This document shows positions 1 to 58,046 of a DNA stretch of 58,046 nucleotides, piece by piece (position 1 is the first letter of the stretch; every line of letters begins with the position of its first letter). This DNA is from Alphaproteobacteria bacterium. Its GTDB lineage: Bacteria > Pseudomonadota > Alphaproteobacteria > M2410. The stretch is from NCBI GenBank assembly GCA_006226305.1, contig SBHG01000117.1:1-58046 (forward strand), given 5' to 3'. The position numbers and the translations under genes are program-made. The notes under the pieces are model-generated. The model ran no database searches and was not told the DNA's origin. It was given only the letters and a program-made list of their open reading frames with translations.

Positions 1-758
1 TTGGTGGCGTGATTGCCGGTATCGACGGTGACAATTTCAAGGTTGGAAGGCTGGAAGTGTTCATTTCCCTCGTCCAGCACATGGGCGCTGAGCCGACTGA
101 GGAGCTCAATGAGGCGCGGAATGGGATTGTCTGCGAGATGCGGATAGGCCACATGGCCTTGCGCGCCCCGCGCGGTCAACCGCGCATTAAGACTGCCGCG
201 CCGACCAATCTTGATCATGTCGCCAAGGGCCCGCTGGCAGGACGGTTCCCCGACGAGAACATGATCAAATCGAATGCCGCGCTTTTCCAGGGCTTCCAGC
301 ATTTTCACCGTGCCATTGACGGCGGGGCCTTCTTCATCACCAGTGATGAGAAAACTGATCGTGCCGGAGAATTGGTTTGAGCGCCCCTCCAGAAAAGACG
401 CCGTCGCACAGACAAAGGCGGCAATCGCGCCTTTCATATCGCAGGCGCCGCGGCCAACCAACTGACCATCCTGAATGACAGCGTCGAAAGGATTGACGCT
501 CCAATTGGCGAGATTGCCGACCGGCACCACGTCTGTGTGGCCGGCAAAACAAAAATGCGGCGAACCCTGTCCGACAGATGCAAAGAGATTGTCAACATCG
601 TCCTGACCCTCTTCGGAAAAGAGCATGCGCTCGCAGCTAAACCCGAGACCCTCCAGGGTTTGCTGCAAACAGTCAAGCGCGCCGGCATCAGCGGGCGTAA
701 CGCTGGGACAACGGATCAGCTCCTGCGCCAGTGAGGCGGGGTCGAGGGCCGCTGTCAT
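1..758 (-). CDS. dapE: Succinyl-diaminopimelate desuccinylase, N-terminal ~252 codons (3' end lies beyond the window edge)
   Basis: Absent from the ORF track because no stop falls inside the window. My own minus-strand translation from the ATG at 758-756 gives [40 protein letters not shown]...[14 protein letters not shown]...GRGACDMKG...ITGDEEG...[14 protein letters not shown]. These are M20 peptidase/DapE motifs. The start lies 6 nt after the dapD stop. Confidence 0.9.
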
Positions 759-763
759 GAGGT

Positions 764-1600
764 TCAGTCTCTAAGCAGATCGTTGATGCTGGTCTTGGAC
801 CGCGTACGCTCATCAACGGTTTTGACGATGACGGCACAAGCCAGGCTTGGTGTGCCGACAGGTCCAGGCAAGGTGCCTGGCACAACAACAGAATAGGGCG
901 GGACGGATCCGTAATGAACCTCTCCCGTCTCCCGGTTGATAATCCGCGTTGAGGCGCCAATGAAGACGCCCATGGAAATCACGGAACCTTCACCAACCCG
1001 TACGCCTTCGGCTACTTCCGAACGCGCGCCGATAAAACAATTGTCTTCAATGATCACCGGTCCGGCCTGTAAAGGTTCCAAAACGCCGCCAAGTCCCGTG
1101 CCGCCAGAAATATGACAATTCTTACCCACCTGGGCGCACGAGCCCACCGTCGCCCAAGTGTCGATCATGGTGCCTTCGCCCACGTAGGCGCCCAGGTTGA
1201 CAAAAGAGGGCATCAATACCGCGCCGGGCGCAATAAAGGCGGAGTGGCGCACAATGGCGCCTGGGACGGCACGAAAGCCCGCCTTGCGAAAATCATCCGC
1301 CTGCCAGCCTTCAAACTTGGAGGGGACTTTGTCCCACCACTGAGCCCGCCCCGGCCCGCCGGGAATGGCGCCCATGTCATTGAGGCGAAAAGACAGGAGA
1401 ACAGCCTTCTTCAGCCACTGATTGACCACCCACTCATGGTTGACCTTCTCCGCAACTCTGTATTGGCCTGCGTCAAGCCCGCTGAGAGCCGCTGTGACCG
1501 CCTCGCGGGTCTCGCCCTGGGTATCGAAGGAAATGGCGTCGCGGTCTTCCCAAGCCTGGGAGATGATGCGTTCAAGTTCAGTGGCGGTTTGGCTGGTCAT
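764..1600 (-). CDS. dapD: 2,3,4,5-tetrahydropyridine-2,6-dicarboxylate N-succinyltransferase
   Basis: 278-aa ORF. It has hexapeptide-repeat left-handed beta-helix sequence ([40 protein letters not shown]...[14 protein letters not shown]) and the typical DapD N-terminus. It is adjacent to dapE. Confidence 0.95.
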
Positions 1601-1662
1601 AGGGGTTTTAAACCTCTTTTTTCATTTTTCTGGCAGGGACCATACAGCCAGGTTTTGCCAAG

Positions 1663-2403
1663 TCAACTCTCCTGATAATCCTCTTCTTCTGCAAGAACCG
1701 CATGCAGAAAATCAGAAATGTCATCGGCATAGTGATGGACATGATCGTGATTGTTGTGATCGAGAATGGAACCTTCCGTCGGGTGGTCCCCCAGCCAGTC
1801 CTTGTGGCTGGCCACCAACACTGTCGACATGCCCATTTTTTCCGGGGAAACCAGATTTCGGGCCATATCCTCAAACATAACGGCGCGCGCTGGCTCGACG
1901 TCGAATTTCTTCACGAAGATTTCGTAGGTGGCATGATTGGGTTTGGGCACATAGCCTGAAGAGGCAATGTCAAAGATCCCATCGAAACAATCGCTGATGC
2001 CAAGTTGTGCGATGACGTTTTCCACATGCCGCTCGGAGCCATTGGTGAAGATCAGCCTGTGTCCCGGCAGGGATTGCAGGGCCTCGGCCAGGTGAGGGTC
2101 GGGCGCAATCACGCTCAAGTCGATATCGTGCACATGGTCCAGAAAATAATTTGGATCCACATTATGCTCCTTCATCAACCCGTTAAGGGTCGTGCCATGG
2201 GCATGCAGATAACTCTTTTGAACTCTTCGGGCCTCTTCATAGGAAAGGTCCAGAAGCTCGGCGATAAACCCGCCCATCTTTTTGTCCATCTGTTCAAAAA
2301 GATTGCAGTGCGATGGGTAAAGCGTGTTGTCGAGATCAAAAATCCAGTAGTCGTGGGCATGTTGATCAAGGCGGCGGCCATGGCCGTTCTTTTGATCAGC
2401 CAT
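1663..2403 (-). CDS. HAD-superfamily pyrimidine 5'-nucleotidase-like hydrolase
   Basis: 246-aa ORF with HAD motif I (FDLDNTLY), motif II (IFTNGS) and a KP...FEDM region. It has a His/Asp/Glu-rich C-terminal tail. Its start overlaps the stop of the upstream ORF by 8 nt. Confidence 0.8.
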   Translation of the reverse strand: MADQKNGHGRRLDQHAHDYWIFDLDNTLYPSHCNLFEQMDKKMGGFIAELLDLSYEEARRVQKSYLHAHGTTLNGLMKEHNVDPNYFLDHVHDIDLSVIAPDPHLAEALQSLPGHRLIFTNGSERHVENVIAQLGISDCFDGIFDIASSGYVPKPNHATYEIFVKKFDVEPARAVMFEDMARNLVSPEKMGMSTVLVASHKDWLGDHPTEGSILDHNNHDHVHHYADDISDFLHAVLAEEEDYQES

Positions 2404-3532
2404 TCACGTCTCCAGAGGATTCTGGCGAAGACGGGGGCTGAACTTCCGCAGCATCTTCTGCCTCGGGCAGGGCTGGCGGCAGTTCCGGCTCGCTGTAATT
2501 ATCCATGGTGAAATAATAGCGTGTGTGGGTTTTGCCTTCTGTGGCCACTTCCACAAAACGGCGCTCTGCATACCCGCGGACCATACAGGAGCCTTCCGAG
2601 TTGATGGAAAAGCGGATGTCATTAACGCAGAATCCGCGCGCCCCGCCCCAGGCATAGAAGTCACCGTTAGGCAGATCCACTTCCGCATAGGCGAAATAGG
2701 AGGACTTGGTCAGTGGGTCCTTGATCACCCTTTTGCATTGCCCCTTGGCAATTTGATACCAGCCCCGGGAGACAAATTGTGGAGGTGAGTCGACGTTGTC
2801 AGCGACAGCGGCAAACAGGTCAAAGTCCGTTGAGTTGCACAGCTCCAGACCCGCCTTTTGAACCTGCGCGTTGGCAACCCGTGCCAGCGCGTCGAACAGT
2901 TCGTTGGTCAGGGCTTCGCCGTCCGGCAATTTATTTTCTTTTTTGAACTTGGTAATCGCCAGGCGTGTTTGACGCCCCATATAGCCGTCAATACCCACCC
3001 GGTCGTAGCCGATATCTTTCAACAGCCGTTGCACGCCTGCGATGCGCGCTTTCTTGTCGTCATATTCAGCGGTTTCGGTAAAGGTATCAGTCCAATCCTT
3101 CGAGCCATCGGTTTCAACCCGGGCGAAGCCGAGAAGCTGTAAGCCCTCCTGCTCGCAATTTGGCGGATTATCCAGTGAGAAGGTGTCCGAACCGGTACAG
3201 AAGAAATAGCGTCCGCCCCAGGCCTTAACACCTCCCACATGTCCGGGGATCGACCGGGCAAAAGTGTAAAAATCCTTTTCGCGCAGATTGTCCTTGATCG
3301 CAGTGGCGCAGGTCCCAGGCTGAATCGTCCACCAGCCCTCGACTTTCCACTTCTTATTGGCTTTCTGGGCGATCGCCGCCTGCAGCATGTAGCTGGTTTC
3401 ATTACATAATTTCAGGGAGGCTTGAGCCGACGGGGAGACAGCAACTGACCCGATCGCGCTTAACGCGATCCCGATCACCAGCTTAAAAAGCCCAGCTTTC
3501 CGCCAGAAACGTCCCATTTGCCTGTTTGACAT
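2396..3532 (-). CDS. Secreted protein with two DUF1036-like modules flanking a peptidoglycan-binding (PG_binding_1-like) domain
   Basis: 378-aa ORF with a signal peptide (ALSAIGSVAVSPSAQA). The LKLCNETSY...GWWTIQPGTC and LELCNSTDF...GWYQIAKGQC modules are duplicated. The central stretch IAGVQRLLKDIGYDRVGIDGYMGRQTRLAITKFKKEN resembles a PG-binding repeat. Confidence 0.75.
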   Translation of the reverse strand: MSNRQMGRFWRKAGLFKLVIGIALSAIGSVAVSPSAQASLKLCNETSYMLQAAIAQKANKKWKVEGWWTIQPGTCATAIKDNLREKDFYTFARSIPGHVGGVKAWGGRYFFCTGSDTFSLDNPPNCEQEGLQLLGFARVETDGSKDWTDTFTETAEYDDKKARIAGVQRLLKDIGYDRVGIDGYMGRQTRLAITKFKKENKLPDGEALTNELFDALARVANAQVQKAGLELCNSTDFDLFAAVADNVDSPPQFVSRGWYQIAKGQCKRVIKDPLTKSSYFAYAEVDLPNGDFYAWGGARGFCVNDIRFSINSEGSCMVRGYAERRFVEVATEGKTHTRYYFTMDNYSEPELPPALPEAEDAAEVQPPSSPESSGDVNG

Positions 3533-3629
3533 CCCCTAAAAATAAACCTCTGTGCCCCGCCAGGAAAAGTGTCAAATTTGTAAGGCGCGCGCAAGTGCCA
3601 TCCCTAACCCAAAAACCTCAAGAAAGGCT

Positions 3630-4562
3630 TTAAGTCTCTGCCGTAATAAGGGTGCCCGCCCCCTGGTCTGTAAACAGCTCAAGCAAAAGCGCGTGGGGCA
3701 CCCGGCCGTCCAAGATGACCACTGCCTCGACGCCGCTTTCAATGGCCGCCACGGCGGTTCGGATTTTCGGGATCATGCCGCCTGAAATGGTGCCGTCCTT
3801 AATCAGCATTTCAGCGCGCTCGGCATTGATCTGGGCAATCAGATTGCCGTCCTTGTCGAGCACACCCGGCACATCGGTCAGCAGGAACAGCCGTTTGGCG
3901 GCCAGCTCACCGGCCACCGCGCCGGCCACCGTATCCGCATTGATGTTGTAGGTTTCGCCGGTTGCACTCACGCCGATGGGCGCCACCACCGGAATCAGGT
4001 CTGAATCGATAATGGTCTCAAGCACGTCGCCATTGACGGTTTCCGGCTCGCCGACAAAGCCGAGATCCAGAATACGTTCGATATTGGAGTCCGGGTCTTT
4101 CTGGGTCCGGTGTAATTTGCGGGCAATAATCATATTGCCATCCTTGCCAGACAGACCCACCGCCTTGCCGCCCTGGGCGGAAATGGCACTTACGATCTGT
4201 TTGTTGATCTTGCCCGCCAGAACCATTTCGACGACCTCAACGGTTGCCTTGTCGGTCACCCGCAGGCCGTCGACAAAATCACTCTCGATCGACAACCGCT
4301 TCAACATATCGCCAATCTGCGGGCCCCCGCCGTGAACGATCACCGGATTGATCCCGACCTGCTTGAGCACCACGATATCGCGGGCAAAGTCATGCGCCAG
4401 CCGCTCATTGCCCATGGCATGCCCACCGTATTTGATAACGATGGTCTCCCGATCATAACGCAGGAGAAAGGGCAAAGCCTCGGTCAAAACCTTGGCGGTG
4501 GTCAGCCACTCCTTGGCCGAGCGCCGTGTACCTTTTTTGTCTGTTTGAGAACTGTCATTCAT
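3630..4562 (-). CDS. argB: Acetylglutamate kinase
   Basis: 310-aa ORF with amino-acid kinase motifs ([39 protein letters not shown]). Confidence 0.95.
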
Positions 4563-4588
4563 TTTCGGGATCAGTCCAAAGAGTTGTT

Positions 4589-5254
4589 TTAAGTTGCTTT
4601 ATACGGGATCTGGGACCAGTCCGCCAAGGCCGCAAGTTCAGCCCTGAGCTCTTCGATGCCGGTTTTCTTTTCGGAGGAGGTGATCATGACCTCAGGATGG
4701 GCCGCCGGTCGGCGGGCGATCTTCTTTTGTGTGGCTTCTGTGATTTTGCCCAGTTGACCCGCTTTCAATTTATCGGCCTTTGTCAGCACCACCTGATAGG
4801 TCACCGCCGCCACGTCCAGCATGTCCATCATTTCAAGATCGCTGTCTTTCAGCCCGTGGCGGCTGTCAACAAGAATAAGGATCCTTTGCAAGGTGGGTCG
4901 CCCAGCCAGATAAGCCTTTAAAAGTCGCACCCAGTTTTCCGCCACCGCACGCTCCACGCGCGCATAACCATAGCCGGGCAGGTCGACCAGATAGAGCCCT
5001 CCGGTCAACTCAAAGAAGTTGAGCTCTCGTGTGCGGCCGGGTGTGTTGGAGGTGCGCGCCAGTGTGTTGCGGCCAGTCAAGGCATTGACCAGGCTGGATT
5101 TGCCCACATTGGAGCGCCCGGCAAAGGCAATCTCGGGCCGGTCGGCGGGGGGCAGACCCTTTAGCGCCACCACGCCTTTGACAAAGGTGCACTCTTGCGC
5201 GAAGAGCCAGCGGCCCCGCTCCAAATCGTCCGCACTGTAGGGGTTCGGTTCCAA
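4589..5254 (-). CDS. engB: Ribosome-biogenesis GTPase YihA/EngB
   Basis: 221-aa ORF with G1 (GRSNVGKSS), G3 (DLPGYG) and G4 (TKADK) motifs. It sits in the conserved position downstream of yidC. Confidence 0.92.
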
Positions 5255-5280
5255 AATAACGTGATCGGGGCCAGGGCGGA

Positions 5281-7125
5281 TTACTCCGCCTTGTCCCCGT
5301 GCTCCGCTGAAGCCTTGGCGCCGGCAAAGCGGGCGCGCAATTTGTCGATACCCAGGTTTTTGGTCAGCTCCACCTCAACCCCGTTACGCCGCATCATCAC
5401 ATACTGCTGTAGGATCGACAGCGTGTTGTTCCAGGCCCAGTAGATGACGAGGCCAACGGAGAACTGCGACAGCATGACGGTGAACATGATCGGCATGAAC
5501 ATGAAGACTTTTTCTTGTATCGGGTCCTGCGGCGCCGGGTTCATCCGCATCTGGATAAACATGGTAATCCCCATGATGAGCGGCCAGGCGCCAAGGGCAA
5601 GTGTCGTGCCCAGCAAGGGCCAGCCGCTTGGGTCAAAAGGCAAAAGGCCAAACAGATTCCAGAGGTAAGTGGGGTCAGCAAGCGACAGGTCCTGCACCCA
5701 GCCAAAGAAGGGGGCCTGGCGCATTTCAATCGTAACAAACAGAACTTTGTAGAAGGCAAAGAAGACCGGGATCTGCACAACGATCGGCAGACAGCCCGCC
5801 ATGGGGTTAATCTGTTCGCGCTTATAAAGCTCCATGATCTCTTGCTGCTGCTTCACCTTGTCGTCCGCATAACGCTCGCGCAGACGCATCATTTCCGGTT
5901 GAACCTTTTTCATTTGGCTCATGGATTTGTATTGCTTATTGGCAAGCGGGAAGAACAAAAGCTTCAAGAGCACCGTGGTGAAAATAATGGCGATGCCAAA
6001 ATTGCCGATCAACTTGCCCAGATAGTCCAGCACCTGGAAAAGGGGCCGAGTGAAAATCTTGAACAGACCCCAGTCGATGGCAAAATCAAACATCGGGATC
6101 GACAACTCGTCACGATATTTAACAAGCAACGCATTCTCTTTGGCGCCGGCAAAGAACCGGTTGGAGACTTCCGTGCGGCCCCCCGGAGCGACCGTATAGC
6201 CTTGCTTGTAAAGAAACTGAGACCGGAACCGCTCGCGGCCGCCGCTTTGACGGTCCGAAAAGCTGAAGGTGCTTAAGGCTGCCTGATCGGGGATCAGCGC
6301 CGTCAGCCAATATTTGTCCGTAAAGCCCAGCCAGCCACCGGTCGCCTCAAAATCAGAGGGGCCATCGTCGCGCGAGTCTTTATAAGTGATCTCCTCCAGG
6401 CGGCCATCGATGACGCCGAGAAAACCCTCATGCAAAATATAAAAGTGACGACTGTCCGGCTCGTCATAACGGGAGATACGCCCATAGGGAAACAGGCGAA
6501 CGGTCTTGTCGCCATTATTTTCCACGGTCTGACGCACCGTGAACATGTAATTCTCGTCAATCGAGATAAAGCGGCGGAAGGTCAGCCCCTGGCCATTTTC
6601 CCAGAAAATCTCGACCGGGCTTTGGGTCGTGAGCGCCCCTGAGCCACGCTGTTGCCAAAGAGACTCTTTCGTCGGGACCTTGACGCCGGACCCACTTTCA
6701 GGCGCCCATCCAAAGTCAGCAAAATAAGGATGCGCTGCCTCCATTGGGGTAAGCAGCGAAACATTGGGGCTCTCCGGGTCAACTGTTTCACGATAGGCCT
6801 TCAGTGTCAGATCATCAATTCGCGCGCCCTTCAGGGCAATCGAGCCTGATAGCTTGTCCGAATCGACGACCAGTCGCGGCGACGGCGCAGACGTTATCGG
6901 CGCGGTCGGTGCCTCCTCAGACGGGATTTCGCTGGCGGCCTCGGTTTGGGCGATCGGTTGGCCCACCACATCCGGAATCTCATCGCTGGTTTGTTGGAGC
7001 GCCTGTTCCTGCGCCTGGCGGGCCTGCTCCTCTTTCATCTTCGGGCCGGTTACAAAAAAGCTCCAGAGCAGGAGAATGGCGCCGGACAAGACGAGGGCAA
7101 GAATGAGATTGCGGTTTTCTTCCAT
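5281..7125 (-). CDS. yidC: Membrane protein insertase YidC
   Basis: The ORF is open to 7209. The likely start is the ATG at 7125 (MEENRNLILALVLSGAILLLW, the TM1 anchor). It has a large periplasmic domain followed by the conserved C-terminal 5-TM core (NPMAGCLPIVVQIPVFFAFYKVL). Confidence 0.93.
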   Translation of the reverse strand: MEENRNLILALVLSGAILLLWSFFVTGPKMKEEQARQAQEQALQQTSDEIPDVVGQPIAQTEAASEIPSEEAPTAPITSAPSPRLVVDSDKLSGSIALKGARIDDLTLKAYRETVDPESPNVSLLTPMEAAHPYFADFGWAPESGSGVKVPTKESLWQQRGSGALTTQSPVEIFWENGQGLTFRRFISIDENYMFTVRQTVENNGDKTVRLFPYGRISRYDEPDSRHFYILHEGFLGVIDGRLEEITYKDSRDDGPSDFEATGGWLGFTDKYWLTALIPDQAALSTFSFSDRQSGGRERFRSQFLYKQGYTVAPGGRTEVSNRFFAGAKENALLVKYRDELSIPMFDFAIDWGLFKIFTRPLFQVLDYLGKLIGNFGIAIIFTTVLLKLLFFPLANKQYKSMSQMKKVQPEMMRLRERYADDKVKQQQEIMELYKREQINPMAGCLPIVVQIPVFFAFYKVLFVTIEMRQAPFFGWVQDLSLADPTYLWNLFGLLPFDPSGWPLLGTTLALGAWPLIMGITMFIQMRMNPAPQDPIQEKVFMFMPIMFTVMLSQFSVGLVIYWAWNNTLSILQQYVMMRRNGVEVELTKNLGIDKLRARFAGAKASAEHGDKAE

Positions 7126-7139
7126 GGGATCAGGGTCTC

Positions 7140-7472
7140 TTAAGCTTCTTTCATCGGCTGATCTGGCGCCGGGGAGGTCATTGATGTCGGGTGAATGTGA
7201 TGACGGCAAGGTGGCACCGGGTCATAACCGGACCCGCCTCCCAGCCATTCATTGGGGTGACAGCGAGCCAGACGCTTGAGAGCGAGCCAGCTGCCACGAA
7301 AGGGTCCGTGTACCTCGAGGGCCTCCAGCGCATAGGATGAGCAGCTGGGTTCGTAGCGGCAGGACGGAGGCAGCAGAGGTGAGATCAGGATCTGATATCC
7401 TCTCACCAGCACTTTCAGCGCAAACTGAAGTCCGGATCTCAGGGCGCGCCAGAACGCGCTTACTATTCTCAT
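7140..7472 (-). CDS. yidD: Membrane protein insertion efficiency factor YidD
   Basis: 110-aa ORF with the [27 protein letters not shown]...RCHP...GGSGYDPVP signature. It overlaps the rnpA stop by 4 nt and has a ~25-aa C-terminal extension. Confidence 0.9.
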
Positions 7473-7864
7473 TGGGTTGGCTCTCTCCGGCGATTTGGGC
7501 TACGAGGGTTAGAGATCATTTGGAGAGCCTTTTCAAGGTCGTCAAGCAACTCAGGGAAACTTCGTGTGAGTGTGGCCTGTCGGGCAATCAGCACATAGTC
7601 GTAGCCGGGACGGGCCTTTGTCATCAGGATCTCCTGCGCGGCGGCGCGCAGGCGCCGTTTTGCACGGGTTCGGGCCACTGCATTGCCAACTTTTCGGCTG
7701 GCCGTAAAACCGACCCGGGCCTTTGACGGCTCGAGTTGGCCATCCGCTCTTTCCTGGGGCGCCATCTGCAAAACCAGCCCCGGGCGCGCCACTTTGCGCC
7801 CACGGGCAACCCGCAGGAAGTCAGCACGTTTTCTAAGGCGTGGAAATGACCTGGAAAGGCTCAT
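7469..7864 (-). CDS. rnpA: Ribonuclease P protein component
   Basis: 131-aa basic protein ([10 protein letters not shown]...[22 protein letters not shown]) located between rpmH and yidD. Confidence 0.9.
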
Positions 7865-7931
7865 GGGCGCGGGACCTTTAGCGTTTAACCCCGCCCGTCC
7901 CGCTCCAATTAACAGAGCAGACAGCGGAAAG

Positions 7932-8066
7932 TTAGGCGCTCAGGCGCTTGCGGCCTTTGGCGCGGCGACGGGCCAGCACTTTTTGACCACCCAGAGTGGC
8001 TTTGCGGGCGCGAAAACCGTGACGACGCTTGCGCACGAGGCGGCTCGGCTGAAAAGTGCGTTTCAT
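7932..8066 (-). CDS. rpmH: 50S ribosomal protein L34
   Basis: The last 44 codons of ORF 7932-8282 read [44 protein letters not shown], which is canonical L34. The ATG is at 8066-8064. Confidence 0.95.
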
Positions 8067-8410
8067 GTGCCTAACTCCTAAACGCGCCGGTTTCGGCGGT
8101 TTTCTGCCAAAATTTGGGGCTGCCAAGGGGCGCCGCCAATAAGTTTCAGCAGGCTGGTTGAATTTGAAGGCCGGTGTATAGAGCCTCCCTTCCGGGAAGT
8201 CAACGCCAAGCGCCCCGGATTCAGGGCAAAAATGAGAGGATCGGGGCAAAAAAATTGCCCGAGCCCCATCACATTGGCTCACACTTCGGTGAGGGGGTCT
8301 ATCATTTGCCGCCCCGAGTGGTAAAGAAGAGCTCGTGAACTTAAGATTTGGCAGTTTTCAGGGAGTTTCTCTGAGGCTCCGGTCCTTAAAAAGAAGTGAG
8401 CCTGCGTCCT

Positions 8411-9157
8411 ATGTCCAACTTACCTGCAGCCGACCCTGAGGGGAAAGCCTCCCGAGTGAAGCGCTTTTTGCCGCTCCTGGTGATTGTGGCGGCTCTGGCC
8501 GCTTTTTTTGCCCTCGGCCTCGATGATTATTTTTCCCAAAGTGCCTTGCAGGAGAACCATGCGGCGCTAAAGGCCTTTGCCGCCCGATGGGGTCTTTTGG
8601 CTGTGGCGCTGTTCATTGTGATCTACGCAGCGGCGGTATCGATCTCGTTCCCTGGAGCCTCGCTCCTGACCATCTTTGCCGGGTTCATGTTCGGCACCTT
8701 GGTCGGTGGCACCGCCGTGGTGATCGGCGCCACCCTCGGCGCCACGATCATTTTTCTGATTGCGCGCACCGCCCTGGGTCAGTCCTTGCGTGAAAAAGCG
8801 GGGTCGTCCCTTCAGAAGTTCGAGGCGGGCTTCAAACAAGGCGAGCTCTCGTACATGTTGATCCTGCGCCTGGTCCCACTCTTTCCCTTCTGGCTTGTTA
8901 ATCTGGCGCCTGCCTTCTTGGGCGTTTCCACCCGCAACTATGTGATCGCGACCTTCATCGGCATTATGCCGGCCACCTATGTTTTTGCCTCGGCCGGGGA
9001 CGTCGGGTCAAAGGCCATAGAGCGCGGCGAAGACCTCACGCTGACAGGGCTCCTCAGCGACCCCAAGGTTTTGTTCCTCATCGGCGGATTGATCGTGCTG
9101 GCGCTCATTCCGGTCATCTATAAGAAGGTGACTGGCAACAAAGGAGCCCGAGCATGA
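8411..9157 (+). CDS. TVP38/TMEM64 (DedA-related) family membrane protein
   Basis: The ORF runs from a GTG at 8396, and the first ATG is at 8411. It has multiple TM helices and the RLVPLFPFWLVNLAPAFLGV motif. It shares a 4-nt ATGA overlap with the downstream oxidoreductase, a pairing I recall from other bacteria. Confidence 0.8.
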   Translation: MSNLPAADPEGKASRVKRFLPLLVIVAALAAFFALGLDDYFSQSALQENHAALKAFAARWGLLAVALFIVIYAAAVSISFPGASLLTIFAGFMFGTLVGGTAVVIGATLGATIIFLIARTALGQSLREKAGSSLQKFEAGFKQGELSYMLILRLVPLFPFWLVNLAPAFLGVSTRNYVIATFIGIMPATYVFASAGDVGSKAIERGEDLTLTGLLSDPKVLFLIGGLIVLALIPVIYKKVTGNKGARA

Positions 9158-10578
9158 AAGAAATCAAAGCCGATATCTGCGTGATTGGCGCGGGCTCGGG
9201 CGGATTGACCGTCGCCTCCGGCGCGGCGCAAATGGGCCTTTCGTGCGTGCTGATCGAAAAGGGCGCCATGGGTGGGGATTGCCTCAACACAGGATGTGTG
9301 CCCTCAAAAGCTCTGCTCGCGGCTGCGTCCTATATCGAAGGCGCCAAAAAAGGGCCGCGTTACAATCAGCCTGAATTGAAAGCGGCGCCTGATTTCGCGG
9401 GAGCCATGGAACACGTGGCCAGTGTCATCAAGAAAATTGAACCTCACGATTCTGTTGAGCGGTTCGAGGGGCTTGGTGTGAATGTCATCAAAGGCGCTGC
9501 CACTTTCAAAGATCCGCATACGGTTGAAACAGAAGACACACGTGTTCGCGCGAAGAAATTTGTCATCGCTACCGGATCTGAGCCTTTTGTGCCACCCATT
9601 GAGGGGCTCGCGGACACGCCTTACCTGACAAATGAAACCATTTTCGAGAACCGCGAAGCACCTCGCCACCTGATTGTCATCGGCGGTGGCCCCATCGGCC
9701 TTGAGATGGCGCAGGCCCATCGCCGCCTCGGCGCTGAGGTGACGGTTCTAGAAGGCAAAAAGATCCTGCCTAAAGACGATCCGGAAATGGTCGCGATCCT
9801 GCGCGTGGCTCTGGCGGAAGAAGGGGTCACCCTTCTGGAGGCCGCCTCGGTTAGCCGGGTCGGCGGCCAGGCCGGATCGGTGACGGTTACCTTTTCGCGC
9901 GATGGGGGAGAGGAAACCCTTGAGGGGTCTCATATTCTTGTGGCGACCGGGCGAAGACCGGCCACCTCGAACCTGGGCCTTGAAGTGGCGGGCGTTGAGC
10001 TCGAAGGCGCGGCTGTTAAGGTGGACGCACGTCTGCGCACTTCGCAAAAACACATCTTTGCCATTGGCGATGTCATTGGCGGACTTCAATTTACGCATGT
10101 TGCCAATTATGAGGCGGGCATTGTTATCCGCAACGCCTTGTTCAAGCTTCCTGCGAAAGTCTCTTATAGGGCCGCGCCATGGGTGACCTATACCGACCCG
10201 CCGGTGGGGCAGGTCGGTATGACCGAACAGATCGCTCGCCAAAGACATGGAGATAAAATCCGTATACTGCGCAGTGACTTTTGTGAAAATGACCGGGCCA
10301 CCGCTGAAAAGGAAACAGAAGGCTTCCTCAAAGTCATTGCCACATCCAAAGGTGAAATCCTCGGCGCTTCTGTTGTCGGCAAAGGAGCTGAAGAGATAAT
10401 CAACATGTGGTCTTTGGCCATGTCTGCCGGGCTCAAGATGAGCGCCATGGCGTCTTACATTTCGCCTTACCCGACACGGGGTGAAATTTCAAAGCGTGCC
10501 GCGGGCGCCTATTTCACGCCTTCTCTTTATTCCGGAAAGGTAAGATTTCTTGTAAAACTCCTATCCAAATTCGGGTAG
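9154..10578 (+). CDS. FAD-dependent pyridine nucleotide-disulfide oxidoreductase (dihydrolipoyl dehydrogenase/mercuric-reductase-like)
   Basis: 474-aa ORF with an FAD fold (DICVIGAGSGG), a redox-active disulfide (GGDCLNTGCVPSK), an NAD fold (VIGGGPIGLE) and a C-terminal dimerisation domain. Confidence 0.88.
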   Translation: MKEIKADICVIGAGSGGLTVASGAAQMGLSCVLIEKGAMGGDCLNTGCVPSKALLAAASYIEGAKKGPRYNQPELKAAPDFAGAMEHVASVIKKIEPHDSVERFEGLGVNVIKGAATFKDPHTVETEDTRVRAKKFVIATGSEPFVPPIEGLADTPYLTNETIFENREAPRHLIVIGGGPIGLEMAQAHRRLGAEVTVLEGKKILPKDDPEMVAILRVALAEEGVTLLEAASVSRVGGQAGSVTVTFSRDGGEETLEGSHILVATGRRPATSNLGLEVAGVELEGAAVKVDARLRTSQKHIFAIGDVIGGLQFTHVANYEAGIVIRNALFKLPAKVSYRAAPWVTYTDPPVGQVGMTEQIARQRHGDKIRILRSDFCENDRATAEKETEGFLKVIATSKGEILGASVVGKGAEEIINMWSLAMSAGLKMSAMASYISPYPTRGEISKRAAGAYFTPSLYSGKVRFLVKLLSKFG

Positions 10579-10630
10579 GTTTGAGTTTAAAGATACTTTA
10601 GGGCGCATCGGCGAGATTTGAGAAACCTGC

Positions 10631-12202
10631 ATGGCAAAATCGGACGACAACAAGAACGCGTCATTGATTGGAAGAGCTGTTTCGTTTTTCCAAAGCGTGT
10701 CCGGTCAACTCCTGGTCTTGACGATTGCAATTGTCATGCTGGCCGAGGTTCTGATCTATGTGCCCTCTATTGCCCGTTTTCGTGTGTCCTGGCTGGAGGA
10801 CCGTCTGGAGGCGGCGCAGATTGCGGTCTTGGCCTTGGAAGCGCGTCCCGACCGCATGGTGGACCGCGAACTGGCTGATGAGCTGTTGCGCAATGCCGAA
10901 GTTTATTCGGTCACCCTGACCAAGGATGGTCAAAGCGATCTTTTTCTGGGTCACGACATGCCCCCTCCGGCAGATCACAAGGTGGATCTGCGCAATACAA
11001 ACCTGCTTCAGGAAATCAATCAGGCCTTCGGGAGTTTGCGATATGGAGAGGGCCGTGTGCTCGAAGTGATGGGCAATGCTCGCTATCGGGAGGGTTCTTC
11101 CGTCGAGATCGTCATTGATGAAACCGGCCTGTGTGAGGCTATGTTCACCTATTCGAGAAACATTCTTGGGTTGTCGATCATCATAGCCCTCTTCACAGCG
11201 TCTCTTATTTATCTGAGCCTTCTGTGGTTTTTTGTCCGCCCCATTCTCAGGATCACTAATTCAATGGATCGTTTCCGGATGGATCCGGAAAACAGCGTCA
11301 GTGTTATTCGGCCCTCAGACCGGCGGGACGAAATTGGCGAGGCGGAAGTTCAGCTCGCCGCCATGCAGGAGGAAGTACAAAGCGCACTTCAACAAAAGGC
11401 ACGCCTGGCGGCCCTTGGAACCGCCGTCAGCAAGATCAATCATGATCTGAAAAACATGCTCACTTCAGCGCAATTGATCTCAGATCGCATCGGCACCATC
11501 GATGATCCGACAGTGCAACGTCTGGCGCCCAAGCTCTTTGCCTCCATTGACCGGGCTGTGAACCTCTGCGTTAATACCTTGCGCTATGGGCGTGCGGATG
11601 AGCCGGAACCGGTCTACTCTGAAGTCAGGCTCAAAAGTTTGGGTGATGATGTGGCGGCCTCATTGGGTCTCGACCTTGATAAGGATGTCAAATTTGTCAA
11701 TGAGGTCCCCGCGGGCTTCGCGTTGGAGGCTGACCCGGACAAGCTTTACCGCATCCTTCTCAATCTTTTGCGCAATGCCCAGCAGGCGCTTGCGGTCTAC
11801 AAAAATCCGGCGCGCCCTCCGGTCATCTGTTTGATGGCCGACAAAGATAACGACCAAATCTTCATTGACGTTTGCGATACCGGGCCCGGTGTGCCCGATG
11901 TCATGCGCGAAGATCTCTTCAAGCCCTTCGGCAAAACCTCAACGCCAGGCGGCGCGGGGCTGGGGCTTGCTATCGCCCGGGAGCTGGCCGAGGCCCAGGG
12001 CGGAACGGTCCTTTTGCGCCGAACCGGCGTGGAAGGCACCTGCTTCCGTGTCATTCTCCCGAGCAAAGGAGCTGCGTCTGATGAGCCAGAAAAGCAAGTG
12101 GAACCCCGAGGTCTATCTGAAATACGCGGACCTGAGGACGCGGCCCGCGATGGAGCTAGCGACCCGACTGACAAGCCATCTGAACGGGCGCTCCCCAACT
12201 AA
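10631..12202 (+). CDS. Membrane sensor histidine kinase (no adjacent response regulator)
   Basis: 523-aa ORF with two TM segments. It has an H-box (SKINHDLKNMLTSAQL), N-box (LLNLLRNAQQA), G1 (DTGPGVP) and G2 (GGAGLGLAIA). The acidic, low-complexity tail overlaps the tam start. Confidence 0.85.
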   Translation: MAKSDDNKNASLIGRAVSFFQSVSGQLLVLTIAIVMLAEVLIYVPSIARFRVSWLEDRLEAAQIAVLALEARPDRMVDRELADELLRNAEVYSVTLTKDGQSDLFLGHDMPPPADHKVDLRNTNLLQEINQAFGSLRYGEGRVLEVMGNARYREGSSVEIVIDETGLCEAMFTYSRNILGLSIIIALFTASLIYLSLLWFFVRPILRITNSMDRFRMDPENSVSVIRPSDRRDEIGEAEVQLAAMQEEVQSALQQKARLAALGTAVSKINHDLKNMLTSAQLISDRIGTIDDPTVQRLAPKLFASIDRAVNLCVNTLRYGRADEPEPVYSEVRLKSLGDDVAASLGLDLDKDVKFVNEVPAGFALEADPDKLYRILLNLLRNAQQALAVYKNPARPPVICLMADKDNDQIFIDVCDTGPGVPDVMREDLFKPFGKTSTPGGAGLGLAIARELAEAQGGTVLLRRTGVEGTCFRVILPSKGAASDEPEKQVEPRGLSEIRGPEDAARDGASDPTDKPSERALPN

Positions 12203-12875
12203 AATTTATGATTTGGGGTGTGGCCCGGGCAATTCCACCCAAATTCTGAGTGACCTCTTTCCGGGTGCCGCTCTCACCGGGGTTGATAACTCGGACGAAA
12301 TGCTTGCAAGGGCGCGCAAAGAGGGACCCGCAAAGGCGAGCTGGGAAAACCAAGATCTGGCCACTTGGGTTCCAGAAGATGCACCCGACATCATTTTTTC
12401 CAATGCGACCTATCAGTGGATCAACGAGCACGAAAAGCTATTTCCAAAGCTTTTGGACGCGGTGGCGCCCGGCGGCGTATTGGCGATCCAAATGCCCACC
12501 AATTTTGACGCGCCGTCGCATGTTCTGTTACGCAAGGTGGCGCGTGAGGGAAGTTGGGCAGACAAAGTGGCCCATGTCATTCGCGACGCGCCGGTGGGAA
12601 CGGAGCGTTTTTACTACGACCTCTTCGCGGGCAAGGGCACCATCGACATTTGGTCGACGGAATATGCACAAATCCTGCAAGGGGAAGATCCGGTTTTGAA
12701 TTGGGTAAGCGGCACCGCGCTGACCCCTTTTACGACGATCCTGCAAGGTACTGAGCGAGATGCTTTTTTGGCGGCCTATCGCGATGAATTGAGATCGGCC
12801 TATCCCAAGTCAAACGACGGCACAACGCTCTTTCCTTTTAAGCGCCTCTTCATGGTGGTGGGGAAAAGTCTCTAA
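12081..12875 (+). CDS. tam: Trans-aconitate 2-methyltransferase-like SAM-dependent methyltransferase
   Basis: From the ATG at 12081 the translation MSQKSKWNPEVYLKYADLRTRPAMELATRL...DLGCGPGNST...IFSNATYQWI...LAIQMP is colinear, from memory, with E. coli Tam (MSDWNPSLYLHF...RSRPA..L). The upstream 72 codons of ORF 11865 look like spurious read-through. Confidence 0.82.
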   Translation: MSQKSKWNPEVYLKYADLRTRPAMELATRLTSHLNGRSPTKIYDLGCGPGNSTQILSDLFPGAALTGVDNSDEMLARARKEGPAKASWENQDLATWVPEDAPDIIFSNATYQWINEHEKLFPKLLDAVAPGGVLAIQMPTNFDAPSHVLLRKVAREGSWADKVAHVIRDAPVGTERFYYDLFAGKGTIDIWSTEYAQILQGEDPVLNWVSGTALTPFTTILQGTERDAFLAAYRDELRSAYPKSNDGTTLFPFKRLFMVVGKSL

Positions 12876-14620
12876 CGCGCTTCTGCCGTGCCATCGCGGC
12901 GTGGGTCGGCACCGCCGTCAAATCCGCGTGGCGTCAGGCGAATGCCATTAAGGCCGCTCATGAGTTCGGCTCGGCTCACCTCGTGGCCCATGGCTTCCAG
13001 CGCGGTGGCGAGCGCCACGGTGTCCGGTCGATCTTCAACAAGCGTCGTTCCGTTCTGGTTGATCACATTGGGCAGGTTGATCGCGCTTTGCAGGTCGAGG
13101 TTCCAGTCAACCACCCCGACAATAACTTTCGCCACATAGCCGATGATATTGGCGCCGCCCGCCGACCCGATGACCATGTAAAGCTTACCATTTTCGTCAA
13201 AGACGAAAGTGGGCGCCATGGAGGAGCGGGGGCGTTTGCCTGGTTCAACTCGGTTGGCGATTTTTAGACCGCCTGCCTCCGGCCGGGCTGAAAAATCGGT
13301 CAGTTCATTGTTTAGAATAAATCCGCCTGCCATGAGATGACTACCGAAAGCAAATTCAACCGTGGCCGTAGCAGTGACCGCATTGCCGCGCGGATCAACA
13401 ATGGCGAAATGACTAGTGGAGGGAAGCTCCGGTGAGGCGTCCTCTCCAGCGTCTGGATTTCCCCCGGGGGGTGCGCCATGGGGCGCCTTGCCGCCAAAAT
13501 GGTTTTTGTTGATCAGCTTGGCGCGCGCCGCCAGATAGGCTTTGTCGATGAGGCCAGCGCTGGGCACATCGACGAAGTCGGGATCAGCGATATAAAAGTC
13601 GCGGTCCGCAAAAGCGATCCGGCTGGCCTCGACAAACATGTGCCAGGCCTGCGTTGAACCAGGCTCCTGGTCATCGAAGTCCGAAGCCTCCAAAAGTCCC
13701 AGGATCTGCAGTACAGTCAGCCCGCCAGACGAAGGCGCTGGCATCGAACAGACCGTATACTGACGATAGGTCCCGCAAAGATTGCCGCGCACCTTGGCCT
13801 CATAGGCGGCAAAGTCCGCCCGTGTCAGAGTCGCTGGATTGAGCGGCGCATGGGCGACATTTTCAATGATCTCATCGGTGATCGTCCCCTTGTAGAAGGC
13901 ATCAGGCCCTTGGGCGGCAATCAGCCGGAGCGAATGCGCCAGATCCGGGTTCTTCAAGGTTGCGCCAACCGGATAGGGCAGGCCATTGTCGGTAAAATAG
14001 GCGCGGATCTGTGGCATTTGGTCAACTGTGGGCAATCGGGTCAGCCAGCGATTGAGTTTGGGGGAGACCTCGAAACCGTTTTCCGCCAGGTCGATGGCGG
14101 GATCAAAGAGCTCGGCCCAGGGCAATTTCCCATGTGCGTCATGGGCCTTGGCATAAAGCGCGATGGCGCCCGGCACGCCAACGCTTTTGCCGCCCAACAC
14201 CTTGTCGAAAAACTTTTTAGGAGTTCCTGTGTCGTCCAGGAAAAGGGTTTCCGGCGCCGACCCTGGCGCGGTTTCCCGCCCATCGTAAGTGACAAGGCTT
14301 TTGGTCGCTTCATCCCAATAAAGAAGAAAAGTGCCGCCCCCGATGCCTGAGGCTTCCGGCTCAACCACAGTGAGGACAAGAGCAACGGCGATCGCCGCAT
14401 CGACCGCGGAACCGCCGCGCGCCATGATATCAAGGCCCGCTCGCGTGGCGTAAGGGTGGGCCGAGGCCACCATCGTGGGTTGGCCCTGGCCGAAAAGCCC
14501 CAAGGAGAGACGATGCAAGGTCGCAGCCCGCTCGTCCCCCGTAAGCGAGCAACCGGCTAGCAGCAAAAGTGAGAAAACCGCAAGACGGCGCAAAGGTCCT
14601 GTCATGGTTTTCTCCTTCAA
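12872..14620 (-). CDS. ggt: Gamma-glutamyltranspeptidase (predicted lipoprotein)
   Basis: 582-aa ORF with a lipobox (LLLLAGC), GIGGG, and the autoprocessing nucleophile context PSTSHFAIVD. The C-terminal small-subunit motifs are GSAGGANII. Confidence 0.93.
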   Translation of the reverse strand: MKEKTMTGPLRRLAVFSLLLLAGCSLTGDERAATLHRLSLGLFGQGQPTMVASAHPYATRAGLDIMARGGSAVDAAIAVALVLTVVEPEASGIGGGTFLLYWDEATKSLVTYDGRETAPGSAPETLFLDDTGTPKKFFDKVLGGKSVGVPGAIALYAKAHDAHGKLPWAELFDPAIDLAENGFEVSPKLNRWLTRLPTVDQMPQIRAYFTDNGLPYPVGATLKNPDLAHSLRLIAAQGPDAFYKGTITDEIIENVAHAPLNPATLTRADFAAYEAKVRGNLCGTYRQYTVCSMPAPSSGGLTVLQILGLLEASDFDDQEPGSTQAWHMFVEASRIAFADRDFYIADPDFVDVPSAGLIDKAYLAARAKLINKNHFGGKAPHGAPPGGNPDAGEDASPELPSTSHFAIVDPRGNAVTATATVEFAFGSHLMAGGFILNNELTDFSARPEAGGLKIANRVEPGKRPRSSMAPTFVFDENGKLYMVIGSAGGANIIGYVAKVIVGVVDWNLDLQSAINLPNVINQNGTTLVEDRPDTVALATALEAMGHEVSRAELMSGLNGIRLTPRGFDGGADPRRDGTAEAR

Positions 14621-14747
14621 AATGGGGCGCCGGGACCCCGACTGAGATTGACGGGGGCGACGGCCAAAGGCTAGCTTGCCTCAAAGCCGTGTGGTCCCAA
14701 AGGGTTACCCGGGAAGTTTGACTGATTTGCAGGGGATTTGTCCAGTA

Positions 14748-15770
14748 ATGCCCGCCCATCCAGGCCCTCAAAACCTCATTACTGACGTGTCGGGCATTTC
14801 AGTAGGAAATGCCGTGGACGCTCTTGTGCGCACCGGGGTCAGCGTGGTCTTGCCCGAAAGGCGGGCTGTCATGGGGGTCGATGTGCGCGGCGGCGGCCCG
14901 GGGACCCGTGAGACCGACGCGCTCGATCCCACCTGTCTGGTCGATGAAATGGATGCGGTGGTTCTTGCCGGTGGCTCGGTTTATGGGCTGGAGGCGGCTT
15001 CCGGCGTGGTTGCCGGGCTCGGGGCCCAGGGACGCGGCTTTGAGGTCGCTGGCGCGCCGCTGACAGCACCAGTGGTCCCCTCTGCGATCCTCTTTGATCT
15101 GGCTAATGGCGGCGATAAAGCTTGGGGGACGGAGCCGCCCTATCGCCGATTGGGCCTTAAAGCTCTGGCTGCGGCGAGCAATGCCCCCTTCGATCTGGGC
15201 AATCAGGGGGCGGGCTATGGCGCCCGGGCCGGGGCCTATAAAGGCGGCCTTGGCAGTGCGTCCATTGTGACAGATGAGGGCATAGAGGTCGGCGCCCTGG
15301 TCGCGGTCAATGCATTTGGCTCGCCCGTGGTGCCCGGCCACAAGGCGCTCTGGGCAGCGCCCTTTGCCCACGGCGACGAAATGGGGCCGCAGCCGCTGAA
15401 AAATTGGCCGGGATCTCCAATCGAGCAGGACTGGCCAAGGGACACTAAAACCGGCGCGCCTCCAGGCAGTAACACCACCATCGGGGTCATCGCCACAAAT
15501 GTCAGCCTGACCCCGGCGCAGGCTAAACGTTTGGCGATCATGGGCCAGGACGGCTTCGCCCGCGCGATCCGGCCTATTCACGCGCCTCAGGATGGGGACA
15601 CCCTCTTTGCGATATCAACCGCCACCCGGCCGCTCGGCGACCCTGGTGCGCTCGCTCTGGCGCGCCTGGGGCTCCTGGCTGCGGACTGTGTCACCCGTGC
15701 GATCGGGCGGGCCATTTGGGCGGCTGAAAGCCAAGGGGATCTGCGCTCTTTTCGTGATCAGCTGGGGTGA
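14748..15770 (+). CDS. P1/S58 (DmpA-like) aminopeptidase family protein
   Basis: The ORF is open from 14676, and the likely start is the ATG at 14748 (MPAHPGPQNLITDVSGISVGNA). It carries the Ntn-type self-processing region GSNTTIGVIATN. Confidence 0.85.
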   Translation: MPAHPGPQNLITDVSGISVGNAVDALVRTGVSVVLPERRAVMGVDVRGGGPGTRETDALDPTCLVDEMDAVVLAGGSVYGLEAASGVVAGLGAQGRGFEVAGAPLTAPVVPSAILFDLANGGDKAWGTEPPYRRLGLKALAAASNAPFDLGNQGAGYGARAGAYKGGLGSASIVTDEGIEVGALVAVNAFGSPVVPGHKALWAAPFAHGDEMGPQPLKNWPGSPIEQDWPRDTKTGAPPGSNTTIGVIATNVSLTPAQAKRLAIMGQDGFARAIRPIHAPQDGDTLFAISTATRPLGDPGALALARLGLLAADCVTRAIGRAIWAAESQGDLRSFRDQLG

Positions 15771-15915
15771 GGCGGGCGCAAGAAAGGGCAAAGATTTTCC
15801 CTTGCAATTTGGAAGGAGCCCGCCTAAAACAGCGCCTCTCGGGCGGCGGCAGCCCTTGTCGCCACCCTCGTGAGGGCCCCAAGGTAATGGGATGCCCTCT
15901 GCCGAAACGGCATCA

Positions 15916-15992
15916 GCACCGGTAGCTCAGCTGGATAGAGTACTTGACTACGAATCAAGGGGTCGGGAGTTCGAATCTTCCCCGGTGCGCCA
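15916..15992 (+). tRNA. tRNA-Arg (anticodon ACG), CCA encoded
   Basis: Hand-folded cloverleaf. The acceptor stem pairs GCACCGG with CCGGTGC. There is a D-arm (GCTC/GAGT), an anticodon stem (CTTGA/TCAAG) with loop CT-ACG-AA, and a T-arm GGGAG-TTCGAAT-CTTCC. The discriminator is G, followed by CCA. Confidence 0.93.
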
Positions 15993-16270
15993 GTTCTTGA
16001 ATAACCTGGATAAATTAACAGCACTGCTCACCGTTTGCATTTGGACGGATCAGGACGAAACAGGATTGGTTCCGATTAGCAACGGAAAGAAGCCAGTTGC
16101 AAGCGCACAATATGTGAAGTGAAACCTTGGTCTCGATTAGCGCCAAGGGAATCTTCTAAAAACCACACTGATCGGTCGTAGAAAGTTGATCTTGTTGTTG
16201 CTGCAACCTCGTAAGTGATGGCTCCAACTGACAGATAGTACAATAAGTCAAAGTTTCGACCATGCATTAT

Positions 16271-16867
16271 TCATTGTGGCCTAACAGAACACCTTTTCTT
16301 TGGAAACCGCATGGCCCAATCTTCCAGCCCGATTTCAGATCCATTGGCGAAGTAAGAGATGGCGTGGTACCACCCGTTAAGCATCAAAAGTTCAATGAGG
16401 GCTTTTTCAGAGAAATGAGTCGTTAGTCTCTCGAAAAGAGCTTCAGGCAGGTGCCCGGTGTCATGCAAACAATCCACCATTTCGATAGTGTCTGCGTCTT
16501 TCGGCGACCAACAGGGTGCAGTATGGTCTAGATAAACAATTGCATGGATCTGGTCGTCTGAGAGTTTTGCAGCTTTCTTGAAAATAGTTACATGCACGCC
16601 CCATTCATATTCGCATCGGCATCTAACACAAACCCTGTTGATTACCAGTTCGCGAGTCCTAACATCGTAGGAGGGGCCACCCCTGTCTGACGCCCGCAAA
16701 AAGTATGCGCCCAACGGCCCCATGGCCTCAGAAAATGGCATGTTTGTTACAAATGTTCGGAAGAGTTTCAGGGGCTCTACATCCCCCTCACCACCCATCA
16801 TTGCTTTAAGTCTGTATTCAACCGATGGATGATAGGGTGGGTCGATCGGCAAAATACGGGCCATCAT
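16271..16867 (-). CDS. Carboxymuconolactone decarboxylase (CMD/AhpD-like) family protein
   Basis: 198-aa ORF with a CMD-type helical core (RELVINRVCVRCRCEYEWGVH). It is paired with an HxlR-type regulator, which is a common arrangement. Confidence 0.7.
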   Translation of the reverse strand: MMARILPIDPPYHPSVEYRLKAMMGGEGDVEPLKLFRTFVTNMPFSEAMGPLGAYFLRASDRGGPSYDVRTRELVINRVCVRCRCEYEWGVHVTIFKKAAKLSDDQIHAIVYLDHTAPCWSPKDADTIEMVDCLHDTGHLPEALFERLTTHFSEKALIELLMLNGWYHAISYFANGSEIGLEDWAMRFPKKRCSVRPQ

Positions 16868-17004
16868 GATATCCTATTTAGTTGAAGAGTTCCATTGTCG
16901 ATACGGAAATCGTATCATATAGTTTCGTCTATGTCGATACGCAATTCGTAGCAAAATGGGAATTGGATGATTGGCCTCTCATGTGCATAGCAAAAGGGCA
17001 GATT

Positions 17005-17403
17005 TCACCTGGTTTTGAGCTGATCAACCCATTCGTCCGACCAGCGGGACAGTGCTTGCAAGGCCGGTTTCAGTTCTTTGCCTAATGGAGTCAGCTCCCA
17101 GCAGCCTTCCATGTTTTGATGCACTATCTCTGCCTCTTTCAGTTCTTTAAGACGCTTGGAAAGCGTATCCGGTGACATCTGATCGCAACGGGACTGCAGA
17201 TCACGGAAACCAACACACTGATCACGCAACTCCCAGATGATGCGAAGAATCCAGCGACGGGAGAAAAGGCCGAGCGCTGCCATGATCGGCCGGCCGGATA
17301 CCGATCCGTGCACGGACCGTCTCGGTATTGAGGTCGAATTTCCTGCCCTTGAGGATTTAGATCTGTTACTCGCCATAAACCATCTCGACTTCCGATACGG
17401 CAT
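17005..17403 (-). CDS. HxlR-family winged-helix transcriptional regulator (start uncertain)
   Basis: The segment LFSRRWILRIIWELRDQCVGFRDLQSRCDQMSPDTLSKRLKELKEAEIV is a typical HxlR core. Alternative starts lie at 17376 and 17283. Confidence 0.75.
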   Translation of the reverse strand: MPYRKSRWFMASNRSKSSRAGNSTSIPRRSVHGSVSGRPIMAALGLFSRRWILRIIWELRDQCVGFRDLQSRCDQMSPDTLSKRLKELKEAEIVHQNMEGCWELTPLGKELKPALQALSRWSDEWVDQLKTR

Positions 17404-17536
17404 TCGTATCAGGCTTCAATCTTCATGGCAATTGGGATTGTGAGCCAGAGTCGCCGGTGCCGGTCCGAGTCGGTACACTTTGTGAACTATTCCGGTAAGG
17501 CCGACTTCGTCTATCTCCCTTGGTCATTGAAAACCA

Positions 17537-17752
17537 ATGGAGACAAAAATGACGACTTCAAACATTCAAATTGAAATGACGGATCGCAAGAACGGCTTTC
17601 GGTCATTCATCGAAAAACTCAAGGTTCTTGCGGAAAATCTCGATCTGCAAACCGACGATATCATCTTTGCAGAGCTCAATCGCAATCGACAGAAAATAGC
17701 GTCGATGGAAAGCCGCATTAAGGAACTGGAGGAGCGGATCAGCAAAAGCTGA
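17537..17752 (+). CDS. Small hypothetical coiled-coil protein (71 aa)
   Basis: The ORF lies 37 nt upstream of the MMPL gene on the same strand. It has a heptad-like C-terminus (IASMESRIKELEERISKS). I recognise no family. Confidence 0.35.
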   Translation: METKMTTSNIQIEMTDRKNGFRSFIEKLKVLAENLDLQTDDIIFAELNRNRQKIASMESRIKELEERISKS

Positions 17753-17789
17753 TCCTGCCCTCCGGGCCAGAATTTTCCGGAGACTAATC

Positions 17790-20159
17790 ATGTTTAAGAC
17801 AGAAAATGCCTTTGAACGGCGCATCGTTGAGCCGCTCTCTCGAGCCGTGACAAACAGTAAAGCTCTTATCGCAATTTTCACAATTGCGATGGTTGTTGTG
17901 TCAGTAATCGGATTGGGATCACTTCAAATTTCGACAAACTATCGGGCCTTTTTTGGCCCCGGCAATCAAGACTTGGCGGATTTTGAGGAATTTGAGGCTA
18001 CATACTCACGCAATGACAATTTTCTCTTTGCATTGCAGGCGGTGGGAGAGCCAGTAGCCTCAAAGCGCACACTGACGGCGCTTCATGAGCTCACCCAGGC
18101 CGCATGGCATATCCCGTCGGCCTTGCGGGTTGATTCACTCACGAATTTTCAAAACACAACCGCGATCGAAGATGATCTGGTTGTTCAGGATCTGTTTGCC
18201 GATCCGAGGACAATGACGTCTGATGAGATTGACTGGGGTCTTCAAACGGCTCTCGACGAACCTCTTTTGCGCGACAAACTGATTTCCCGTGATGCATCAA
18301 CCGTTGGTGCAAATATCACATTGCAGTATTCAGGTGATGATTTGAGCGAGGTCTCTGAAGCAACCGCCGCTGCTCGCGAGATCAAACAAAATATCGAAGA
18401 AAAATACCCTGGCATTCGGGTGGCGCTAACGGGCGTGTCAGCTCTCAACAACGCCTTCGCGGAATCGACGATTCAGGATGCGGTGACCTTGTTCCCGCTC
18501 ATGTTTATCGTCCTGACGATTGTTATATGGTTCGTGGTTCGCAGTGTTGCGGGCACGATCGCTTCTCTGACGATCGTCACACTCTCAACGCTTGGGGCCA
18601 TGGGGTTTGCAGGATTCGCAGGCATTGCCATTTCTCCGTTCTCGGGGAGTGCGCCCGTGGTCATTTTGACCCTTGCCTTGGCGGACTGTATGCACATTTT
18701 CATCTCTGCCAAATCGCACATCGGTACTGGGTCAGGAAAAGTCACGGCGGTTCGCCACGCCTATCAAGAAAATTTCTTGCCGGTGACAATAACAAGCCTG
18801 ACCACCATAATCGGTTTTCTGGCACTCAATTTCTCCGATGCGCCACCTTTCAATGACTTGGGCAATATTGTTGCTGCAGGAATCTTCCTCGCATGGCTGC
18901 TTTCGCTGACGCTCTTCCCGGTTTTGTTGATCGTTATGCCTATGGGCGCGCCTAAGACGAGGTTGTTCGATCGATTGATGGCAAAGAAATTGGATCTGTC
19001 CTTGGTCGCCATTGGTCGATTCTATAAACCGATCATTGTAATCGGAGGCGTGGCTCTGCTGTTCCTCGGCGTTAACATTCGCAACATTGAACTCAATGAT
19101 CCTTGGGTCGATTATTTTGACGAAAAGGTTGAGTTCCGTGTCGATACCGAATTCGTCATGGACAATCTTACCGGACTCTATCTGGTGGAGTTCTCAATCG
19201 ATGCTGCGGAAGTTGGCGGGGTAAATCACCCAGAGTATCTGGAACTGCTGGACCGCTTTTCAACCTGGTTGCGGGCGAGACCTGATGTCTCCCATGTGCA
19301 GTCTTATTCAGACACTATGAAGCGGATCAACCGCACAATGCACGGCGATGACAATGGTTTTTACCGGATTCCCGATAGCAGTGACGAGGCCTCTCAGTAT
19401 CTCTTGCTCTACGAAATGTCGTTGCCTTATGGCCTCGATATGAACGATCGGATCAGCATAGATCGCACCGCCTCACGGCTGACGGTCACTCTTCCAGAGA
19501 TTTCGACCCAGGGCGTTCGCGATTTCGTATCGCAATCTCAGGTCTGGCTCGACCGAGAAGAGGTTCAGGTCTCAACAGTTGTAACCGGCGCACCGGTACT
19601 GTTTGCCCGAATTTCTGAGCGGAACATCAACGATATGTTTTCCGGAAACCTGGTCGCGGTTCTCTTGATTGCCCTGACCATTGCCCTGGCGCTTTGGAAC
19701 TTCAGACTGGGTATGATGAGTTTGATCCCCAATGTCATCCCGATAATTGCAACCTTCGGCATCTGGGCCTCGCTTGTCGGTGAAGTGGGTATGGCCGCCG
19801 CAACGGTCTCCGCCACGTCGCTTGGCATTATTGTCGACAACACGGTCCACCTACTTCTGAAATATCAGAAGGCCCGCAAAAGCTTCGGGCTGGAGGGATT
19901 TGGCGCGGTTGAGTACGCGCTCAAACATGTGGGTCAAGCGGTGATTGTCAATACGATCATTTTGATTGCTGGATTTGGCGTTTTAGCTCTTTCCACATTC
20001 CGTGTGACCGGCCAGATGGGGTCGCTGACGGCTCTGGTAATTGGGGTAGCCTTTGTGGTCGACCTCATCCTGCTGCCTGCGATCCTGCTCTATTTCGCAA
20101 ACCGTAAAATCAATTCCAAGGAAGGAGAACCAAACCATGCGAAACCACAAATGGCATAA
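17790..20159 (+). CDS. MMPL/RND-superfamily exporter
   Basis: 789-aa ORF with two repeated halves. Each half has a large extracytoplasmic loop followed by about 5-6 TM helices. Length and layout are typical of HpnN/MMPL-type transporters. Confidence 0.85.
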   Translation: MFKTENAFERRIVEPLSRAVTNSKALIAIFTIAMVVVSVIGLGSLQISTNYRAFFGPGNQDLADFEEFEATYSRNDNFLFALQAVGEPVASKRTLTALHELTQAAWHIPSALRVDSLTNFQNTTAIEDDLVVQDLFADPRTMTSDEIDWGLQTALDEPLLRDKLISRDASTVGANITLQYSGDDLSEVSEATAAAREIKQNIEEKYPGIRVALTGVSALNNAFAESTIQDAVTLFPLMFIVLTIVIWFVVRSVAGTIASLTIVTLSTLGAMGFAGFAGIAISPFSGSAPVVILTLALADCMHIFISAKSHIGTGSGKVTAVRHAYQENFLPVTITSLTTIIGFLALNFSDAPPFNDLGNIVAAGIFLAWLLSLTLFPVLLIVMPMGAPKTRLFDRLMAKKLDLSLVAIGRFYKPIIVIGGVALLFLGVNIRNIELNDPWVDYFDEKVEFRVDTEFVMDNLTGLYLVEFSIDAAEVGGVNHPEYLELLDRFSTWLRARPDVSHVQSYSDTMKRINRTMHGDDNGFYRIPDSSDEASQYLLLYEMSLPYGLDMNDRISIDRTASRLTVTLPEISTQGVRDFVSQSQVWLDREEVQVSTVVTGAPVLFARISERNINDMFSGNLVAVLLIALTIALALWNFRLGMMSLIPNVIPIIATFGIWASLVGEVGMAAATVSATSLGIIVDNTVHLLLKYQKARKSFGLEGFGAVEYALKHVGQAVIVNTIILIAGFGVLALSTFRVTGQMGSLTALVIGVAFVVDLILLPAILLYFANRKINSKEGEPNHAKPQMA

Positions 20160-20964
20160 GTCAATTTTAACAACATCGGCAGCGCTTTCTGTCATCCTCT
20201 TCAGCATCTCTGCAAAAGCTGGATCTGAAAGCGAATTTGACACTTCGCAAATCTCAGGCTTTGAGATTGCCGCAAAATCCGATCGAAGTGATCGGGGTTT
20301 CGGAAGCAGTGAGGTTGAAGTTCGCATGATCCTCAAAAATGCGGCTGGTAAGGAAACCGAGCGTCGACTGTTATTGTCCACTTACGAAGTCCCAAGCGAA
20401 GAGATTGGTGACAAGACGCTCGTCAAATTCACAGAGCCGAAGGACATCAGGGACACAGCATTGCTGTCCTTTGCTCATATCCTGGAACCCGACCATCAGT
20501 GGTTGTTTTTGCCCTCTGTCAAGCGGGTGAAACGAATCTCGACTGCCAACAAGTCCGGCCCCTTCGTTGGCAGTGAGTTTTCCTTCGAAGATATGACTGG
20601 ACAGGAGCTTAACAAGTATGACTACAAGCAACTGGAAAGCGCCGCTTGTGGAGAGTTTCAGTGCTTTCGACTCGAGCGGACACCGCGATATGAAGGCTCA
20701 GCATACTCCAGCCAGATTGCCTGGGTCGACAGTGAGCACTATCAGATACGCAAGGTGGAGTATTTCGACCGGAAGGGAGACCCGCTTAAGGTTCTCAGGT
20801 ACGAGGACTTCAAATTGTACCATGGAAAGTTTTGGCGACCTCATTCCATGAAGATGGAAAACCTGCAAACCGGTAAGTCGACCGAGTTAGTTTTCGATCA
20901 ATTCAATTTTGATCGCGGTTTGGATGAGAAAGACTTTACCAAAAGCAGTTTGGCGCAGTCATGA
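20137..20964 (+). CDS. LolA-like outer-membrane lipoprotein-sorting family protein (secreted)
   Basis: The ATG at 20137 is preceded by GGAGAA. It has a signal peptide (SAALSVILFSISAKAGS). The segment LLSFAHILEPDHQWLFLPSVKRVKRISTANKSGPFVGSEFSFEDM matches my memory of LolA_like proteins encoded beside MMPL exporters. It overlaps the MMPL 3' end by 23 nt. Confidence 0.7.
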   Translation: MRNHKWHKSILTTSAALSVILFSISAKAGSESEFDTSQISGFEIAAKSDRSDRGFGSSEVEVRMILKNAAGKETERRLLLSTYEVPSEEIGDKTLVKFTEPKDIRDTALLSFAHILEPDHQWLFLPSVKRVKRISTANKSGPFVGSEFSFEDMTGQELNKYDYKQLESAACGEFQCFRLERTPRYEGSAYSSQIAWVDSEHYQIRKVEYFDRKGDPLKVLRYEDFKLYHGKFWRPHSMKMENLQTGKSTELVFDQFNFDRGLDEKDFTKSSLAQS

Positions 20965-22217
20965 TCACGCCAGAGGGCCGACAGCAGGCTGAAATAGGCA
21001 AGGAGCGGTGGTGGAGGTTTGCAATTCCTTTCGCCGCCGCCTCCACTCTTCTCATGCTCATGACAGAACCGGTTATTAGCAACGAGTTGGAGCTTGGAGG
21101 GTCGATCAGTTTGGAATATCGGCACTTTCCGCATCGTGCGCAATGGCAAGGCCAGGACAACAAAACCTTTACGACCTTGATCTTCGAGCCCGAAATGAAT
21201 TGGGAGAGGTCTGATTGGCGTTTTTTCGCGATGCCGTCAGTTCGATCGAAGCTCAAACCTGAATCAACATCTGAGGTGGAGATTTCAGAGCTCTATTTCA
21301 AATGGTCGGGCGACCAGACATATGTTCAGGCAGGGATTATTAAGATTTTTTGGGGTGTGGCAGAAAGCCGGCATCTTGTCGATGTGATCAATCAATGGGA
21401 CATGAGCGCGGACATCGATGGCGAAGATAAGATAGGTCAAGCTGCCCTCGTGATTTCACGGGCGACAAACATTGGTAATTTTGACTTTCTCTATCTACCT
21501 GTCTTCAGAGATCGGAAATTTCCGACTCAACAAGAAAGATTGCGTCCATCTATTAGCATTCGTCCCTCAATAGCTGTCTACGACGGACAGTATGAAAACG
21601 ATTGGAGAAACGACTTTGCTATTCGATATGCCGGCTACTTTGGCAGTTGGGATGTTGGGCTTCACTATTTCAACGGTTTGGGCCGTGATCCCAGACTGAT
21701 CCCGATTGAAGAAGGGGTGGCTCTTGCCCCAACCTACGTGAAGTTGAGGCAAATGGGCATAGACCTTCAATATACCGGTGACAAAACGTTGTTAAAACTT
21801 GAGGGCGTTTGGCGAAACGAAAACGGTCAGGAAAATGTCGCTCTTGTTACAGGTCTTGAGCATACATTGTTTGGTATTGGTGGCGGGTCCACTGATATCG
21901 GGCTTGTTATCGAGTATCTCTATGATGGTCGGCGTGAAGATGGCATTGATGTTCCAATCGAGCCCCTGGACAATGATCTGTTTTTCGGAACACGTTTTGC
22001 GGTAAACGATGTCCAGGACACCGCACTGCTTGTTGGGTTTATGAAGGACCTGTCAAACAGCTCCTTGATCGGTGCATTCGAGTTTGAACGCCGCATTGGG
22101 TCGCGTTGGAAACTGGAGATCGAAGGACGTTGGTTTGACGACGTCTCTGACGCTGATCCTCTCACGGTTTACCAAGATGATAGTAATATCACGACGAGAT
22201 TGGCGTGGTATTTTTGA
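20961..22217 (+). CDS. Putative outer-membrane beta-barrel protein
   Basis: 418-aa ORF with an ATGA overlap with the previous gene. It has a hydrophobic N-terminal segment, alternating amphipathic strands rich in Y/G/D, and ends in RLAWYF (a terminal Phe typical of OMPs). Confidence 0.55.
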   Translation: MITPEGRQQAEIGKERWWRFAIPFAAASTLLMLMTEPVISNELELGGSISLEYRHFPHRAQWQGQDNKTFTTLIFEPEMNWERSDWRFFAMPSVRSKLKPESTSEVEISELYFKWSGDQTYVQAGIIKIFWGVAESRHLVDVINQWDMSADIDGEDKIGQAALVISRATNIGNFDFLYLPVFRDRKFPTQQERLRPSISIRPSIAVYDGQYENDWRNDFAIRYAGYFGSWDVGLHYFNGLGRDPRLIPIEEGVALAPTYVKLRQMGIDLQYTGDKTLLKLEGVWRNENGQENVALVTGLEHTLFGIGGGSTDIGLVIEYLYDGRREDGIDVPIEPLDNDLFFGTRFAVNDVQDTALLVGFMKDLSNSSLIGAFEFERRIGSRWKLEIEGRWFDDVSDADPLTVYQDDSNITTRLAWYF

Positions 22218-22238
22218 TGAGTGGATCGCTTTAGCTGC

Positions 22239-22964
22239 TCAAGCAGGTAGCTCGAAGGGGTTTTCTTCTTGAGTAACCAATGCCAGAAGTAACCATCTAT
22301 CTATGGTGTTCATGAGATCAGGAGTACCGCTCAGGTAGATAATGTCGTCTTCAATAGCTGATTTCAGATCGCGTCGACCAATCCATACCTCAGCGAAGGG
22401 CTGAACTTCAGACGACACATAAAGGTCGACATCAAACCCGGGGTCCTTCTGACACAGGTCTACGCCGGATTCGTCAACCACCACCCACCAGGCTCGCATT
22501 TCGGCCGGGGCATCTTCAAACTCAAAATTCAAAACGGTTCTCGGCTTGGTAAAATAGGCGGAATCAATGCGCCGCCGCAGGTCCCACATCAGAACCCCGG
22601 CATCCCATTCGTGTTTTTCAAGCGCGTCCTTGACCCACTCTTTACCCCATTGCCCAAGTGAATAGATGATGGGGCCCAGGCTCATGCCGGCTTCGGTCAG
22701 GTGGTATGCAGAACCTTGTGCCTCATTTGCCGACTCTTTTGCGACAACGTTCCAGTCTTCAAGTTGTTTCAGCCGTTTTGAAAGCAGCGCGCGCGACATG
22801 AGTGGCACGCCGCGGTGAATCTCATTGAAATGATGGCTGCCGGAAATGATTTCTCGCAGGATAAGCAAGGTCCAGCGGGTTGAGACAATCTCGGCAGCTT
22901 TCGCCACCGGACAGAATTGTCCGTACTTAATATCGTCCGACATCGGATGTTCGGTTTCCGTCAT
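22239..22964 (-). CDS. HxlR-type wHTH regulator with a ~130-aa C-terminal extension of unknown function
   Basis: The N-terminus reads CPVAKAAEIVSTRWTLLILREIISGSHHFNEIHRGVPLMSRALLSKRLKQLEDWNVV. It is convergent with the barrel gene. Confidence 0.75.
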   Translation of the reverse strand: MTETEHPMSDDIKYGQFCPVAKAAEIVSTRWTLLILREIISGSHHFNEIHRGVPLMSRALLSKRLKQLEDWNVVAKESANEAQGSAYHLTEAGMSLGPIIYSLGQWGKEWVKDALEKHEWDAGVLMWDLRRRIDSAYFTKPRTVLNFEFEDAPAEMRAWWVVVDESGVDLCQKDPGFDVDLYVSSEVQPFAEVWIGRRDLKSAIEDDIIYLSGTPDLMNTIDRWLLLALVTQEENPFELPA

Positions 22965-23147
22965 AATGATTGAAAATAGGCGCTAATCAGGTCGCTGTGA
23001 AGGGCTAGAAGACCGAAATGTGATCTGTGTTGGTTGTGCGAAACGCGCTCGTTCGAAGAGGTGCGGGTACAATATGTGAACTAGTCCGAGAGGCGATCAT
23101 CTGTTCAAAAGGAGCAAGGTCATGGACGAGCGAGAGAGAAGAAGCAA

Positions 23148-23885
23148 ATGGAGAGCCCGGTGAGTCAGAATTTGAGTGTGGAAGGCGATGTGACGGCGAG
23201 TGAGCTAATAGCCCCTCCATGGCTGACGATCGGCCTTCCGGAGCTTGGTGGCAAGAGAAGCTTTTGGCGGAGGACAATTGGTATTTCTGTTCTTGGATCC
23301 CTGCCACTGCTCGCCTTGTCAGAAAAAATCGCAACGGCCGCTTTGAGGACCTGCGAGATGATAGGTCCACTTATATCTGATCTGTTGCCGAAATTTCTGA
23401 TTGACGCCGTGGGGAGGATAAACACTGTGATGGATCAAATCCTGTTTAACAAATTTGGCGCAGGTGAGGCCGAGCAGGTTGTTTTCTGGCTTTATGTCGC
23501 CTTTGGCCTTGTGCCGGTTTTGTTTTCCTTAGCGACGCTCTTTTGCCAATCTCAGAGCATCGGTGAACGATTTAACCGCAATGTTGGCCGGGATGCGCAA
23601 GAAGCTCAATGGGATGTACAAAAGGCAACCCAACTCAAAAATGCGCGCCTTGGCTGGCGCATCTGGCAATTCATCGTTGTTCTAATTATGTGCCAGCATA
23701 TTGCACTTTACATAGTGCTGCAGTGGCCGGTCGCCACGACAGGGGCGTTGCTTGTCGGGCTTGGCGCATCGGGATTGCTGGCAGCTTCGCGGTCGCTGGA
23801 CGTCGCGCCGCTGGTTGACAAGTTTTTGGACCAGATCTTTGAAGAGCGCGACCGAAGCTTGCCGAACGGTCATCGGCCAATCTGA
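23148..23885 (+). CDS. Hypothetical membrane protein
   Basis: 245-aa ORF with about 4 hydrophobic segments. I recognise no family. It is the last ORF before the tRNA-fragment repeat. Confidence 0.4.
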   Translation: MESPVSQNLSVEGDVTASELIAPPWLTIGLPELGGKRSFWRRTIGISVLGSLPLLALSEKIATAALRTCEMIGPLISDLLPKFLIDAVGRINTVMDQILFNKFGAGEAEQVVFWLYVAFGLVPVLFSLATLFCQSQSIGERFNRNVGRDAQEAQWDVQKATQLKNARLGWRIWQFIVVLIMCQHIALYIVLQWPVATTGALLVGLGASGLLAASRSLDVAPLVDKFLDQIFEERDRSLPNGHRPI

Positions 23886-24174
23886 AAGACGCGTGGCGGA
23901 TCTCTATTGGGTTCTGGGAGCAATAGTCCTGTATGTTGCGGAGGAGGGCACTAGGTTCGGCACGCCCCCGACAAAAATCTCTTCTTTGCAGTCGAAATTG
24001 TCTTTCGCTCCGCGATTATAACAGTTTTATAACAGCGTGAATCCAAATCGGTCCTTACAGGCCCAAATGAAATCGGTGATCGGGCGGTAGAAAACCCATA
24101 TAAAGCAACGGCATGTTTGAATTTGTCCGGCACTATCCAAACCTCTCCAACCCCATACGGAGCCCGTGCCCTTA

Positions 24175-24220
24175 ACTACGAATCAAGGGGTCGGGAGTTC
24201 GAATCTTCCCCGGTGCGCCA
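24175..24220 (+). repeat. Direct repeat: perfect 46-nt copy of the tRNA-Arg 3' part (att-like site)
   Basis: ACTACGAATCAAGGGGTCGGGAGTTCGAATCTTCCCCGGTGCGCCA is identical to 15947-15992. It extends to 50 nt with one mismatch. There is no matching tRNA 5' half upstream. Confidence 0.95.
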
Positions 24221-24691
24221 GCTTTTCTTTTCGATGATTTTTTGACAGCCCTCAGCGTGAACCGCATTGAGTAGGGGCTGGACTAGGTTGTCTTGGCTGA
24301 GCCGATGGAAACCTGAGCTCAATCGGAGTGCGAACAACCATTGATGCGGCAAGCACGGCTTGCAGACACTGAAGTGATTTATGGAGCGCGTGGTTCGACC
24401 AGTAAAATCATACGACTTGCAAAGTAAATGATTCGAATAACTAAAAGAAATATGTGGCAGAATTGCCAAAAACTGCGCAAAAATAGACAAAATGCAGCGC
24501 TTTTCTTTAGTTTTGCAGGGGTAACCTTTCCATTTTCGAAATAATGTTCTATCACCTGTGACTGGCATGAGGGTCCGGTGAGCGTGGCCTTCCGGGGGTA
24601 TCCGCGACTTGATTTGGTTTCGTGGCAGCGCTGAATGGGAATTTGGCAAGACCCTCGTTTGACAAGACTAAAGCCAAACGGAGAGTTTCTA

Positions 24692-27301
24692 ATGTCCAAA
24701 TTTATGACGGGCGTTTCGTCCATTGCGATGCTAAGCGCGATGGCCGTGCCTGCTTCTGCCGCAATTGATGAAATTGTGGTCACATCCACCAAACGCGCTG
24801 CGAGCGCGCAAAGCATCCCAATCGCGGTTTCGGCTTTCGATGAGCAAGCCCTCGAAGAGCTGGATGTGGATGTTTTTACGGACTACTTAATGCAGATGCC
24901 GGGCGTCACGGCCGGCGGTTCGGGTCCTGGGCAAAACACGATCTATGTACGTGGTCTCGCCTCGACAACACCCAACTTGACGACGGCCGGTGTCGCCGGT
25001 CTCGCGCCAAATGTGGCGCTCTATCTTGACGAGCAGCCCATATCGCAGCCGGGCCGTAATTTGGATGTTTACGCCGCGGATCTGGAGCGGATTGAGGTGT
25101 TGGCAGGTCCCCAGGGCACACTTTATGGCGCGAGCTCCCAGGCAGGCACGATCCGCCTCATTACCAACAAACCAGTCATCGGTGAATTTGCAGCCAAGGC
25201 GAGCTTTGGTTCTGCTTTCACCAAAGATGGTGAGATGAGCAACAAAGTCGAAGGCATGATCAATATTCCTGTCTCTGATCGATTTGCTATGCGCGCGGTT
25301 GTTTATGTCGATAACCAGGGCGGCTACATTGACAACGTGCACGGGACCCTTGATGCGTCCCAATCAGCCCGGTTCCGTCCGGAAGGGACAGTACGTGCCA
25401 ACGGTGTCCCGGTTTCAGCGCAGCGCGCAGGTTTTCAGTCAACGGCCAATCTTGCAGGCGTGACGTTCCTGGAGGCCGACAATTCTGCGCTTGTTGAAGA
25501 AGATTTCAACGATACGACCTATTCAGGTTTCCGCCTCTCCGGTCTCTTTGACGTCTATGAAGATTGGTCCGTGTTGGTGGCGCATAGCGAACAGGACATC
25601 GACGCCGATGGGGTCTTTTTTGAAGACCCCGAACTCGGCGATCTTGAGGTTCAGCGCTATGAAAATGATTCCATGGAGGACGGATACAGCAACACGGCCT
25701 GGACGGTGGATGGGCGAATAGGGCAGCTTGAGGTTCTCTACACCGGGGCCTATACGGATCGTGAGACGGATCAAAACGTTGACTACACGGACTACTTGTT
25801 CGTCGGACAATATCTGCCCTATTATATTTGTGACGGGACAGTAACTTATCCCGCGGGTGATCCGACGGGTACGTGCCAGGCGCCAAATCTTTATGTGAAA
25901 TCCCACACGGAAAGCGAATTTCTCACCCACGAATTCCGTATCAATACGCCGCAAGAAAACCGCGTGAAGGCCACTGTAGGTGTTTTCTATTCGGACTCGG
26001 AAGTGCGCGAACGCAATGATTATGCCTACCCGGGGTCGATCTTCGTTGATCTGTGGGGCCAGATCGGTTTTTCCGACAACTACCCCTTCATGACCGGCTA
26101 TACATCTGATGATGGGCCCTTCCCACCAGGTGTTATCTTCCGAAACGATGTAAAACGCACCGACGAACAGATCGGATACTTCGGAGAAGTGACATTCGAC
26201 GTTGTGCCGAACGTCTTCTCGATTACGCTGGGAGCCCGCAACTACGATATTGAAGTCGATTTTGAAGGAAGCGCTAACTCGTCCTTCTGCAATGGCTTCC
26301 AGCCTGATGCGAACGCTTATGGCACCGACATCAGTGACCTTTACAATGGGGACGGCGAATATACCTTCCATGGGTCGTGCGACACCGGTCGTCATATCAC
26401 TTACACAGAGGGCATGAGCGAAGCCGACATCCTGTTAGCGGATCCGCTTCTCAGCGCGAGTCAGGTCACCCAGATTTACAATGCGTTGAGCGCGCCGGAC
26501 AAGGCCAAGGCCGATGGAACGATCTATAAGGCAACCGCCACATGGACGCCATCAGAGGACCTGCTCTTTTACGCTACCTATTCGGAGGGCTTCCGCCCCG
26601 GGTTGTTGAACCGACCAGGGGGTGCCGCCGGGCCTGGCGGATACACGGTTCCCTTCGTTCTCGATACCGATGATATCAAAAACTACGAATTGGGGTGGAA
26701 AACGGATCTCTTCGATCAAACCCTGCGTTTCAACGGAAACGTTTTCTTTGTTGAGATCGAACGGTTGCAGACCACGATTTTCGATCCTTCAATTGTCAAC
26801 CTTTTCTTCTCGGACAATGCCGCCGATGCCGAAATTCGGGGCATGGAAGGGGAAGTAACCTGGGCGCCGAGTTCTGTTCCAGGACTTACAGTGGCTGGCG
26901 CATTTTCGGTCCTCGACACCGAAATCACCAAAGTTCTGACGCCTACAGGTGACGTGATTAAGGGTGAACCGCTTGCCTTCGCACCGGAATTCCAAGGCAA
27001 TATTCGCCTGCGATACGAATGGATGCTGGAAAATGGTTATGGCGCTTATGTCATGCCTCAGATTGTTTATTCGGACTCTTCTTACAGTGACATCATTGAG
27101 ATCAACAAGGCGGAGATCGATAGCTGGACAACTGTTGGCGTCCGTGCGGGTGTCGTTGCTGACAATTGGTCGGCTGAGCTTTATGTGGACAATCTCACTG
27201 ATGAGCGCGCAGAGATTAACAACAATTTTGTGTTCGATCGCGAACGCGTTACGGTCATTCGTCCGCTAACGGTAGGTATGCGTTTCTCGGTTGAATATTA
27301 G
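24692..27301 (+). CDS. TonB-dependent receptor
   Basis: The ATG at 24692 is preceded by GGAGA. It has a signal peptide (SAMAVPASA) and a plug domain (EIVVTSTKRAASAQSIPIAVSAF...IEVLAGPQGTLYGASSQAGTIRL). A long beta-barrel follows, ending in MRFSVEY. Confidence 0.92.
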   Translation: MSKFMTGVSSIAMLSAMAVPASAAIDEIVVTSTKRAASAQSIPIAVSAFDEQALEELDVDVFTDYLMQMPGVTAGGSGPGQNTIYVRGLASTTPNLTTAGVAGLAPNVALYLDEQPISQPGRNLDVYAADLERIEVLAGPQGTLYGASSQAGTIRLITNKPVIGEFAAKASFGSAFTKDGEMSNKVEGMINIPVSDRFAMRAVVYVDNQGGYIDNVHGTLDASQSARFRPEGTVRANGVPVSAQRAGFQSTANLAGVTFLEADNSALVEEDFNDTTYSGFRLSGLFDVYEDWSVLVAHSEQDIDADGVFFEDPELGDLEVQRYENDSMEDGYSNTAWTVDGRIGQLEVLYTGAYTDRETDQNVDYTDYLFVGQYLPYYICDGTVTYPAGDPTGTCQAPNLYVKSHTESEFLTHEFRINTPQENRVKATVGVFYSDSEVRERNDYAYPGSIFVDLWGQIGFSDNYPFMTGYTSDDGPFPPGVIFRNDVKRTDEQIGYFGEVTFDVVPNVFSITLGARNYDIEVDFEGSANSSFCNGFQPDANAYGTDISDLYNGDGEYTFHGSCDTGRHITYTEGMSEADILLADPLLSASQVTQIYNALSAPDKAKADGTIYKATATWTPSEDLLFYATYSEGFRPGLLNRPGGAAGPGGYTVPFVLDTDDIKNYELGWKTDLFDQTLRFNGNVFFVEIERLQTTIFDPSIVNLFFSDNAADAEIRGMEGEVTWAPSSVPGLTVAGAFSVLDTEITKVLTPTGDVIKGEPLAFAPEFQGNIRLRYEWMLENGYGAYVMPQIVYSDSSYSDIIEINKAEIDSWTTVGVRAGVVADNWSAELYVDNLTDERAEINNNFVFDRERVTVIRPLTVGMRFSVEY

Positions 27302-27379
27302 GGGTACCTTGAAAAAGCAAACCAACATTAGCCCACCACAGACAGAAGCGCCCCTCGTTGGGCGCTTCTGCGTGAGGGT

Positions 27380-29383
27380 ATGTTCGTGAGCGATCAAAAA
27401 GCACTGAAGCCGGAAGATCTCGCAGGCATTCGTCTTGAGATGAAGAAGCGGAATTTTAGTCAAGCAGAGACGCGGATCAACGCACTGCTGGAAATTGAAC
27501 CTCAAAATCCGGATATCTTGTATATGCAAGCGGTGACATTGCGTTATCTCAAACGCTTTGGTGCCGCATTGCATGTTCTTGATGAGGTACAGTGCATAAC
27601 GCCCTTTAGTGGGCGTATTCATCAGGAAAGAGGGCACCTATACCGGGATCAGGGACGAAGTCGGGAGGCCATCGACGCCTATCGGTCGGCGGTCCAAATC
27701 AATCCCGCTCTTAAGGCAAGTTGGCGGGGGCTCGCCAAGCTTTCCGACCAGGTGTTCGATAAAGAAACCGCGGCCATGGCCAATGCCCAAGCTGAACGCT
27801 TAGAGAGCTTGCCTCAAGAGCTCTTCGCGGTCGAAAATCTCATATACGAAAATCAGGTTTTAAAGGCTGAGCAGATCTGCCGCACCTATTTGCAGCGCAA
27901 CCCGAAGGACACAGAAGGCATGCGCTTGCTGGCCGACATTGGAGTTCGGCTCGGCGTTCTGGATGATGCGGAATTTCTTCTAGAGAGCGCAGTGGGGCTG
28001 TCACCAAAGAACGTTCAGTTGCGCATTGACTATATTCAGGTTCTTCGCCGACGGCAGAACTTCGCAAGGGCCCTCAGCCAAGCGCGTGATCTTTATACGT
28101 CCGACAAAGACAACCCCGTCTTTCAGTCAATTTTTGCCATTGAACTGATGCAGTCGGGCGACTACGAGGCGGCCTTTCCTCTCTTTGACGCCATCCTGGC
28201 AAAACGGCCAAATGATCCGCAAACTCTTGTCTCGCGGGGTCACGCGTTAAAGACGGTGGGCAGACAGGACGAGGCCATTAGATCGTATCAGACGGCCTGT
28301 GAGGTGGCGCCGGAACTTGGTGAGGCCTGGCACGCGCTCGCAAACCTGAAGACCTATGAATTTATGCAGCTTGAGATTGATCGTATGGAGCGATTGAAGG
28401 CATCGGGCACTTTAACTCCAAAGGATGAGATCGCGATCGATTTCGCGCTTGGCAAAGCCTATGAGGATCGAGGTGATTTCGACCGCTCATTCATGTCCTA
28501 CAGCGCGGGCAACGACCTGAAGCGACAACAGTCCAATTATCGCTCAGATAAAATGGCCGAGGAGTTTGCCAGGCAGAAGGTCGCTTGCACGCCAGGGCTT
28601 TTCGAAAAGCAAGCTGGCCATGGATGTCAGGCCAGGGATCCGATTTTTATCGTCGGCCTGCCGCGCGCAGGGTCTACTTTGCTGGAACAAATTCTCGCCT
28701 CCCATAGCCAGGTGGATGGAACCCTGGAGCTGCCGAATATTTTGTCGTTGGCCCATAAATTGAGAGGTCGGGAGCGGGCGTCCGGCAAGCACCTTTATCC
28801 TGAGAGCCTTCACGACCTAAGAGCGGAAGAGCTTCTGGCATTTGGACAAGCCTATATAGAAGAGACTCAGATCCACCGGCAAGGCGCGCCGCGCTTTACC
28901 GATAAGATGCCGAACAATTTCCGCCACATTGGTCTTATTCATCTCATTTTGCCCAACGCCAAGATTATCGATGCCCGCCGTGAACCGATGGCCTGTTGCT
29001 TTAGCGGCTTTAAGCAACTTTTTGCCGAAGGGCAGGAGTTCACATACGGACTGAAGGAAGTCGGCAGCTACTACCGCGAATATATAGAACTTATGCGGCA
29101 TTTCGATGACGTGCTGCCAGGCAAAATATTGCGCGTGATCCACGAAGATGTGGTGGCGGACCTTGAAGGTCAGGTGCGGCGCCTTCTTGAGTTTTGCGAC
29201 CTGCCTTTTGAGCAAACCTGTCTTGATTTCCACAAAACCGATCGCAGCGTGCGTACCGCAAGCTCCGAACAAGTGCGTCAGCCGGTGAGCAGCACCGGCC
29301 TGGAGCAGTGGAAGAATTTTGAAAAATATTTGGACCCCCTGCGCGCCGCGCTGGGACCCGCCCAATCGGAGTATCGGCAATGA
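27380..29383 (+). CDS. TPR-repeat / sulfotransferase fusion protein
   Basis: 667-aa ORF. The N-terminal ~400 aa are TPR repeats. The C-terminal part has a PAPS 5'-phosphosulfate-binding loop (GLPRAGSTLLEQIL) and a sulfotransferase core (RFTDKMPNNF...RREPMACCFS...TASSEQVRQP). Confidence 0.85.
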   Translation: MFVSDQKALKPEDLAGIRLEMKKRNFSQAETRINALLEIEPQNPDILYMQAVTLRYLKRFGAALHVLDEVQCITPFSGRIHQERGHLYRDQGRSREAIDAYRSAVQINPALKASWRGLAKLSDQVFDKETAAMANAQAERLESLPQELFAVENLIYENQVLKAEQICRTYLQRNPKDTEGMRLLADIGVRLGVLDDAEFLLESAVGLSPKNVQLRIDYIQVLRRRQNFARALSQARDLYTSDKDNPVFQSIFAIELMQSGDYEAAFPLFDAILAKRPNDPQTLVSRGHALKTVGRQDEAIRSYQTACEVAPELGEAWHALANLKTYEFMQLEIDRMERLKASGTLTPKDEIAIDFALGKAYEDRGDFDRSFMSYSAGNDLKRQQSNYRSDKMAEEFARQKVACTPGLFEKQAGHGCQARDPIFIVGLPRAGSTLLEQILASHSQVDGTLELPNILSLAHKLRGRERASGKHLYPESLHDLRAEELLAFGQAYIEETQIHRQGAPRFTDKMPNNFRHIGLIHLILPNAKIIDARREPMACCFSGFKQLFAEGQEFTYGLKEVGSYYREYIELMRHFDDVLPGKILRVIHEDVVADLEGQVRRLLEFCDLPFEQTCLDFHKTDRSVRTASSEQVRQPVSSTGLEQWKNFEKYLDPLRAALGPAQSEYRQ

Positions 29384-30993
29384 AACAAGAAGACGAATTC
29401 GACCTGCCCGAACATCACGCGCCAGAGGAGCTGGCCTATGATACTGATTTTACCACGGGGCAGGACAACATTCAGTTTTGGGGGCTAGACCTGCACAACC
29501 CGGTTTTTTTTGTTGGCGCTTTGTTGATTGCCGGTTTTGTCGTGAGTTCGCTGGCCTTTCCGGATGCGGCGCGAGAGTTGTTTCAGGCGGCGAAAACCGG
29601 GGCTCTCAACAATTTTGATTGGCTCTTTGTTATCACTACAAACATCGTTTTTCTTTTTTGTATCGGGATCGGGTTTTCGAGGTTTGGCCGTATTCGGATC
29701 GGCGGCGCGGAAGCAGAACCGGAGTTTAGTACGATTTCGTGGATCTCCATGCTGTTTTCGGCCGGTGTAGGAATTGGCATGGTGTTTTACGGCGCAGCTG
29801 AACCGATGGCCTATTACACGGGCTGGTCGGGAACACCGCTCAATGCGGAACCTCTCACCCCTGAAGCAAGACAGCTTGCCTTTAGCGCGACCATATTCCA
29901 TTGGGGGATTACGCCTTGGGCAATTTATGCCGTGATTGGTCTGGCGCTCGCCTATTTCACTTTTAACCGTGGTCTGCCCTTGACCATCCGGTCGATTTTC
30001 TACCCCTTGTTTGGTGAGCGCATCTGGGGATGGCCGGGACATGTAATAGACCTGCTTGCCGTTGTCGCGACACTTTTTGGGCTGGCGACTTCTCTTGGCC
30101 TGGGGGCCAAGCAGGCGGCCAGCGGCTTGCACTTCCTTTTTGGTGCCGATCCTGGCCTCCAGACGCAAGTAGTTCTGATTATCGGAATTACTAGCCTGGC
30201 GATCTTTTCCGTTATCAGAGGACTCGACGGTGGTGTGAAACTCCTGAGCAATATTAATATTGTGCTGGCGATCATCGTTTTGATCTTTGTCGTTCTTGCC
30301 GGTCCGACACTACTCATTCTAAAGAGTTATGGCACAAATCTGCTTGCCTATTTTGAGGACGTAACGCGTCTGAGCAATTGGATGGGCCGGGAAGACAAAA
30401 GCTGGTTTCATGGGTGGACGATCTTTTATTGGGCCTGGTGGATTTCCTGGTCCCCATTTGTAGGCATGTTTATCGCACGGGTTTCAAAAGGGCGGACCAT
30501 TCGGGAGTTTCTTTTGGCCGTCTTGGTCCTACCAACCATTGTTGCGGTTGTTTGGTTTTCATCTTTTGGTACAACGGCAATTGATCAGGTGCAAAATGGG
30601 GTGGGCGCTCTGCCGAGCGGCATCAAAGATGTCTCTCTTGTGCTGTTCCAAATGCTTGAGCAATTGCCACTGGCCCAAGTGTCCTCAATGGTGGCGATCC
30701 TTTTGCTCATTGTCTTTTTTGTGACATCATCAGATTCCGGGTCACTCGTGATTGATAGTATTACTGCTGGCGGTAAGCTCCATGCGCCCGTGCCGCAGCG
30801 TATTTTTTGGGCGACTATGGAGGGAATGGTCGCGATTGTTCTGCTCGTGGGCGGTGGCGCAACGGCACTTTCCTCGCTTCAAGCCGGGGCCATCGCAGTC
30901 GGGCTGCCTTTCTCATTGGTCCTGATCGCAAGTTGTATTAGTTTGCTCCGTGGTTTAATGACAGAACCGAGTGTCAAAAGGCCAAAAGACTGA
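29380..30993 (+). CDS. BCCT-family (betaine/carnitine/choline) transporter
   Basis: 537-aa ORF with 12 TM segments and the BCCT signature WTIFYWAWWISWSPFVGMFIARVSKGRTIREF. It shares an ATGA overlap with the sulfotransferase stop. Confidence 0.92.
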   Translation: MKQEDEFDLPEHHAPEELAYDTDFTTGQDNIQFWGLDLHNPVFFVGALLIAGFVVSSLAFPDAARELFQAAKTGALNNFDWLFVITTNIVFLFCIGIGFSRFGRIRIGGAEAEPEFSTISWISMLFSAGVGIGMVFYGAAEPMAYYTGWSGTPLNAEPLTPEARQLAFSATIFHWGITPWAIYAVIGLALAYFTFNRGLPLTIRSIFYPLFGERIWGWPGHVIDLLAVVATLFGLATSLGLGAKQAASGLHFLFGADPGLQTQVVLIIGITSLAIFSVIRGLDGGVKLLSNINIVLAIIVLIFVVLAGPTLLILKSYGTNLLAYFEDVTRLSNWMGREDKSWFHGWTIFYWAWWISWSPFVGMFIARVSKGRTIREFLLAVLVLPTIVAVVWFSSFGTTAIDQVQNGVGALPSGIKDVSLVLFQMLEQLPLAQVSSMVAILLLIVFFVTSSDSGSLVIDSITAGGKLHAPVPQRIFWATMEGMVAIVLLVGGGATALSSLQAGAIAVGLPFSLVLIASCISLLRGLMTEPSVKRPKD

Positions 30994-31014
30994 AACCCTT
31001 GGAACAGGCCCGCC

Positions 31015-31497
31015 ATGGAAACTCACTCAGAGACCGCCCTGATTGCGCTCCGTCAGATCCTCAGGGCCACGGAAATGAACTCCCGGGCCCTGGCAAAGGC
31101 GGCAAATCTATCGCCATCTCAATTGATCTTGCTTCAGGTTCTATCCAGAAGTGATGGCATGACCCCTGGAGCGATCGCCAAACGCTTGTCGATCAGTCAA
31201 GCCACTGTCACAGCCATGATCGACAAACTCTCTGGTCGGGGCCTCGTCGAGCGTCAGCGCGACAACGCTGACAAACGTCGGGTGATCATCCGAATTACAG
31301 GCGACGGCGAAGCCACCATGGCGACGGCACCAGATCAATTGCAGGAACATTTCGTTAAGCGATTTGAGGCCTTGCCGGAGTGGGAGCGGTCATTCTTGAT
31401 TGCCGCGCTCCAGCGCACGGCTTCATTGCTCGACGCAGAAGAAATCGATGCCGCGCCAGTCCTCGATATCGGCGGCATTACCTCTCCGACAACATGA
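31015..31497 (+). CDS. MarR-family transcriptional regulator
   Basis: 160-aa ORF with a wHTH region (LSPSQLILLQVLSRSDGMTPGAIAKRLSISQATVTAMIDKLSGRGLVERQRDNADKRRV). Confidence 0.88.
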   Translation: METHSETALIALRQILRATEMNSRALAKAANLSPSQLILLQVLSRSDGMTPGAIAKRLSISQATVTAMIDKLSGRGLVERQRDNADKRRVIIRITGDGEATMATAPDQLQEHFVKRFEALPEWERSFLIAALQRTASLLDAEEIDAAPVLDIGGITSPTT

Positions 31498-31697
31498 GTG
31501 TCACGCCCCCTCCCCAAAAAAATCTGTCATTTCTGTCAAAACTGTCCGGGTATGGCTTTGGTAACAGAATGGTAACAGCCCGACCGCCAGATGCCCTTCG
31601 GAATACGTCGCATTACATCGCAATTCGACCCTCGGAAGCCCTTCTAGATCCGCGGAAATCCAATCTTTTCCGAGGTTTTCCGCCCGAGTGATCCATA

Positions 31698-31743
31698 ACT
31701 ACGAATCAAGGGGTCGGGAGTTCGAATCTTCCCCGGTGCGCCA
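31698..31743 (+). repeat. Direct repeat: third perfect 46-nt copy of the tRNA-Arg 3' part
   Basis: It is identical to 15947-15992 and 24175-24220. It also shares two extra upstream nt (TA) with the second copy only. Confidence 0.95.
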
Positions 31744-31763
31744 TCGTTTTTCCAAATGACAAG

Positions 31764-31952
31764 AATGGCTACAATGAGCGCTTCAACGGCACTCTACGCA
31801 GAGAGGTCCACTATGCCGAGTGGTTCAGCGCCCTCAAGCAGGCCGACATCGTCATCCAGAAATGGCTCAAACAGTACAATTACGTCCGGCCTCACCAGGC
31901 TCTGGGCATGCGCGCACCGGTCCCTGAGACTCTAGCAAAAACTGGTACATAG
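31764..31952 (+). pseudogene. Remnant of a DDE (rve-type, IS3/IS481-like) transposase C-terminus
   Basis: My own translation gives NGYNERFNGTLRREVHYAEWFSALKQADIVIQKWLKQYNYVRPHQALGMRAPVPETLAKTGT*. This is only the last ~60 aa of a transposase, and it begins ~20 nt after the att-like repeat. Confidence 0.7.
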
Positions 31953-32247
31953 CCTGGAGACTTTACATTCGGTGACCATGGCGATCATGGCAGTGATGCT
32001 TGAGCCGCCGTGGGCGCCATCTCGGCGCGCCCTTGGAGGCTCTTCTTCGCCAGTAATACGTTCAAAGGTAAACCCCGTTTTTTCCTGAATATGAGGGGGT
32101 AAAACCCAAAAATTCGGATTTTGGGGAAATTATGGTCCCTAAAGTCAATTTCTACACCAAAATCCAAACGTTAAGACCCGTTTATTCCAATGTTTTCTAT
32201 CTTAAAACCCAAAAATTCTGTATAATGGTCCAGGAAGGAGAGTCTTA

Positions 32248-33720
32248 ATGCCCAAATTTTCCGTCGCCAATATGCCGGAAGTCTTTGTCTCCGATACAGC
32301 CATCTCAAAAGCGGTATCGGAAGCGGCGGCGCGTGGAGAACTCCGAAAGCTGGGGTCGCGTCTATACACACGAAATCTCGACGAAGACCCTGAAAAGCTC
32401 GTCAGACGGAACTGGTATCAACTTATAACCGCCTACTACCCCGATGCCCTAATAACTGACCGGACGTCTCTGGAAAACAAACCGGCGGCGGACGGATCGG
32501 TTTGCCTGATCTCCAAGAAAAAGCGGGATACCGAACTTCCCGGTATCATCTTCCGTCCGCGCAAAGGACCAGAGCCGCTTGAAAGCGACAAACCATTCAT
32601 CGGTGGCGCGCGGTTCGTTTCGACCGCGCGCGCCTATCTCGAAAACATGCGCGCCTCAAGAGCGCGTGGCGAGCGGCTTGCCCGCACCTTGCCGCGCGAG
32701 GAGATCGAAAAGCGCCTAGACTTCATGCTCCGCCAGCAAGGCGAAGAAGCGCTTAACCGGCTGCGTGATGAAGCACGGGCGATTGCGCAGCCTCTCGCGC
32801 TCCAGGCAGAATTTGAAGAGCTCGATAAACTTATTGGCGCCCTCCTCGGTACGCGAGATGCGGAAATCCAAAGTCCGGTTGCCCGGGCGCGTGTTGCCGG
32901 TGCTCCCTATGACCCGGATCGCCTTGTTCTGTTTGAGACGCTCTTTTCGGCTCTCAGGGAATACATGCCCAAAGACCGGCCTGATCCTGATCGCACCCGA
33001 GAAGCCCGTTCGACTCTTTCATTTTTCGAAGCCTATTTCTCGAATTTCATTGAAGGCACGGAATTCACGGTTGAAGAAGCCGAAGGTATCGTTTTCGAAG
33101 GCGTCATTCCGCAGGAACGGCCCGACGACGCTCATGATGTGCTCGGAACATTCCGCATTGTCTCCGATAGTGCCGAAATGAAAAAAGTGCCGCAAACTTT
33201 TGAAACCTTTCTCGAACTGTTGAGAGGAAGGCATGCGCTGTTCATGGCCGAACGCCCTGACAAAAACCCAGGTGTCTTCAAAACGCAATCAAATCGCGCG
33301 GGTAACACGATCTTTGTCGAACCCGATCTGGTAAATGGAACGCTCGCGAAGGGGTTCGAATTTCTTCAAGGATTGAGTGAACCGCTTCACCGCGCCATTT
33401 TCATGATGTTTGTCGTAAGTGAAGTCCACCCCTTTACGGACGGAAATGGCCGCGCCGCCCGTATCATGATGAACGCAGAGCTGATTGCAGAGGGGCAGGA
33501 GCGCATCATCATACCAACCGTCTTTCGGGTGGACTATCTTGGGGCGTTGAAGGCGCTTTCGCGAAACAGCAACCCCGCGCCGATCATTCGCATGCTTGAA
33601 TATGCTCAGCGCTATACCCACGAAATCGACTGGTCGGATCTGAAAACAGCCCAGGCCATGCTTACCGAGACAGGGGCATTTTCGGAAGATGAAAATGCGA
33701 AATTGCTAATGCCGACATAA
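32248..33720 (+). CDS. Fic-domain protein (class II-like, internal inhibitory motif) with a possible AbiEi-like N-terminal domain
   Basis: 490-aa ORF preceded by GGAAGGAGAG as RBS. The Fic motif is HPFTDGNGRAARIMMN. The upstream SNFIEG fits the [S/T]xxxE[G/N] inhibitory helix. The N-terminus AARGELRKLGSRLYTRN resembles the AbiEi_4-type motif. Confidence 0.88.
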   Translation: MPKFSVANMPEVFVSDTAISKAVSEAAARGELRKLGSRLYTRNLDEDPEKLVRRNWYQLITAYYPDALITDRTSLENKPAADGSVCLISKKKRDTELPGIIFRPRKGPEPLESDKPFIGGARFVSTARAYLENMRASRARGERLARTLPREEIEKRLDFMLRQQGEEALNRLRDEARAIAQPLALQAEFEELDKLIGALLGTRDAEIQSPVARARVAGAPYDPDRLVLFETLFSALREYMPKDRPDPDRTREARSTLSFFEAYFSNFIEGTEFTVEEAEGIVFEGVIPQERPDDAHDVLGTFRIVSDSAEMKKVPQTFETFLELLRGRHALFMAERPDKNPGVFKTQSNRAGNTIFVEPDLVNGTLAKGFEFLQGLSEPLHRAIFMMFVVSEVHPFTDGNGRAARIMMNAELIAEGQERIIIPTVFRVDYLGALKALSRNSNPAPIIRMLEYAQRYTHEIDWSDLKTAQAMLTETGAFSEDENAKLLMPT

Positions 33721-33930
33721 TAGGCTGAGAAGTTATTTTGATCTTACTCACCCCCGCGGTAAGACTGTTGATGTGCAAAGGGCCTTCAAGAGTCAGACAG
33801 GGCCTAAGACAAAAATGTAAGATCTCAACGCTACATCTAAATTAATGATGCTTTTCATAATTAGATCTGCATCAAAAATTTACGCGTGCCGTATCGAACG
33901 GAAAAGCCGCACAATATGCAGCATGGAAAT

Positions 33931-34029
33931 GCTCGGTGGTTCAGCGCGATCAAGCAGTACAATCACATCCGGCTTCACCAGGCCTTTGGCATGCGTCCGC
34001 CGATCCCTGGGACACTAGCAAAAATTGGA
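33931..34029 (+). pseudogene. Second, internally deleted remnant of the same transposase type
   Basis: ARWFSAIKQYNHIRLHQAFGMRPPIPGTLAKIG aligns with remnant 1 (AEWFSALKQ[..deleted..]YNYVRPHQALGMRAPVPETLAKTG). It has the same orientation and is roughly 80 percent identical at nt level by eye. Confidence 0.6.
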
Positions 34030-34130
34030 AAATTCCAACTTCAAATGGTCCAGGAATCGGGGGCCAGGTTACCTTTGTTGCGGCAACCGACTGTCTAACA
34101 GATGCAGAAAAAAGTGCGGCGGCGGGTGCC

Positions 34131-34490
34131 TTAATCGATCAATCCTACCGTACGCGGCAGCCACTCACTGAGCGCCGGGATGAAAGTTACGGCGAGCAGA
34201 ACAAGCAGCATAGCCATAAACATCAGCATGAGCGGTTTGACGATCTCGTAAACCTCAGTTTTCCCAACGGAGCAGGCGACAAAGAGAACGCTGCCGACTG
34301 GCGGTATGCATAACCCGGTGGAAAGATTGAGTACCAGCATGATACCGAAATGTAGCGGTGACATGCCAAGATGACTCGCGACTGGCAGGAGAATTGGTGT
34401 GCAGCAGATGCCGATAACGCTGAGGTTGGTCGCCCATGACGACAAAAAAAGGACCTGATTAACTGGGCCGGCGAAAACCGCGCCATGATT
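34131..34490 (-). pseudogene. 3' fragment of a TRAP transporter large permease (DctM-like)
   Basis: Only the last ~105-120 codons are present (CTPILLPVASHLGMSPLHFGIMLVLNLSTGLCIPPVGSVLFVACSV...IPALSEWLPR). The frame is closed by a TGA at 34493-34491. There is no N-terminal ~300 aa and no dctQ or dctP gene. Confidence 0.7.
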
Positions 34491-34569
34491 TCACAATTCA
34501 AACTATTTGCCACAGGCCAAACCGGTGCTTTGTTGCAGAAAAACTACGATGATCTCGATGTCGTGCGCC

Positions 34570-35487
34570 TCAAAAACGGGCCGCTTGGCGGTGACCACCA
34601 ACTTCCATCTGCAAAAAATCAATAACTTTGCGAACCTTTAAGGGAAGGTACTGCCGATTTGGATAGGTGAGCCAAGATGCGGTATCAAACTCAGTCGCGG
34701 TGCATTCGTGCTCGGGAAACAGATCGATCAAGCTGCCATCGTCAATCTCTCGACCACATAACCAGTCAGGTAGCATTGCCACACCAACCCCTCCAACTGC
34801 AGAGGCGGTCATCGTGCTCCCATGAAGCGTTGTAAGTTTGCCGGAAATCGGAACGACGATTACTCGCCCATCGTCACTTCGAAATTTCCATGCAGATGGG
34901 TATCCGGGGATTCGAAACACGATACAGTCCAGCTCGGCGAGAGTCTCAGGTCGTGATGGTCGACCATGTTGTTGAATGAAACCCGGACTGGCGCAAATAT
35001 GAAATCTCCTGGGATTGAGCCGAACGGACACAAAGTCGCCCTTTGGCTTCAAGCCGAACCGTATGGCGAGATCAATCTCCTCCTTTATGATGTCAATCTG
35101 GTGATCTGCCAATAGAAGCTCAATGGAAAGATCAGGATAGAGTTCCATCAGTCGAGGTAAAAGCGGCGCCAATACTCGAGGTCCAAATGAGGTGCAGGCT
35201 GCGATACGCATAGTTCCTCGAGGCGCATTGACCAGATCTTGGGCCTCAAGACTTGCGCTGTCAAAATCGTCTAGGAGCCCATGAATACGCTCAAAGGAAA
35301 CAGAGCCCGCTTCCGTCGGAGCAAGCTTGCGGGTCGTGCGCTGAAGCAGGCGAAACCCCAGCTCTGTCTCAAGGTTCGTAATTGATCGGGACACAGTCGA
35401 TGGATCAATATCCATCTGCCGCGCAACAGCTGCAAAACTGCCAAGCTTTACGGCATTAGCGAATATTCGCAGTGACCCCATATCCAT
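34570..35487 (-). CDS. LysR-family transcriptional regulator
   Basis: 305-aa ORF with an N-terminal HTH (LRIFANAVKLGSFAAVARQMDIDPSTVSRSITNLETELGFRLLQRTTRK) and a LysR substrate-binding domain. It is divergent from the cupin gene. Confidence 0.92.
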   Translation of the reverse strand: MDMGSLRIFANAVKLGSFAAVARQMDIDPSTVSRSITNLETELGFRLLQRTTRKLAPTEAGSVSFERIHGLLDDFDSASLEAQDLVNAPRGTMRIAACTSFGPRVLAPLLPRLMELYPDLSIELLLADHQIDIIKEEIDLAIRFGLKPKGDFVSVRLNPRRFHICASPGFIQQHGRPSRPETLAELDCIVFRIPGYPSAWKFRSDDGRVIVVPISGKLTTLHGSTMTASAVGGVGVAMLPDWLCGREIDDGSLIDLFPEHECTATEFDTASWLTYPNRQYLPLKVRKVIDFLQMEVGGHRQAARF

Positions 35488-35588
35488 TCGTGATCATTCT
35501 CCATGAGTGTAGTGATAAATTGTGCGTTTACCACACTAACAATCGGGCATAATGTCAAGCCGCAACATTTCTAGATGGGGAGTACTCA

Positions 35589-35939
35589 ATGTCACTTCAG
35601 TTCTTTAGCGGCTTTTTCAAGTCGCCGTCGGAAGTCCTTGATGATGTAAAATCCAATAAAACCTGGCCAACAACATTTGTCTCCGGGCCGTCCGAAGGAT
35701 TGCCGGTGCACTGGCATTCAGACGAAGTGCATGCCTATATAATGGAAGGCGAGACGGACTTCTTTGACGAAACCACCGGCAAAAGAACCCCGGTGACAGC
35801 TGGTGACAAAATAATCGTACCGGCAAGAACACTTCATGCTGAAGGTGTTGTTAAAGACCGTGTTGTTTATATTCTAGCACTACCGCAGCCGTTGGCGGCC
35901 GACAAGTTTCTTGCGATGCATGAACCTGATACGCTTTGA
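35589..35939 (+). CDS. Cupin-domain protein
   Basis: 116-aa ORF with cupin metal motifs (PVHWHSDEVHAYIMEGE ... PARTLHAEG). Confidence 0.7.
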   Translation: MSLQFFSGFFKSPSEVLDDVKSNKTWPTTFVSGPSEGLPVHWHSDEVHAYIMEGETDFFDETTGKRTPVTAGDKIIVPARTLHAEGVVKDRVVYILALPQPLAADKFLAMHEPDTL

Positions 35940-36098
35940 GATGGTTACGTCATTAGGCTGCCAAAGCAGAGAAAGCGGTCGACAAATTGGCTTCCAAGTT
36001 CCGCCTCAAGTGTTATCTATATCGGCCGTCAAGCGAAGAGCATATTCATCGCTTGCAACGAATTGATTGGGTCTTGAGGGAGGGCCGGTCCGCTATGC

Positions 36099-37019
36099 CT
36101 ATTTGGCCGGCCCGATTGCACCGCAAATGTCGCTCACCGTCGAACACAGAACATCCGCATTACCCGCAAGGGCCGACAAGATATCACGTACCGCCCACAT
36201 CCGGTAAGGCAGACCCGCGATATAGGGCGTCATCGTAAAGGCAAAGACACTCGCTCCGTAACGCGGCGCCTCGGTTACCATCATGTCGGTAGCCTCAAGA
36301 ATCTGGTCGCGCCATTCGTCTTCCTTCATATGTTTGGCAATGAGGAGATTGCGGTCATCCAGTTCATTGAGCATCGGGAAGGCGGTGATCTCCCCTTGTT
36401 TGGTGTTCATCGTCAGCGGAACTGTGTCCGTTTCCCAATCAAGGCAAATTTCAAAGCCCGCCTCACCGATAAGGTCAAGCGTATTGAAGCTTTGCTGACG
36501 GGCGGGGCTGAGCCAGACGCGTGGCTGCAAACCGGCGCGGTCAAAGGTCTCCCTTGTTCGCGCCACATAGGAGCGCTCTGTTTCAAGATCAAGCCCGCCC
36601 CAATGAAGGCTGTCGGTGTCATAGCCGTGCGCGGCGATTTCATGGCCTTCCGCTGTAATGTCGGCGATCAACGGCTGAACGCGCTCCAACAGACGCCCGT
36701 TAACAGCAAAAGTTACCTTGATGCCCGCGGCGGCATAGGCGTCCAGCAGCCGATAAACCCCAACCCGATTACCGTAGTCTCGGGTCGTATAGTGCCGAAG
36801 GTCCGGGTAGGGTGTTACCATGGCGCCGGGGTGCTTGAAGGGCTTCCCGCTCGGGTCCAACATGAAAAACTCCAGCGGAGTTACAATCGCAACTGCGAGT
36901 GACTCTCCGCCGCTCAGGCGCGAAGAGCCTCGTTCGCCGACCGGCCGCCACTGATAATGGTCCTGGTCCTGGCCGTGTTTGCGCAAGGGATAGTCTGTAT
37001 AGTCGTTTGGTAGGCTCAT
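36099..37019 (-). CDS. Polysaccharide deacetylase (CE4-like) family protein
   Basis: 306-aa ORF with a NodB-like core (VTFAVNGRLLERV...GHEIAAHGYD...WLSPARQQS). Confidence 0.75.
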   Translation of the reverse strand: MSLPNDYTDYPLRKHGQDQDHYQWRPVGERGSSRLSGGESLAVAIVTPLEFFMLDPSGKPFKHPGAMVTPYPDLRHYTTRDYGNRVGVYRLLDAYAAAGIKVTFAVNGRLLERVQPLIADITAEGHEIAAHGYDTDSLHWGGLDLETERSYVARTRETFDRAGLQPRVWLSPARQQSFNTLDLIGEAGFEICLDWETDTVPLTMNTKQGEITAFPMLNELDDRNLLIAKHMKEDEWRDQILEATDMMVTEAPRYGASVFAFTMTPYIAGLPYRMWAVRDILSALAGNADVLCSTVSDICGAIGPAK

Positions 37020-37082
37020 GAGGAAGTCCGCCCGTGGTCAAATCCTGTTCCGCGGCGGGTCAGGCCACGCCCAGGTAATGGC

Positions 37083-38636
37083 TCACGGATCTGGGTGCGT
37101 GGTGCTCGAGCTTGAGCCCGACGTTGCGGCCTCCACCGCCGCCAAAGCCGCAAGCGACAAGCGCTTATTATGTGTGCGGGAGAGCGCTTCAGTGAGCACT
37201 TCTCTCGCCTCGTCCATCTTGCCCAATGCCAGAAGTGTTTCACCGAGCAACTCATGGCTCGGTTTGGCGGGTGCGGGAGGGCCGTAACCAAAAGGCAGTG
37301 TGGCCTCCAGATCTGCGGCTTGACGCATAAGGGTCAGTGCCTTGCTGGTCTGACCGCGAGCCAAGGCCATCGCGCCTTCCAATTGCAAGGCTTCGACTTT
37401 GATCTCCGCGCGGGTCGGATCGTTGGCGGCTACACCATTGGCGTCCCACTCTTTTTCCATCGCATTATGAATTTGTCGAAGTTGACGCAGCGCTCCATCG
37501 GCAGCATCTAGGTTACCTGTTTTCAGGGCGATCCAGCCGTTTGCCAAGGTCATGTTTTGCCGGAAACCAATGGCGTCGGTGTTGACATTTGTCATGGCCG
37601 CAACATCGCCGTCCCACTCACCGGTATCGATCATGTAGAGCAATCGCTGCCAGGAAAAATAGAAGGCAAGCGACCGCGATGGCTCATCGACGGACGCATT
37701 CTGGGCGCAGAGGACCATAAGGTCATGCGCTTCTTCGCGCATACCCTTTTGCAAGTAACCATACATCAGCCAGGACGAAGCGTGGCCGCACCCTGCATCC
37801 ATCTTACCGTTCTCACGCCGCTTTTTGTTGATGAGGGCCGTGGAGCGCAAATTTGCTCTTATGACGCCATCCCAATCGCCAAGCGCCAGATAAATATGGC
37901 TCGTCATGTGTTGTGCATGGGCTGCGTTGGGAGCAATGTCGCCATAAGCATTGGCCGCATCGAGCCCAAGCGGTGCGTGAATGGGATCGTCCGTCGAGTG
38001 AATAAGGTAATGGGCGAGACCGGGGTGGTTTGGATAAAGGGGGCGAAAGCGCTCCATGATCGCTGCGGCTTGCATATAGGTTGCGAAGTTGCGCCCCTCA
38101 TGATCTGTCGCCATGATGGACAGTCCGTAGAATGCAGCAATCTCCACGTTATCTGGATATTTCTCGTAAAGCTCTTTCATCACGAGCCGATAGCGGTCGT
38201 CGCAGGTTTCTTTTTCAGCATCGCAATATAGCGTGTCAATGGCGCGAAAGAGGTCTTTGGCAAACTCCGTCGGGGCTTTTTGTTGTCGTGCGTCTGGTGT
38301 TTCGGCATATGCATTCAAAATTTCGAGCGCTGCCTCTTTGTCCTGATACCACCAAAGTGGGTGATTGTGAGTCATGGCTTCGCCCCAATAGGCGAGAGCA
38401 AAATCAGGGTCGATGTCGCGGGCTTTCTTAAAAGCCTCTTCCGCGTCATCAAATTCAAAATTATGAAGTTGGGCCAGGCCATGGTGGAAATCCTGTTGGG
38501 CTTTCCGCGCACCAGAATTGGCCATGTATACCTCTCCAACATCATCAAGTTTAAGCCTCGGCTTGGCCGCCTGAGCGGTTGCGGTGTAAAAACAGAAAAT
38601 GAGCGATATAAGTATGAGATGAAGATGTCGCGCCAT
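37083..38636 (-). CDS. Secreted helical/TPR-like repeat protein of unknown function
   Basis: 517-aa ORF with a signal peptide (LISLIFCFYTATAQA) and TPR-like helices at both ends (FDDAEEAFKKARDIDPDFALAYW; GKMDEAREVLTEAL). Confidence 0.55.
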   Translation of the reverse strand: MARHLHLILISLIFCFYTATAQAAKPRLKLDDVGEVYMANSGARKAQQDFHHGLAQLHNFEFDDAEEAFKKARDIDPDFALAYWGEAMTHNHPLWWYQDKEAALEILNAYAETPDARQQKAPTEFAKDLFRAIDTLYCDAEKETCDDRYRLVMKELYEKYPDNVEIAAFYGLSIMATDHEGRNFATYMQAAAIMERFRPLYPNHPGLAHYLIHSTDDPIHAPLGLDAANAYGDIAPNAAHAQHMTSHIYLALGDWDGVIRANLRSTALINKKRRENGKMDAGCGHASSWLMYGYLQKGMREEAHDLMVLCAQNASVDEPSRSLAFYFSWQRLLYMIDTGEWDGDVAAMTNVNTDAIGFRQNMTLANGWIALKTGNLDAADGALRQLRQIHNAMEKEWDANGVAANDPTRAEIKVEALQLEGAMALARGQTSKALTLMRQAADLEATLPFGYGPPAPAKPSHELLGETLLALGKMDEAREVLTEALSRTHNKRLSLAALAAVEAATSGSSSSTTHPDP

Positions 38637-38902
38637 AACTCAAAGCCCCTTTGTTCTTGACCAATGAACTTTAAACCTTATGGCCAAAGTGATTTGTGTT
38701 GAAGAAAATAGTTTCCATACGGCACGTGGCTCAGGACCTGCTGGTGATGCGCGCGCCGTCCAACTGCCTCCAGACCGGTTCGAAGGCGGCCCTTGTGCGA
38801 TCGTGTAATGGGCCGCAGAGCCAAAGGGAAAAGTCGTTGTTGGCGGCCATGATGAGTGGGCAGGTGGAGGTCATTCGCCGCCGGGGCCTTGCATCAATTT
38901 AG

Positions 38903-38933
38903 TTGACCTTCCTGTAAGGGGAGGGATTAATAT
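38903..38933 (+). promoter_or_regulatory. Possible MerR/CueR-type promoter (19-bp spacer with imperfect dyad) upstream of the metal-efflux genes
   Basis: TTGACC, then 19 nt, then TAATAT. The spacer contains ACCTTCC-N7-GGAGGGA, which resembles the E. coli copA operator ACCTTCC-N7-GGAAGGT (from memory). Caveat: the GGAGGG could instead be the RBS of the ATG at 38940, which lies only 6 nt after the putative -10. Confidence 0.25.
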
Positions 38934-38939
38934 GGTTCT

Positions 38940-39347
38940 ATGAATTTTATCGCTCTCATATGGTTTTCGCTGCATTTGACGCTGATGCCGGTTTGCGCCC
39001 CCGCCTTGGGGAGCGGTGACCACGGCGCTCGGCATGGCGAAATGTCCGGGCACATGATGCCGGAGGAGGCCTCACCACATGCCAGGACAATGCCCGGGTC
39101 CGGAGGCAGTGATTGCGACCATTGCGATCGGCATCCAGCTGGTCCCGAGGCGATAAGCTGTCTGTCTCAGGCGTCAATAACGCCAACCCCATCTCTTGCT
39201 GGCGCGCCGGTCTGGCCAGCGCCCATCGTAGAGAGCTTTTCCATGCAGGTTCAGCCGCAGCGGGCTGTGAGGGTTTATCCACCACCCCCAGACATGGCTG
39301 TCGACGACAGGCCCCTTTGGTTATCCACCCGCCGCCTTCGCATTTGA
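38940..39347 (+). CDS. Small His/Met/Cys-rich hypothetical protein (possible periplasmic metal-binding accessory)
   Basis: 135-aa ORF with a hydrophobic N-terminus and the stretch GDHGARHGEMSGHMMPEEASPHARTMPGSGGSDCDHCDRHP. It lies immediately upstream of cusB-like. I recognise no family. Confidence 0.4.
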   Translation: MNFIALIWFSLHLTLMPVCAPALGSGDHGARHGEMSGHMMPEEASPHARTMPGSGGSDCDHCDRHPAGPEAISCLSQASITPTPSLAGAPVWPAPIVESFSMQVQPQRAVRVYPPPPDMAVDDRPLWLSTRRLRI

Positions 39348-39440
39348 GTTCTGACAGATATTGGCGCCCGCTTTGCGGGGGCAACGGTCGACATTTAGCT
39401 CGGCCGCTCGATTTGGAGAAGATCTGTCAGGACTAGAAAG

Positions 39441-41006
39441 ATGCGTTTTAAAAATATTGCTGCAGTGGCAACAGGTTTGGCAATAGTTGCCGTTATTGCT
39501 TATTGGGCGGGTAGTCAGCGAGCACCGCAAGCCGACAAGGAACAAGCCGCCGGGCGCGAGGTTGCCTATTGGGTGGCGCCCATGGACCCCAATTACAAAA
39601 GGGACAAGCCGGGTAAATCCCCTATGGGAATGGATCTGATACCGGTCTATGCCGATGAGGCAATGGCGGATGGAGTGGTTACCATTTCACCGACCACCCA
39701 AAACAATATCGGTGTACGCCTCGGCTCGGTGACACGAGGCCCCCTGTCGCGAGAAATCAAGACGGTCGGTTTCATCGGCTATGACGAAACAAAATTGTCC
39801 CATGTCCATATGCGGGCTGACGGGTGGATCGAAAATTTGGTCACCAAAACACTTGGGGAAACGGTCCAGCAAGGCGATTTGCTGTTTCGCATTTATGCGC
39901 CACAGCTCGTGGTCGCCCAATCGGACTATGTTCTGGCTTTGAACCGCCAGGAAAAGCAATATATCGAAACAGCATCCGAGCAATTGACCCTGCTCGGGTT
40001 TCGTCAGCACCAGATCGATGGGCTCAGGCAGTCCCGCAAGGTCTCCCAATTAGTAGATGTCTATGCGGCGCAGGGTGGAGTGATTACCGATCTGAATGTG
40101 GCGGAAAATATGTATGTGACACCCGCGACCACGATCCTGACCATTGCCGACCTTTCGACTGTCTGGGTCATGGCGGATGTGTTTGAAGATCAGGCGGCAC
40201 TCCTAAAAACCGGTCTTAAGGCCCGCGTCAATCTTGCCTTCGATGCCGGCACGTCCATCCACGGCTTGGTGGATTATGTTTATCCTGTGGTGGATCCCGA
40301 AACACACACCGTCAAAGTCCGGCTCAAGGTTGACAATGCAGCCGGAACCCTCAAACCCAACATGTTCACGGATGTCACAATCTTCGGTGAACCGGAGGCA
40401 GACGCTTTGCGTGTTCCAAAGGACGCGCTTATCCGCACGGGCGCCTCATCGCGGGTAATTGTTGCGCTGGGGGACGGCCGGTTTGAGCCGCGCGAGGTGA
40501 AGATTGGGGCAGTGACCGCCGACGCGATTGAAATTAAGGATGGTCTTCGTGAGGGTGAAAAGATTGTTTTGTCCGGTCAGTTCCTGATCGATTCAGAGGC
40601 CAGTCTTTCTGCCGGTTTCCGGCGAATGTCGGAGACAGCCACAACGTCGGCCACTATGGATATGGATGATCCGGCCCCTGAGATGGGTGATGAATCCATG
40701 GCTGCGGAGATGTCCATGGCCGGGGAGATGAAAGAGGGTGATCCAGCCATGGCGGCCCCGGTCACCGGCACCGGTACCGTCAATTCAGTCATGCCGGCCC
40801 ATCACATGATCAACCTTACGCACGATCCTATTCCCGCTATTGGCTGGCCAACCATGACCATGGATTTCAACGTGTCCGAGGAGATTGATCTATCGCGCTT
40901 TGATGCTGGAGACCAGGTTCACTTTGAACTTGCCAAGGGCGACGATGGATTCTTTTTTATAGTCGCGCTTCACCAGACCGATGCCATGCACATGGAGGGC
41001 CATTAG
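39441..41006 (+). CDS. cusB: Heavy-metal efflux RND periplasmic adaptor (CusB-like) with a C-terminal CusF-like domain
   Basis: 521-aa ORF. It has an N-terminal degenerate metal-binding segment (YWVAPMDPNYKRDKPGKSPMGMDLIPVY) and an MFP core. A Met/Asp/Glu-rich linker spans aa ~395-442. The CusF-type fold follows (VNSVMPAHHMINLTHDPIPAIGWPTMTMDFNV...GDQVHFEL). Confidence 0.85.
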   Translation: MRFKNIAAVATGLAIVAVIAYWAGSQRAPQADKEQAAGREVAYWVAPMDPNYKRDKPGKSPMGMDLIPVYADEAMADGVVTISPTTQNNIGVRLGSVTRGPLSREIKTVGFIGYDETKLSHVHMRADGWIENLVTKTLGETVQQGDLLFRIYAPQLVVAQSDYVLALNRQEKQYIETASEQLTLLGFRQHQIDGLRQSRKVSQLVDVYAAQGGVITDLNVAENMYVTPATTILTIADLSTVWVMADVFEDQAALLKTGLKARVNLAFDAGTSIHGLVDYVYPVVDPETHTVKVRLKVDNAAGTLKPNMFTDVTIFGEPEADALRVPKDALIRTGASSRVIVALGDGRFEPREVKIGAVTADAIEIKDGLREGEKIVLSGQFLIDSEASLSAGFRRMSETATTSATMDMDDPAPEMGDESMAAEMSMAGEMKEGDPAMAAPVTGTGTVNSVMPAHHMINLTHDPIPAIGWPTMTMDFNVSEEIDLSRFDAGDQVHFELAKGDDGFFFIVALHQTDAMHMEGH

Positions 41007-41007
41007 A

Positions 41008-44000
41008 ATGCTGGCGGCAATTATCCGCTGGTCGATTGCCAATCGGCTCGTTGTGATCTTGTTCACGGCGTTGTTCGTTGGCTGGGGCATCTGGTCGGCG
41101 CGGCAAACACCCCTCGATGCCATTCCGGACCTGTCGGATGTACAGGTTATTGTCAAAACATCTTGGCCGGGTCAGGCCCCGCAGGTTGTAGAAGATCAGG
41201 TGACCTACCCGTTGACGACAGCCTTGTTGTCGGTACCCGGTGCGGTCAATGTCCGCGGCTATTCCTTTTTTGGTGACAGCTACGTCTATGTGATTTTCAA
41301 AGATGGGACTGATCTTTATTGGGCGCGCGCGCGGGTGTTGGAATACTTGAGCCAGGTGGCGCCGAGGCTGCCATCCGATGCTCGGCCCGCTTTGGGGCCA
41401 GATGCCACCGGTGTTGGCTGGATCTATCAATACGCATTGATAGACCGCACCGGGGCTCATGATCTGGCGTCCTTGCGCGCGACACAGGATTGGTTCTTGA
41501 AGTTTGAACTGCAAAGTGTGCCAGGGGTTTCGGAGGTGGCGACCATCGGCGGCATGGTCAAGCAGTATCAGGTTGTCGTGGATCCCAACAAACTGCGTGT
41601 TTTCAACATACCGCTATCCCAGGTTCACAAAGCCATGAGCGGCGGCAATCGGGAGACCGGTGGTTCAGTGCTCGAAATGGCGGAGGCCGAATATATGGTT
41701 CGCGCGTCGGGCTACATCACCAGTCGAGAGGAGCTTGAAAATATCCCGCTGATGACAACGCCGCGCGGCACGCCAATACTTCTCAAAGATGTAGCGGATG
41801 TGCGTCTGGGGCCTGAGCTAAGACGCGGCATTGGCGAACTTAATGGCGAAGGTGAAGCCGTTGGCGGTATCATCATCATGCGTTCCGGCGAAAATGCTCT
41901 GACCACTATTAGTGCGGTGAAGGAAAGGTTGAACCGGCTCAAAGAGAGCTTGCCCGAGGGGGTTGAGATTGTCGAAACCTATGATCGCTCTGCACTAATC
42001 GAGCGGGCTGTCGACAATCTTTTGCACAAACTTCTGGAAGAATTTCTCATTGTGGCGCTTGTCTGCACGCTGTTTCTTTTTCATTTCCGTTCGTCGCTGG
42101 TGATTATCCTCAGCCTGCCTGTTGGTGTGCTTGCCGCGGTGATGGCAATGAACCTCCAGGGCATCAACGCCAATATCATGTCGCTTGGCGGGATTGCGAT
42201 CGCCGTTGGCGCCATGGTGGATGCGGCGATCGTCATGGTGGAAAATGTGCACAAGCATGGGGAGCGCGAACCGCTCACCAAAGAAAATCGCTGGCGCATT
42301 GTCAGCGACGCGGCCGTTGAAGTGGGGCCGTCGCTCTTCTTCTCACTTCTGATTATCACGCTCAGTTTCACGCCAATTTTTGCCCTTCAAGCACAGGAAG
42401 GCCGTATGTTCTCACCGCTTGCCTATACTAAGACCTATGCCATGGCGGCGGCTTCAATCCTGTCAATTACCCTTGTACCCGTGATGATGGGGTTTTTCAT
42501 CCGCGGCCGAATTCGCGAAGAAAAGGACAACCCAGTCAGCCGTTGGCTAATGCGGGTCTATCGCCCAGCCCTCAATTTTGCCCTCAAACGCCCTTGGGCG
42601 GTGATCGGACTGGCGGGATTTCTTTTGCTGAGCGCCCTCTGGCCGCTGAGTCGGCTCGGCGGTGAGTTCATGCCTGAACTTGACGAAGGGGATCTTCTTT
42701 ATATGCCGAGCGCCTTTCCGGCAATTTCGGTAGCTGAAGCTGGCGAACTCCTGCAGCTGACCAATCGATTGATCAAGACTGTGCCGGAAGTGGAAACAGT
42801 CTACGGCAAAGCGGGACGGGCAGAAACCGCGACCGATCCGGCGCCGCTGACCATGATCGAAACCACCATCCGATTAAAGCCTCAAAACGAGTGGCGCCCC
42901 GGGGTCACCATGGACAGCTTGAAAGAGGAGCTTGATGCCCTGGTTCAGATCCCCAGCCTTACTAATGTCTGGATCCAACCGATCAAAAACCGGATCGACA
43001 TGCTGGCCACCGGCATCAAAACGCCAGTGGGCATCAAGATTGCAGGCCCGGACCTGGCCGTCATTGGAGCAATCGGCGAAGAGATTGAAAAGCTGGTCGA
43101 ACAGGTGCCAGGCGCTTCCTCTGTTTATGCGGAGCGGGTGACCGGCGGGCGGTTTATTGATGTCGACATCAATCGGGCGCAGGCTGCTCGTTTTGGCCTT
43201 AACATTGATGATGTACAGGCAATCGTCCGCACAGCGATCGGTGGCATGGAGGTAACTCAAAGCGTCGAAGCTCGGGAGCGATACCCGGTCAATCTGCGCT
43301 ACCCTCGGACCTATCGCAGTTCTGTGGAAGCTCTTCAGGAGCTACCGATTGTGACCCCTGGGGGCGCGCAGATTAGTCTTGGCCAGGTGGCGCGGGTGTC
43401 GATTTCCGATGGGCCGGGTATGATCCGTAGCGAAAATGCCCGTCCCAATGGCTGGATTTATGTGGACATTCAGGACCGCGATCTGGGCTCCTTCGTTGCC
43501 GAAGCGCGTCAAAGAGTTTCTGAAGAGGTTGAGCTACCGGCGGGCTATTCCATATCCTGGTCAGGGCAGTATGAATATCTCGAAAGGGCCAAAGAGAGAC
43601 TGGCGCTGGTGGTGCCGGTGACGCTGGGGGTCATCGTGCTTCTCTTGTTTTTGCACTTCCGCTCCTTTACGGCAGTGGCCATTGTTTTGGGAACACTGCC
43701 GTTAGCGCTCGTCGGGGGGGTCTGGCTGCTCTATTTCCTGGGCTACAATATGTCGATTGCTGTCGGCGTTGGCTTTATAGCGCTTGCCGGTGTTGCCGTG
43801 GAAATTGGCGTTCTGATGATTGTCTATCTCAATCAGGCCTGGGTGCGGTTGCAGGAAAGATCGGCCTCTGGTGAGCGTGTGACGGTTGCGCAGGCCGCAA
43901 TTGAAGGGGCGCTGCAACGCGTTCGGCCGATCATGATGACGGTGTCGGTGATTATTGCCGGGTTACTTCCGATTATGGTCGGCTCCGGGACAGGATCCGA

Positions 44001-44139
44001 AGTGATGCGGCGGATCGCGGCGCCCATGGTTGGCGGCATGGTGAGCGCGACGCTTTTGGCGCTAGTGGTTATCCCGGCAGCCTTTGTGCTTTGGAAGGAC
44101 CGGCCGCGCTCAATGGCGGTAAATGGCGATGAAAGTTGA
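41008..44139 (+). CDS. cusA: Heavy-metal (Cu/Ag-type) efflux RND pump CusA-like
   Basis: The ATG at 41008 lies 2 nt after the cusB stop, and the ORF track start at 40981 overlaps cusB. It is about 1043 aa with 12 TM segments. The N-terminus IIRWSIANRLVVILFTALFVGWGIWS...PLDAIPDLSDVQVIV is typical of CusA/CzcA. Confidence 0.93.
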   Translation: MLAAIIRWSIANRLVVILFTALFVGWGIWSARQTPLDAIPDLSDVQVIVKTSWPGQAPQVVEDQVTYPLTTALLSVPGAVNVRGYSFFGDSYVYVIFKDGTDLYWARARVLEYLSQVAPRLPSDARPALGPDATGVGWIYQYALIDRTGAHDLASLRATQDWFLKFELQSVPGVSEVATIGGMVKQYQVVVDPNKLRVFNIPLSQVHKAMSGGNRETGGSVLEMAEAEYMVRASGYITSREELENIPLMTTPRGTPILLKDVADVRLGPELRRGIGELNGEGEAVGGIIIMRSGENALTTISAVKERLNRLKESLPEGVEIVETYDRSALIERAVDNLLHKLLEEFLIVALVCTLFLFHFRSSLVIILSLPVGVLAAVMAMNLQGINANIMSLGGIAIAVGAMVDAAIVMVENVHKHGEREPLTKENRWRIVSDAAVEVGPSLFFSLLIITLSFTPIFALQAQEGRMFSPLAYTKTYAMAAASILSITLVPVMMGFFIRGRIREEKDNPVSRWLMRVYRPALNFALKRPWAVIGLAGFLLLSALWPLSRLGGEFMPELDEGDLLYMPSAFPAISVAEAGELLQLTNRLIKTVPEVETVYGKAGRAETATDPAPLTMIETTIRLKPQNEWRPGVTMDSLKEELDALVQIPSLTNVWIQPIKNRIDMLATGIKTPVGIKIAGPDLAVIGAIGEEIEKLVEQVPGASSVYAERVTGGRFIDVDINRAQAARFGLNIDDVQAIVRTAIGGMEVTQSVEARERYPVNLRYPRTYRSSVEALQELPIVTPGGAQISLGQVARVSISDGPGMIRSENARPNGWIYVDIQDRDLGSFVAEARQRVSEEVELPAGYSISWSGQYEYLERAKERLALVVPVTLGVIVLLLFLHFRSFTAVAIVLGTLPLALVGGVWLLYFLGYNMSIAVGVGFIALAGVAVEIGVLMIVYLNQAWVRLQERSASGERVTVAQAAIEGALQRVRPIMMTVSVIIAGLLPIMVGSGTGSEVMRRIAAPMVGGMVSATLLALVVIPAAFVLWKDRPRSMAVNGDES

Positions 44140-44225
44140 AGGCAATTCGGTGCCGGACACGAACAATGACAGGTACGTCGTCTAGATCCACATTGCAGCA
44201 TGCGGCCGGTCCGCCACCGCTTCGT

Positions 44226-45299
44226 TCAAGAAGCCAAATTTAGTAACCAGGACACAATAAGGACTTGCGGAAGGGTAAGCAGGGGAAGAAACAGGCTAAT
44301 TTTCCAGGAACCTGTTGTCTCTCTTAAAACCATTATTTCAGTGTAGTCCGTTGAAACGCCGGTCATTAAAAAAGCAAATCCATTGCCGGGGGCACCGGCT
44401 CTGGCCAACAGGTCTGCTGCGATTGGAGCACTGCCTTCTGAACAAACTTCCATAATGGTTGCCACAAGAACCGTGAGACCAAGTCCCGTGAGAGTGGGCC
44501 CGAACCAGGTTTGCAGGCTTTCGGTCTCAATGAAGGCACGAACAAGGCTGGCAAGTACAATTCCGAAGAAAATCCAGCGTAGGACCATCCTCGACTCACG
44601 GAGTCCATCGGTTATCATTGATTTCAGCCAGTCAAAATCGATCCGCGTATTTGCCAAGCCCGATCTGGCGTCTCTCCAAAAATCAAAATCTTCTGGAAGG
44701 TCGATCTCCGATGGGTTCGGTGGCAGAATTTTTCTGTCAACAAGCAGATCAAACAAAAGTCCGGCGGATATTGCGATTGCCATGGAGAGGGCGATGAAGG
44801 CAAGGGTCCACTTCAGACCGATAAGGGCAATCAGCACAAGGGTAAGGGAGAAAGAGTTCCAGGGACTAGCAATCAGGAAGGCCATGACTTGCCCCGCGCT
44901 TGCACCTCGCTCGTACAACTTCGCGCCCACCATTAAAATTCCATGACTGCACAAGTCGAGAAGCACCCCTCCAAGGGTCGCCCTTACAATGCCTGAGATG
45001 CCGCCTCCCCGGCCGAGGATCGCGATCACAAATTCCCGGGGTATTTTGCTCAGCCCCGCAACCATCACAATGCCAATCGCAATTCCCCACCAGACGGTGT
45101 TGATAAGGTCAAAGACGGCAATGGACATGCCAAAAAGCCAGGCGATGGAAGAAATTTGATCTTTAAAAAGCCAGGCCAGAGCGTATAGAACGCCGATGAC
45201 TGAAAGCGAGCTCCACAAAAGGAGGTCGAACTTAGCTTTCTCGTCGCCGTGATGATGCGCGGAATGAGAAAGTTTTGTGTGGGACTGATTGTCAGGCAT
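44226..45299 (-). CDS. DUF318/ArsP-type predicted permease with a His-rich N-terminus
   Basis: The likely start is the ATG at 45299 (MPDNQSHTKLSHSAHHHGDEK). The longer ORF to 45515 would overlap the upstream regulator. There are two repeated halves, each with a Cys motif (DLCSHG..., EVCSEGSAPIAADL). Confidence 0.72.
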   Translation of the reverse strand: MPDNQSHTKLSHSAHHHGDEKAKFDLLLWSSLSVIGVLYALAWLFKDQISSIAWLFGMSIAVFDLINTVWWGIAIGIVMVAGLSKIPREFVIAILGRGGGISGIVRATLGGVLLDLCSHGILMVGAKLYERGASAGQVMAFLIASPWNSFSLTLVLIALIGLKWTLAFIALSMAIAISAGLLFDLLVDRKILPPNPSEIDLPEDFDFWRDARSGLANTRIDFDWLKSMITDGLRESRMVLRWIFFGIVLASLVRAFIETESLQTWFGPTLTGLGLTVLVATIMEVCSEGSAPIAADLLARAGAPGNGFAFLMTGVSTDYTEIMVLRETTGSWKISLFLPLLTLPQVLIVSWLLNLAS

Positions 45300-45463
45300 A
45301 ACTGACCTTTCGCCGCAATCAACGAACATTACATGAGTTTTTAAGGAACCCGAAAACTCATTATAGCACGCTAGGGCTTCCATTCGCTGTAAGGTCAAGG
45401 GGGTGGGCCGCGCCCCCCCCCGGTGTCTGGCGACCCTGCTTACGGTTTTCCAATCAACGAATA

Positions 45464-46021
45464 CTAAATGGTTGGTGGGGTGCAGGCTGTGATGAGCTCG
45501 CAGACTTCTCCACATTTGTTTCTAAAACTATGAGGTTGATCGCTTTTAAAATAATAAGCATCCCCTGGCCTTAAGGTTTGGGTGAGCGTTCCAACCGTAA
45601 CGGTCAATTCCCCCTTCAATATGATGCCGCCCTCCTCGCCGGTGTGCCGCAGGGCGTGGCGCCCCGTGGAGCTTCCTGGTTGGTATCGTTCGTAAAGGAT
45701 TTGAATGGCCTTGCTCATCATATCTCTGCCCACCTGGCGGTAGGAGACGCCCCCTTCAGATATTTCCTTAAGCTCGCTGGCAAGAAAGAAGATTTTTTCT
45801 TCATTGGCAGGAAGATCATCTCCAAAAAATTCGCCCAGGCTAAAGTCAACGGCACCCAGAATCTTTTTTAAAACGCCGACCGTGGGGTTTAGAGCCCCGG
45901 ACTCAATCTGCGAAATTGTGGCGTTCGCAACGCCGGCGCGCGCTGCCAATTTCCTTTGTGAAAGACCTCTTGCTGTGCGTACCGCTTTGAGCTTGAGACC
46001 GATACCGTCCTGGTCGTCCAT
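45464..46021 (-). CDS. XRE-family HTH regulator with a C-terminal cupin sensor domain
   Basis: 185-aa ORF with an HTH (LKAVRTARGLSQRKLAARAGVANATISQIESG) and a cupin domain (GEEGGIILKGELTVTV...GDAYYF...PHSFRN). It is divergent from the aminotransferase. Confidence 0.88.
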   Translation of the reverse strand: MDDQDGIGLKLKAVRTARGLSQRKLAARAGVANATISQIESGALNPTVGVLKKILGAVDFSLGEFFGDDLPANEEKIFFLASELKEISEGGVSYRQVGRDMMSKAIQILYERYQPGSSTGRHALRHTGEEGGIILKGELTVTVGTLTQTLRPGDAYYFKSDQPHSFRNKCGEVCELITACTPPTI

Positions 46022-46191
46022 GATCGCTTCCTACTTGCCTGAATCTGAAGAATGTTTAGTATATTAAACAAAAATACAAAAAAAGACAATAAATACAATA
46101 AGATAAGATAAGCAACAAAACGGCTTGTTTAACATCTTAGGGCTCATGCATTGTTGCAGCATTCCCATTTGCCGCGTTTTTAAGAGGTGCC

Positions 46192-47520
46192 ATGATGCCC
46201 GATGCATCAAACCGAAATCTGGATGCTCATTGGATGCCCTTTACCGCGATGCGCGACTTTAAAAAGCGGCCGCGGTTTGTCTCACGGGCTCAGGGTCATT
46301 ATTACTATGACGAAGACGGGCGCCAATTGTATGACAGCTTTGCCGGGCTTTGGTCGTCGGGTCTTGGTCATGGCCATCCAAAAATTGTTGAGGCCGTGCA
46401 ACGCCAAGTCGCTGAAATGGATTATGCCATTGGCTTTCAAGTCAGCCACACGAAAGCGATTGAATTGGCTGAAAAGCTGGTTGATTTTGCGCCCGACGAG
46501 TTTTCAACAGCTTTTTTCACAAATTCCGGATCAGAGTCAGCTGATACTTCCCTCAAGATTGCGCTGGCATATCACCGCGCCAACGGCGAACCTCAGCGAA
46601 CCCGATTTGTCGGCCGCGCGCGAGGCTATCACGGCACAAACTTTGGCGGGATGTCGGTAGGGGGCATTACACCCAACAGAAAAACCTTTAGTGCGGCCCT
46701 GATACCTGGGGTCGATCATTTGCCCCACACCTGGGTTCACGAAAAGAACGCCTTTTCAAAAGGGCAACCTCAATGGGGAGGGCATCTGGCCGATGAGCTG
46801 GAAGATATCTGTGCTCTGCATGATGGGGGCAATATAGCGGCCGTCATCGTAGAGCCGGTTGCCGGTTCAACAGGGATCCTGCCGCCACCGGTTGGATACT
46901 TGGAGCGCCTTCGCGAGATTTGCGATCGTCATGGCATTTTGCTTATTTTTGATGAGGTGATCACCGCATTTGGGCGCCTGGGCGAACCCTTTGCGGCCGA
47001 TCGCTTTAACGTCATGCCGGACCTTATTAACACTGCCAAAGGCCTGACAAATGGTGTCATCCCGATGGGCGCGGTTCTCGTCCAAAAGAAAATCTATGAA
47101 GCCCTAATGAGTGGGCCGGAACAGATGATTGAACTGTTTCATGGCTATACATATTCCGGTCATCCGGTCGCCGCAGCTGCCGGTATTGCGGCCATCGACG
47201 CCACAATAGAAGAGGGGATCTGCCAGCAGGTCCGGGAGCTCGAACCCATCTTTGAAGAAGCCATCCATTCGCTGGCCGATCACCCCAAAGTGACTGACGT
47301 GCGCAATATTGGCCTTATGGGCGGCGTCGATATCGCTCCCAGAGAGGGCGCGCCAGGTATGCGAGGATCTGAGGTTCACAAAATCTGTTTCTGGGATGAG
47401 GATCTGGTGATGCGCAACAGCGCGGACAATTTGCAGTTTTCACCCTTTTTGAATGCTAGACCGGACGACATCGCCATGACCTTTGAAAAGGTGCGGCGCG
47501 CGCTCGACAAAATCGAATAG
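46192..47520 (+). CDS. Class-III (omega) aminotransferase, beta-alanine/omega-amino acid--pyruvate type
   Basis: 442-aa ORF with the N-terminus LDAHWMPFTAMRDFKKRPR, plus FTNSGSESADT, ILLIFDEVITAFGRLG and INTAKGLTNG (PLP Lys). Confidence 0.9.
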   Translation: MMPDASNRNLDAHWMPFTAMRDFKKRPRFVSRAQGHYYYDEDGRQLYDSFAGLWSSGLGHGHPKIVEAVQRQVAEMDYAIGFQVSHTKAIELAEKLVDFAPDEFSTAFFTNSGSESADTSLKIALAYHRANGEPQRTRFVGRARGYHGTNFGGMSVGGITPNRKTFSAALIPGVDHLPHTWVHEKNAFSKGQPQWGGHLADELEDICALHDGGNIAAVIVEPVAGSTGILPPPVGYLERLREICDRHGILLIFDEVITAFGRLGEPFAADRFNVMPDLINTAKGLTNGVIPMGAVLVQKKIYEALMSGPEQMIELFHGYTYSGHPVAAAAGIAAIDATIEEGICQQVRELEPIFEEAIHSLADHPKVTDVRNIGLMGGVDIAPREGAPGMRGSEVHKICFWDEDLVMRNSADNLQFSPFLNARPDDIAMTFEKVRRALDKIE

Positions 47521-47789
47521 GCGAGAGTGTGGCTCTATAGGGGTGTTGATTTCTTCGCACGCTTGGACATGTCGGGTTTGGTGGCAGCATAGGATTTGCC
47601 GACCCGGAATGCGGCATGTCATTTGGCTACGCCATGAACAGGATGGGGCCCAGCATTCTCCTGGACGCGCGCGGCCAGTCCCTAGTGGACGCGGCTTATG
47701 CGTGTCTAGGCTATCGCTCGAACCTTAGCGGGGATTGGCAGCGCAGGTCTTCCTGACAGGCCAGGAAAACCGCGCGCAAATCTGAAACC

Positions 47790-48908
47790 CTAAAAGTCCG
47801 CCATGACGCCTACCTGGAAGACCATCTTGTCGTAGACATAGACGTCATCCACGCTGTCATAATCTTCATAGCTGCCGCGGACGAAGAGCCAGGTATCGCG
47901 TTCGCCCAGGGCATGTTCGTAACCCAGCTTCAACCGATAACCTTCCTTCGAGCTAATCGGTTCCTCATTTTCAAGCACGCTATCAGGCGCCGAGTTATCA
48001 TAGCTGTAATCGCGGTAGCTCAGATCAGCATCAAACCGGCGTCGATCGGACGCACGATAGCGATACCGAACGCCGACGGCATCGGTGGTCGTATCATAGT
48101 AACCTGAAAGATTGTCTTCGCGAATATCGTGGCCATAAGAGAACCGGATGTCCTGATTGTCAGAAAGGTCAATTGTCCAACGCAGATCAAACGACCGCAT
48201 TTCATATTCAAGGCTTGTGCCTGGTATCAGCACACCCAGCAGGTCTCTGCCCTCGCGATCGTCATAATCGCGCTTACTAAAGCTCAATTGTCCGCTGATC
48301 TCCTGGTTGGGGCTTGGCTCAAATGTCAAACGCCCCTCAACAGACCATTGCCTGTGATCAAGATTGGTCAGGCCGAGGCTGTCATAGTCCTCGTAGGTCC
48401 GGTCCCGGCCATCCACCGTCAGGCGAAATTCCGCCTTGTCGGTGAGCTCCACGTCTGCGCGCGCGAAAAGGCTGAAAGTATCGGAGTCAAATCGGTCCGG
48501 CGTCGGTGTGCCGCCCGAGTCGCCAATCATCCCCGTGGTTCGGCTGACGTAGGTCTTGTCCCGGCGACGATAGTCCGCGCCAAATGAATACTCGGTGTCT
48601 TTTCCAAAGAAGGAGCCGTCAAACTCGTAAGAGATGCCCGCGCCAAGAGTATAGCTGTCCGCATCGTCAGCATCGCTTTCAAATTTCACCACGTCGGCAC
48701 CGAGCTTTAATCGCAGGCCGCCTTCCGTCTTGTGGTCAAAGTCAAGTTCAATCTCAGAGAACATGGCCCCATCGGGATCTAGTGATCCGCGCAATTTGAA
48801 CGGGTTGTCATCATAACCAAGTGAGACAGAGCCCGAAACGTCGGCATGAGCGAGGTGGACGGGAGCGAGGATGGTCGTCATAGCCAAGACGATTACTGAC
48901 TTTTTCAT
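47790..48908 (-). CDS. Putative outer-membrane beta-barrel protein
   Basis: 372-aa ORF with a signal peptide (LAMTTILAPVHLAHA/DV). It has a repeated amphipathic-strand pattern rich in D/Y/R/G and ends in VGVMADF (terminal Phe). It is the last gene of the fusion/TPR/barrel operon. Confidence 0.62.
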   Translation of the reverse strand: MKKSVIVLAMTTILAPVHLAHADVSGSVSLGYDDNPFKLRGSLDPDGAMFSEIELDFDHKTEGGLRLKLGADVVKFESDADDADSYTLGAGISYEFDGSFFGKDTEYSFGADYRRRDKTYVSRTTGMIGDSGGTPTPDRFDSDTFSLFARADVELTDKAEFRLTVDGRDRTYEDYDSLGLTNLDHRQWSVEGRLTFEPSPNQEISGQLSFSKRDYDDREGRDLLGVLIPGTSLEYEMRSFDLRWTIDLSDNQDIRFSYGHDIREDNLSGYYDTTTDAVGVRYRYRASDRRRFDADLSYRDYSYDNSAPDSVLENEEPISSKEGYRLKLGYEHALGERDTWLFVRGSYEDYDSVDDVYVYDKMVFQVGVMADF

Positions 48909-48942
48909 TGTTCTTTTCCGTTATTGTTAGCCATTCAAGGCC

Positions 48943-50877
48943 CTACATAGCATTTGATTGCAATTTGGTTAATAGAAGATGAGCGGGCTCATAGTTTTCA
49001 TCGAGAAGAAGAATTTTCCGCAATTCTTCCACCGCTGCTGAAGTTGCCTTGTTCTGTACAAGAATGCGTGCCTTCAAAAAACGAGCATCGATGGAGTTGC
49101 TTTCACGCTCAATGGCATCGTTGACCGTTGCGAGGGCGTCATTCAAATTGCCAACAGACAACTGAAGTTCAGCAAGCTTGAGCGCAATAGCCATATCCGT
49201 ATTGCCAAGGTCGACAACCTGCGAATACATCGCAATTGCTTTTCTGGGTTTTCCCTGTTTCAGGTAGAGATCGCCGCTCTGCGTATAGGCCTGAATCGGC
49301 CGCTTTTTTCGCGCAATCACATCATTAAGAACGCTCAGTGCTCCGTCAAAATCGTTGGCGGCGATTTCCTGATCTACCAGCTCATAGGAAATCCGGTCAC
49401 TTTCCGGTTGAAGCTGATAGGCGCGCCGAGCCTCTTGCAAGGCAGCAGCGTCATTACCGGCCCCTCGCAAGGCAAGACTGTGTCCATAAGCAAAAGCGGG
49501 GCTGCGATCGCTCATTTGTGTCAAAATTTCAAATTGAGCCACGCAATCATTGGGTTGCCCTTGTGAGAGCAGCTTCAGGGCATATGCGTATCGAAGGGGT
49601 TGATAAAACGTTGTATCGTCAATGAAAGGCTCAAAGAGGTCTTCTGAGAGACCCTCCGCGTTGGTTTCAATCTGGACAAACAGGAGGAGGGCCTCTGTCA
49701 GCGGTTCTCCTCGGGTGCGACTTGCCGAAAGGCTTTCGGTGGCTCGAGAAATTTTCCGCTCCGAACCCTCAATGAGAGCTGATAAGGCATCAAACTGGCG
49801 GTTCTGGCTGGCCGAACGCTTTGTGCTTTGGATCTTCCGCAAGACCCGTTTGGCGCTGGCGGGCCTTCCGGAGATGTAGAGGTTAAGAGCTCGGTGCAAT
49901 CCGATCGACAGTCGGTCTTTTGCCAGATTATGAGCCTCGCGATAAACCGAAATGGCGTCTCTAAACCGGCCTTTGCCAAAATAGAAATTGGCAAGTTCTG
50001 TAGCTGGGACGGAATTGTGGGGCGCCAGGGCAATTGCCTTGATGAAAGCACTTTCAATGTCTTCTTGCGAATGTGTGCCTGAACTGTTTATCGCCATGGC
50101 AAGTTTTCGCCATGTCGCGCTGTGATTTGGGCGATACTCAATTGATTTTTTGAATACAGCAATGGCTTCATCATATCGTGCAAGCTCAACCAGTGACGAT
50201 CCCTGTGCAGAAAGCGCTTTACCTCGGCGCTCACCGCTGGAAATTTCCGCTGCGTGGTGCAGAACAGCCAGAGCTTCGACATGTCGGTCAAGCTTGGCCA
50301 GCAGCAGCCCTAGATTAATGTTAGCTGCCTGGTGGTTTGGAAAGGCGGCGACATGTTGACGGTAGCTTTCCAGTGCTTCTTCATCCCGGTCTTGCGCGCG
50401 CAGGGCGTAGCCGTAAGCAAAGGCGCTTCCCAGAGCTGCGCGATCTTCAGGTGACAGACTCGCAAAAACATCAACCGCTTCCCCATAGTGTTGACGCCTG
50501 GAGAGCTCTTCGCCAGCGAAGGCTACGATGGCCGGCTGAAGGGTCGGATCGGCATTCTCAAAAAAAGAAGCAGTTGTAAGTTGGTCAAGTTTAAAAGCGG
50601 TCCCTCTAGACGCCTCAATCAACTTGACAACAGCTTCCGCCAGATCTGGCGACAAAGTCACACTGGTAATATCTTCCGTCGGATCGTCTTCATCAGCGCT
50701 AACGGCGACCACTTGAGTTTCAGAGACAGACTGCGCCAAACGCTGGTCCACCATGATGACGATGGCTGCCAGTAAAAGCGCAATGGCAGCTAAGCCTGGT
50801 GCAGAAAGCGCGACGCGGGAATCAAGAGGTCTGAAGATGGAATTCCAGGTCACGGCGTAAGCCCTTTTTTTGAACAT
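48943..50877 (-). CDS. Membrane-anchored multi-TPR protein (start uncertain: ATG 50877, GTG 50853, or upstream 51003)
   Basis: There is one TM segment (GLAAIALLLAAIVIMV) followed by about 600 aa of TPR-like repeats (YGYALRAQDRDEEALESYRQ..., GDLYLKQGKPRKAIAMYSQ...). Every candidate start overlaps the 3' end of the upstream gene. Confidence 0.7.
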   Translation of the reverse strand: MFKKRAYAVTWNSIFRPLDSRVALSAPGLAAIALLLAAIVIMVDQRLAQSVSETQVVAVSADEDDPTEDITSVTLSPDLAEAVVKLIEASRGTAFKLDQLTTASFFENADPTLQPAIVAFAGEELSRRQHYGEAVDVFASLSPEDRAALGSAFAYGYALRAQDRDEEALESYRQHVAAFPNHQAANINLGLLLAKLDRHVEALAVLHHAAEISSGERRGKALSAQGSSLVELARYDEAIAVFKKSIEYRPNHSATWRKLAMAINSSGTHSQEDIESAFIKAIALAPHNSVPATELANFYFGKGRFRDAISVYREAHNLAKDRLSIGLHRALNLYISGRPASAKRVLRKIQSTKRSASQNRQFDALSALIEGSERKISRATESLSASRTRGEPLTEALLLFVQIETNAEGLSEDLFEPFIDDTTFYQPLRYAYALKLLSQGQPNDCVAQFEILTQMSDRSPAFAYGHSLALRGAGNDAAALQEARRAYQLQPESDRISYELVDQEIAANDFDGALSVLNDVIARKKRPIQAYTQSGDLYLKQGKPRKAIAMYSQVVDLGNTDMAIALKLAELQLSVGNLNDALATVNDAIERESNSIDARFLKARILVQNKATSAAVEELRKILLLDENYEPAHLLLTKLQSNAM

Positions 50878-53323
50878 TTTGAATTTCAATTCCAGGACGT
50901 CCGTTGACCTCCAGAACAATGGGGCCATCGTGATCGTCCAGGCAGATATCGACCCCGAGATAGCCAAGCGGAATGGCTTTGCCGCAGGCAATCGCAATGT
51001 CAACTATTTGATCCCAATAGGGCACGACAAATCCCTCCAGCGAGGCATTGGAATCGGGATGAGTCTTAATTTCTCTGCCCTTGATGGAGGCACGCCGGGT
51101 CGCGCCGGTCTTCAGGTCAATGGCAATGCCAATGGCGCCTTGGTGAAGATTCGCTTTGCAGTTGGACTGGCTCGTCGGCAGGCGCAGCATGGCGCTGATA
51201 GGCTTGCCACGGAACAAAATGACGCGAATATCTGACAACCCTAAGTCCGCCAGCCGGTTGAGCGCATGGTGTTGCTCCAAGAGAGGTTCAACATATGCGG
51301 CATCGGGGCGACTATCCTGCGAGTAGGTTCCGCTCAATACATGAAGCGTGTGGCGCTCAATGTCCTTCAAGGTCAGATGATCACCATTGGCTGCGATAAA
51401 GGACCCGTCTTCCTGGCCTCGGATCACCAAAATGCCATTGCCCTGCGTGCCACGGTTCGGCTTAAGCACAAATCGATCAAGCTCCCGAATTACCGCCAGA
51501 AAGTCATCGAGATCATGATGGTTCGCGCAAATGGCCAGTGTGTCGCAAACCGGAATGTGGGCAGTCGCAAGCGCTTCTTTGGTGCGCACCTTATCCGTCG
51601 CAAGCTCAAGAAAGATACGCGGGTTGACCAGATTGACATAGTCCCTGTTGCGGCTGTTGATGCCAAGGGCGGAGCCGTCACCAAGAATGTTTCTGAAGCG
51701 AATATACTCAAGCAACCGCATGCCAGGCCACCGCCCGAAATAGATCAACACCGCCAACACCAAAAACAGGGTTTCCGGCATCAGCGAGAAGACGCTTTGC
51801 AGAACGACGGAAGAAAAGGCAAAAAAGCAAATCGTCGTTGAGATGAGAACACCGACTGAGGAGATAAACAGCTCACGCCAGTTTCGGTCTTCCGCCATCT
51901 GGTGAATTCGGTCCGCGAGAAACGAAATGATGATAACCGGAAAGAGGGCCAGCATTCCAAAATTCCACGAGACCTTACCGCCCAAAGACCAAAGAACCAC
52001 AATGAACAGCCCGGTACACAAGGTGATAATCGCCGCAAGTCTGGGAACTTTGAGCAATCGATATCGGTCCAAAAAGGCGTGCCCCAGGAAAGCAAAGAGG
52101 ACGACCGCGCCAAATGCTGAAAGGCCTTCAACAAGCCCCGTGTGAACACAGGCCGCCGCCACCAGCATCGGCATAAAAGTTCCAAAGGTGTGCAGGCCAA
52201 TAACATTACGCAAGAACGCCACAACAAGAGCGCCGAAGGGAAACAACAAAAAGACCCCAATGGTCCTTTCGTCAAGACCCGTAAAGGCAAGCAGCTCGGC
52301 GGCATTCATGCGTGAGGGTGAGGGCTCCTCGTCAGCCTCGCCAAAGCGGAACAGGGCTGAGGAAAGGTGTTCTTTCTCGATATCAAACAAATACTCGAAA
52401 TTGATATTTTTCGTGTGTGTAAACAGCGGCAGGTCGCCGGTATAAAGCTGAAGGTAATTCGCAGGAAGCGTTGCAAAGTGTCCATTTGTCGGATCGATCG
52501 GAACCCAATGATCCTGAACCCAAACCTCGACCCATTGGTGCGAGGTCTTTTTGCGCCCATTGTTTAAAATAACCCCGCCCACAAGCCGTGCCGGAATTCC
52601 GTTGTAACGGGCGAGTGCAACAAAGAGGCGCCCCTTGCCGTTACAGCTCGCCTGTTTGAGCCGCAGGGCGGTCAGCGCATCGGTGAACCCCTTAAAGGGC
52701 GCCCCCTCGATCTCTTCGTAAACATAGCGATAGATGGTTTGAAGTGTCGGCAGGAGCAATCGGTCCTGCCCCGAACCGATTTGCGACCAGACTTGGTCAA
52801 TCTCTTTATGGAAGACCGGGATCGCTTCGGTGCCCATCAAATAGGCTGTGACTTCTTCAGGAAGCTGTCTCGAAATACGAAGATTAGGGTCAAGTTGATA
52901 GGTCACTCGTTTCGAGGCGACAAGCGCATGATAGCTTAATTTTGACTCTCCGCGACCACTCCAGACACCGAGCCGGCCATCCCCGTTCTCCGTGTCGTCA
53001 AAAGAGAAGGATCCGGAAATAACATGTTCACGGACGACGTCCTGATGGGCATCGGACAGGGGGAGGTAGGTCCGCACGGCTACATCGTCCGTATCTTCAT
53101 CAAAAGACATGGTCAGCGTATAGCTATGCAGGGTTTCCGATCGGAAGCCCGCCAATAGGTCGGGCTGTGCATGGAGCCGAAGACCGACAAGGCAAAGCCC
53201 GACAACACAGGATAAAATGGCGGGGTCCAGCAACCAAAGGCGGCTGCGAAAATATTTCCCTCTTGGAGAGACCATAACGGGCACCAGACGCAATACTGCC
53301 CTCCTCACACAAAAGGGCTTCAC
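50822..53323 (-). CDS. Tri-domain fusion: transglutaminase-like core + 7TM block + RimK/alpha-L-glutamate-ligase-like ATP-grasp
   Basis: 833-aa ORF from a GTG at 53323, with an alternative ATG at 53275.
- TGase core: C227 in ASCNGKG lies 15 aa before GIPAR, with H262 in SHQWVEVW and D277 in PIDPT.
- aa ~345-535 contain seven hydrophobic helices.
- aa ~550-833 are ATP-grasp (LGINSRNRDYVNLVNPR, VLKPNRGTQGNGI, GVDICLDD..VLEVNGRPG). Confidence 0.8.
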   Translation of the reverse strand: MKPFCVRRAVLRLVPVMVSPRGKYFRSRLWLLDPAILSCVVGLCLVGLRLHAQPDLLAGFRSETLHSYTLTMSFDEDTDDVAVRTYLPLSDAHQDVVREHVISGSFSFDDTENGDGRLGVWSGRGESKLSYHALVASKRVTYQLDPNLRISRQLPEEVTAYLMGTEAIPVFHKEIDQVWSQIGSGQDRLLLPTLQTIYRYVYEEIEGAPFKGFTDALTALRLKQASCNGKGRLFVALARYNGIPARLVGGVILNNGRKKTSHQWVEVWVQDHWVPIDPTNGHFATLPANYLQLYTGDLPLFTHTKNINFEYLFDIEKEHLSSALFRFGEADEEPSPSRMNAAELLAFTGLDERTIGVFLLFPFGALVVAFLRNVIGLHTFGTFMPMLVAAACVHTGLVEGLSAFGAVVLFAFLGHAFLDRYRLLKVPRLAAIITLCTGLFIVVLWSLGGKVSWNFGMLALFPVIIISFLADRIHQMAEDRNWRELFISSVGVLISTTICFFAFSSVVLQSVFSLMPETLFLVLAVLIYFGRWPGMRLLEYIRFRNILGDGSALGINSRNRDYVNLVNPRIFLELATDKVRTKEALATAHIPVCDTLAICANHHDLDDFLAVIRELDRFVLKPNRGTQGNGILVIRGQEDGSFIAANGDHLTLKDIERHTLHVLSGTYSQDSRPDAAYVEPLLEQHHALNRLADLGLSDIRVILFRGKPISAMLRLPTSQSNCKANLHQGAIGIAIDLKTGATRRASIKGREIKTHPDSNASLEGFVVPYWDQIVDIAIACGKAIPLGYLGVDICLDDHDGPIVLEVNGRPGIEIQNVQKKGLRRDLEFHLQTS

Positions 53324-53359
53324 AGATGCAGTTTTACCGCAAATGAAGAAAATATCAGG

Positions 53360-54409
53360 TTAATTTATCCCTAAAACTTGCAACTGCTTCGCAGTCGCCT
53401 TTGTCAAAATGTCGCGTCGGCGTTGTTTGGGCGGACAGCCAAACCATCTCTTGCAGCTACGGGTAAATACTGCCTGCTCCGAATAACCCAAGAGGCTTGC
53501 AATATGCGCCAGGGGAATGTTGTTTTGCGCCAAATAGACATCGGCAAGCTCTTTTCGAACCTCGTCGCGGAGCTTCTCAAAAGTCGTTGAAACGCGAGAC
53601 AGACGCTGTTGCAAGGTCCTGGGGTGAATTGAAAGGGCCCGCGCGGCGGCTGAGAGGGTCGCCGGCTGACTGCGCATGAGATGACGAAGCACTTCTTTTG
53701 TTTGCTGATCAACGGGCAGATGATCACTTGGCAACCGAAATTGCACAAATTGCCGAGCATAATTAGCGAGCAGCGGACTGTGTTTGGGAAGGAGACTTCG
53801 AAAGGCGCGGCGGTCAACACAAACCCCATTCCAGTTTTCGCCAAAACGCGCGTCAATGCCAAAATGGCGCCGATAGGTCTCAAGGGGGGACAACCGGTCG
53901 TGACGAAAACAAACCGCGTGAACCGCCAGCCTTTCACCCATTAACAGCTTGAGCGCCTTAAGGATAACCCCGATGGCGTGCTCGATCGCCTGATCCATAG
54001 GCACAGGCTCGGCCAGATGAATATCAAAAACCAATTGATCAATGTCCGAGTCCGGCTCTTCACGCACTTCAAATTGAATACTGGGCGACTGGAAAGCAAT
54101 GTTTTGGGCTGTCAATTTCATCCCATGATAGGCGCTCGGTGCATTCTGCATCGCAAAGGCCAGAGGCCCGACAATGCTGATGTCCTGGAAACTGGCCAGC
54201 TGCAGGCCCAGGTCTGAAACCTCGAGTTTTTGGGCAGCGCCCTCCAGCGCAGCAATGAACGAATAATAGGAGATATAGCGATCCGGATTATCCAGTTCGG
54301 CAATACGAAGGCCGGAAGCGGCTAACAAGACCTGCGGGTCACCGCCCAGGCTCGAAATAAGGCGCCGATATCCCGTAAGGGCCCCGGATCTGACGACTTC
54401 CTCTCTCAT
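53360..54409 (-). CDS. AraC-family transcriptional regulator (N-terminal ligand-binding-type domain)
   Basis: 349-aa ORF with a C-terminal double HTH (LSAAARALSIHPRTLQQRLSRV...IASLLGYSEQAVFTRSCKRWFG). It lies 36 nt upstream of the fusion gene on the same strand and is divergent from the cupin gene. Confidence 0.9.
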   Translation of the reverse strand: MREEVVRSGALTGYRRLISSLGGDPQVLLAASGLRIAELDNPDRYISYYSFIAALEGAAQKLEVSDLGLQLASFQDISIVGPLAFAMQNAPSAYHGMKLTAQNIAFQSPSIQFEVREEPDSDIDQLVFDIHLAEPVPMDQAIEHAIGVILKALKLLMGERLAVHAVCFRHDRLSPLETYRRHFGIDARFGENWNGVCVDRRAFRSLLPKHSPLLANYARQFVQFRLPSDHLPVDQQTKEVLRHLMRSQPATLSAAARALSIHPRTLQQRLSRVSTTFEKLRDEVRKELADVYLAQNNIPLAHIASLLGYSEQAVFTRSCKRWFGCPPKQRRRDILTKATAKQLQVLGIN

Positions 54410-54546
54410 GGAAAGAAGTTTTGCATGTCATTCGTGTGAAGTCAAAAAACTTTCGCGTGAGATCAAGACTAAAAGGGCGCCAGGGACTACTCTCTGCCTT
54501 GGTTACAAAAGAGGCGCCAACAATGGCGAGCAGCAGGAGAATTATC

Positions 54547-55044
54547 ATGGGACTCGAGGCAGTTATTCACCAGCAGAACTATTTGCTGACAATCAACCGG
54601 CACAAAGACGGCGAAGTGGTCGATGCAATTCCGGGTGTGCATGTCACGCCTTGTTTTCTGGACTCGGAAAATGGCGTTTGGGTGCTCTATGCCCGCTTTG
54701 ATCCGGGCACACTTCTGCCGCGACATTATCACACCGGCGTTGTGCATTTTTATACGACCAAGGGGTCGTGGAACTATGTTGAATATCCAGACGATGTGCA
54801 GACAGAGGGCAGTTATCTGTTTGAACCGGGGGGATCAATTCATACCTTTCAATCGAAAGAGGGCGCTGAGGGATTTATGGTCGTTCATGGCGCGAACGTG
54901 AACCTCAATGAAGATGATACGTTGATGTTCATCATGGATGCCGGGTGGATTGAGCAGACAATTATTGCTGTGGCCAAGCAAAATGGCCAAAAGCTTCCGC
55001 GATATATCAAGCCCAAGGCTGGCTCTGATTTCAGCGACAGCTGA
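54547..55044 (+). CDS. Cupin-fold protein (2,4'-dihydroxyacetophenone dioxygenase/ChrR-like family)
   Basis: The ORF is open from 54421. The best start is the ATG at 54547, preceded by AGGAGAATTATC. The cupin motif is LLPRHYHTGVVHFYTTKGSW...EPGGSIHTF. Confidence 0.62.
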   Translation: MGLEAVIHQQNYLLTINRHKDGEVVDAIPGVHVTPCFLDSENGVWVLYARFDPGTLLPRHYHTGVVHFYTTKGSWNYVEYPDDVQTEGSYLFEPGGSIHTFQSKEGAEGFMVVHGANVNLNEDDTLMFIMDAGWIEQTIIAVAKQNGQKLPRYIKPKAGSDFSDS

Positions 55045-55169
55045 TCGTGCATCCCCCGCTGTCGCGGCGTTCCTCCGGGCAGGGAGAGCTTGAAATAGAG
55101 AGGTTTTGGCGTTTGTATGAGTATCAACGCCAATTCTTTTCGCATGTCACGCTGAGGGGGTAAGAAATA

Positions 55170-56222
55170 ATGAGTAAGAGGGAACTGTTGGTTCTTTGCG
55201 GAACCTGTATCGCTTTGTTGTTTTTCCATGCCTCGGCAATAACTTCTGAGGCAACAGCATCTGAGGCGGCAGCATCTGAATTGATCGCGGATGGGGTCGC
55301 TCAAAAGGTCGACATTCAGATCCTTTCCACCAATCTGGCCGATGGCAACACGCGCGGTGAGTGGGGACTTTCAGCCCTTGTGAAAGTGGACGGGCGCTGC
55401 ATTCTTTTTGATGCGGGACGGTTTCCCGACACGGTTGTTGAAAATGCAAAAGCGTTGCGAGCAGATCTGTCATGTGTCGATACGATTGTTCTCAGCCATT
55501 TTCATTTCGATCACACGGGAGGTCTATTAAGGCTGGTTGAGGCGATCCGCCCATCAGGAGAGGGACCGCCGATTAAGACCTATGTGGCAGAGGGATTTTT
55601 CACCCCGCGTTTTTTGGACACGGACAAGGCGGTTGGGGCCGCAATGGCCGATGTGTTCGGCGTTCAGTGGAACCAGATGATTGGCCTGAAGGCGGAGCTG
55701 GAACAAAAGGGCCTGGCGTTTGTTGTGGTCGACGAGCCAACACAAATCATGGCGGGCGTTTGGGCAACCGGTCCGATTGAGCGCCAATACAAAGAGGAAA
55801 ACTACCCGGCGGTTTCCTTGTTGCGGGAGGCTGCCGGTGAAACCCATGTCGATCACGTGCCGGACAGTCAGGGGCTGGTTATTAGGACATCAGACGGACC
55901 AATTGTGATTTCCGGCTGCGGACATGCAGGTGCTGTCAATCTTGTGACGAAAGTCAGAAGAGACATTCAGGATCAGCCGGTTCTGGCGCTCATGGGGGGG
56001 TTGCATCTTTTTAATGCCAGCGATGAGGTTTTGGCTTGGACTGGCAAGGAGTTGTCGCGCCTCGGCGTGCAATATCTGATGGCGGGGCACTGCACCGGGG
56101 TGCAACCCATGTATGCCCTGCGCGATGCATTGGGGCTTGATCGAAAGTCAGCCGTCATAGGGGCGGTTGGCGCGCGATTTGAGCTCGGCTACGGAATCCA
56201 CCCGACTGTGATCGCCCAATAG
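55170..56222 (+). CDS. Secreted metallo-beta-lactamase-fold hydrolase
   Basis: 350-aa ORF with a signal peptide (CIALLFFHASA) and the MBL motif LSHFHFDHTGG. A later GCGHAG follows. The linker is repetitive (SEATASEAAASE). Confidence 0.85.
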   Translation: MSKRELLVLCGTCIALLFFHASAITSEATASEAAASELIADGVAQKVDIQILSTNLADGNTRGEWGLSALVKVDGRCILFDAGRFPDTVVENAKALRADLSCVDTIVLSHFHFDHTGGLLRLVEAIRPSGEGPPIKTYVAEGFFTPRFLDTDKAVGAAMADVFGVQWNQMIGLKAELEQKGLAFVVVDEPTQIMAGVWATGPIERQYKEENYPAVSLLREAAGETHVDHVPDSQGLVIRTSDGPIVISGCGHAGAVNLVTKVRRDIQDQPVLALMGGLHLFNASDEVLAWTGKELSRLGVQYLMAGHCTGVQPMYALRDALGLDRKSAVIGAVGARFELGYGIHPTVIAQ

Positions 56223-56543
56223 GGGCAAATTCAAAAAATTACACAAGGCGGCCACGAAGGCCCTGCCAGATCAAAGCGATACATTAGGGGACTAAAAAGC
56301 CAAATTATGTAGATACAGCAACGACTTGGCGGAAACCGTCCTCCCGCGGCGCCGATTTTTGAGGGGGCCCTCAAAAATACTCTTTACATCCCTGGGGTTC
56401 GATCTTACATAGCCTTCGCCAAGTCCGAGGAAATGCCTTGTGGGGCTGGCGCTTTTGTTTAATAGAGCCTGCCCGGTAGCCCCTCTTGGCGACCATCGCG
56501 AGAGACCCCGTGGGAGCGCTCAATTAGTCGGAGGTCCCATGAG
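56223..56543 (+). promoter_or_regulatory. Long structured 5' leader of the ornithine decarboxylase gene; candidate speF-type alphaproteobacterial RNA element
   Basis: A 321-nt non-coding gap lies upstream of odc. It contains a perfect 10-bp hairpin at 56355-56378 (ATTTTTGAGG-GGGC-CCTCAAAAAT). The speF motif is known to sit upstream of this gene class in alphaproteobacteria. I could not check the covariance model. Confidence 0.3.
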
Positions 56544-57734
56544 GTGTCAGATTACCATAGCGCCTATGACTTAGTGTCCGCGGTTAAGCCTGCGGGCCCG
56601 GTTTTCTGCCAACGGCCCCATGCGGTTCGCGCTGCAGCCCGTTGGTTCAGAGAGAATTTTCCTGGACGGTGCCTCTACGCCGTAAAAGCCAATCCCTCGC
56701 CTTGGGTCATAACGATCCTGGCGGAAGAGGGTTATTCATTCGACGTGGCTTCTCTTGATGAAGCCCGCCGGGTGCGCGCCCTTGCGCCAGAGGCCATGCT
56801 CGGCTTCATGCACCCGGTCAAAGCCTATGAGGCGATCCGAGAAGCCTATTTCGACCTGGGCATTCGCACCTTTTCCCTCGACAGCCTGAGCGAGTTGCAA
56901 AAGATCATGGCGGCCACGGACAATGCGCAGGATCTAACGCTTTGTGTGCGTCTGCGGGTTTCCAGCGAACTGTCTAAGGTGTCCTTGGGCGCCAAGTTCG
57001 GCGCGGGCCCCGACGAAGCCTCAATTCTTTTGGCGGCGGTTCGTCAAAAGGCCGAGCGGCTGGGCATTTGCTTTCACGTCGGCAGCCAGGCGATGCACCC
57101 AGGCGCCTTTGCGGCCGCAATGGATTTGGCCGAGCGGGCGATTGTTGAAGCAGGTGTCATTGTTGACATTCTCGATGTGGGCGGTGGGTTTCCAGCGCCT
57201 TATCCGGGATATATGGCACCGCCGCTGGAGGACTATGTGGCCATGATCACCGCGCGGTTTGGTGAACTCCTGGTGGCGAGCAATTGCGAACTTTGGTGTG
57301 AGCCAGGGCGCGCCTTGTCTGCGGAGTCTATGTCCCTTGTTGTACGGGTTGAAGCCCGCAGAGGTCATGAGCTTTACATCAATGACGGCGTCTATGGCGC
57401 CCTCTTCGATGCCGGGCAGCTCGGTTGGACCTATCCGGTTCGGCTCTTGCGTCCCCGCATCAATCCATCTGAAACCGGGTTCTCCTTTTACGGACCAACC
57501 TGCGATGACTATGACCACATGAAAGGGCCGTTTTACCTGCCCTCCGACACCGGCGTCGGAGACTACATAGAGATCGGCAATATCGGAGCCTACGGCGCTG
57601 CCATGGCAACGAGATTTAATGGCTTCGGCGCCTTTGAGGAATTCCTCGTCGAAGACGCGCCCATGCTGACAGCCTATGGCCGCATGGCCCAGCTCCCTGT
57701 TCCCTTTACCCAAACGGAAGAAAACAATGCTTGA
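56544..57734 (+). CDS. odc: PLP-dependent ornithine/lysine decarboxylase (alanine-racemase-fold, group IV)
   Basis: 396-aa ORF with a GTG start. It has the PLP-Lys motif YAVKANP, plus FDVASLDE, HVGSQ, DVGGGFP and the C-terminal beta-barrel motif GPTCDDYD. Confidence 0.92.
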   Translation: MSDYHSAYDLVSAVKPAGPVFCQRPHAVRAAARWFRENFPGRCLYAVKANPSPWVITILAEEGYSFDVASLDEARRVRALAPEAMLGFMHPVKAYEAIREAYFDLGIRTFSLDSLSELQKIMAATDNAQDLTLCVRLRVSSELSKVSLGAKFGAGPDEASILLAAVRQKAERLGICFHVGSQAMHPGAFAAAMDLAERAIVEAGVIVDILDVGGGFPAPYPGYMAPPLEDYVAMITARFGELLVASNCELWCEPGRALSAESMSLVVRVEARRGHELYINDGVYGALFDAGQLGWTYPVRLLRPRINPSETGFSFYGPTCDDYDHMKGPFYLPSDTGVGDYIEIGNIGAYGAAMATRFNGFGAFEEFLVEDAPMLTAYGRMAQLPVPFTQTEENNA

Positions 57735-58046
57735 TAAAAATGCAACCAACCAAAAAGCCGAGCTGCTGTCGCGCCCGGTCGAACACATCGACATCAAATC
57801 CTTTGATGCGCGCCCCATCATTGCCGCCATGGACAAAATGTCCTTTTCCTCGCGTGACGTTGCGCGGGCAAGTGAGATTTACAACACCATGCTGAAGGAC
57901 AAAGACTGCACGGTGATCCTCACGCTTGCGGGTTCCACATCCGCAGGCGGCTGCATGGACGCCTATGCCGACCTCCTGGAGCTCGGCATGATCGACGTCA
58001 TTGTCTCCACGGGGGCCTCTATCGTCGACATGGATTTCTTTGAAGG
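57727..58046 (+). CDS. Deoxyhypusine synthase-like protein (N-terminal ~106 codons; continues past the window end)
   Basis: My own translation from the ATG at 57727 gives MLDKNATNQKAELLSRPVEHIDIKSFDARPIIAAMDKMSFSSRDVARASEIY...LTLAGSTSAGGCMD...VSTGASIVDMDFFE. This is a DHS-family NAD-binding N-terminus. It overlaps the odc stop by 8 nt. Confidence 0.82.
   Translation, partial: MLDKNATNQKAELLSRPVEHIDIKSFDARPIIAAMDKMSFSSRDVARASEIYNTMLKDKDCTVILTLAGSTSAGGCMDAYADLLELGMIDVIVSTGASIVDMDFFE

Follow-up and report, generated by a model that had tools for sequence, protein, structure and literature searches.

Among the criteria for a cis-mobilisable element (CIME) are derivation from an ICE or IME by the loss of modules and the capacity for excision or transfer through another element that has a matching integrase and adjoins it or acts on it. 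The cassettes of integrons are promoter-less or small cargo units. For tRNA genes, Williams reportedly introduced in 2002 a classification of integration by sublocation within the gene. The concepts of CIME and tandem accretion come from work on ICESt1-related elements of Streptococcus thermophilus (Pavlovic 2004 and Bellanger 2011, according to PMC5704250), and on the standard account a CIME arises by the decay of an integrase-bearing element (PMC5704250). The ssrA islands of Dehalococcoides are likewise in tandem and are delimited by direct repeats of the ssrA 3' end (McMurdie et al. 2011, PMC3146451). About half of them have no integration module, and the authors discuss possible CIMEs among them; the ssrA repeat is 20 bp long, and a CcrB-like serine recombinase lies at the attL side (PMC3146451).

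We analysed a window of 58,046 nt, the whole stretch of DNA at hand, from the metagenome-assembled genome of an uncultured alphaproteobacterium of freshwater sediment, in which two islands (A and B) stand behind a tRNA-Arg(ACG) gene. Like CIMEs, A and B sit between attL and attR next to a gene's 3' end, have no genes for integration or transfer, and lie in tandem. Unlike the CIMEs of S. thermophilus, they reside in an uncultured alphaproteobacterium, use tRNA-Arg(ACG) as target and have no ICE or IME partner in the window; they are also known as such from sequence, and no remnant of a lost module was found in them. As at the Dehalococcoides ssrA gene, several islands follow one small-RNA gene and their content varies by strain, but the repeat in this case is a tRNA segment of 46-50 bp, and, judging by the related loci, the integrases would be arm-binding tyrosine integrases encoded on the attR side.

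With classical tRNA islands of P4-like arm-binding tyrosine integrases, the locus has in common that the identity block extends from the anticodon loop as far as the 3' end, that the tRNA is intact on one side while a displaced fragment lies on the other, that the composition is atypical, and that a close relative lacks the islands. The defining integrase gene, however, is missing from A and B, and the assignment to a self-integrating island was rejected: the tRNA ends and the strain absence fit it, but an integrase gene of its own is absent. As in integron cassette arrays, cargo units are stacked at one site and the integrase would come from outside the unit. In contrast to integrons, there is no IntI, attI or folded attC, the recombination site is a tRNA fragment, and the units are multi-gene islands of 7-8 kb with their own regulators. 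An integron was therefore rejected, given that the window holds no integrase, that the repeats are tRNA fragments and that Rfam matched the tRNA and nothing else in the window.

Repeats of the tRNA-Arg(ACG) 3' end

The intact tRNA-Arg(ACG) gene (15916-15992, + strand) was identified by ARAGORN and by Rfam (62.4 bits). A pattern search of the window for its 3' 46 nt yielded three matches with 0 mismatches, all on the + strand, exactly as the earlier note had described: copy 1 within the tRNA (15947-15992), which is attL of island A; copy 2 (24175-24220), which is attR of A and attL of B; and copy 3 (31698-31743), which is attR of B and, under the standard model, the oldest displaced tRNA 3' end. 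From 100 shuffles, 0 matches were expected. Neither a fourth copy at up to 3 mismatches nor a degenerate copy with at least 28 of 46 identities was found in the window. The repeat takes in the last base of the 5' anticodon-stem strand, the anticodon loop and everything after it up to CCA. The bases on its 5' flank are ACTTG in the tRNA, CCTTA at copy 2 and CCATA at copy 3, and with 4 upstream bases added, copy 2 and the tRNA are identical at 49 of 50 positions. Of the extra TA that copies 2 and 3 had been said to share to the exclusion of the tRNA, only the last base (A, against G in the tRNA) separates them from it. In run X1, the unitig word depth of the 46-mer was 139, about 3 x 46, which corresponds to about three copies per genome and disposes of the suspicion that the 46-mer is a dispersed repeat. 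Upstream, the order of histidine kinase, GGT and S58 peptidase genes followed by tRNA-Arg is conserved in about 33 related species, and the tRNA sequence is identical in at least 66.

Cargo, strain distribution and the missing recombinase

The two islands were characterised by Pfam content, GC and zero depth in a sister strain, and the genes named previously agree with the Pfam assignments. Island A (15993-24174, 8.2 kb) contains genes for CMD (16271-16867, -), HxlR (17005-17403, -), MMPL (17790-20159, +), a LolA_like protein (20053-20964, +) and a second HxlR (22239-22964, -), together with a 418-aa ORF that has no Pfam match (20961-22217, +) and an orphan 245-aa ORF (23148-23885, +). Island B (24221-31697, 7.5 kb) encodes, all on the + strand, a TonB-dependent receptor (24635-27301), a TPR-sulfotransferase (27380-29383), BCCT (29380-30993) and MarR (31015-31497). 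This four-gene unit is also present in another organism, and no other occurrence of A or B as a unit beside the 46-nt repeat was found.

Beyond copy 3 lies segment C (31744 to about 36088), which is strain-specific, decayed and without a closing repeat; no att-like sequence was found at its right edge (about 36.09 kb). It holds two rve_3 transposase tails, of which the first (about 31750-31950) begins fewer than 10 nt beyond copy 3 and the second lies at 33929-34033, together with Fic (32248-33720, +), a DctM C-terminal remnant (about 34130-34430, -), LysR (34570-35487, -) and a cupin (35589-35939, +). These contents were identified by Pfam, six-frame Pfam, the repeats D2 and D8, and Logan gene calls.

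The sister strain, found in run X5 and as a minor strain in X2, is about 98-99% identical to the window over 1-15771 and 36088-53600. Its depth is zero over islands A and B, and none appears in segment C until 36088. This comparison with a close relative, which had been proposed as a check for island absence, revealed a strain without 16.0-36.09 kb, and the foreign block is therefore 20 kb long and comprises A, B and segment C. Among the k=31 contigs, which cannot span a 46-nt repeat, neither an empty site nor an excised circle nor an allele with a single island was seen. A and B do end at the repeats closing at 24220 and 31743, as described earlier, but the foreign DNA continues up to about 36.09 kb. 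Either the block arose after the split from the sister strain or it has been lost since. Given this youth or loss, the undecayed state of the repeats, on which the earlier note had placed weight, is unremarkable by itself; the cores are identical at 46 of 46 positions. A composition check, also proposed earlier, placed GC and GC3 of the block below those of the left core: island A has a GC of 0.50 and a GC3 of 0.55, the left core 0.57 and 0.65, and island B a GC of 0.53; GC3 of the whole block is 0.53-0.58, which overlaps the right core (0.59). The depth in X1 was 41 for A, 46 for B and 50-54 for the flanks (core range, 46-54), and in X2 it was 16, 15 and 18-21, respectively. In X1 the islands (41-46) thus fall just short of the core, a difference no larger than noise or GC bias would produce.

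No tyrosine or serine recombinase was detected by Pfam profiles in any ORF of the 58-kb window. Six-frame Pfam searches of the repeat-adjacent DNA and of 22940-23960 gave neither a recombinase nor a remnant of one, and tblastn with five recombinases from related loci gave no match in the window. The absence noted from the letters between the repeats thus held in all three kinds of search. By ORF Pfam, six-frame Pfam and tblastn, A and B likewise have no integration, excision or transfer genes, and the view that they carry cargo only, without conjugation genes, was borne out. No integrase was found next to an att site in A, B or segment C, and none that could act in trans within the window. Flanked by att sites and devoid of such genes, A and B show these two features of CIMEs.

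Island ends and related loci

Islands A and B carry homologous right ends. Over about 100 nt, their local alignment reached z = 7.1, a value attained by 0 of 300 shuffles. The module of A lies at 23960-24056 (+) and that of B at 31501-31598 (+), beginning 3 nt after the MarR stop codon, and in A as in B the gap between module edge and cargo measures 0-70 nt. Each module includes a TAACAG-N5-TAACAG pair (11-nt spacing), located 139 nt left of copy 2 in A (24019-24035, +) and 119 nt left of copy 3 in B (31562-31578, +); these are the only two occurrences of the pair in the window. The adjoining modules are only about 70% alike, whereas the cores they accompany are perfect, which argues for two separate recent recombinations with the tRNA rather than an old duplication. 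An A-like module is present on another contig of run X5 and B-like modules on other contigs of runs X1, X2 and X5. Since such modules in the source metagenomes have other spacers and flanks, the module belongs to a living family.

On the left, A and B show no significant similarity (z = 0.6) apart from at most one TRACAGC motif each. A TAACAG(C) in A (16016-16021, +), 24 nt right of the tRNA end, and its counterpart TGACAG(C) in B (24243-24248), 23 nt right of copy 2, may represent a single left-end arm site per island, a weak resemblance picked out after the fact.

Islands bounded by this 46-50-nt repeat also occur in other genomes of the Parvibaculales and Caulobacterales, where they do carry tyrosine integrases with an arm-binding domain. 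In two of these genomes (L025 and L030) the repeat is CTTG plus the 46 nt and closes islands at this tRNA, and a gene with Arm-DNA-bind_3 and Phage_integrase domains begins 150-212 nt to the left of the partial copy; in A and B the corresponding place, left of copies 2 and 3, is taken up by about 200 nt of non-coding DNA. In a third genome (L031) a Phage_integrase gene directly follows the tRNA. The relatives L030/L042 and L025/L008 have their own tandem 8-mer pair with 11-nt spacing on both sides of the core. Because A and B have no such pairs on both arms, their att sites may lack parts, and the islands may be unable to move.

Origin and meaning of the array

The repeat span, the integrase-bearing relatives, the shared right ends and the sister strain all fit the serial site-specific integration at a tRNA attB that the earlier note had proposed, and in its general form, tandem accretion at tRNA-Arg by site-specific recombination, we regard this as very probable. 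For the islands themselves, we favour a supply of integrase in trans over later deletion. Our main reading, with a probability of roughly 0.45, is that A and B are CIME-type elements, two different members of one family, whose integrase came from elsewhere. Each attP would consist of a tRNA-identical core of 46-50 bp, from the anticodon loop to CCA, and flanking arm sites, for which the TAACAG-N5-TAACAG pair some 120-140 nt to one side of the core is the candidate. An arm-binding tyrosine integrase would have recombined each attP with the tRNA gene, the crossover being placed at the left edge of the identity block. We infer that island B would have entered first and A then into the regenerated tRNA, each insertion restoring the tRNA and displacing the former 3' end downstream as a perfect repeat. 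Both islands would already have been integrase-less at insertion, the enzyme being provided by another element.

The strongest alternative is that each island brought its own integrase gene, placed on the right as in L025 and L030, and integrated by itself, that this gene was later cleanly deleted, and that the islands are now immobile. We consider this possible but somewhat unlikely. Decay is the standard route to CIMEs (PMC5704250), segment C next door is visibly decayed, with its transposase tails and DctM remnant, and the left arms look incomplete. In addition, a 13/14-nt match (z only 2.6) between the edge of A's right-end module and codons 10-14 of the L025 integrase could be the scar of an integrase 5' end. 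Decay in place would nevertheless need two independent deletions of a whole gene of about 1.15 kb, with no detectable remnant and both stopping at nearly the same position in the module. The two deletions would, moreover, have to belong to a period during which no substitution arose in 92 nt of unselected repeat, and to lie inside or close to the 1-2% by which the sister strain has diverged.

It is improbable that the array was built and stripped of its integrases in another strain and entered by homologous recombination in the conserved flanks, with no site-specific event in this genome. The sister strain differs over the whole 20 kb, segment C with its lack of a repeat included, and also seems to own a different module set, as allelic replacement at a hotspot would leave it; the identity of the tRNA in those 66 or more species agrees with such an exchange. 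Import would account for the arrival of the structure but not for its origin, since perfect cores beside modules diverged by about 30% still demand recent site-specific events somewhere, and no donor with this array was found.

A large serine recombinase as the maker of the repeats, in place of a tyrosine integrase, is very improbable. The gene for such an enzyme abuts the tRNA 3' end, antisense into the tRNA, in four related genomes (L012, L016, L029 and L036), but these have no second exact 46-mer; the relatives with the 46-50-nt repeat carry arm-binding tyrosine integrases, to which tandem arm-type repeats are suited. Least credible is an assembly artefact chaining islands of different strains, or a free circle, through the 46-mer of a metagenome-assembled genome: the metagenome data are k=31 contigs, which break at every repeat and give the order L-A-B-R no independent check, but ordinary reads are longer than a repeat of 46-50 nt, depth in X1 and X2 is similar for A, B and both flanks, the 46-mer depth equals three copies, and the sole alternative linear path (L-B-A-R) is a tandem array too.

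The stacking behind tRNA-Arg is a clear but ordinary example of a known accretion route, and the surprise for a specialist is small because the general phenomenon has already been described for CIMEs and for the Dehalococcoides ssrA islands. What the locus usefully adds is its anatomy, in which unrelated cargo is combined with one diverged end module bearing arm-type repeats, perfect cores and no integrase. It thus offers a clean case in which to ask if islands without an integrase are mobilised in trans or have merely decayed. For the organism, it shows accessory functions, namely a lipid or solute exporter set and a set of TonB receptor, sulfotransferase and betaine-type transporter, stacked at one tRNA and differing between strains that are 98-99% identical. 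A bolder and rather unlikely proposal is that A and B, far from being gutted remnants, come from a lineage of cargo and att module only, which spread and diverged with no integrase at any stage and relied on an arm-binding tyrosine integrase encoded elsewhere. If this is true, the tRNA-Arg of Parvibaculales-like bacteria would be an integron-like capture site for multi-gene islands.

The repeated tRNA-Arg end and the extent of the variable block

An intact tRNA-Arg(ACG) gene was recognized at 15916-15992 by ARAGORN and Rfam. A pattern match of the window with the 46-mer ACTACGAATCAAGGGGTCGGGAGTTCGAATCTTCCCCGGTGCGCCA returned three exact matches, all on the plus strand: one inside the tRNA gene (15947-15992), one at 24175-24220 (copy 2) and one at 31698-31743 (copy 3), exactly as an earlier note on this DNA had claimed. 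The repeat runs from the last base of the 5' anticodon-stem strand through the anticodon loop and on to CCA. The 46-mer was matched in none of 100 shuffles, and the window held neither a further copy at up to 3 mismatches nor, on either strand, a degenerate copy with at least 28 of 46 identities. The five bases preceding the repeat are ACTTG in the tRNA, CCTTA at copy 2 and CCATA at copy 3, and the tRNA and copy 2 match at 49 of 50 positions. The note had also described a TA shared by copies 2 and 3 and missing from the tRNA; the A in place of G stands, but the T does not distinguish them, as it occurs in CCTTA and ACTTG alike. The unitig made of the exact 46-mer had a word depth of 139.1 in metagenome run X1, that is, 3 x ~46, indicating about three copies per genome and disposing of the concern that the 46-mer might be a dispersed repeat.

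The window originates from a freshwater-sediment metagenome and is covered ~50x in X1 and ~20x in a second run, X2. A sister strain was found at ~5-6x in run X5 of the same study, and also as a minor component of X2. It differs from the window at ~1-2% of positions over 1-15771 and 36088-53600, and its depth is zero over island A (15993-24174), island B (24221-31697) and 31.9-36.09 kb. This gap delimits a strain-specific block of ~20 kb, from the tRNA end to ~36088, which coincides with a block of low GC. The islands had been placed at 15916-31743; the repeats lie as described, but the sister-strain depth extends the block to ~36088. The sister strain, being without islands A and B, also contradicts the idea that all relatives carry one identical arrangement. 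GC3 was 0.55 in island A, 0.58 in island B and 0.53 in segment C (31744 to ~36088), with 0.65 and 0.59 in the left and right core. No fourth, decayed repeat closing segment C is present. A 19-nt inverted repeat, GTTGCAAGCGCACAATATG / CATATTCATCGCTTGCAAC, was observed at 16096-16114 and 36041-36059 (16/19 complementary), ~100 nt inside the left block edge and ~30-50 nt inside the right one; this placement may be due to chance.

Each repeat interrupts the contigs assembled at k=31, and the order of the segments is therefore neither confirmed nor contradicted by them. The depths in X1 (core contigs 46-54, island A 40.9, island B 46.3, right flank 49.5) and in X2 (core contigs 18-21, island A 15.9, island B 14.9, right flank 18.1) are compatible with one molecule. 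The lower island depth in X2 arises because the sister strain shares the core words and not the islands. The island A deficit in X1 is suggestive of some cells without island A, within noise; at 10-20%, it lies inside the core-contig spread of 46-54, and depth was unusable as a sign of excision.

Recombinases at the same tRNA and the island end modules

The claimed absence of a recombinase held in Pfam, six-frame and tblastn searches of the window. Six-frame Pfam analysis of non-coding DNA, at E up to 1, gave no integrase, excisionase or resolvase signal beside any of the repeats, the rest of the window contained no recombinase, and tblastn with five recombinases from related loci matched the antisense tRNA fragment alone. 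Six-frame analysis of the gene-poor 1 kb at 22940-23960 showed no integrase pseudogene. Islands A and B thus lack the integrase of a self-integrating tRNA island, and the locus is not an integron.

An exact-match scan for the 46-mer in one genome per species (185,579 species) yielded 66 loci, mostly in metagenome-assembled genomes of Parvibaculales, Parvularculales and Caulobacterales; the window's own genome was not among them. These relatives are distant, with ~65% nucleotide identity; in the nearest, the proteins from the flanking genes are ~62-64% identical. No empty-site allele was found among the 66 loci, and an exact-protein look-up of the flanking S58 peptidase and of Fic returned the two source runs, SRR8389941 and SRR8389942, only, with no other arrangement. 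The order histidine kinase-gamma-glutamyltranspeptidase-S58 peptidase-tRNA-Arg is kept in ~33 species, and the content 3' of the tRNA varies everywhere.

Most of the matches are intact tRNAs; partial copies occur at three loci (L019, L025 and L030). L025 lies on a complete chromosome that carries its intact tRNA at locus L008, and the island that L030 ends starts in L042. To the left of the partial copy, and directed away from it, L025 and L030 each have a gene with Arm-DNA-bind_3 and Phage_integrase domains (Pfam), which starts 150 nt from the copy in L025 and 212 nt from it in L030. In another genome (L031), a Phage_integrase gene lies immediately 3' of the intact tRNA, and a large serine recombinase abuts the tRNA in four others (L012, L016, L029 and L036). 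Collectively, these genes mark the tRNA as a busy integration site, at which the islands bounded by this same 46-50-nt repeat are those with an arm-binding tyrosine integrase at the far (attR) end.

The L008/L025 island, in a Parvibaculaceae chromosome, is a restriction-modification island with the same attachment site as the window: its first genes encode a C-5 cytosine methyltransferase and a NotI-like restriction endonuclease (L008:3573-7492), and its last one the arm-binding integrase beside the partial tRNA copy (L025:6083-7243). The serine recombinases (L012:2890-4458, minus strand; L036:1234-2889, minus strand) carry Resolvase, Recombinase and Zn_ribbon_recom domains. Their reading frames extend into the tRNA on its antisense strand. 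The complement of the tRNA 3' end supplies the last 12-14 codons, and the proteins end in …WRTGEDSNSRPLDS or …MAHRGRFELPTP; each gene's own 3' end thus seems to contain the attachment site.

Between integrase and repeat, L030 carries TCTCAGCA twice with an 11-nt spacing, and the pair is repeated in L042, 67 nt past the core; L025 and L008 are arranged likewise, around a motif of their own. The window has TAACAG-N5-TAACAG twice, 139 nt left of copy 2 and 119 nt left of copy 3; no other such pair occurs in the 58 kb, with one mismatch tolerated and both orientations considered. From their position and from the relatives, we infer that the two pairs are putative arm-type integrase sites. They lie in end modules (23960-24056 in A, 31501-31598 in B) from which the cargo begins at 0-70 nt in both islands. 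The ~100-nt right ends of A and B are homologous (z = 7.1; score reached in 0/300 shuffles; ~65-70% identity). Their left ends are not significantly alike (z = 0.6), each holding one TRACAGC 23-24 nt past the core. A unique deletion junction common to A and B ('CACGCCCCC') was not used as evidence, because its boundary rests on an 8-9-nt match ending a local alignment. Pattern scans of metagenome and genome collections for the TAACAG pair with core, and for a family-specific 29-mer, found none.

Related modules were sought at 80% likeness in the contigs of X1, X2 and X5. A 13,761-nt contig (depth 34 in X1 and 16 in X2, near that of the main strain) carries a B-like module matching window 31520-31704, with an 11-nt deletion that removes one TAACAG unit. 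Its likeness to the window ends 7 nt into the core (ACTACGA, part of the anticodon loop), where the crossover point of a tyrosine integrase would be expected, and it could be a family member at a different target. A 1,443-nt contig of X5 occurs in X2 as well, where its depth is that of the sister strain; its B-like arm shows three differences and is followed by another spacer, of 107 nt, by a core into which one base has been inserted, and by the transposase tail. Of two 533-nt contigs of X5, one has a B-like module that continues into the core, with 6 differences over 31649-31734, and the other has an A-like arm, then a spacer of 105 nt that again is different, and then the core. Very probably, the sister strain carries its own array with other cargo.

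Cargo of the islands and segment C

Pfam matched the gene list that had been read from the sequence for both islands. Island A encodes CMD, HxlR, MMPL and LolA_like proteins, a 418-aa ORF without family, a second HxlR and a 245-aa ORF; island B encodes a TonB-dependent receptor, a TPR-sulfotransferase, BCCT and MarR. Outside the islands, the window holds housekeeping or ordinary accessory genes. The closest CMD homologue shows 67% identity. At the right end of island A, the 245-aa ORF (23148-23885) lacks both a Pfam match and, at E <=1e-5, any homologue in a set of 5.8 billion proteins. It is perhaps not a real gene, and the 1.2 kb from HxlR to copy 2 may consist of DNA that is non-coding or decayed. 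The 22-nt near-palindrome TGTCGATACGnnAnTCGTATCA occurs three times, twice between the CMD and HxlR genes (16896-16917 and 16932-16953) and once over the HxlR start (17390-17411), and its copies look like candidate operators of the HxlR regulator.

The TonB receptor-sulfotransferase-BCCT-MarR cluster of island B forms a conserved functional unit, whose probable role is to take up and sulfate (or use) a quaternary-amine-type compound. The MarR cluster was found again by homologue search in other contexts, without an integrase. The four genes recur in the same order in a different organism of the same sample (L070:3028-9838, from run X2; MarR 78% identical), where 259 nt separate the end of the unit from another tRNA gene, which lies on the opposite strand. 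Genomes of Parvularcula and Hyphococcus commonly encode MarR homologues of ~60-65% identity.

Segment C is full of remnants, as six-frame Pfam analysis revealed. An rve_3 transposase tail (E 7e-19) is located there, starting <10 nt after copy 3, and a second, weaker tail lies at 33929-34033; beyond it, the minus strand carries a C-terminal remnant of DctM. The two direct tails, 81% alike (~31813-31950 and 33929-34033), bracket an intact Fic gene (32248-33720). Variants of the tail have high depth in all three runs, indicating an insertion sequence common in the community.

Origin of the integrase-less islands

The cores of A and B are 46/46 identical, and the adjoining modules have diverged by ~30%. 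Since unselected repeats diverging in place would decay alongside their neighbours, the perfect cores are best explained by separate, recent recombinations. The serial site-specific integration at a tRNA attB proposed in the earlier note is supported by this contrast and by the integrase-bearing relatives with the same repeat. The partners of the tRNA gene in two recent recombination events would have been two members of one family that had already diverged. In the standard model, copy 3 would be the tRNA end displaced by the insertion of B and copy 2 the end displaced by that of A, which would make B the older island.

We favour, at a probability of about 0.45, the possibility that A and B inserted already integrase-less, with the enzyme supplied in trans. 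Loss in place, by which each island gave up its own integrase gene after insertion, appears somewhat less likely, because it needs two clean 1.15-kb gene deletions, similarly placed, before any substitution in 92 nt of repeat sequence. The preference for supply in trans is not a large one, because no helper integrase was found within the window, the left arms seem incomplete, a 13/14-nt match between the edge of A's module and L025 integrase codons 10-14 might be a deletion scar, and decay in place is the literature default for such elements (PMC5704250).

Both testable defining features of cis-mobilizable elements (CIMEs) are found here, in that att sites are kept and recombination and transfer genes are absent. 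The structure closely parallels the ssrA island arrays of Dehalococcoides, in which about half of the islands are without an integration module and have been discussed as possible CIMEs (PMC3146451). The kind of structure is thus already known, and the observation is confirmed and its first reading supported; what is new here is the corrected extent of the block, the arm module common to both islands, the type of integrase at the site and the polymorphism with the sister strain.

What the first reader, a model, noticed from the sequence alone, without database searches (positions are those of the whole stretch)
47790..53323. Candidate envelope-spanning peptide/poly-amino-acid system: TGase-7TM-ATP-grasp fusion + TM-anchored TPR protein + OM beta-barrel
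ORF 50822-53323 (833 aa) concatenates three modules that I can read directly.
- aa ~55-320 form a transglutaminase-like core whose Cys-His-Asp triad appears intact. C227 in ASCNGKG lies exactly 15 residues before GIPAR, the spacing I recall for active bacterial TGase cores. H262 is in SHQWVEVW and D277 is in PIDPT.
- aa ~345-535 contain seven hydrophobic helices.
- aa ~550-833 form a RimK/alpha-L-glutamate-ligase-like ATP-grasp domain.

An Arg/Lys-rich N-terminus plus one TM before the TGase domain gives 1+7 TM segments. That places the TGase in the periplasm and the ATP-dependent ligase in the cytoplasm, which is a self-consistent topology.

The stop of this ORF overlaps the start region of a TM-anchored, ~640-aa all-TPR protein. 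A signal-peptide protein with OM-barrel features (terminal Phe) follows 34 nt later.

A TPR scaffold plus an OM barrel is the export architecture of synthase-dependent polymer systems (AlgK/AlgE, PgaA, BcsC). Here the 'synthase' is an amino-acid ligase. This suggests cytoplasmic ligation, translocation, periplasmic cross-linking or trimming, and OM export or anchoring of a peptide-like product.

To my knowledge the TGase/7TM/ATP-grasp association has only been noted computationally. In those cases the parts were usually separate genes and the TGase was described as inactive, and no function has been shown experimentally. I know of no characterised system that explains the triple fusion with an apparently intact triad and the TPR/barrel partners.
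Basis: partly seen in the sequence, partly recalled or inferred. Interest (0 to 1): 0.82.

Follow-up and report, generated by a model that had tools for sequence, protein, structure and literature searches.

The report
Active-transglutaminase Rlo-like envelope operon
A three-gene operon encodes one inner-membrane protein (periplasmic cysteine-enzyme domain, seven membrane helices, cytoplasmic amino-acid ligase), a membrane-anchored TPR protein and an outer-membrane barrel; it is a widespread, unstudied relative of the Pseudomonas RloBC stress-tolerance system and probably makes or remodels a peptide-like envelope product.

Summary
ORF 50822-53323(-) carries Transglut_core, 7TM_transglut and a RimK/RloC-like ATP-grasp domain. 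C227, H262 and D277 align with the catalytic triad. A TM-anchored TPR gene overlaps its stop by 56 nt, and a 16-stranded outer-membrane barrel gene follows 34 nt later.

It is not unique. At least 543 stretches in species-representative genomes, mostly marine Alpha- and Gammaproteobacteria, encode the same fusion.
- The TPR gene follows in 76 of 76 informative loci.
- The barrel follows in 40 of 69.
- Nothing else is conserved.

The closest studied system is P. aeruginosa rloABC (2025): a secreted poly-Glu-cleaving retropepsin RloA, an inactive TGase-7TM protein RloB, and the ATP-grasp protein RloC. In 80 canonical RloB loci the Cys and His are absent, RloA is adjacent in 56, and TPR and barrel are never present.

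An unbiased profile search adds unfused active forms and fused forms that have lost the Cys; where examined, most of these also have TPR, with or without the barrel. Fusions link the ligase protein to the TPR, and a TPR to the barrel.

Best reading: an Rlo-type trans-envelope machine in which an active periplasmic cysteine enzyme plus a TPR-barrel module takes the place of RloA. The product, probably an acidic peptide, is inferred, not shown. This is a new variant of a known kind.

The parts
50822..53323 (-). Fusion gene TGase-7TM-ATP-grasp. The longest ORF starts at GTG 53323 (833 aa). The likely real start is TTG 53293 after the Shine-Dalgarno sequence GAGGAGG (823 aa). The stop codon is 50822-50824.
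53183..53293 (-). K/R-rich cytoplasmic N-terminus plus TM1 (signal anchor; aa 29-47 in ORF numbering).
   Evidence: Hydropathy and positive-inside count
52289..53182 (-). Periplasmic two-lobed domain: an N-terminal beta-sandwich plus a transglutaminase/papain-like core. Catalytic codons are C227 = 52643-52645, H262 = 52538-52540 and D277 = 52493-52495.
   Evidence: Pfam PF01841; profile hit to PDB 3ISR with the triad aligned; AF2 model with pLDDT 87; Foldseek match to 3ISR, TM 0.70, E 2e-17; Cys and His invariant in 26 diverse homologues
51719..52288 (-). Seven-helix membrane domain (7TM_transglut, PF14402), homologous to the membrane part of RloB.
50825..51676 (-). Cytoplasmic RimK/RloC-like ATP-grasp ligase domain. 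The K..GxQGxG motif and the D/E-x-N Mg-ATP motifs are conserved.
   Evidence: PF14397 at 228 bits and TIGR02291 at 258 bits; 39% identity to Legionella RloC; PDB profile hits to RimK, cyanophycin synthetase and TTLL enzymes; invariant columns
48943..50877 (-). TM-anchored periplasmic all-TPR protein (644 aa from ATG 50877). Its start overlaps the end of the fusion gene by 56 nt, which suggests translational coupling.
   Evidence: homologue immediately downstream in 76 of 76 informative loci; N-terminal hydrophobic anchor in 72 of 73 homologues; fused to the ligase protein in P0185
47790..48908 (-). Outer-membrane 16-stranded beta-barrel (372 aa). It has a signal peptide at aa 1-22 and a C-terminal Phe, and it belongs to no curated family.
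   Evidence: AF2 pLDDT 87 with 16 strands; generic porin fold matches; adjacent in 40 of 69 informative loci

Best explanation
The three genes form one operon. It encodes an envelope-spanning machine of the Rlo kind, meaning a TGase-7TM membrane protein working with a RimK-like ATP-grasp ligase.

Shown here:
- The domain architecture and the predicted topology.
- An intact, conserved Cys-His-Asp site.
- Obligate pairing with an inner-membrane-anchored periplasmic TPR protein, and frequent pairing with a 16-stranded outer-membrane barrel.
- Absence of the RloA protease that accompanies the inactive-TGase relatives.

Inferred:
1. The cytoplasmic ligase builds an acidic alpha-peptide, most likely oligo- or poly-glutamate, free or on a carrier.
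2. The covalently attached 7TM domain passes it to the periplasmic face.
3. The active transglutaminase/papain-like domain cuts it, or transfers it to an acceptor amine. This is the job that secreted RloA does, by hydrolysis, in rloABC systems.
4. The TPR protein bridges the periplasm to the barrel, which releases or anchors the product at the outer membrane.
For: - Architecture and triad.
- Homology to RloB and RloC over the full length, with Cys, His and Asp replaced by Ile, Phe and Asn in Legionella RloB.
- Synteny: the TPR gene follows in 76 of 76 informative loci and the barrel in 40 of 69, and no other neighbour is conserved. Nucleotide homology to the nearest relative is delimited to exactly these three genes.
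- Contrast set: in 80 unfused RloB loci, RloC is adjacent in 75 and RloA in 56, TPR and barrel in none, and none of 81 aligned RloB sequences has the Cys or the His. RloA is absent from the window and from all 80 fusion loci.
- Fusion chain: P0185 is TGase-7TM-ATP-grasp-TM-TPR in one 1558-aa protein, with a TM helix exactly between the ligase and the TPR. P0132 and P0134 are TPR-barrel fusions of the same barrel family. A Halobacterium ORF fuses the 7TM domain to the ATP-grasp domain.
- Unfused active-site-bearing relatives also carry TPR, with or without the barrel.
- Literature (PMC12239564): RloA is secreted and cleaves stretches of 8 or more Glu. Deleting rloB or rloC suppresses the defects of the rloA1-3 triple mutant, so RloBC generate something in the envelope that must be processed.
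Against: - No product, substrate or activity is known for any member, including RloB and RloC.
- The 7TM domain has no detectable relative among solved transporters.
- The mature barrel is net acidic (75 D+E against 41 K+R). Its predicted lumen is mixed-charge rather than electropositive, which is not what a polyanion channel such as AlgE would lead one to expect.
- The barrel is absent beside the operon in the Henriciella/Hyphomonas clade and in Kangiella.
- The third triad residue is Gly in 17 of 81 fusions, and some fused relatives have lost the Cys while keeping TPR and barrel. Catalysis by this domain is therefore not indispensable for the module.
- The clean active/inactive dichotomy is partly an ascertainment effect, because the genome-scan patterns contained the Cys and His motifs. 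The unbiased search shows a continuum.
Confidence: 0.45

Rival explanations
1. Cell-wall or envelope-protein remodelling machine. The TGase domain cross-links or cleaves existing envelope macromolecules, such as peptidoglycan stem peptides, lipoproteins or outer-membrane proteins. The ligase adds amino acids to a precursor or carrier. The TPR-barrel pair is an outer-membrane tether or regulator that positions the enzyme, in the manner of TPR regulators of peptidoglycan synthases. It is not an export conduit.
For: - Lormand et al. link the rlo phenotypes (cell shape, beta-lactam sensitivity, hypo-osmotic lysis) to peptidoglycan homeostasis.
- Structural neighbours of the periplasmic domain include P. 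aeruginosa TgpA and the pseudomurein endoisopeptidases PeiP and PeiW.
- An inactive relative sits next to a monofunctional peptidoglycan glycosyltransferase gene (L173, L174).
- The barrel is dispensable in many lineages, and its lumen is not electropositive.
Against: - The ligase is closest to the RimK/RloC poly-Glu type, not to Mur or Ddl ligases.
- RloA's specificity for stretches of 8 or more Glu points to a polymeric acidic product.
- No peptidoglycan-synthesis gene is conserved next to the fusion operon.
Confidence: 0.2
2. Transmembrane sensor-effector. The periplasmic TGase-like domain, with the TPR and barrel proteins, senses an envelope cue. The 7TM domain transmits it to the ligase, whose target is cytoplasmic, in the way RimK targets ribosomal protein S6. 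Nothing is translocated.
For: - In RloB the periplasmic domain is catalytically dead yet conserved, which fits a binding or sensing role.
- The 7TM domain resembles no known transporter.
- RimK acts on a cytoplasmic protein (established knowledge; PDB names).
- Some fused members have lost the Cys but keep the TPR and barrel partners.
Against: - Cys and His are invariant across fusions that are only 41-57% identical, and they are retained in most unfused close relatives. That argues for catalysis.
- In the sister system the genetically linked protease is secreted and is suppressed by loss of RloB or RloC. This is hard to explain if the product stays in the cytoplasm.
Confidence: 0.15
3. The TPR and barrel genes are chance neighbours that belong to another pathway.
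For: Both give only generic family hits. The TPR-barrel fusions P0132 and P0134 occur in an unrelated context beside an ECF sigma factor.
Against: - The TPR gene is adjacent in 76 of 76 informative loci across Alpha- and Gammaproteobacteria whose flanks are otherwise unrelated.
- The genes overlap.
- P0185 is a single-polypeptide fusion of the ligase protein and the TPR.
Confidence: 0.02

Closest known systems
P. aeruginosa RloABC (RloB inactive-TGase/7TM protein plus RloC ATP-grasp plus secreted retropepsin RloA; Lormand et al., mBio 2025, PMC12239564; NCBIfam NF052267 and TIGR02291)
   Same: - The periplasmic lobe, the 7TM domain and the ligase are homologous over their full length: 26% identity to Legionella RloB over 504 aligned positions and 39% to RloC.
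- The gene and domain order is the same.
- The predicted topology is the same.
   Different: - Here RloB and RloC are one polypeptide.
- Cys-His-Asp are present, whereas RloB has a 3-residue deletion at the Cys position and no His.
- There is no RloA gene nearby.
- A TM-anchored TPR protein and an outer-membrane barrel are present instead, and they are never found in 80 RloB loci.
- The score against the RloB model is 106 bits against a cut-off of 900.
RimK (ribosomal protein S6 poly-alpha-L-glutamate ligase) with the RimB protease
   Same: ATP-grasp fold with conserved nucleotide and Mg motifs. RimK is the best solved-structure relative of the C-terminal domain.
   Different: - The relationship is only distant: TIGR00768 scores 63.6 bits against a cut-off of 143.
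- RimK is soluble and acts on a cytoplasmic protein.
- Here the ligase is tethered to a membrane domain.
Bacterial transglutaminase-like cysteine enzymes (PDB 3ISR from Cytophaga hutchinsonii; P. aeruginosa TgpA, PDB 6G4H)
   Same: - The two-lobed fold matches: TM 0.70 to 3ISR.
- The Cys-His-Asp triad aligns.
- TgpA is likewise an inner-membrane protein with a periplasmic TGase domain.
   Different: Those proteins have no 7TM_transglut domain, no ligase and no TPR or barrel partners. The biochemical role of 3ISR is unknown.
TPR plus outer-membrane-porin modules of synthase-dependent exopolysaccharide systems (AlgK/AlgE, PgaA, BcsC, PelB)
   Same: - Periplasmic TPR solenoid plus an outer-membrane beta-barrel, encoded with an inner-membrane synthase.
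- The barrel has 16 strands, as I recall PgaA and BcsC do (not checked here).
- TPR-barrel single-chain versions of this barrel family exist.
   Different: - There is no sequence membership: PgaA 35 bits against 367, BcsC 34 bits against 858.
- The barrel fold match to AlgE (TM 0.52-0.53) is no better than to ordinary porins.
- The TPR protein is inner-membrane-anchored.
- The 'synthase' is an amino-acid ligase, not a glycosyltransferase.
- The barrel is missing from the operon in about 40% of loci.

Membership tests
Rlo-type system (RloB/RloC) | 7TM_transglut membrane domain (PF14402) | tested here: met
   136 bits against GA 25. It aligns with Legionella and Aeromonas RloB across all seven helices.
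Rlo-type system (RloB/RloC) | RloC-type ATP-grasp (TIGR02291 / PF14397) encoded directly after the membrane protein | tested here: met
   PF14397 scores 228 bits. TIGR02291 scores 258 bits, below its whole-protein cut-off of 314. The domain is 39% identical to Legionella RloC and is fused in frame.
Rlo-type system (RloB/RloC) | Catalytically inactive transglutaminase domain | tested here: not met
   C227, H262 and D277 are present and aligned to the catalytic triad. None of 81 RloB sequences has the Cys or the His.
Rlo-type system (RloB/RloC) | Secreted retropepsin RloA (PF05618, RimB-like) in the operon | tested here: not met
   tblastn with two RloA queries finds nothing in the 58-kb window or in 80 fusion loci, but finds RloA in 56 of 80 RloB loci.
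Rlo-type system (RloB/RloC) | Curated NCBIfam RloB model NF052267 cut-off | tested here: not met
   106 bits against 900.
Rlo-type system (RloB/RloC) | Role in hypo-osmotic tolerance, biofilm formation and antibiotic tolerance | not testable with these tools
   Requires genetics.
Transglutaminase-like superfamily, catalytically competent members | Pfam Transglut_core above the gathering score | tested here: met
   67.5 bits against 23.
Transglutaminase-like superfamily, catalytically competent members | Cys at a helix N-terminus with His and Asp on adjacent strands; triad conserved in the family | tested here: met
   AF2 secondary structure. Triad aligned to 3ISR. Cys and His invariant in 26 diverse fusions; Asp in 20 of 26, Gly in 6.
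Transglutaminase-like superfamily, catalytically competent members | Demonstrated acyl-transfer or hydrolase activity | not testable with these tools
   Requires an enzyme assay.
RimK family alpha-L-glutamate ligases | ATP-grasp motifs for ATP and Mg binding | tested here: met
   VLKPNRGTQGNGI and GVDI...LEVNGRPG align with the RimK motifs. These columns are invariant.
RimK family alpha-L-glutamate ligases | Family-level sequence membership (TIGR00768) | tested here: not met
   63.6 bits against 143.4.
RimK family alpha-L-glutamate ligases | Glutamate as substrate | not testable with these tools
   Inferred only, from homology and from RloA's poly-Glu specificity.
Synthase-dependent polymer export TPR/porin modules (AlgK-AlgE, PgaA, BcsC, PelB) | Periplasmic TPR protein plus outer-membrane barrel encoded with the inner-membrane synthase | tested here: met
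   Operon structure and conserved synteny.
Synthase-dependent polymer export TPR/porin modules (AlgK-AlgE, PgaA, BcsC, PelB) | Sequence membership of the TPR or barrel protein in PgaA, BcsC, AlgK or AlgE families | tested here: not met
   For the TPR protein, TIGR03939 scores 35 bits against 367 and NF008520 scores 34 bits against 858. For the barrel, TIGR03939 scores 15 bits. PgaA_barrel appears in only 1 of 14 family members, at E 0.019.
Synthase-dependent polymer export TPR/porin modules (AlgK-AlgE, PgaA, BcsC, PelB) | Barrel structurally specific to export porins | tested here: inconclusive
   AlgE gives TMq 0.52-0.53, but OmpG, OprP, chitoporin and OmpF give 0.46-0.52.
Synthase-dependent polymer export TPR/porin modules (AlgK-AlgE, PgaA, BcsC, PelB) | Glycosyltransferase synthase and polysaccharide product | tested here: not met
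   No glycosyltransferase is present in the operon or conserved nearby.

The most novel reading that the evidence does not exclude
This operon family is a previously unrecognised, synthase-dependent-like secretion or attachment pathway for a ribosome-independent poly-amino acid, such as poly-alpha-glutamate, in Gram-negative bacteria. An ATP-grasp ligase would polymerise at the cytoplasmic mouth of a dedicated 7TM translocon. A periplasmic transglutaminase-fold enzyme would trim the chain or covalently transfer it. A TPR-barrel conduit would take it to the cell surface. That would make it a peptide counterpart of the alginate, PNAG and cellulose machineries. It would also reveal what RloB and RloC do in pathogens.
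Probability: 0.3. Interest if true: 0.85.

Novelty: new variant of a known kind. Interest (0 to 1): 0.62.

Why it matters
RloB and RloC matter for Pseudomonas osmotic tolerance, antibiotic tolerance, biofilm formation and infection fitness, but their biochemical function is unknown. The branch found here offers several handles on that question.
- It keeps a catalytic periplasmic domain and lacks the RloA protease, so the periplasmic processing step may be built into the same protein.
- It adds outer-membrane partners, so the pathway may reach the outer membrane.
- Ligase, translocon candidate and processing enzyme sit in one polypeptide, which is convenient for reconstitution and cryo-EM.
- Cultured hosts carry it. 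Pseudomaricurvus alkylphenolicus KCTC 32386 and two Aliikangiella species have the full cassette, and Kangiella species have the two-gene form.

If the product is a secreted or surface-bound poly-amino acid, that would be a new class of Gram-negative envelope polymer pathway, found mainly in marine bacteria.

Tried and rejected
- **Promoter and terminator scan of 47300-54800.** Counts were at shuffle level, so it gives no support for or against operon boundaries.
- **Iyer et al. 2009 (PMC3268129).** This is the source of the Pfam families, but it is not held, so I could not check whether it mentions active or TPR-linked forms.
- **Literature searches.** Searches for 'sugar-transfer associated ATP-grasp', for 'alpha-L-glutamate ligase-like' with transglutaminase, and for combined TPR, outer-membrane and polyglutamate terms found nothing beyond the Rlo paper.
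- **Barrel fold search.** It returned only generic porin similarity and no informative family. Pfam scans at E up to 1 gave weak OMP_b-brl and BBP2_2 hits and no Slam or DUF560 barrel hit.
- **PDB profile search with the full-length alignment.** No relative was found for the 7TM domain.
- **AraC-type regulator upstream (53360-54409).** I considered it as an operon regulator. No homologue is detectable in any of the 80 related loci, including the closest one at 85% identity, so I do not count it as part of the system.
- **First comparison.** It suggested a perfect rule: fused means active means TPR, and unfused means inactive means RloA. I rejected it as stated because the genome-scan patterns contained the Cys and His motifs. 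The unbiased search then showed unfused active forms, fused Cys-less forms, and Cys-less forms with neither partner.
- **TPR-barrel fusions P0132 and P0134.** They are not next to a TGase-ligase gene. They support a link between the barrel family and TPR domains, not a link to this operon.

Full report
**1. What is in the sequence**

Three ORFs lie head to tail on the minus strand: 50822-53323, 48943-51003 and 47790-48908 (translations).

The first ORF carries three Pfam domains above the gathering score:
- Transglut_core, aa 192-278, 67.5 bits.
- 7TM_transglut, aa 354-546, 136 bits.
- ATPgrasp_ST, aa 558-826, 228 bits.

NCBIfam places the C-terminal domain nearest TIGR02291, 'alpha-L-glutamate ligase-like protein' (258 bits). 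It places residues 225-547 nearest NF052267, 'osmotic stress tolerance membrane protein RloB' (106 bits, far below the cut-off of 900).

- C227 in ASCNGKG, codon 52643-52645.
- GIPAR begins 15 residues later.
- H262 in SHQWVEV, codon 52538-52540.
- D277 in PIDPT, codon 52493-52495.

Hydropathy gives one TM helix at aa 29-47 after a K/R-rich N-terminus. A 300-residue hydrophilic stretch follows, then seven hydrophobic helices between aa 357 and 530. K/R-rich loops fall on the side predicted to be cytoplasmic, and the stretch after the last helix is Arg-rich. This gives the TGase lobe outside and the ligase inside.

The probable true start of the fusion is TTG 53293, seven bases after GAGGAGG. 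It matches the 823-aa gene call on record.

The TPR gene most plausibly begins at ATG 50877 (MFKKRAY...). That is 56 nt before the fusion's stop codon, in another frame. The same N-terminus is matched in several other genomes, where the two genes also overlap.

The TPR protein has one N-terminal hydrophobic anchor and about 600 residues of TPR.

The barrel gene starts 34 nt after the TPR stop. The protein has a signal peptide and ends in Phe.

**2. Structure-level checks**

An AF2 model of the periplasmic lobe, built from a 17-sequence alignment, has pLDDT 87. It shows an N-terminal beta-sandwich and an alpha/beta core. The Cys sits at the N-terminus of a helix, and the His and Asp sit on neighbouring strands.

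Foldseek against the PDB gives these matches:
- 3ISR, a 'putative cysteine protease / transglutaminase-like enzyme' from Cytophaga hutchinsonii, over both lobes (TM 0.70, E 2e-17).
- Then the periplasmic TGase domain of P. aeruginosa TgpA, S. pyogenes TglA and animal transglutaminases.
- More distantly, pseudomurein endoisopeptidases and LapG.

A sequence profile of the lobe also hits 3ISR (E 8e-7), with Cys, His and Asp in register.

The barrel model (pLDDT 87, pTM 0.81) has 16 long strands that begin directly after the signal peptide. Its PDB matches are many porins at TM 0.45-0.53. AlgE is among the highest, but it is not separated from OmpG, OprP or chitoporin. The protein is therefore an outer-membrane barrel of no recognisable subfamily.

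Pfam gives only sub-threshold OMP_b-brl and BBP2_2 hits for the barrel family.

A strand-parity estimate suggests a charged but not electropositive lumen, with 25 K/R against 29 D/E.

**3. How common the fusion is, and what travels with it**

A protein search returned more than 1000 homologues. The best 120 are mostly about 800-aa proteins (a few are shorter, likely partial), and all carry the same three Pfam families. They come from Hyphomonadaceae, Maricaulis, Kangiella, Aliikangiella, Cellvibrionaceae, Motiliproteus and many marine MAGs.

A scan of one genome per species found 543 stretches encoding relatives, and I fetched the best 80 with 10-kb flanks. The nearest is an alphaproteobacterial MAG at 85% identity.

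What flanks the fusion in those 80 loci:
- The window's TPR protein has a homologue immediately downstream in every locus that extends far enough, 76 of 76.
- The barrel follows the TPR gene in 40 of 69 informative loci.
- The barrel is missing there in the Henriciella/Hyphomonas clade, in Kangiella and in one Hydrogenovibrio MAG, where most often an opposite-strand gene follows. A family HMM finds no diverged copy within 10 kb.
- Clustering all flanking ORFs shows no other gene family shared by more than 17 loci.
- The N-terminal anchor of the TPR protein is conserved in 72 of 73 homologues.
- The nucleotide match between the window and its closest relative starts and ends at the borders of the three genes.

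The unit is therefore a self-contained cassette of two or three genes.

**4. The closest studied system**

The NCBIfam name led to Lormand et al. (mBio 2025, PMC12239564). In P. aeruginosa the rlo operon encodes three proteins:
- RloA, a secreted retropepsin-like protease that cleaves runs of 8 or more glutamates in vitro.
- RloC, a cytoplasmic ATP-grasp protein 24% identical to RimK.

Loss of all three RloA paralogues causes hypo-osmotic lethality, shape defects, biofilm defects and beta-lactam sensitivity. Deleting rloB or rloC suppresses these defects. The physiological substrate is unknown.

A Shewanella vesiculosa homologue of the inactive-TGase protein affects membrane-vesicle production (PMC12096838).

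A canonical rloABC locus on a Legionella adelaidensis plasmid, and one in Aeromonas caviae, gave me reference sequences. RloB aligns with the first 550 residues of the window protein (26% identity). At the catalytic positions it has Ile, Phe and Asn, and a three-residue deletion removes the 'CNG'. RloC is 39% identical to the C-terminal domain.

**5. Contrast set**

A metagenome scan seeded with RloB returned 80 unfused loci. In these loci:
- RloC follows directly in 75.
- RloA precedes in 56.
- No TPR or barrel homologue is present in any.

None of the 81 RloB sequences has Cys or His at the aligned columns. All 81 fusions do, with Asp at the third position in 63, Gly in 17 and Cys in 1. No RloA homologue is present in the window or in the 80 fusion loci.

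**6. Correction for ascertainment**

The genome scan used peptide patterns that contain the catalytic Cys and His, so the perfect rule above is partly circular.

I therefore searched 1.84 billion cluster representatives with a profile of the periplasmic lobe, using no word index. There were 134 hits at E up to 1e-30 and 1388 at E up to 1e-10. The best 150 break down as follows:
- 20 proteins of 740 aa or more, mostly full fusions. Of these, 11 have Cys and His and 9 have lost the Cys. At least one, P0253 (748 aa), is a longer TGase-7TM protein with a separate ATP-grasp gene.
- 78 unfused TGase-7TM proteins of 480-640 aa, of which 56 have Cys and His, with Asp or Cys at the third position.
- Fragments.

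Gene contexts of a sample:

| Protein | Form | Active site | Context |
|---|---|---|---|
| P0144 | unfused | Cys-His present | TPR, then TGase-7TM, then ATP-grasp |
| P0147 | unfused | Cys-His present | TGase-7TM, ATP-grasp, then TPR |
| P0145 | unfused | Cys-His present | TGase-7TM, ATP-grasp, TPR, then barrel (family HMMs E 2e-49 and 9e-44) |
| P0188 | fused | Cys to Pro | fusion, TPR, then barrel (E 5e-77 and 4e-93) |
| P0228 | unfused | Cys lost | ATP-grasp only; neither TPR nor RloA |
| P0253 | unfused (748 aa) | Cys lost | ATP-grasp only; neither TPR nor RloA |
| P0252 | unfused | inactive | RimB-like (RloA) gene upstream, peptidoglycan glycosyltransferase gene downstream |

The robust statement is that there are two system types. 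One pairs TGase-7TM and the ligase with RloA, and its TGase is always dead. The other pairs them, fused or not, with a TM-anchored TPR protein and often the barrel. In that second type the TGase is usually, but not always, catalytically equipped. The window belongs to the second type.

**7. Fusions that tie the parts together**

- P0185 (1558 aa, L166) is TGase-7TM-ATP-grasp followed by a hydrophobic helix (aa 795-811), an acidic linker and about 560 residues that match the TPR-partner HMM (E 2e-53). A distant barrel homologue is the next gene.
- The helix between the ligase and the TPR is what the predicted topology requires, with the ligase inside and the TPR outside.
- P0132 and P0134 are proteins of about 535 aa. 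In P0132 an N-terminal TPR region is followed by a barrel homologous to the window's from its first strand (GYDDNPF) onward. They sit in a different genomic context.
- A Halobacterium plasmid carries an unannotated 584-aa 7TM-ATP-grasp fusion with no TGase lobe.

**8. Mechanism**

Shown: the architecture, the conserved catalytic residues, the predicted topology, the partner genes, and the relationship to RloBC.

Inferred, in four steps:
1. The ligase makes an acidic peptide. The basis is its RimK/RloC kinship and RloA's poly-Glu specificity in the sister system.
2. The 7TM domain conveys the peptide outward. The basis is the recurrent physical coupling of the 7TM domain to the ligase, and the genetic evidence that RloBC create a problem which a secreted protease solves.
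3. The Cys-His-Asp lobe trims or transfers the peptide, replacing RloA.
4. The TPR protein spans the periplasm to the barrel.

Weak points:
- No activity is known for any member.
- No transporter homology was found for the 7TM domain.
- The barrel is not electropositive and is often absent.
- Some members keep the TPR and barrel partners without the Cys.

I put this model at 0.45, a cell-wall or envelope-protein remodelling role at 0.2, a sensor-effector reading at 0.15, and chance adjacency at 0.02.

**9. Novelty and score**

The fusion gene family is in the databases under uninformative names ('sugar-transfer associated ATP-grasp domain-containing protein', 'alpha-L-glutamate ligase-like protein'). 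Its relatives RloB and RloC were named in 2025.

I found no paper in the held library on the TPR/barrel-linked, catalytically equipped branch. I could not read Iyer et al. 2009.

I rate it a new variant of a known kind, with interest 0.62. The architecture itself would not astonish a specialist. However, the near-exclusive pairing with either RloA or TPR, with or without the barrel, together with the retained active site, makes the open question of what RloBC do more directly testable.

Noticed in passing
L166:2591-7267 (protein P0185): A 1558-aa single protein joins TGase, 7TM, ATP-grasp, an extra TM helix (aa 795-811) and about 560 aa of TPR homologous to the window's TPR partner. A distant barrel homologue (421 aa) is the next gene.
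   Followed up: yes
L165:3824-5578 (Halobacterium sp. DL1 plasmid CP007061): An unannotated 584-aa ORF in an archaeon fuses the 7TM_transglut-type membrane domain directly to the ATP-grasp ligase, with no transglutaminase lobe. It lies beside transposase genes.
   Followed up: partly
L083:2921-4534 (P0132) and L084:817-2415 (P0134): TPR-barrel single-chain proteins whose barrel is homologous to the window's barrel. P0132 sits next to an ECF sigma / anti-sigma pair, not next to a TGase-ligase gene.
   Followed up: partly
window 24522-31492 versus L001:2619-9592: A block encoding a TonB-dependent receptor, a TPR-sulfotransferase, a BCCT transporter and a MarR regulator lies directly beside the operon in the closest relative. 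In the window it is 16 kb away and in inverted relative orientation. The intervening 31.5-47.8 kb holds Fic, LysR, polysaccharide deacetylase, TPR, CusB/CusA-like efflux, an ArsP-like permease and an AptA-like aminotransferase. This points to a rearrangement or insertion.
   Followed up: partly
window 53360-54409 (-): An AraC-family regulator (QhpR-like, 153 bits, below cut-off) ends 36 nt upstream of the fusion ORF on the same strand. It has no detectable homologue in any of the 80 related loci, so it may be a lineage-specific regulator or just a neighbour.
   Followed up: partly
L173:5419-8369 and L174:5258-8136: An inactive TGase-7TM gene is preceded by a RimB-like (RloA-type) protease gene and followed by a monofunctional peptidoglycan glycosyltransferase gene (PF00912). 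No ATP-grasp gene is adjacent. The locus sits just after the ribosomal protein / rpoA cluster.
   Followed up: no
L081:7357-9653 (Legionella adelaidensis plasmid 5): The canonical rloA-rloB-rloC locus is on a 54-kb plasmid. It is followed, on the opposite strand, by two C1-family (papain-like) peptidase genes.
   Followed up: no
L035, L037, L038, L040-L044, L049, L050, L055, L058, L061, L062, L064, L067, L072 (column of D277): In 17 gammaproteobacterial fusions the third triad residue is Gly (PFGPTNG) while Cys and His are kept. In many unfused relatives it is Cys. An invariant Asn three residues later might substitute for it.
   Followed up: partly
window 27380-29383 (+): A 667-aa protein combines N-terminal TPR repeats with a C-terminal sulfotransferase domain (Sulfotransfer_3, E 3e-50).
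   Followed up: no
L082 (NZ_AP026896.1, Aeromonas caviae 'plasmid pKAM479_3'): This PLSDB 'plasmid' record is 4.94 Mb with 18 annotated features, so it is evidently a chromosome. It carries an unannotated rloABC locus at L082:4732-8031.
   Followed up: no
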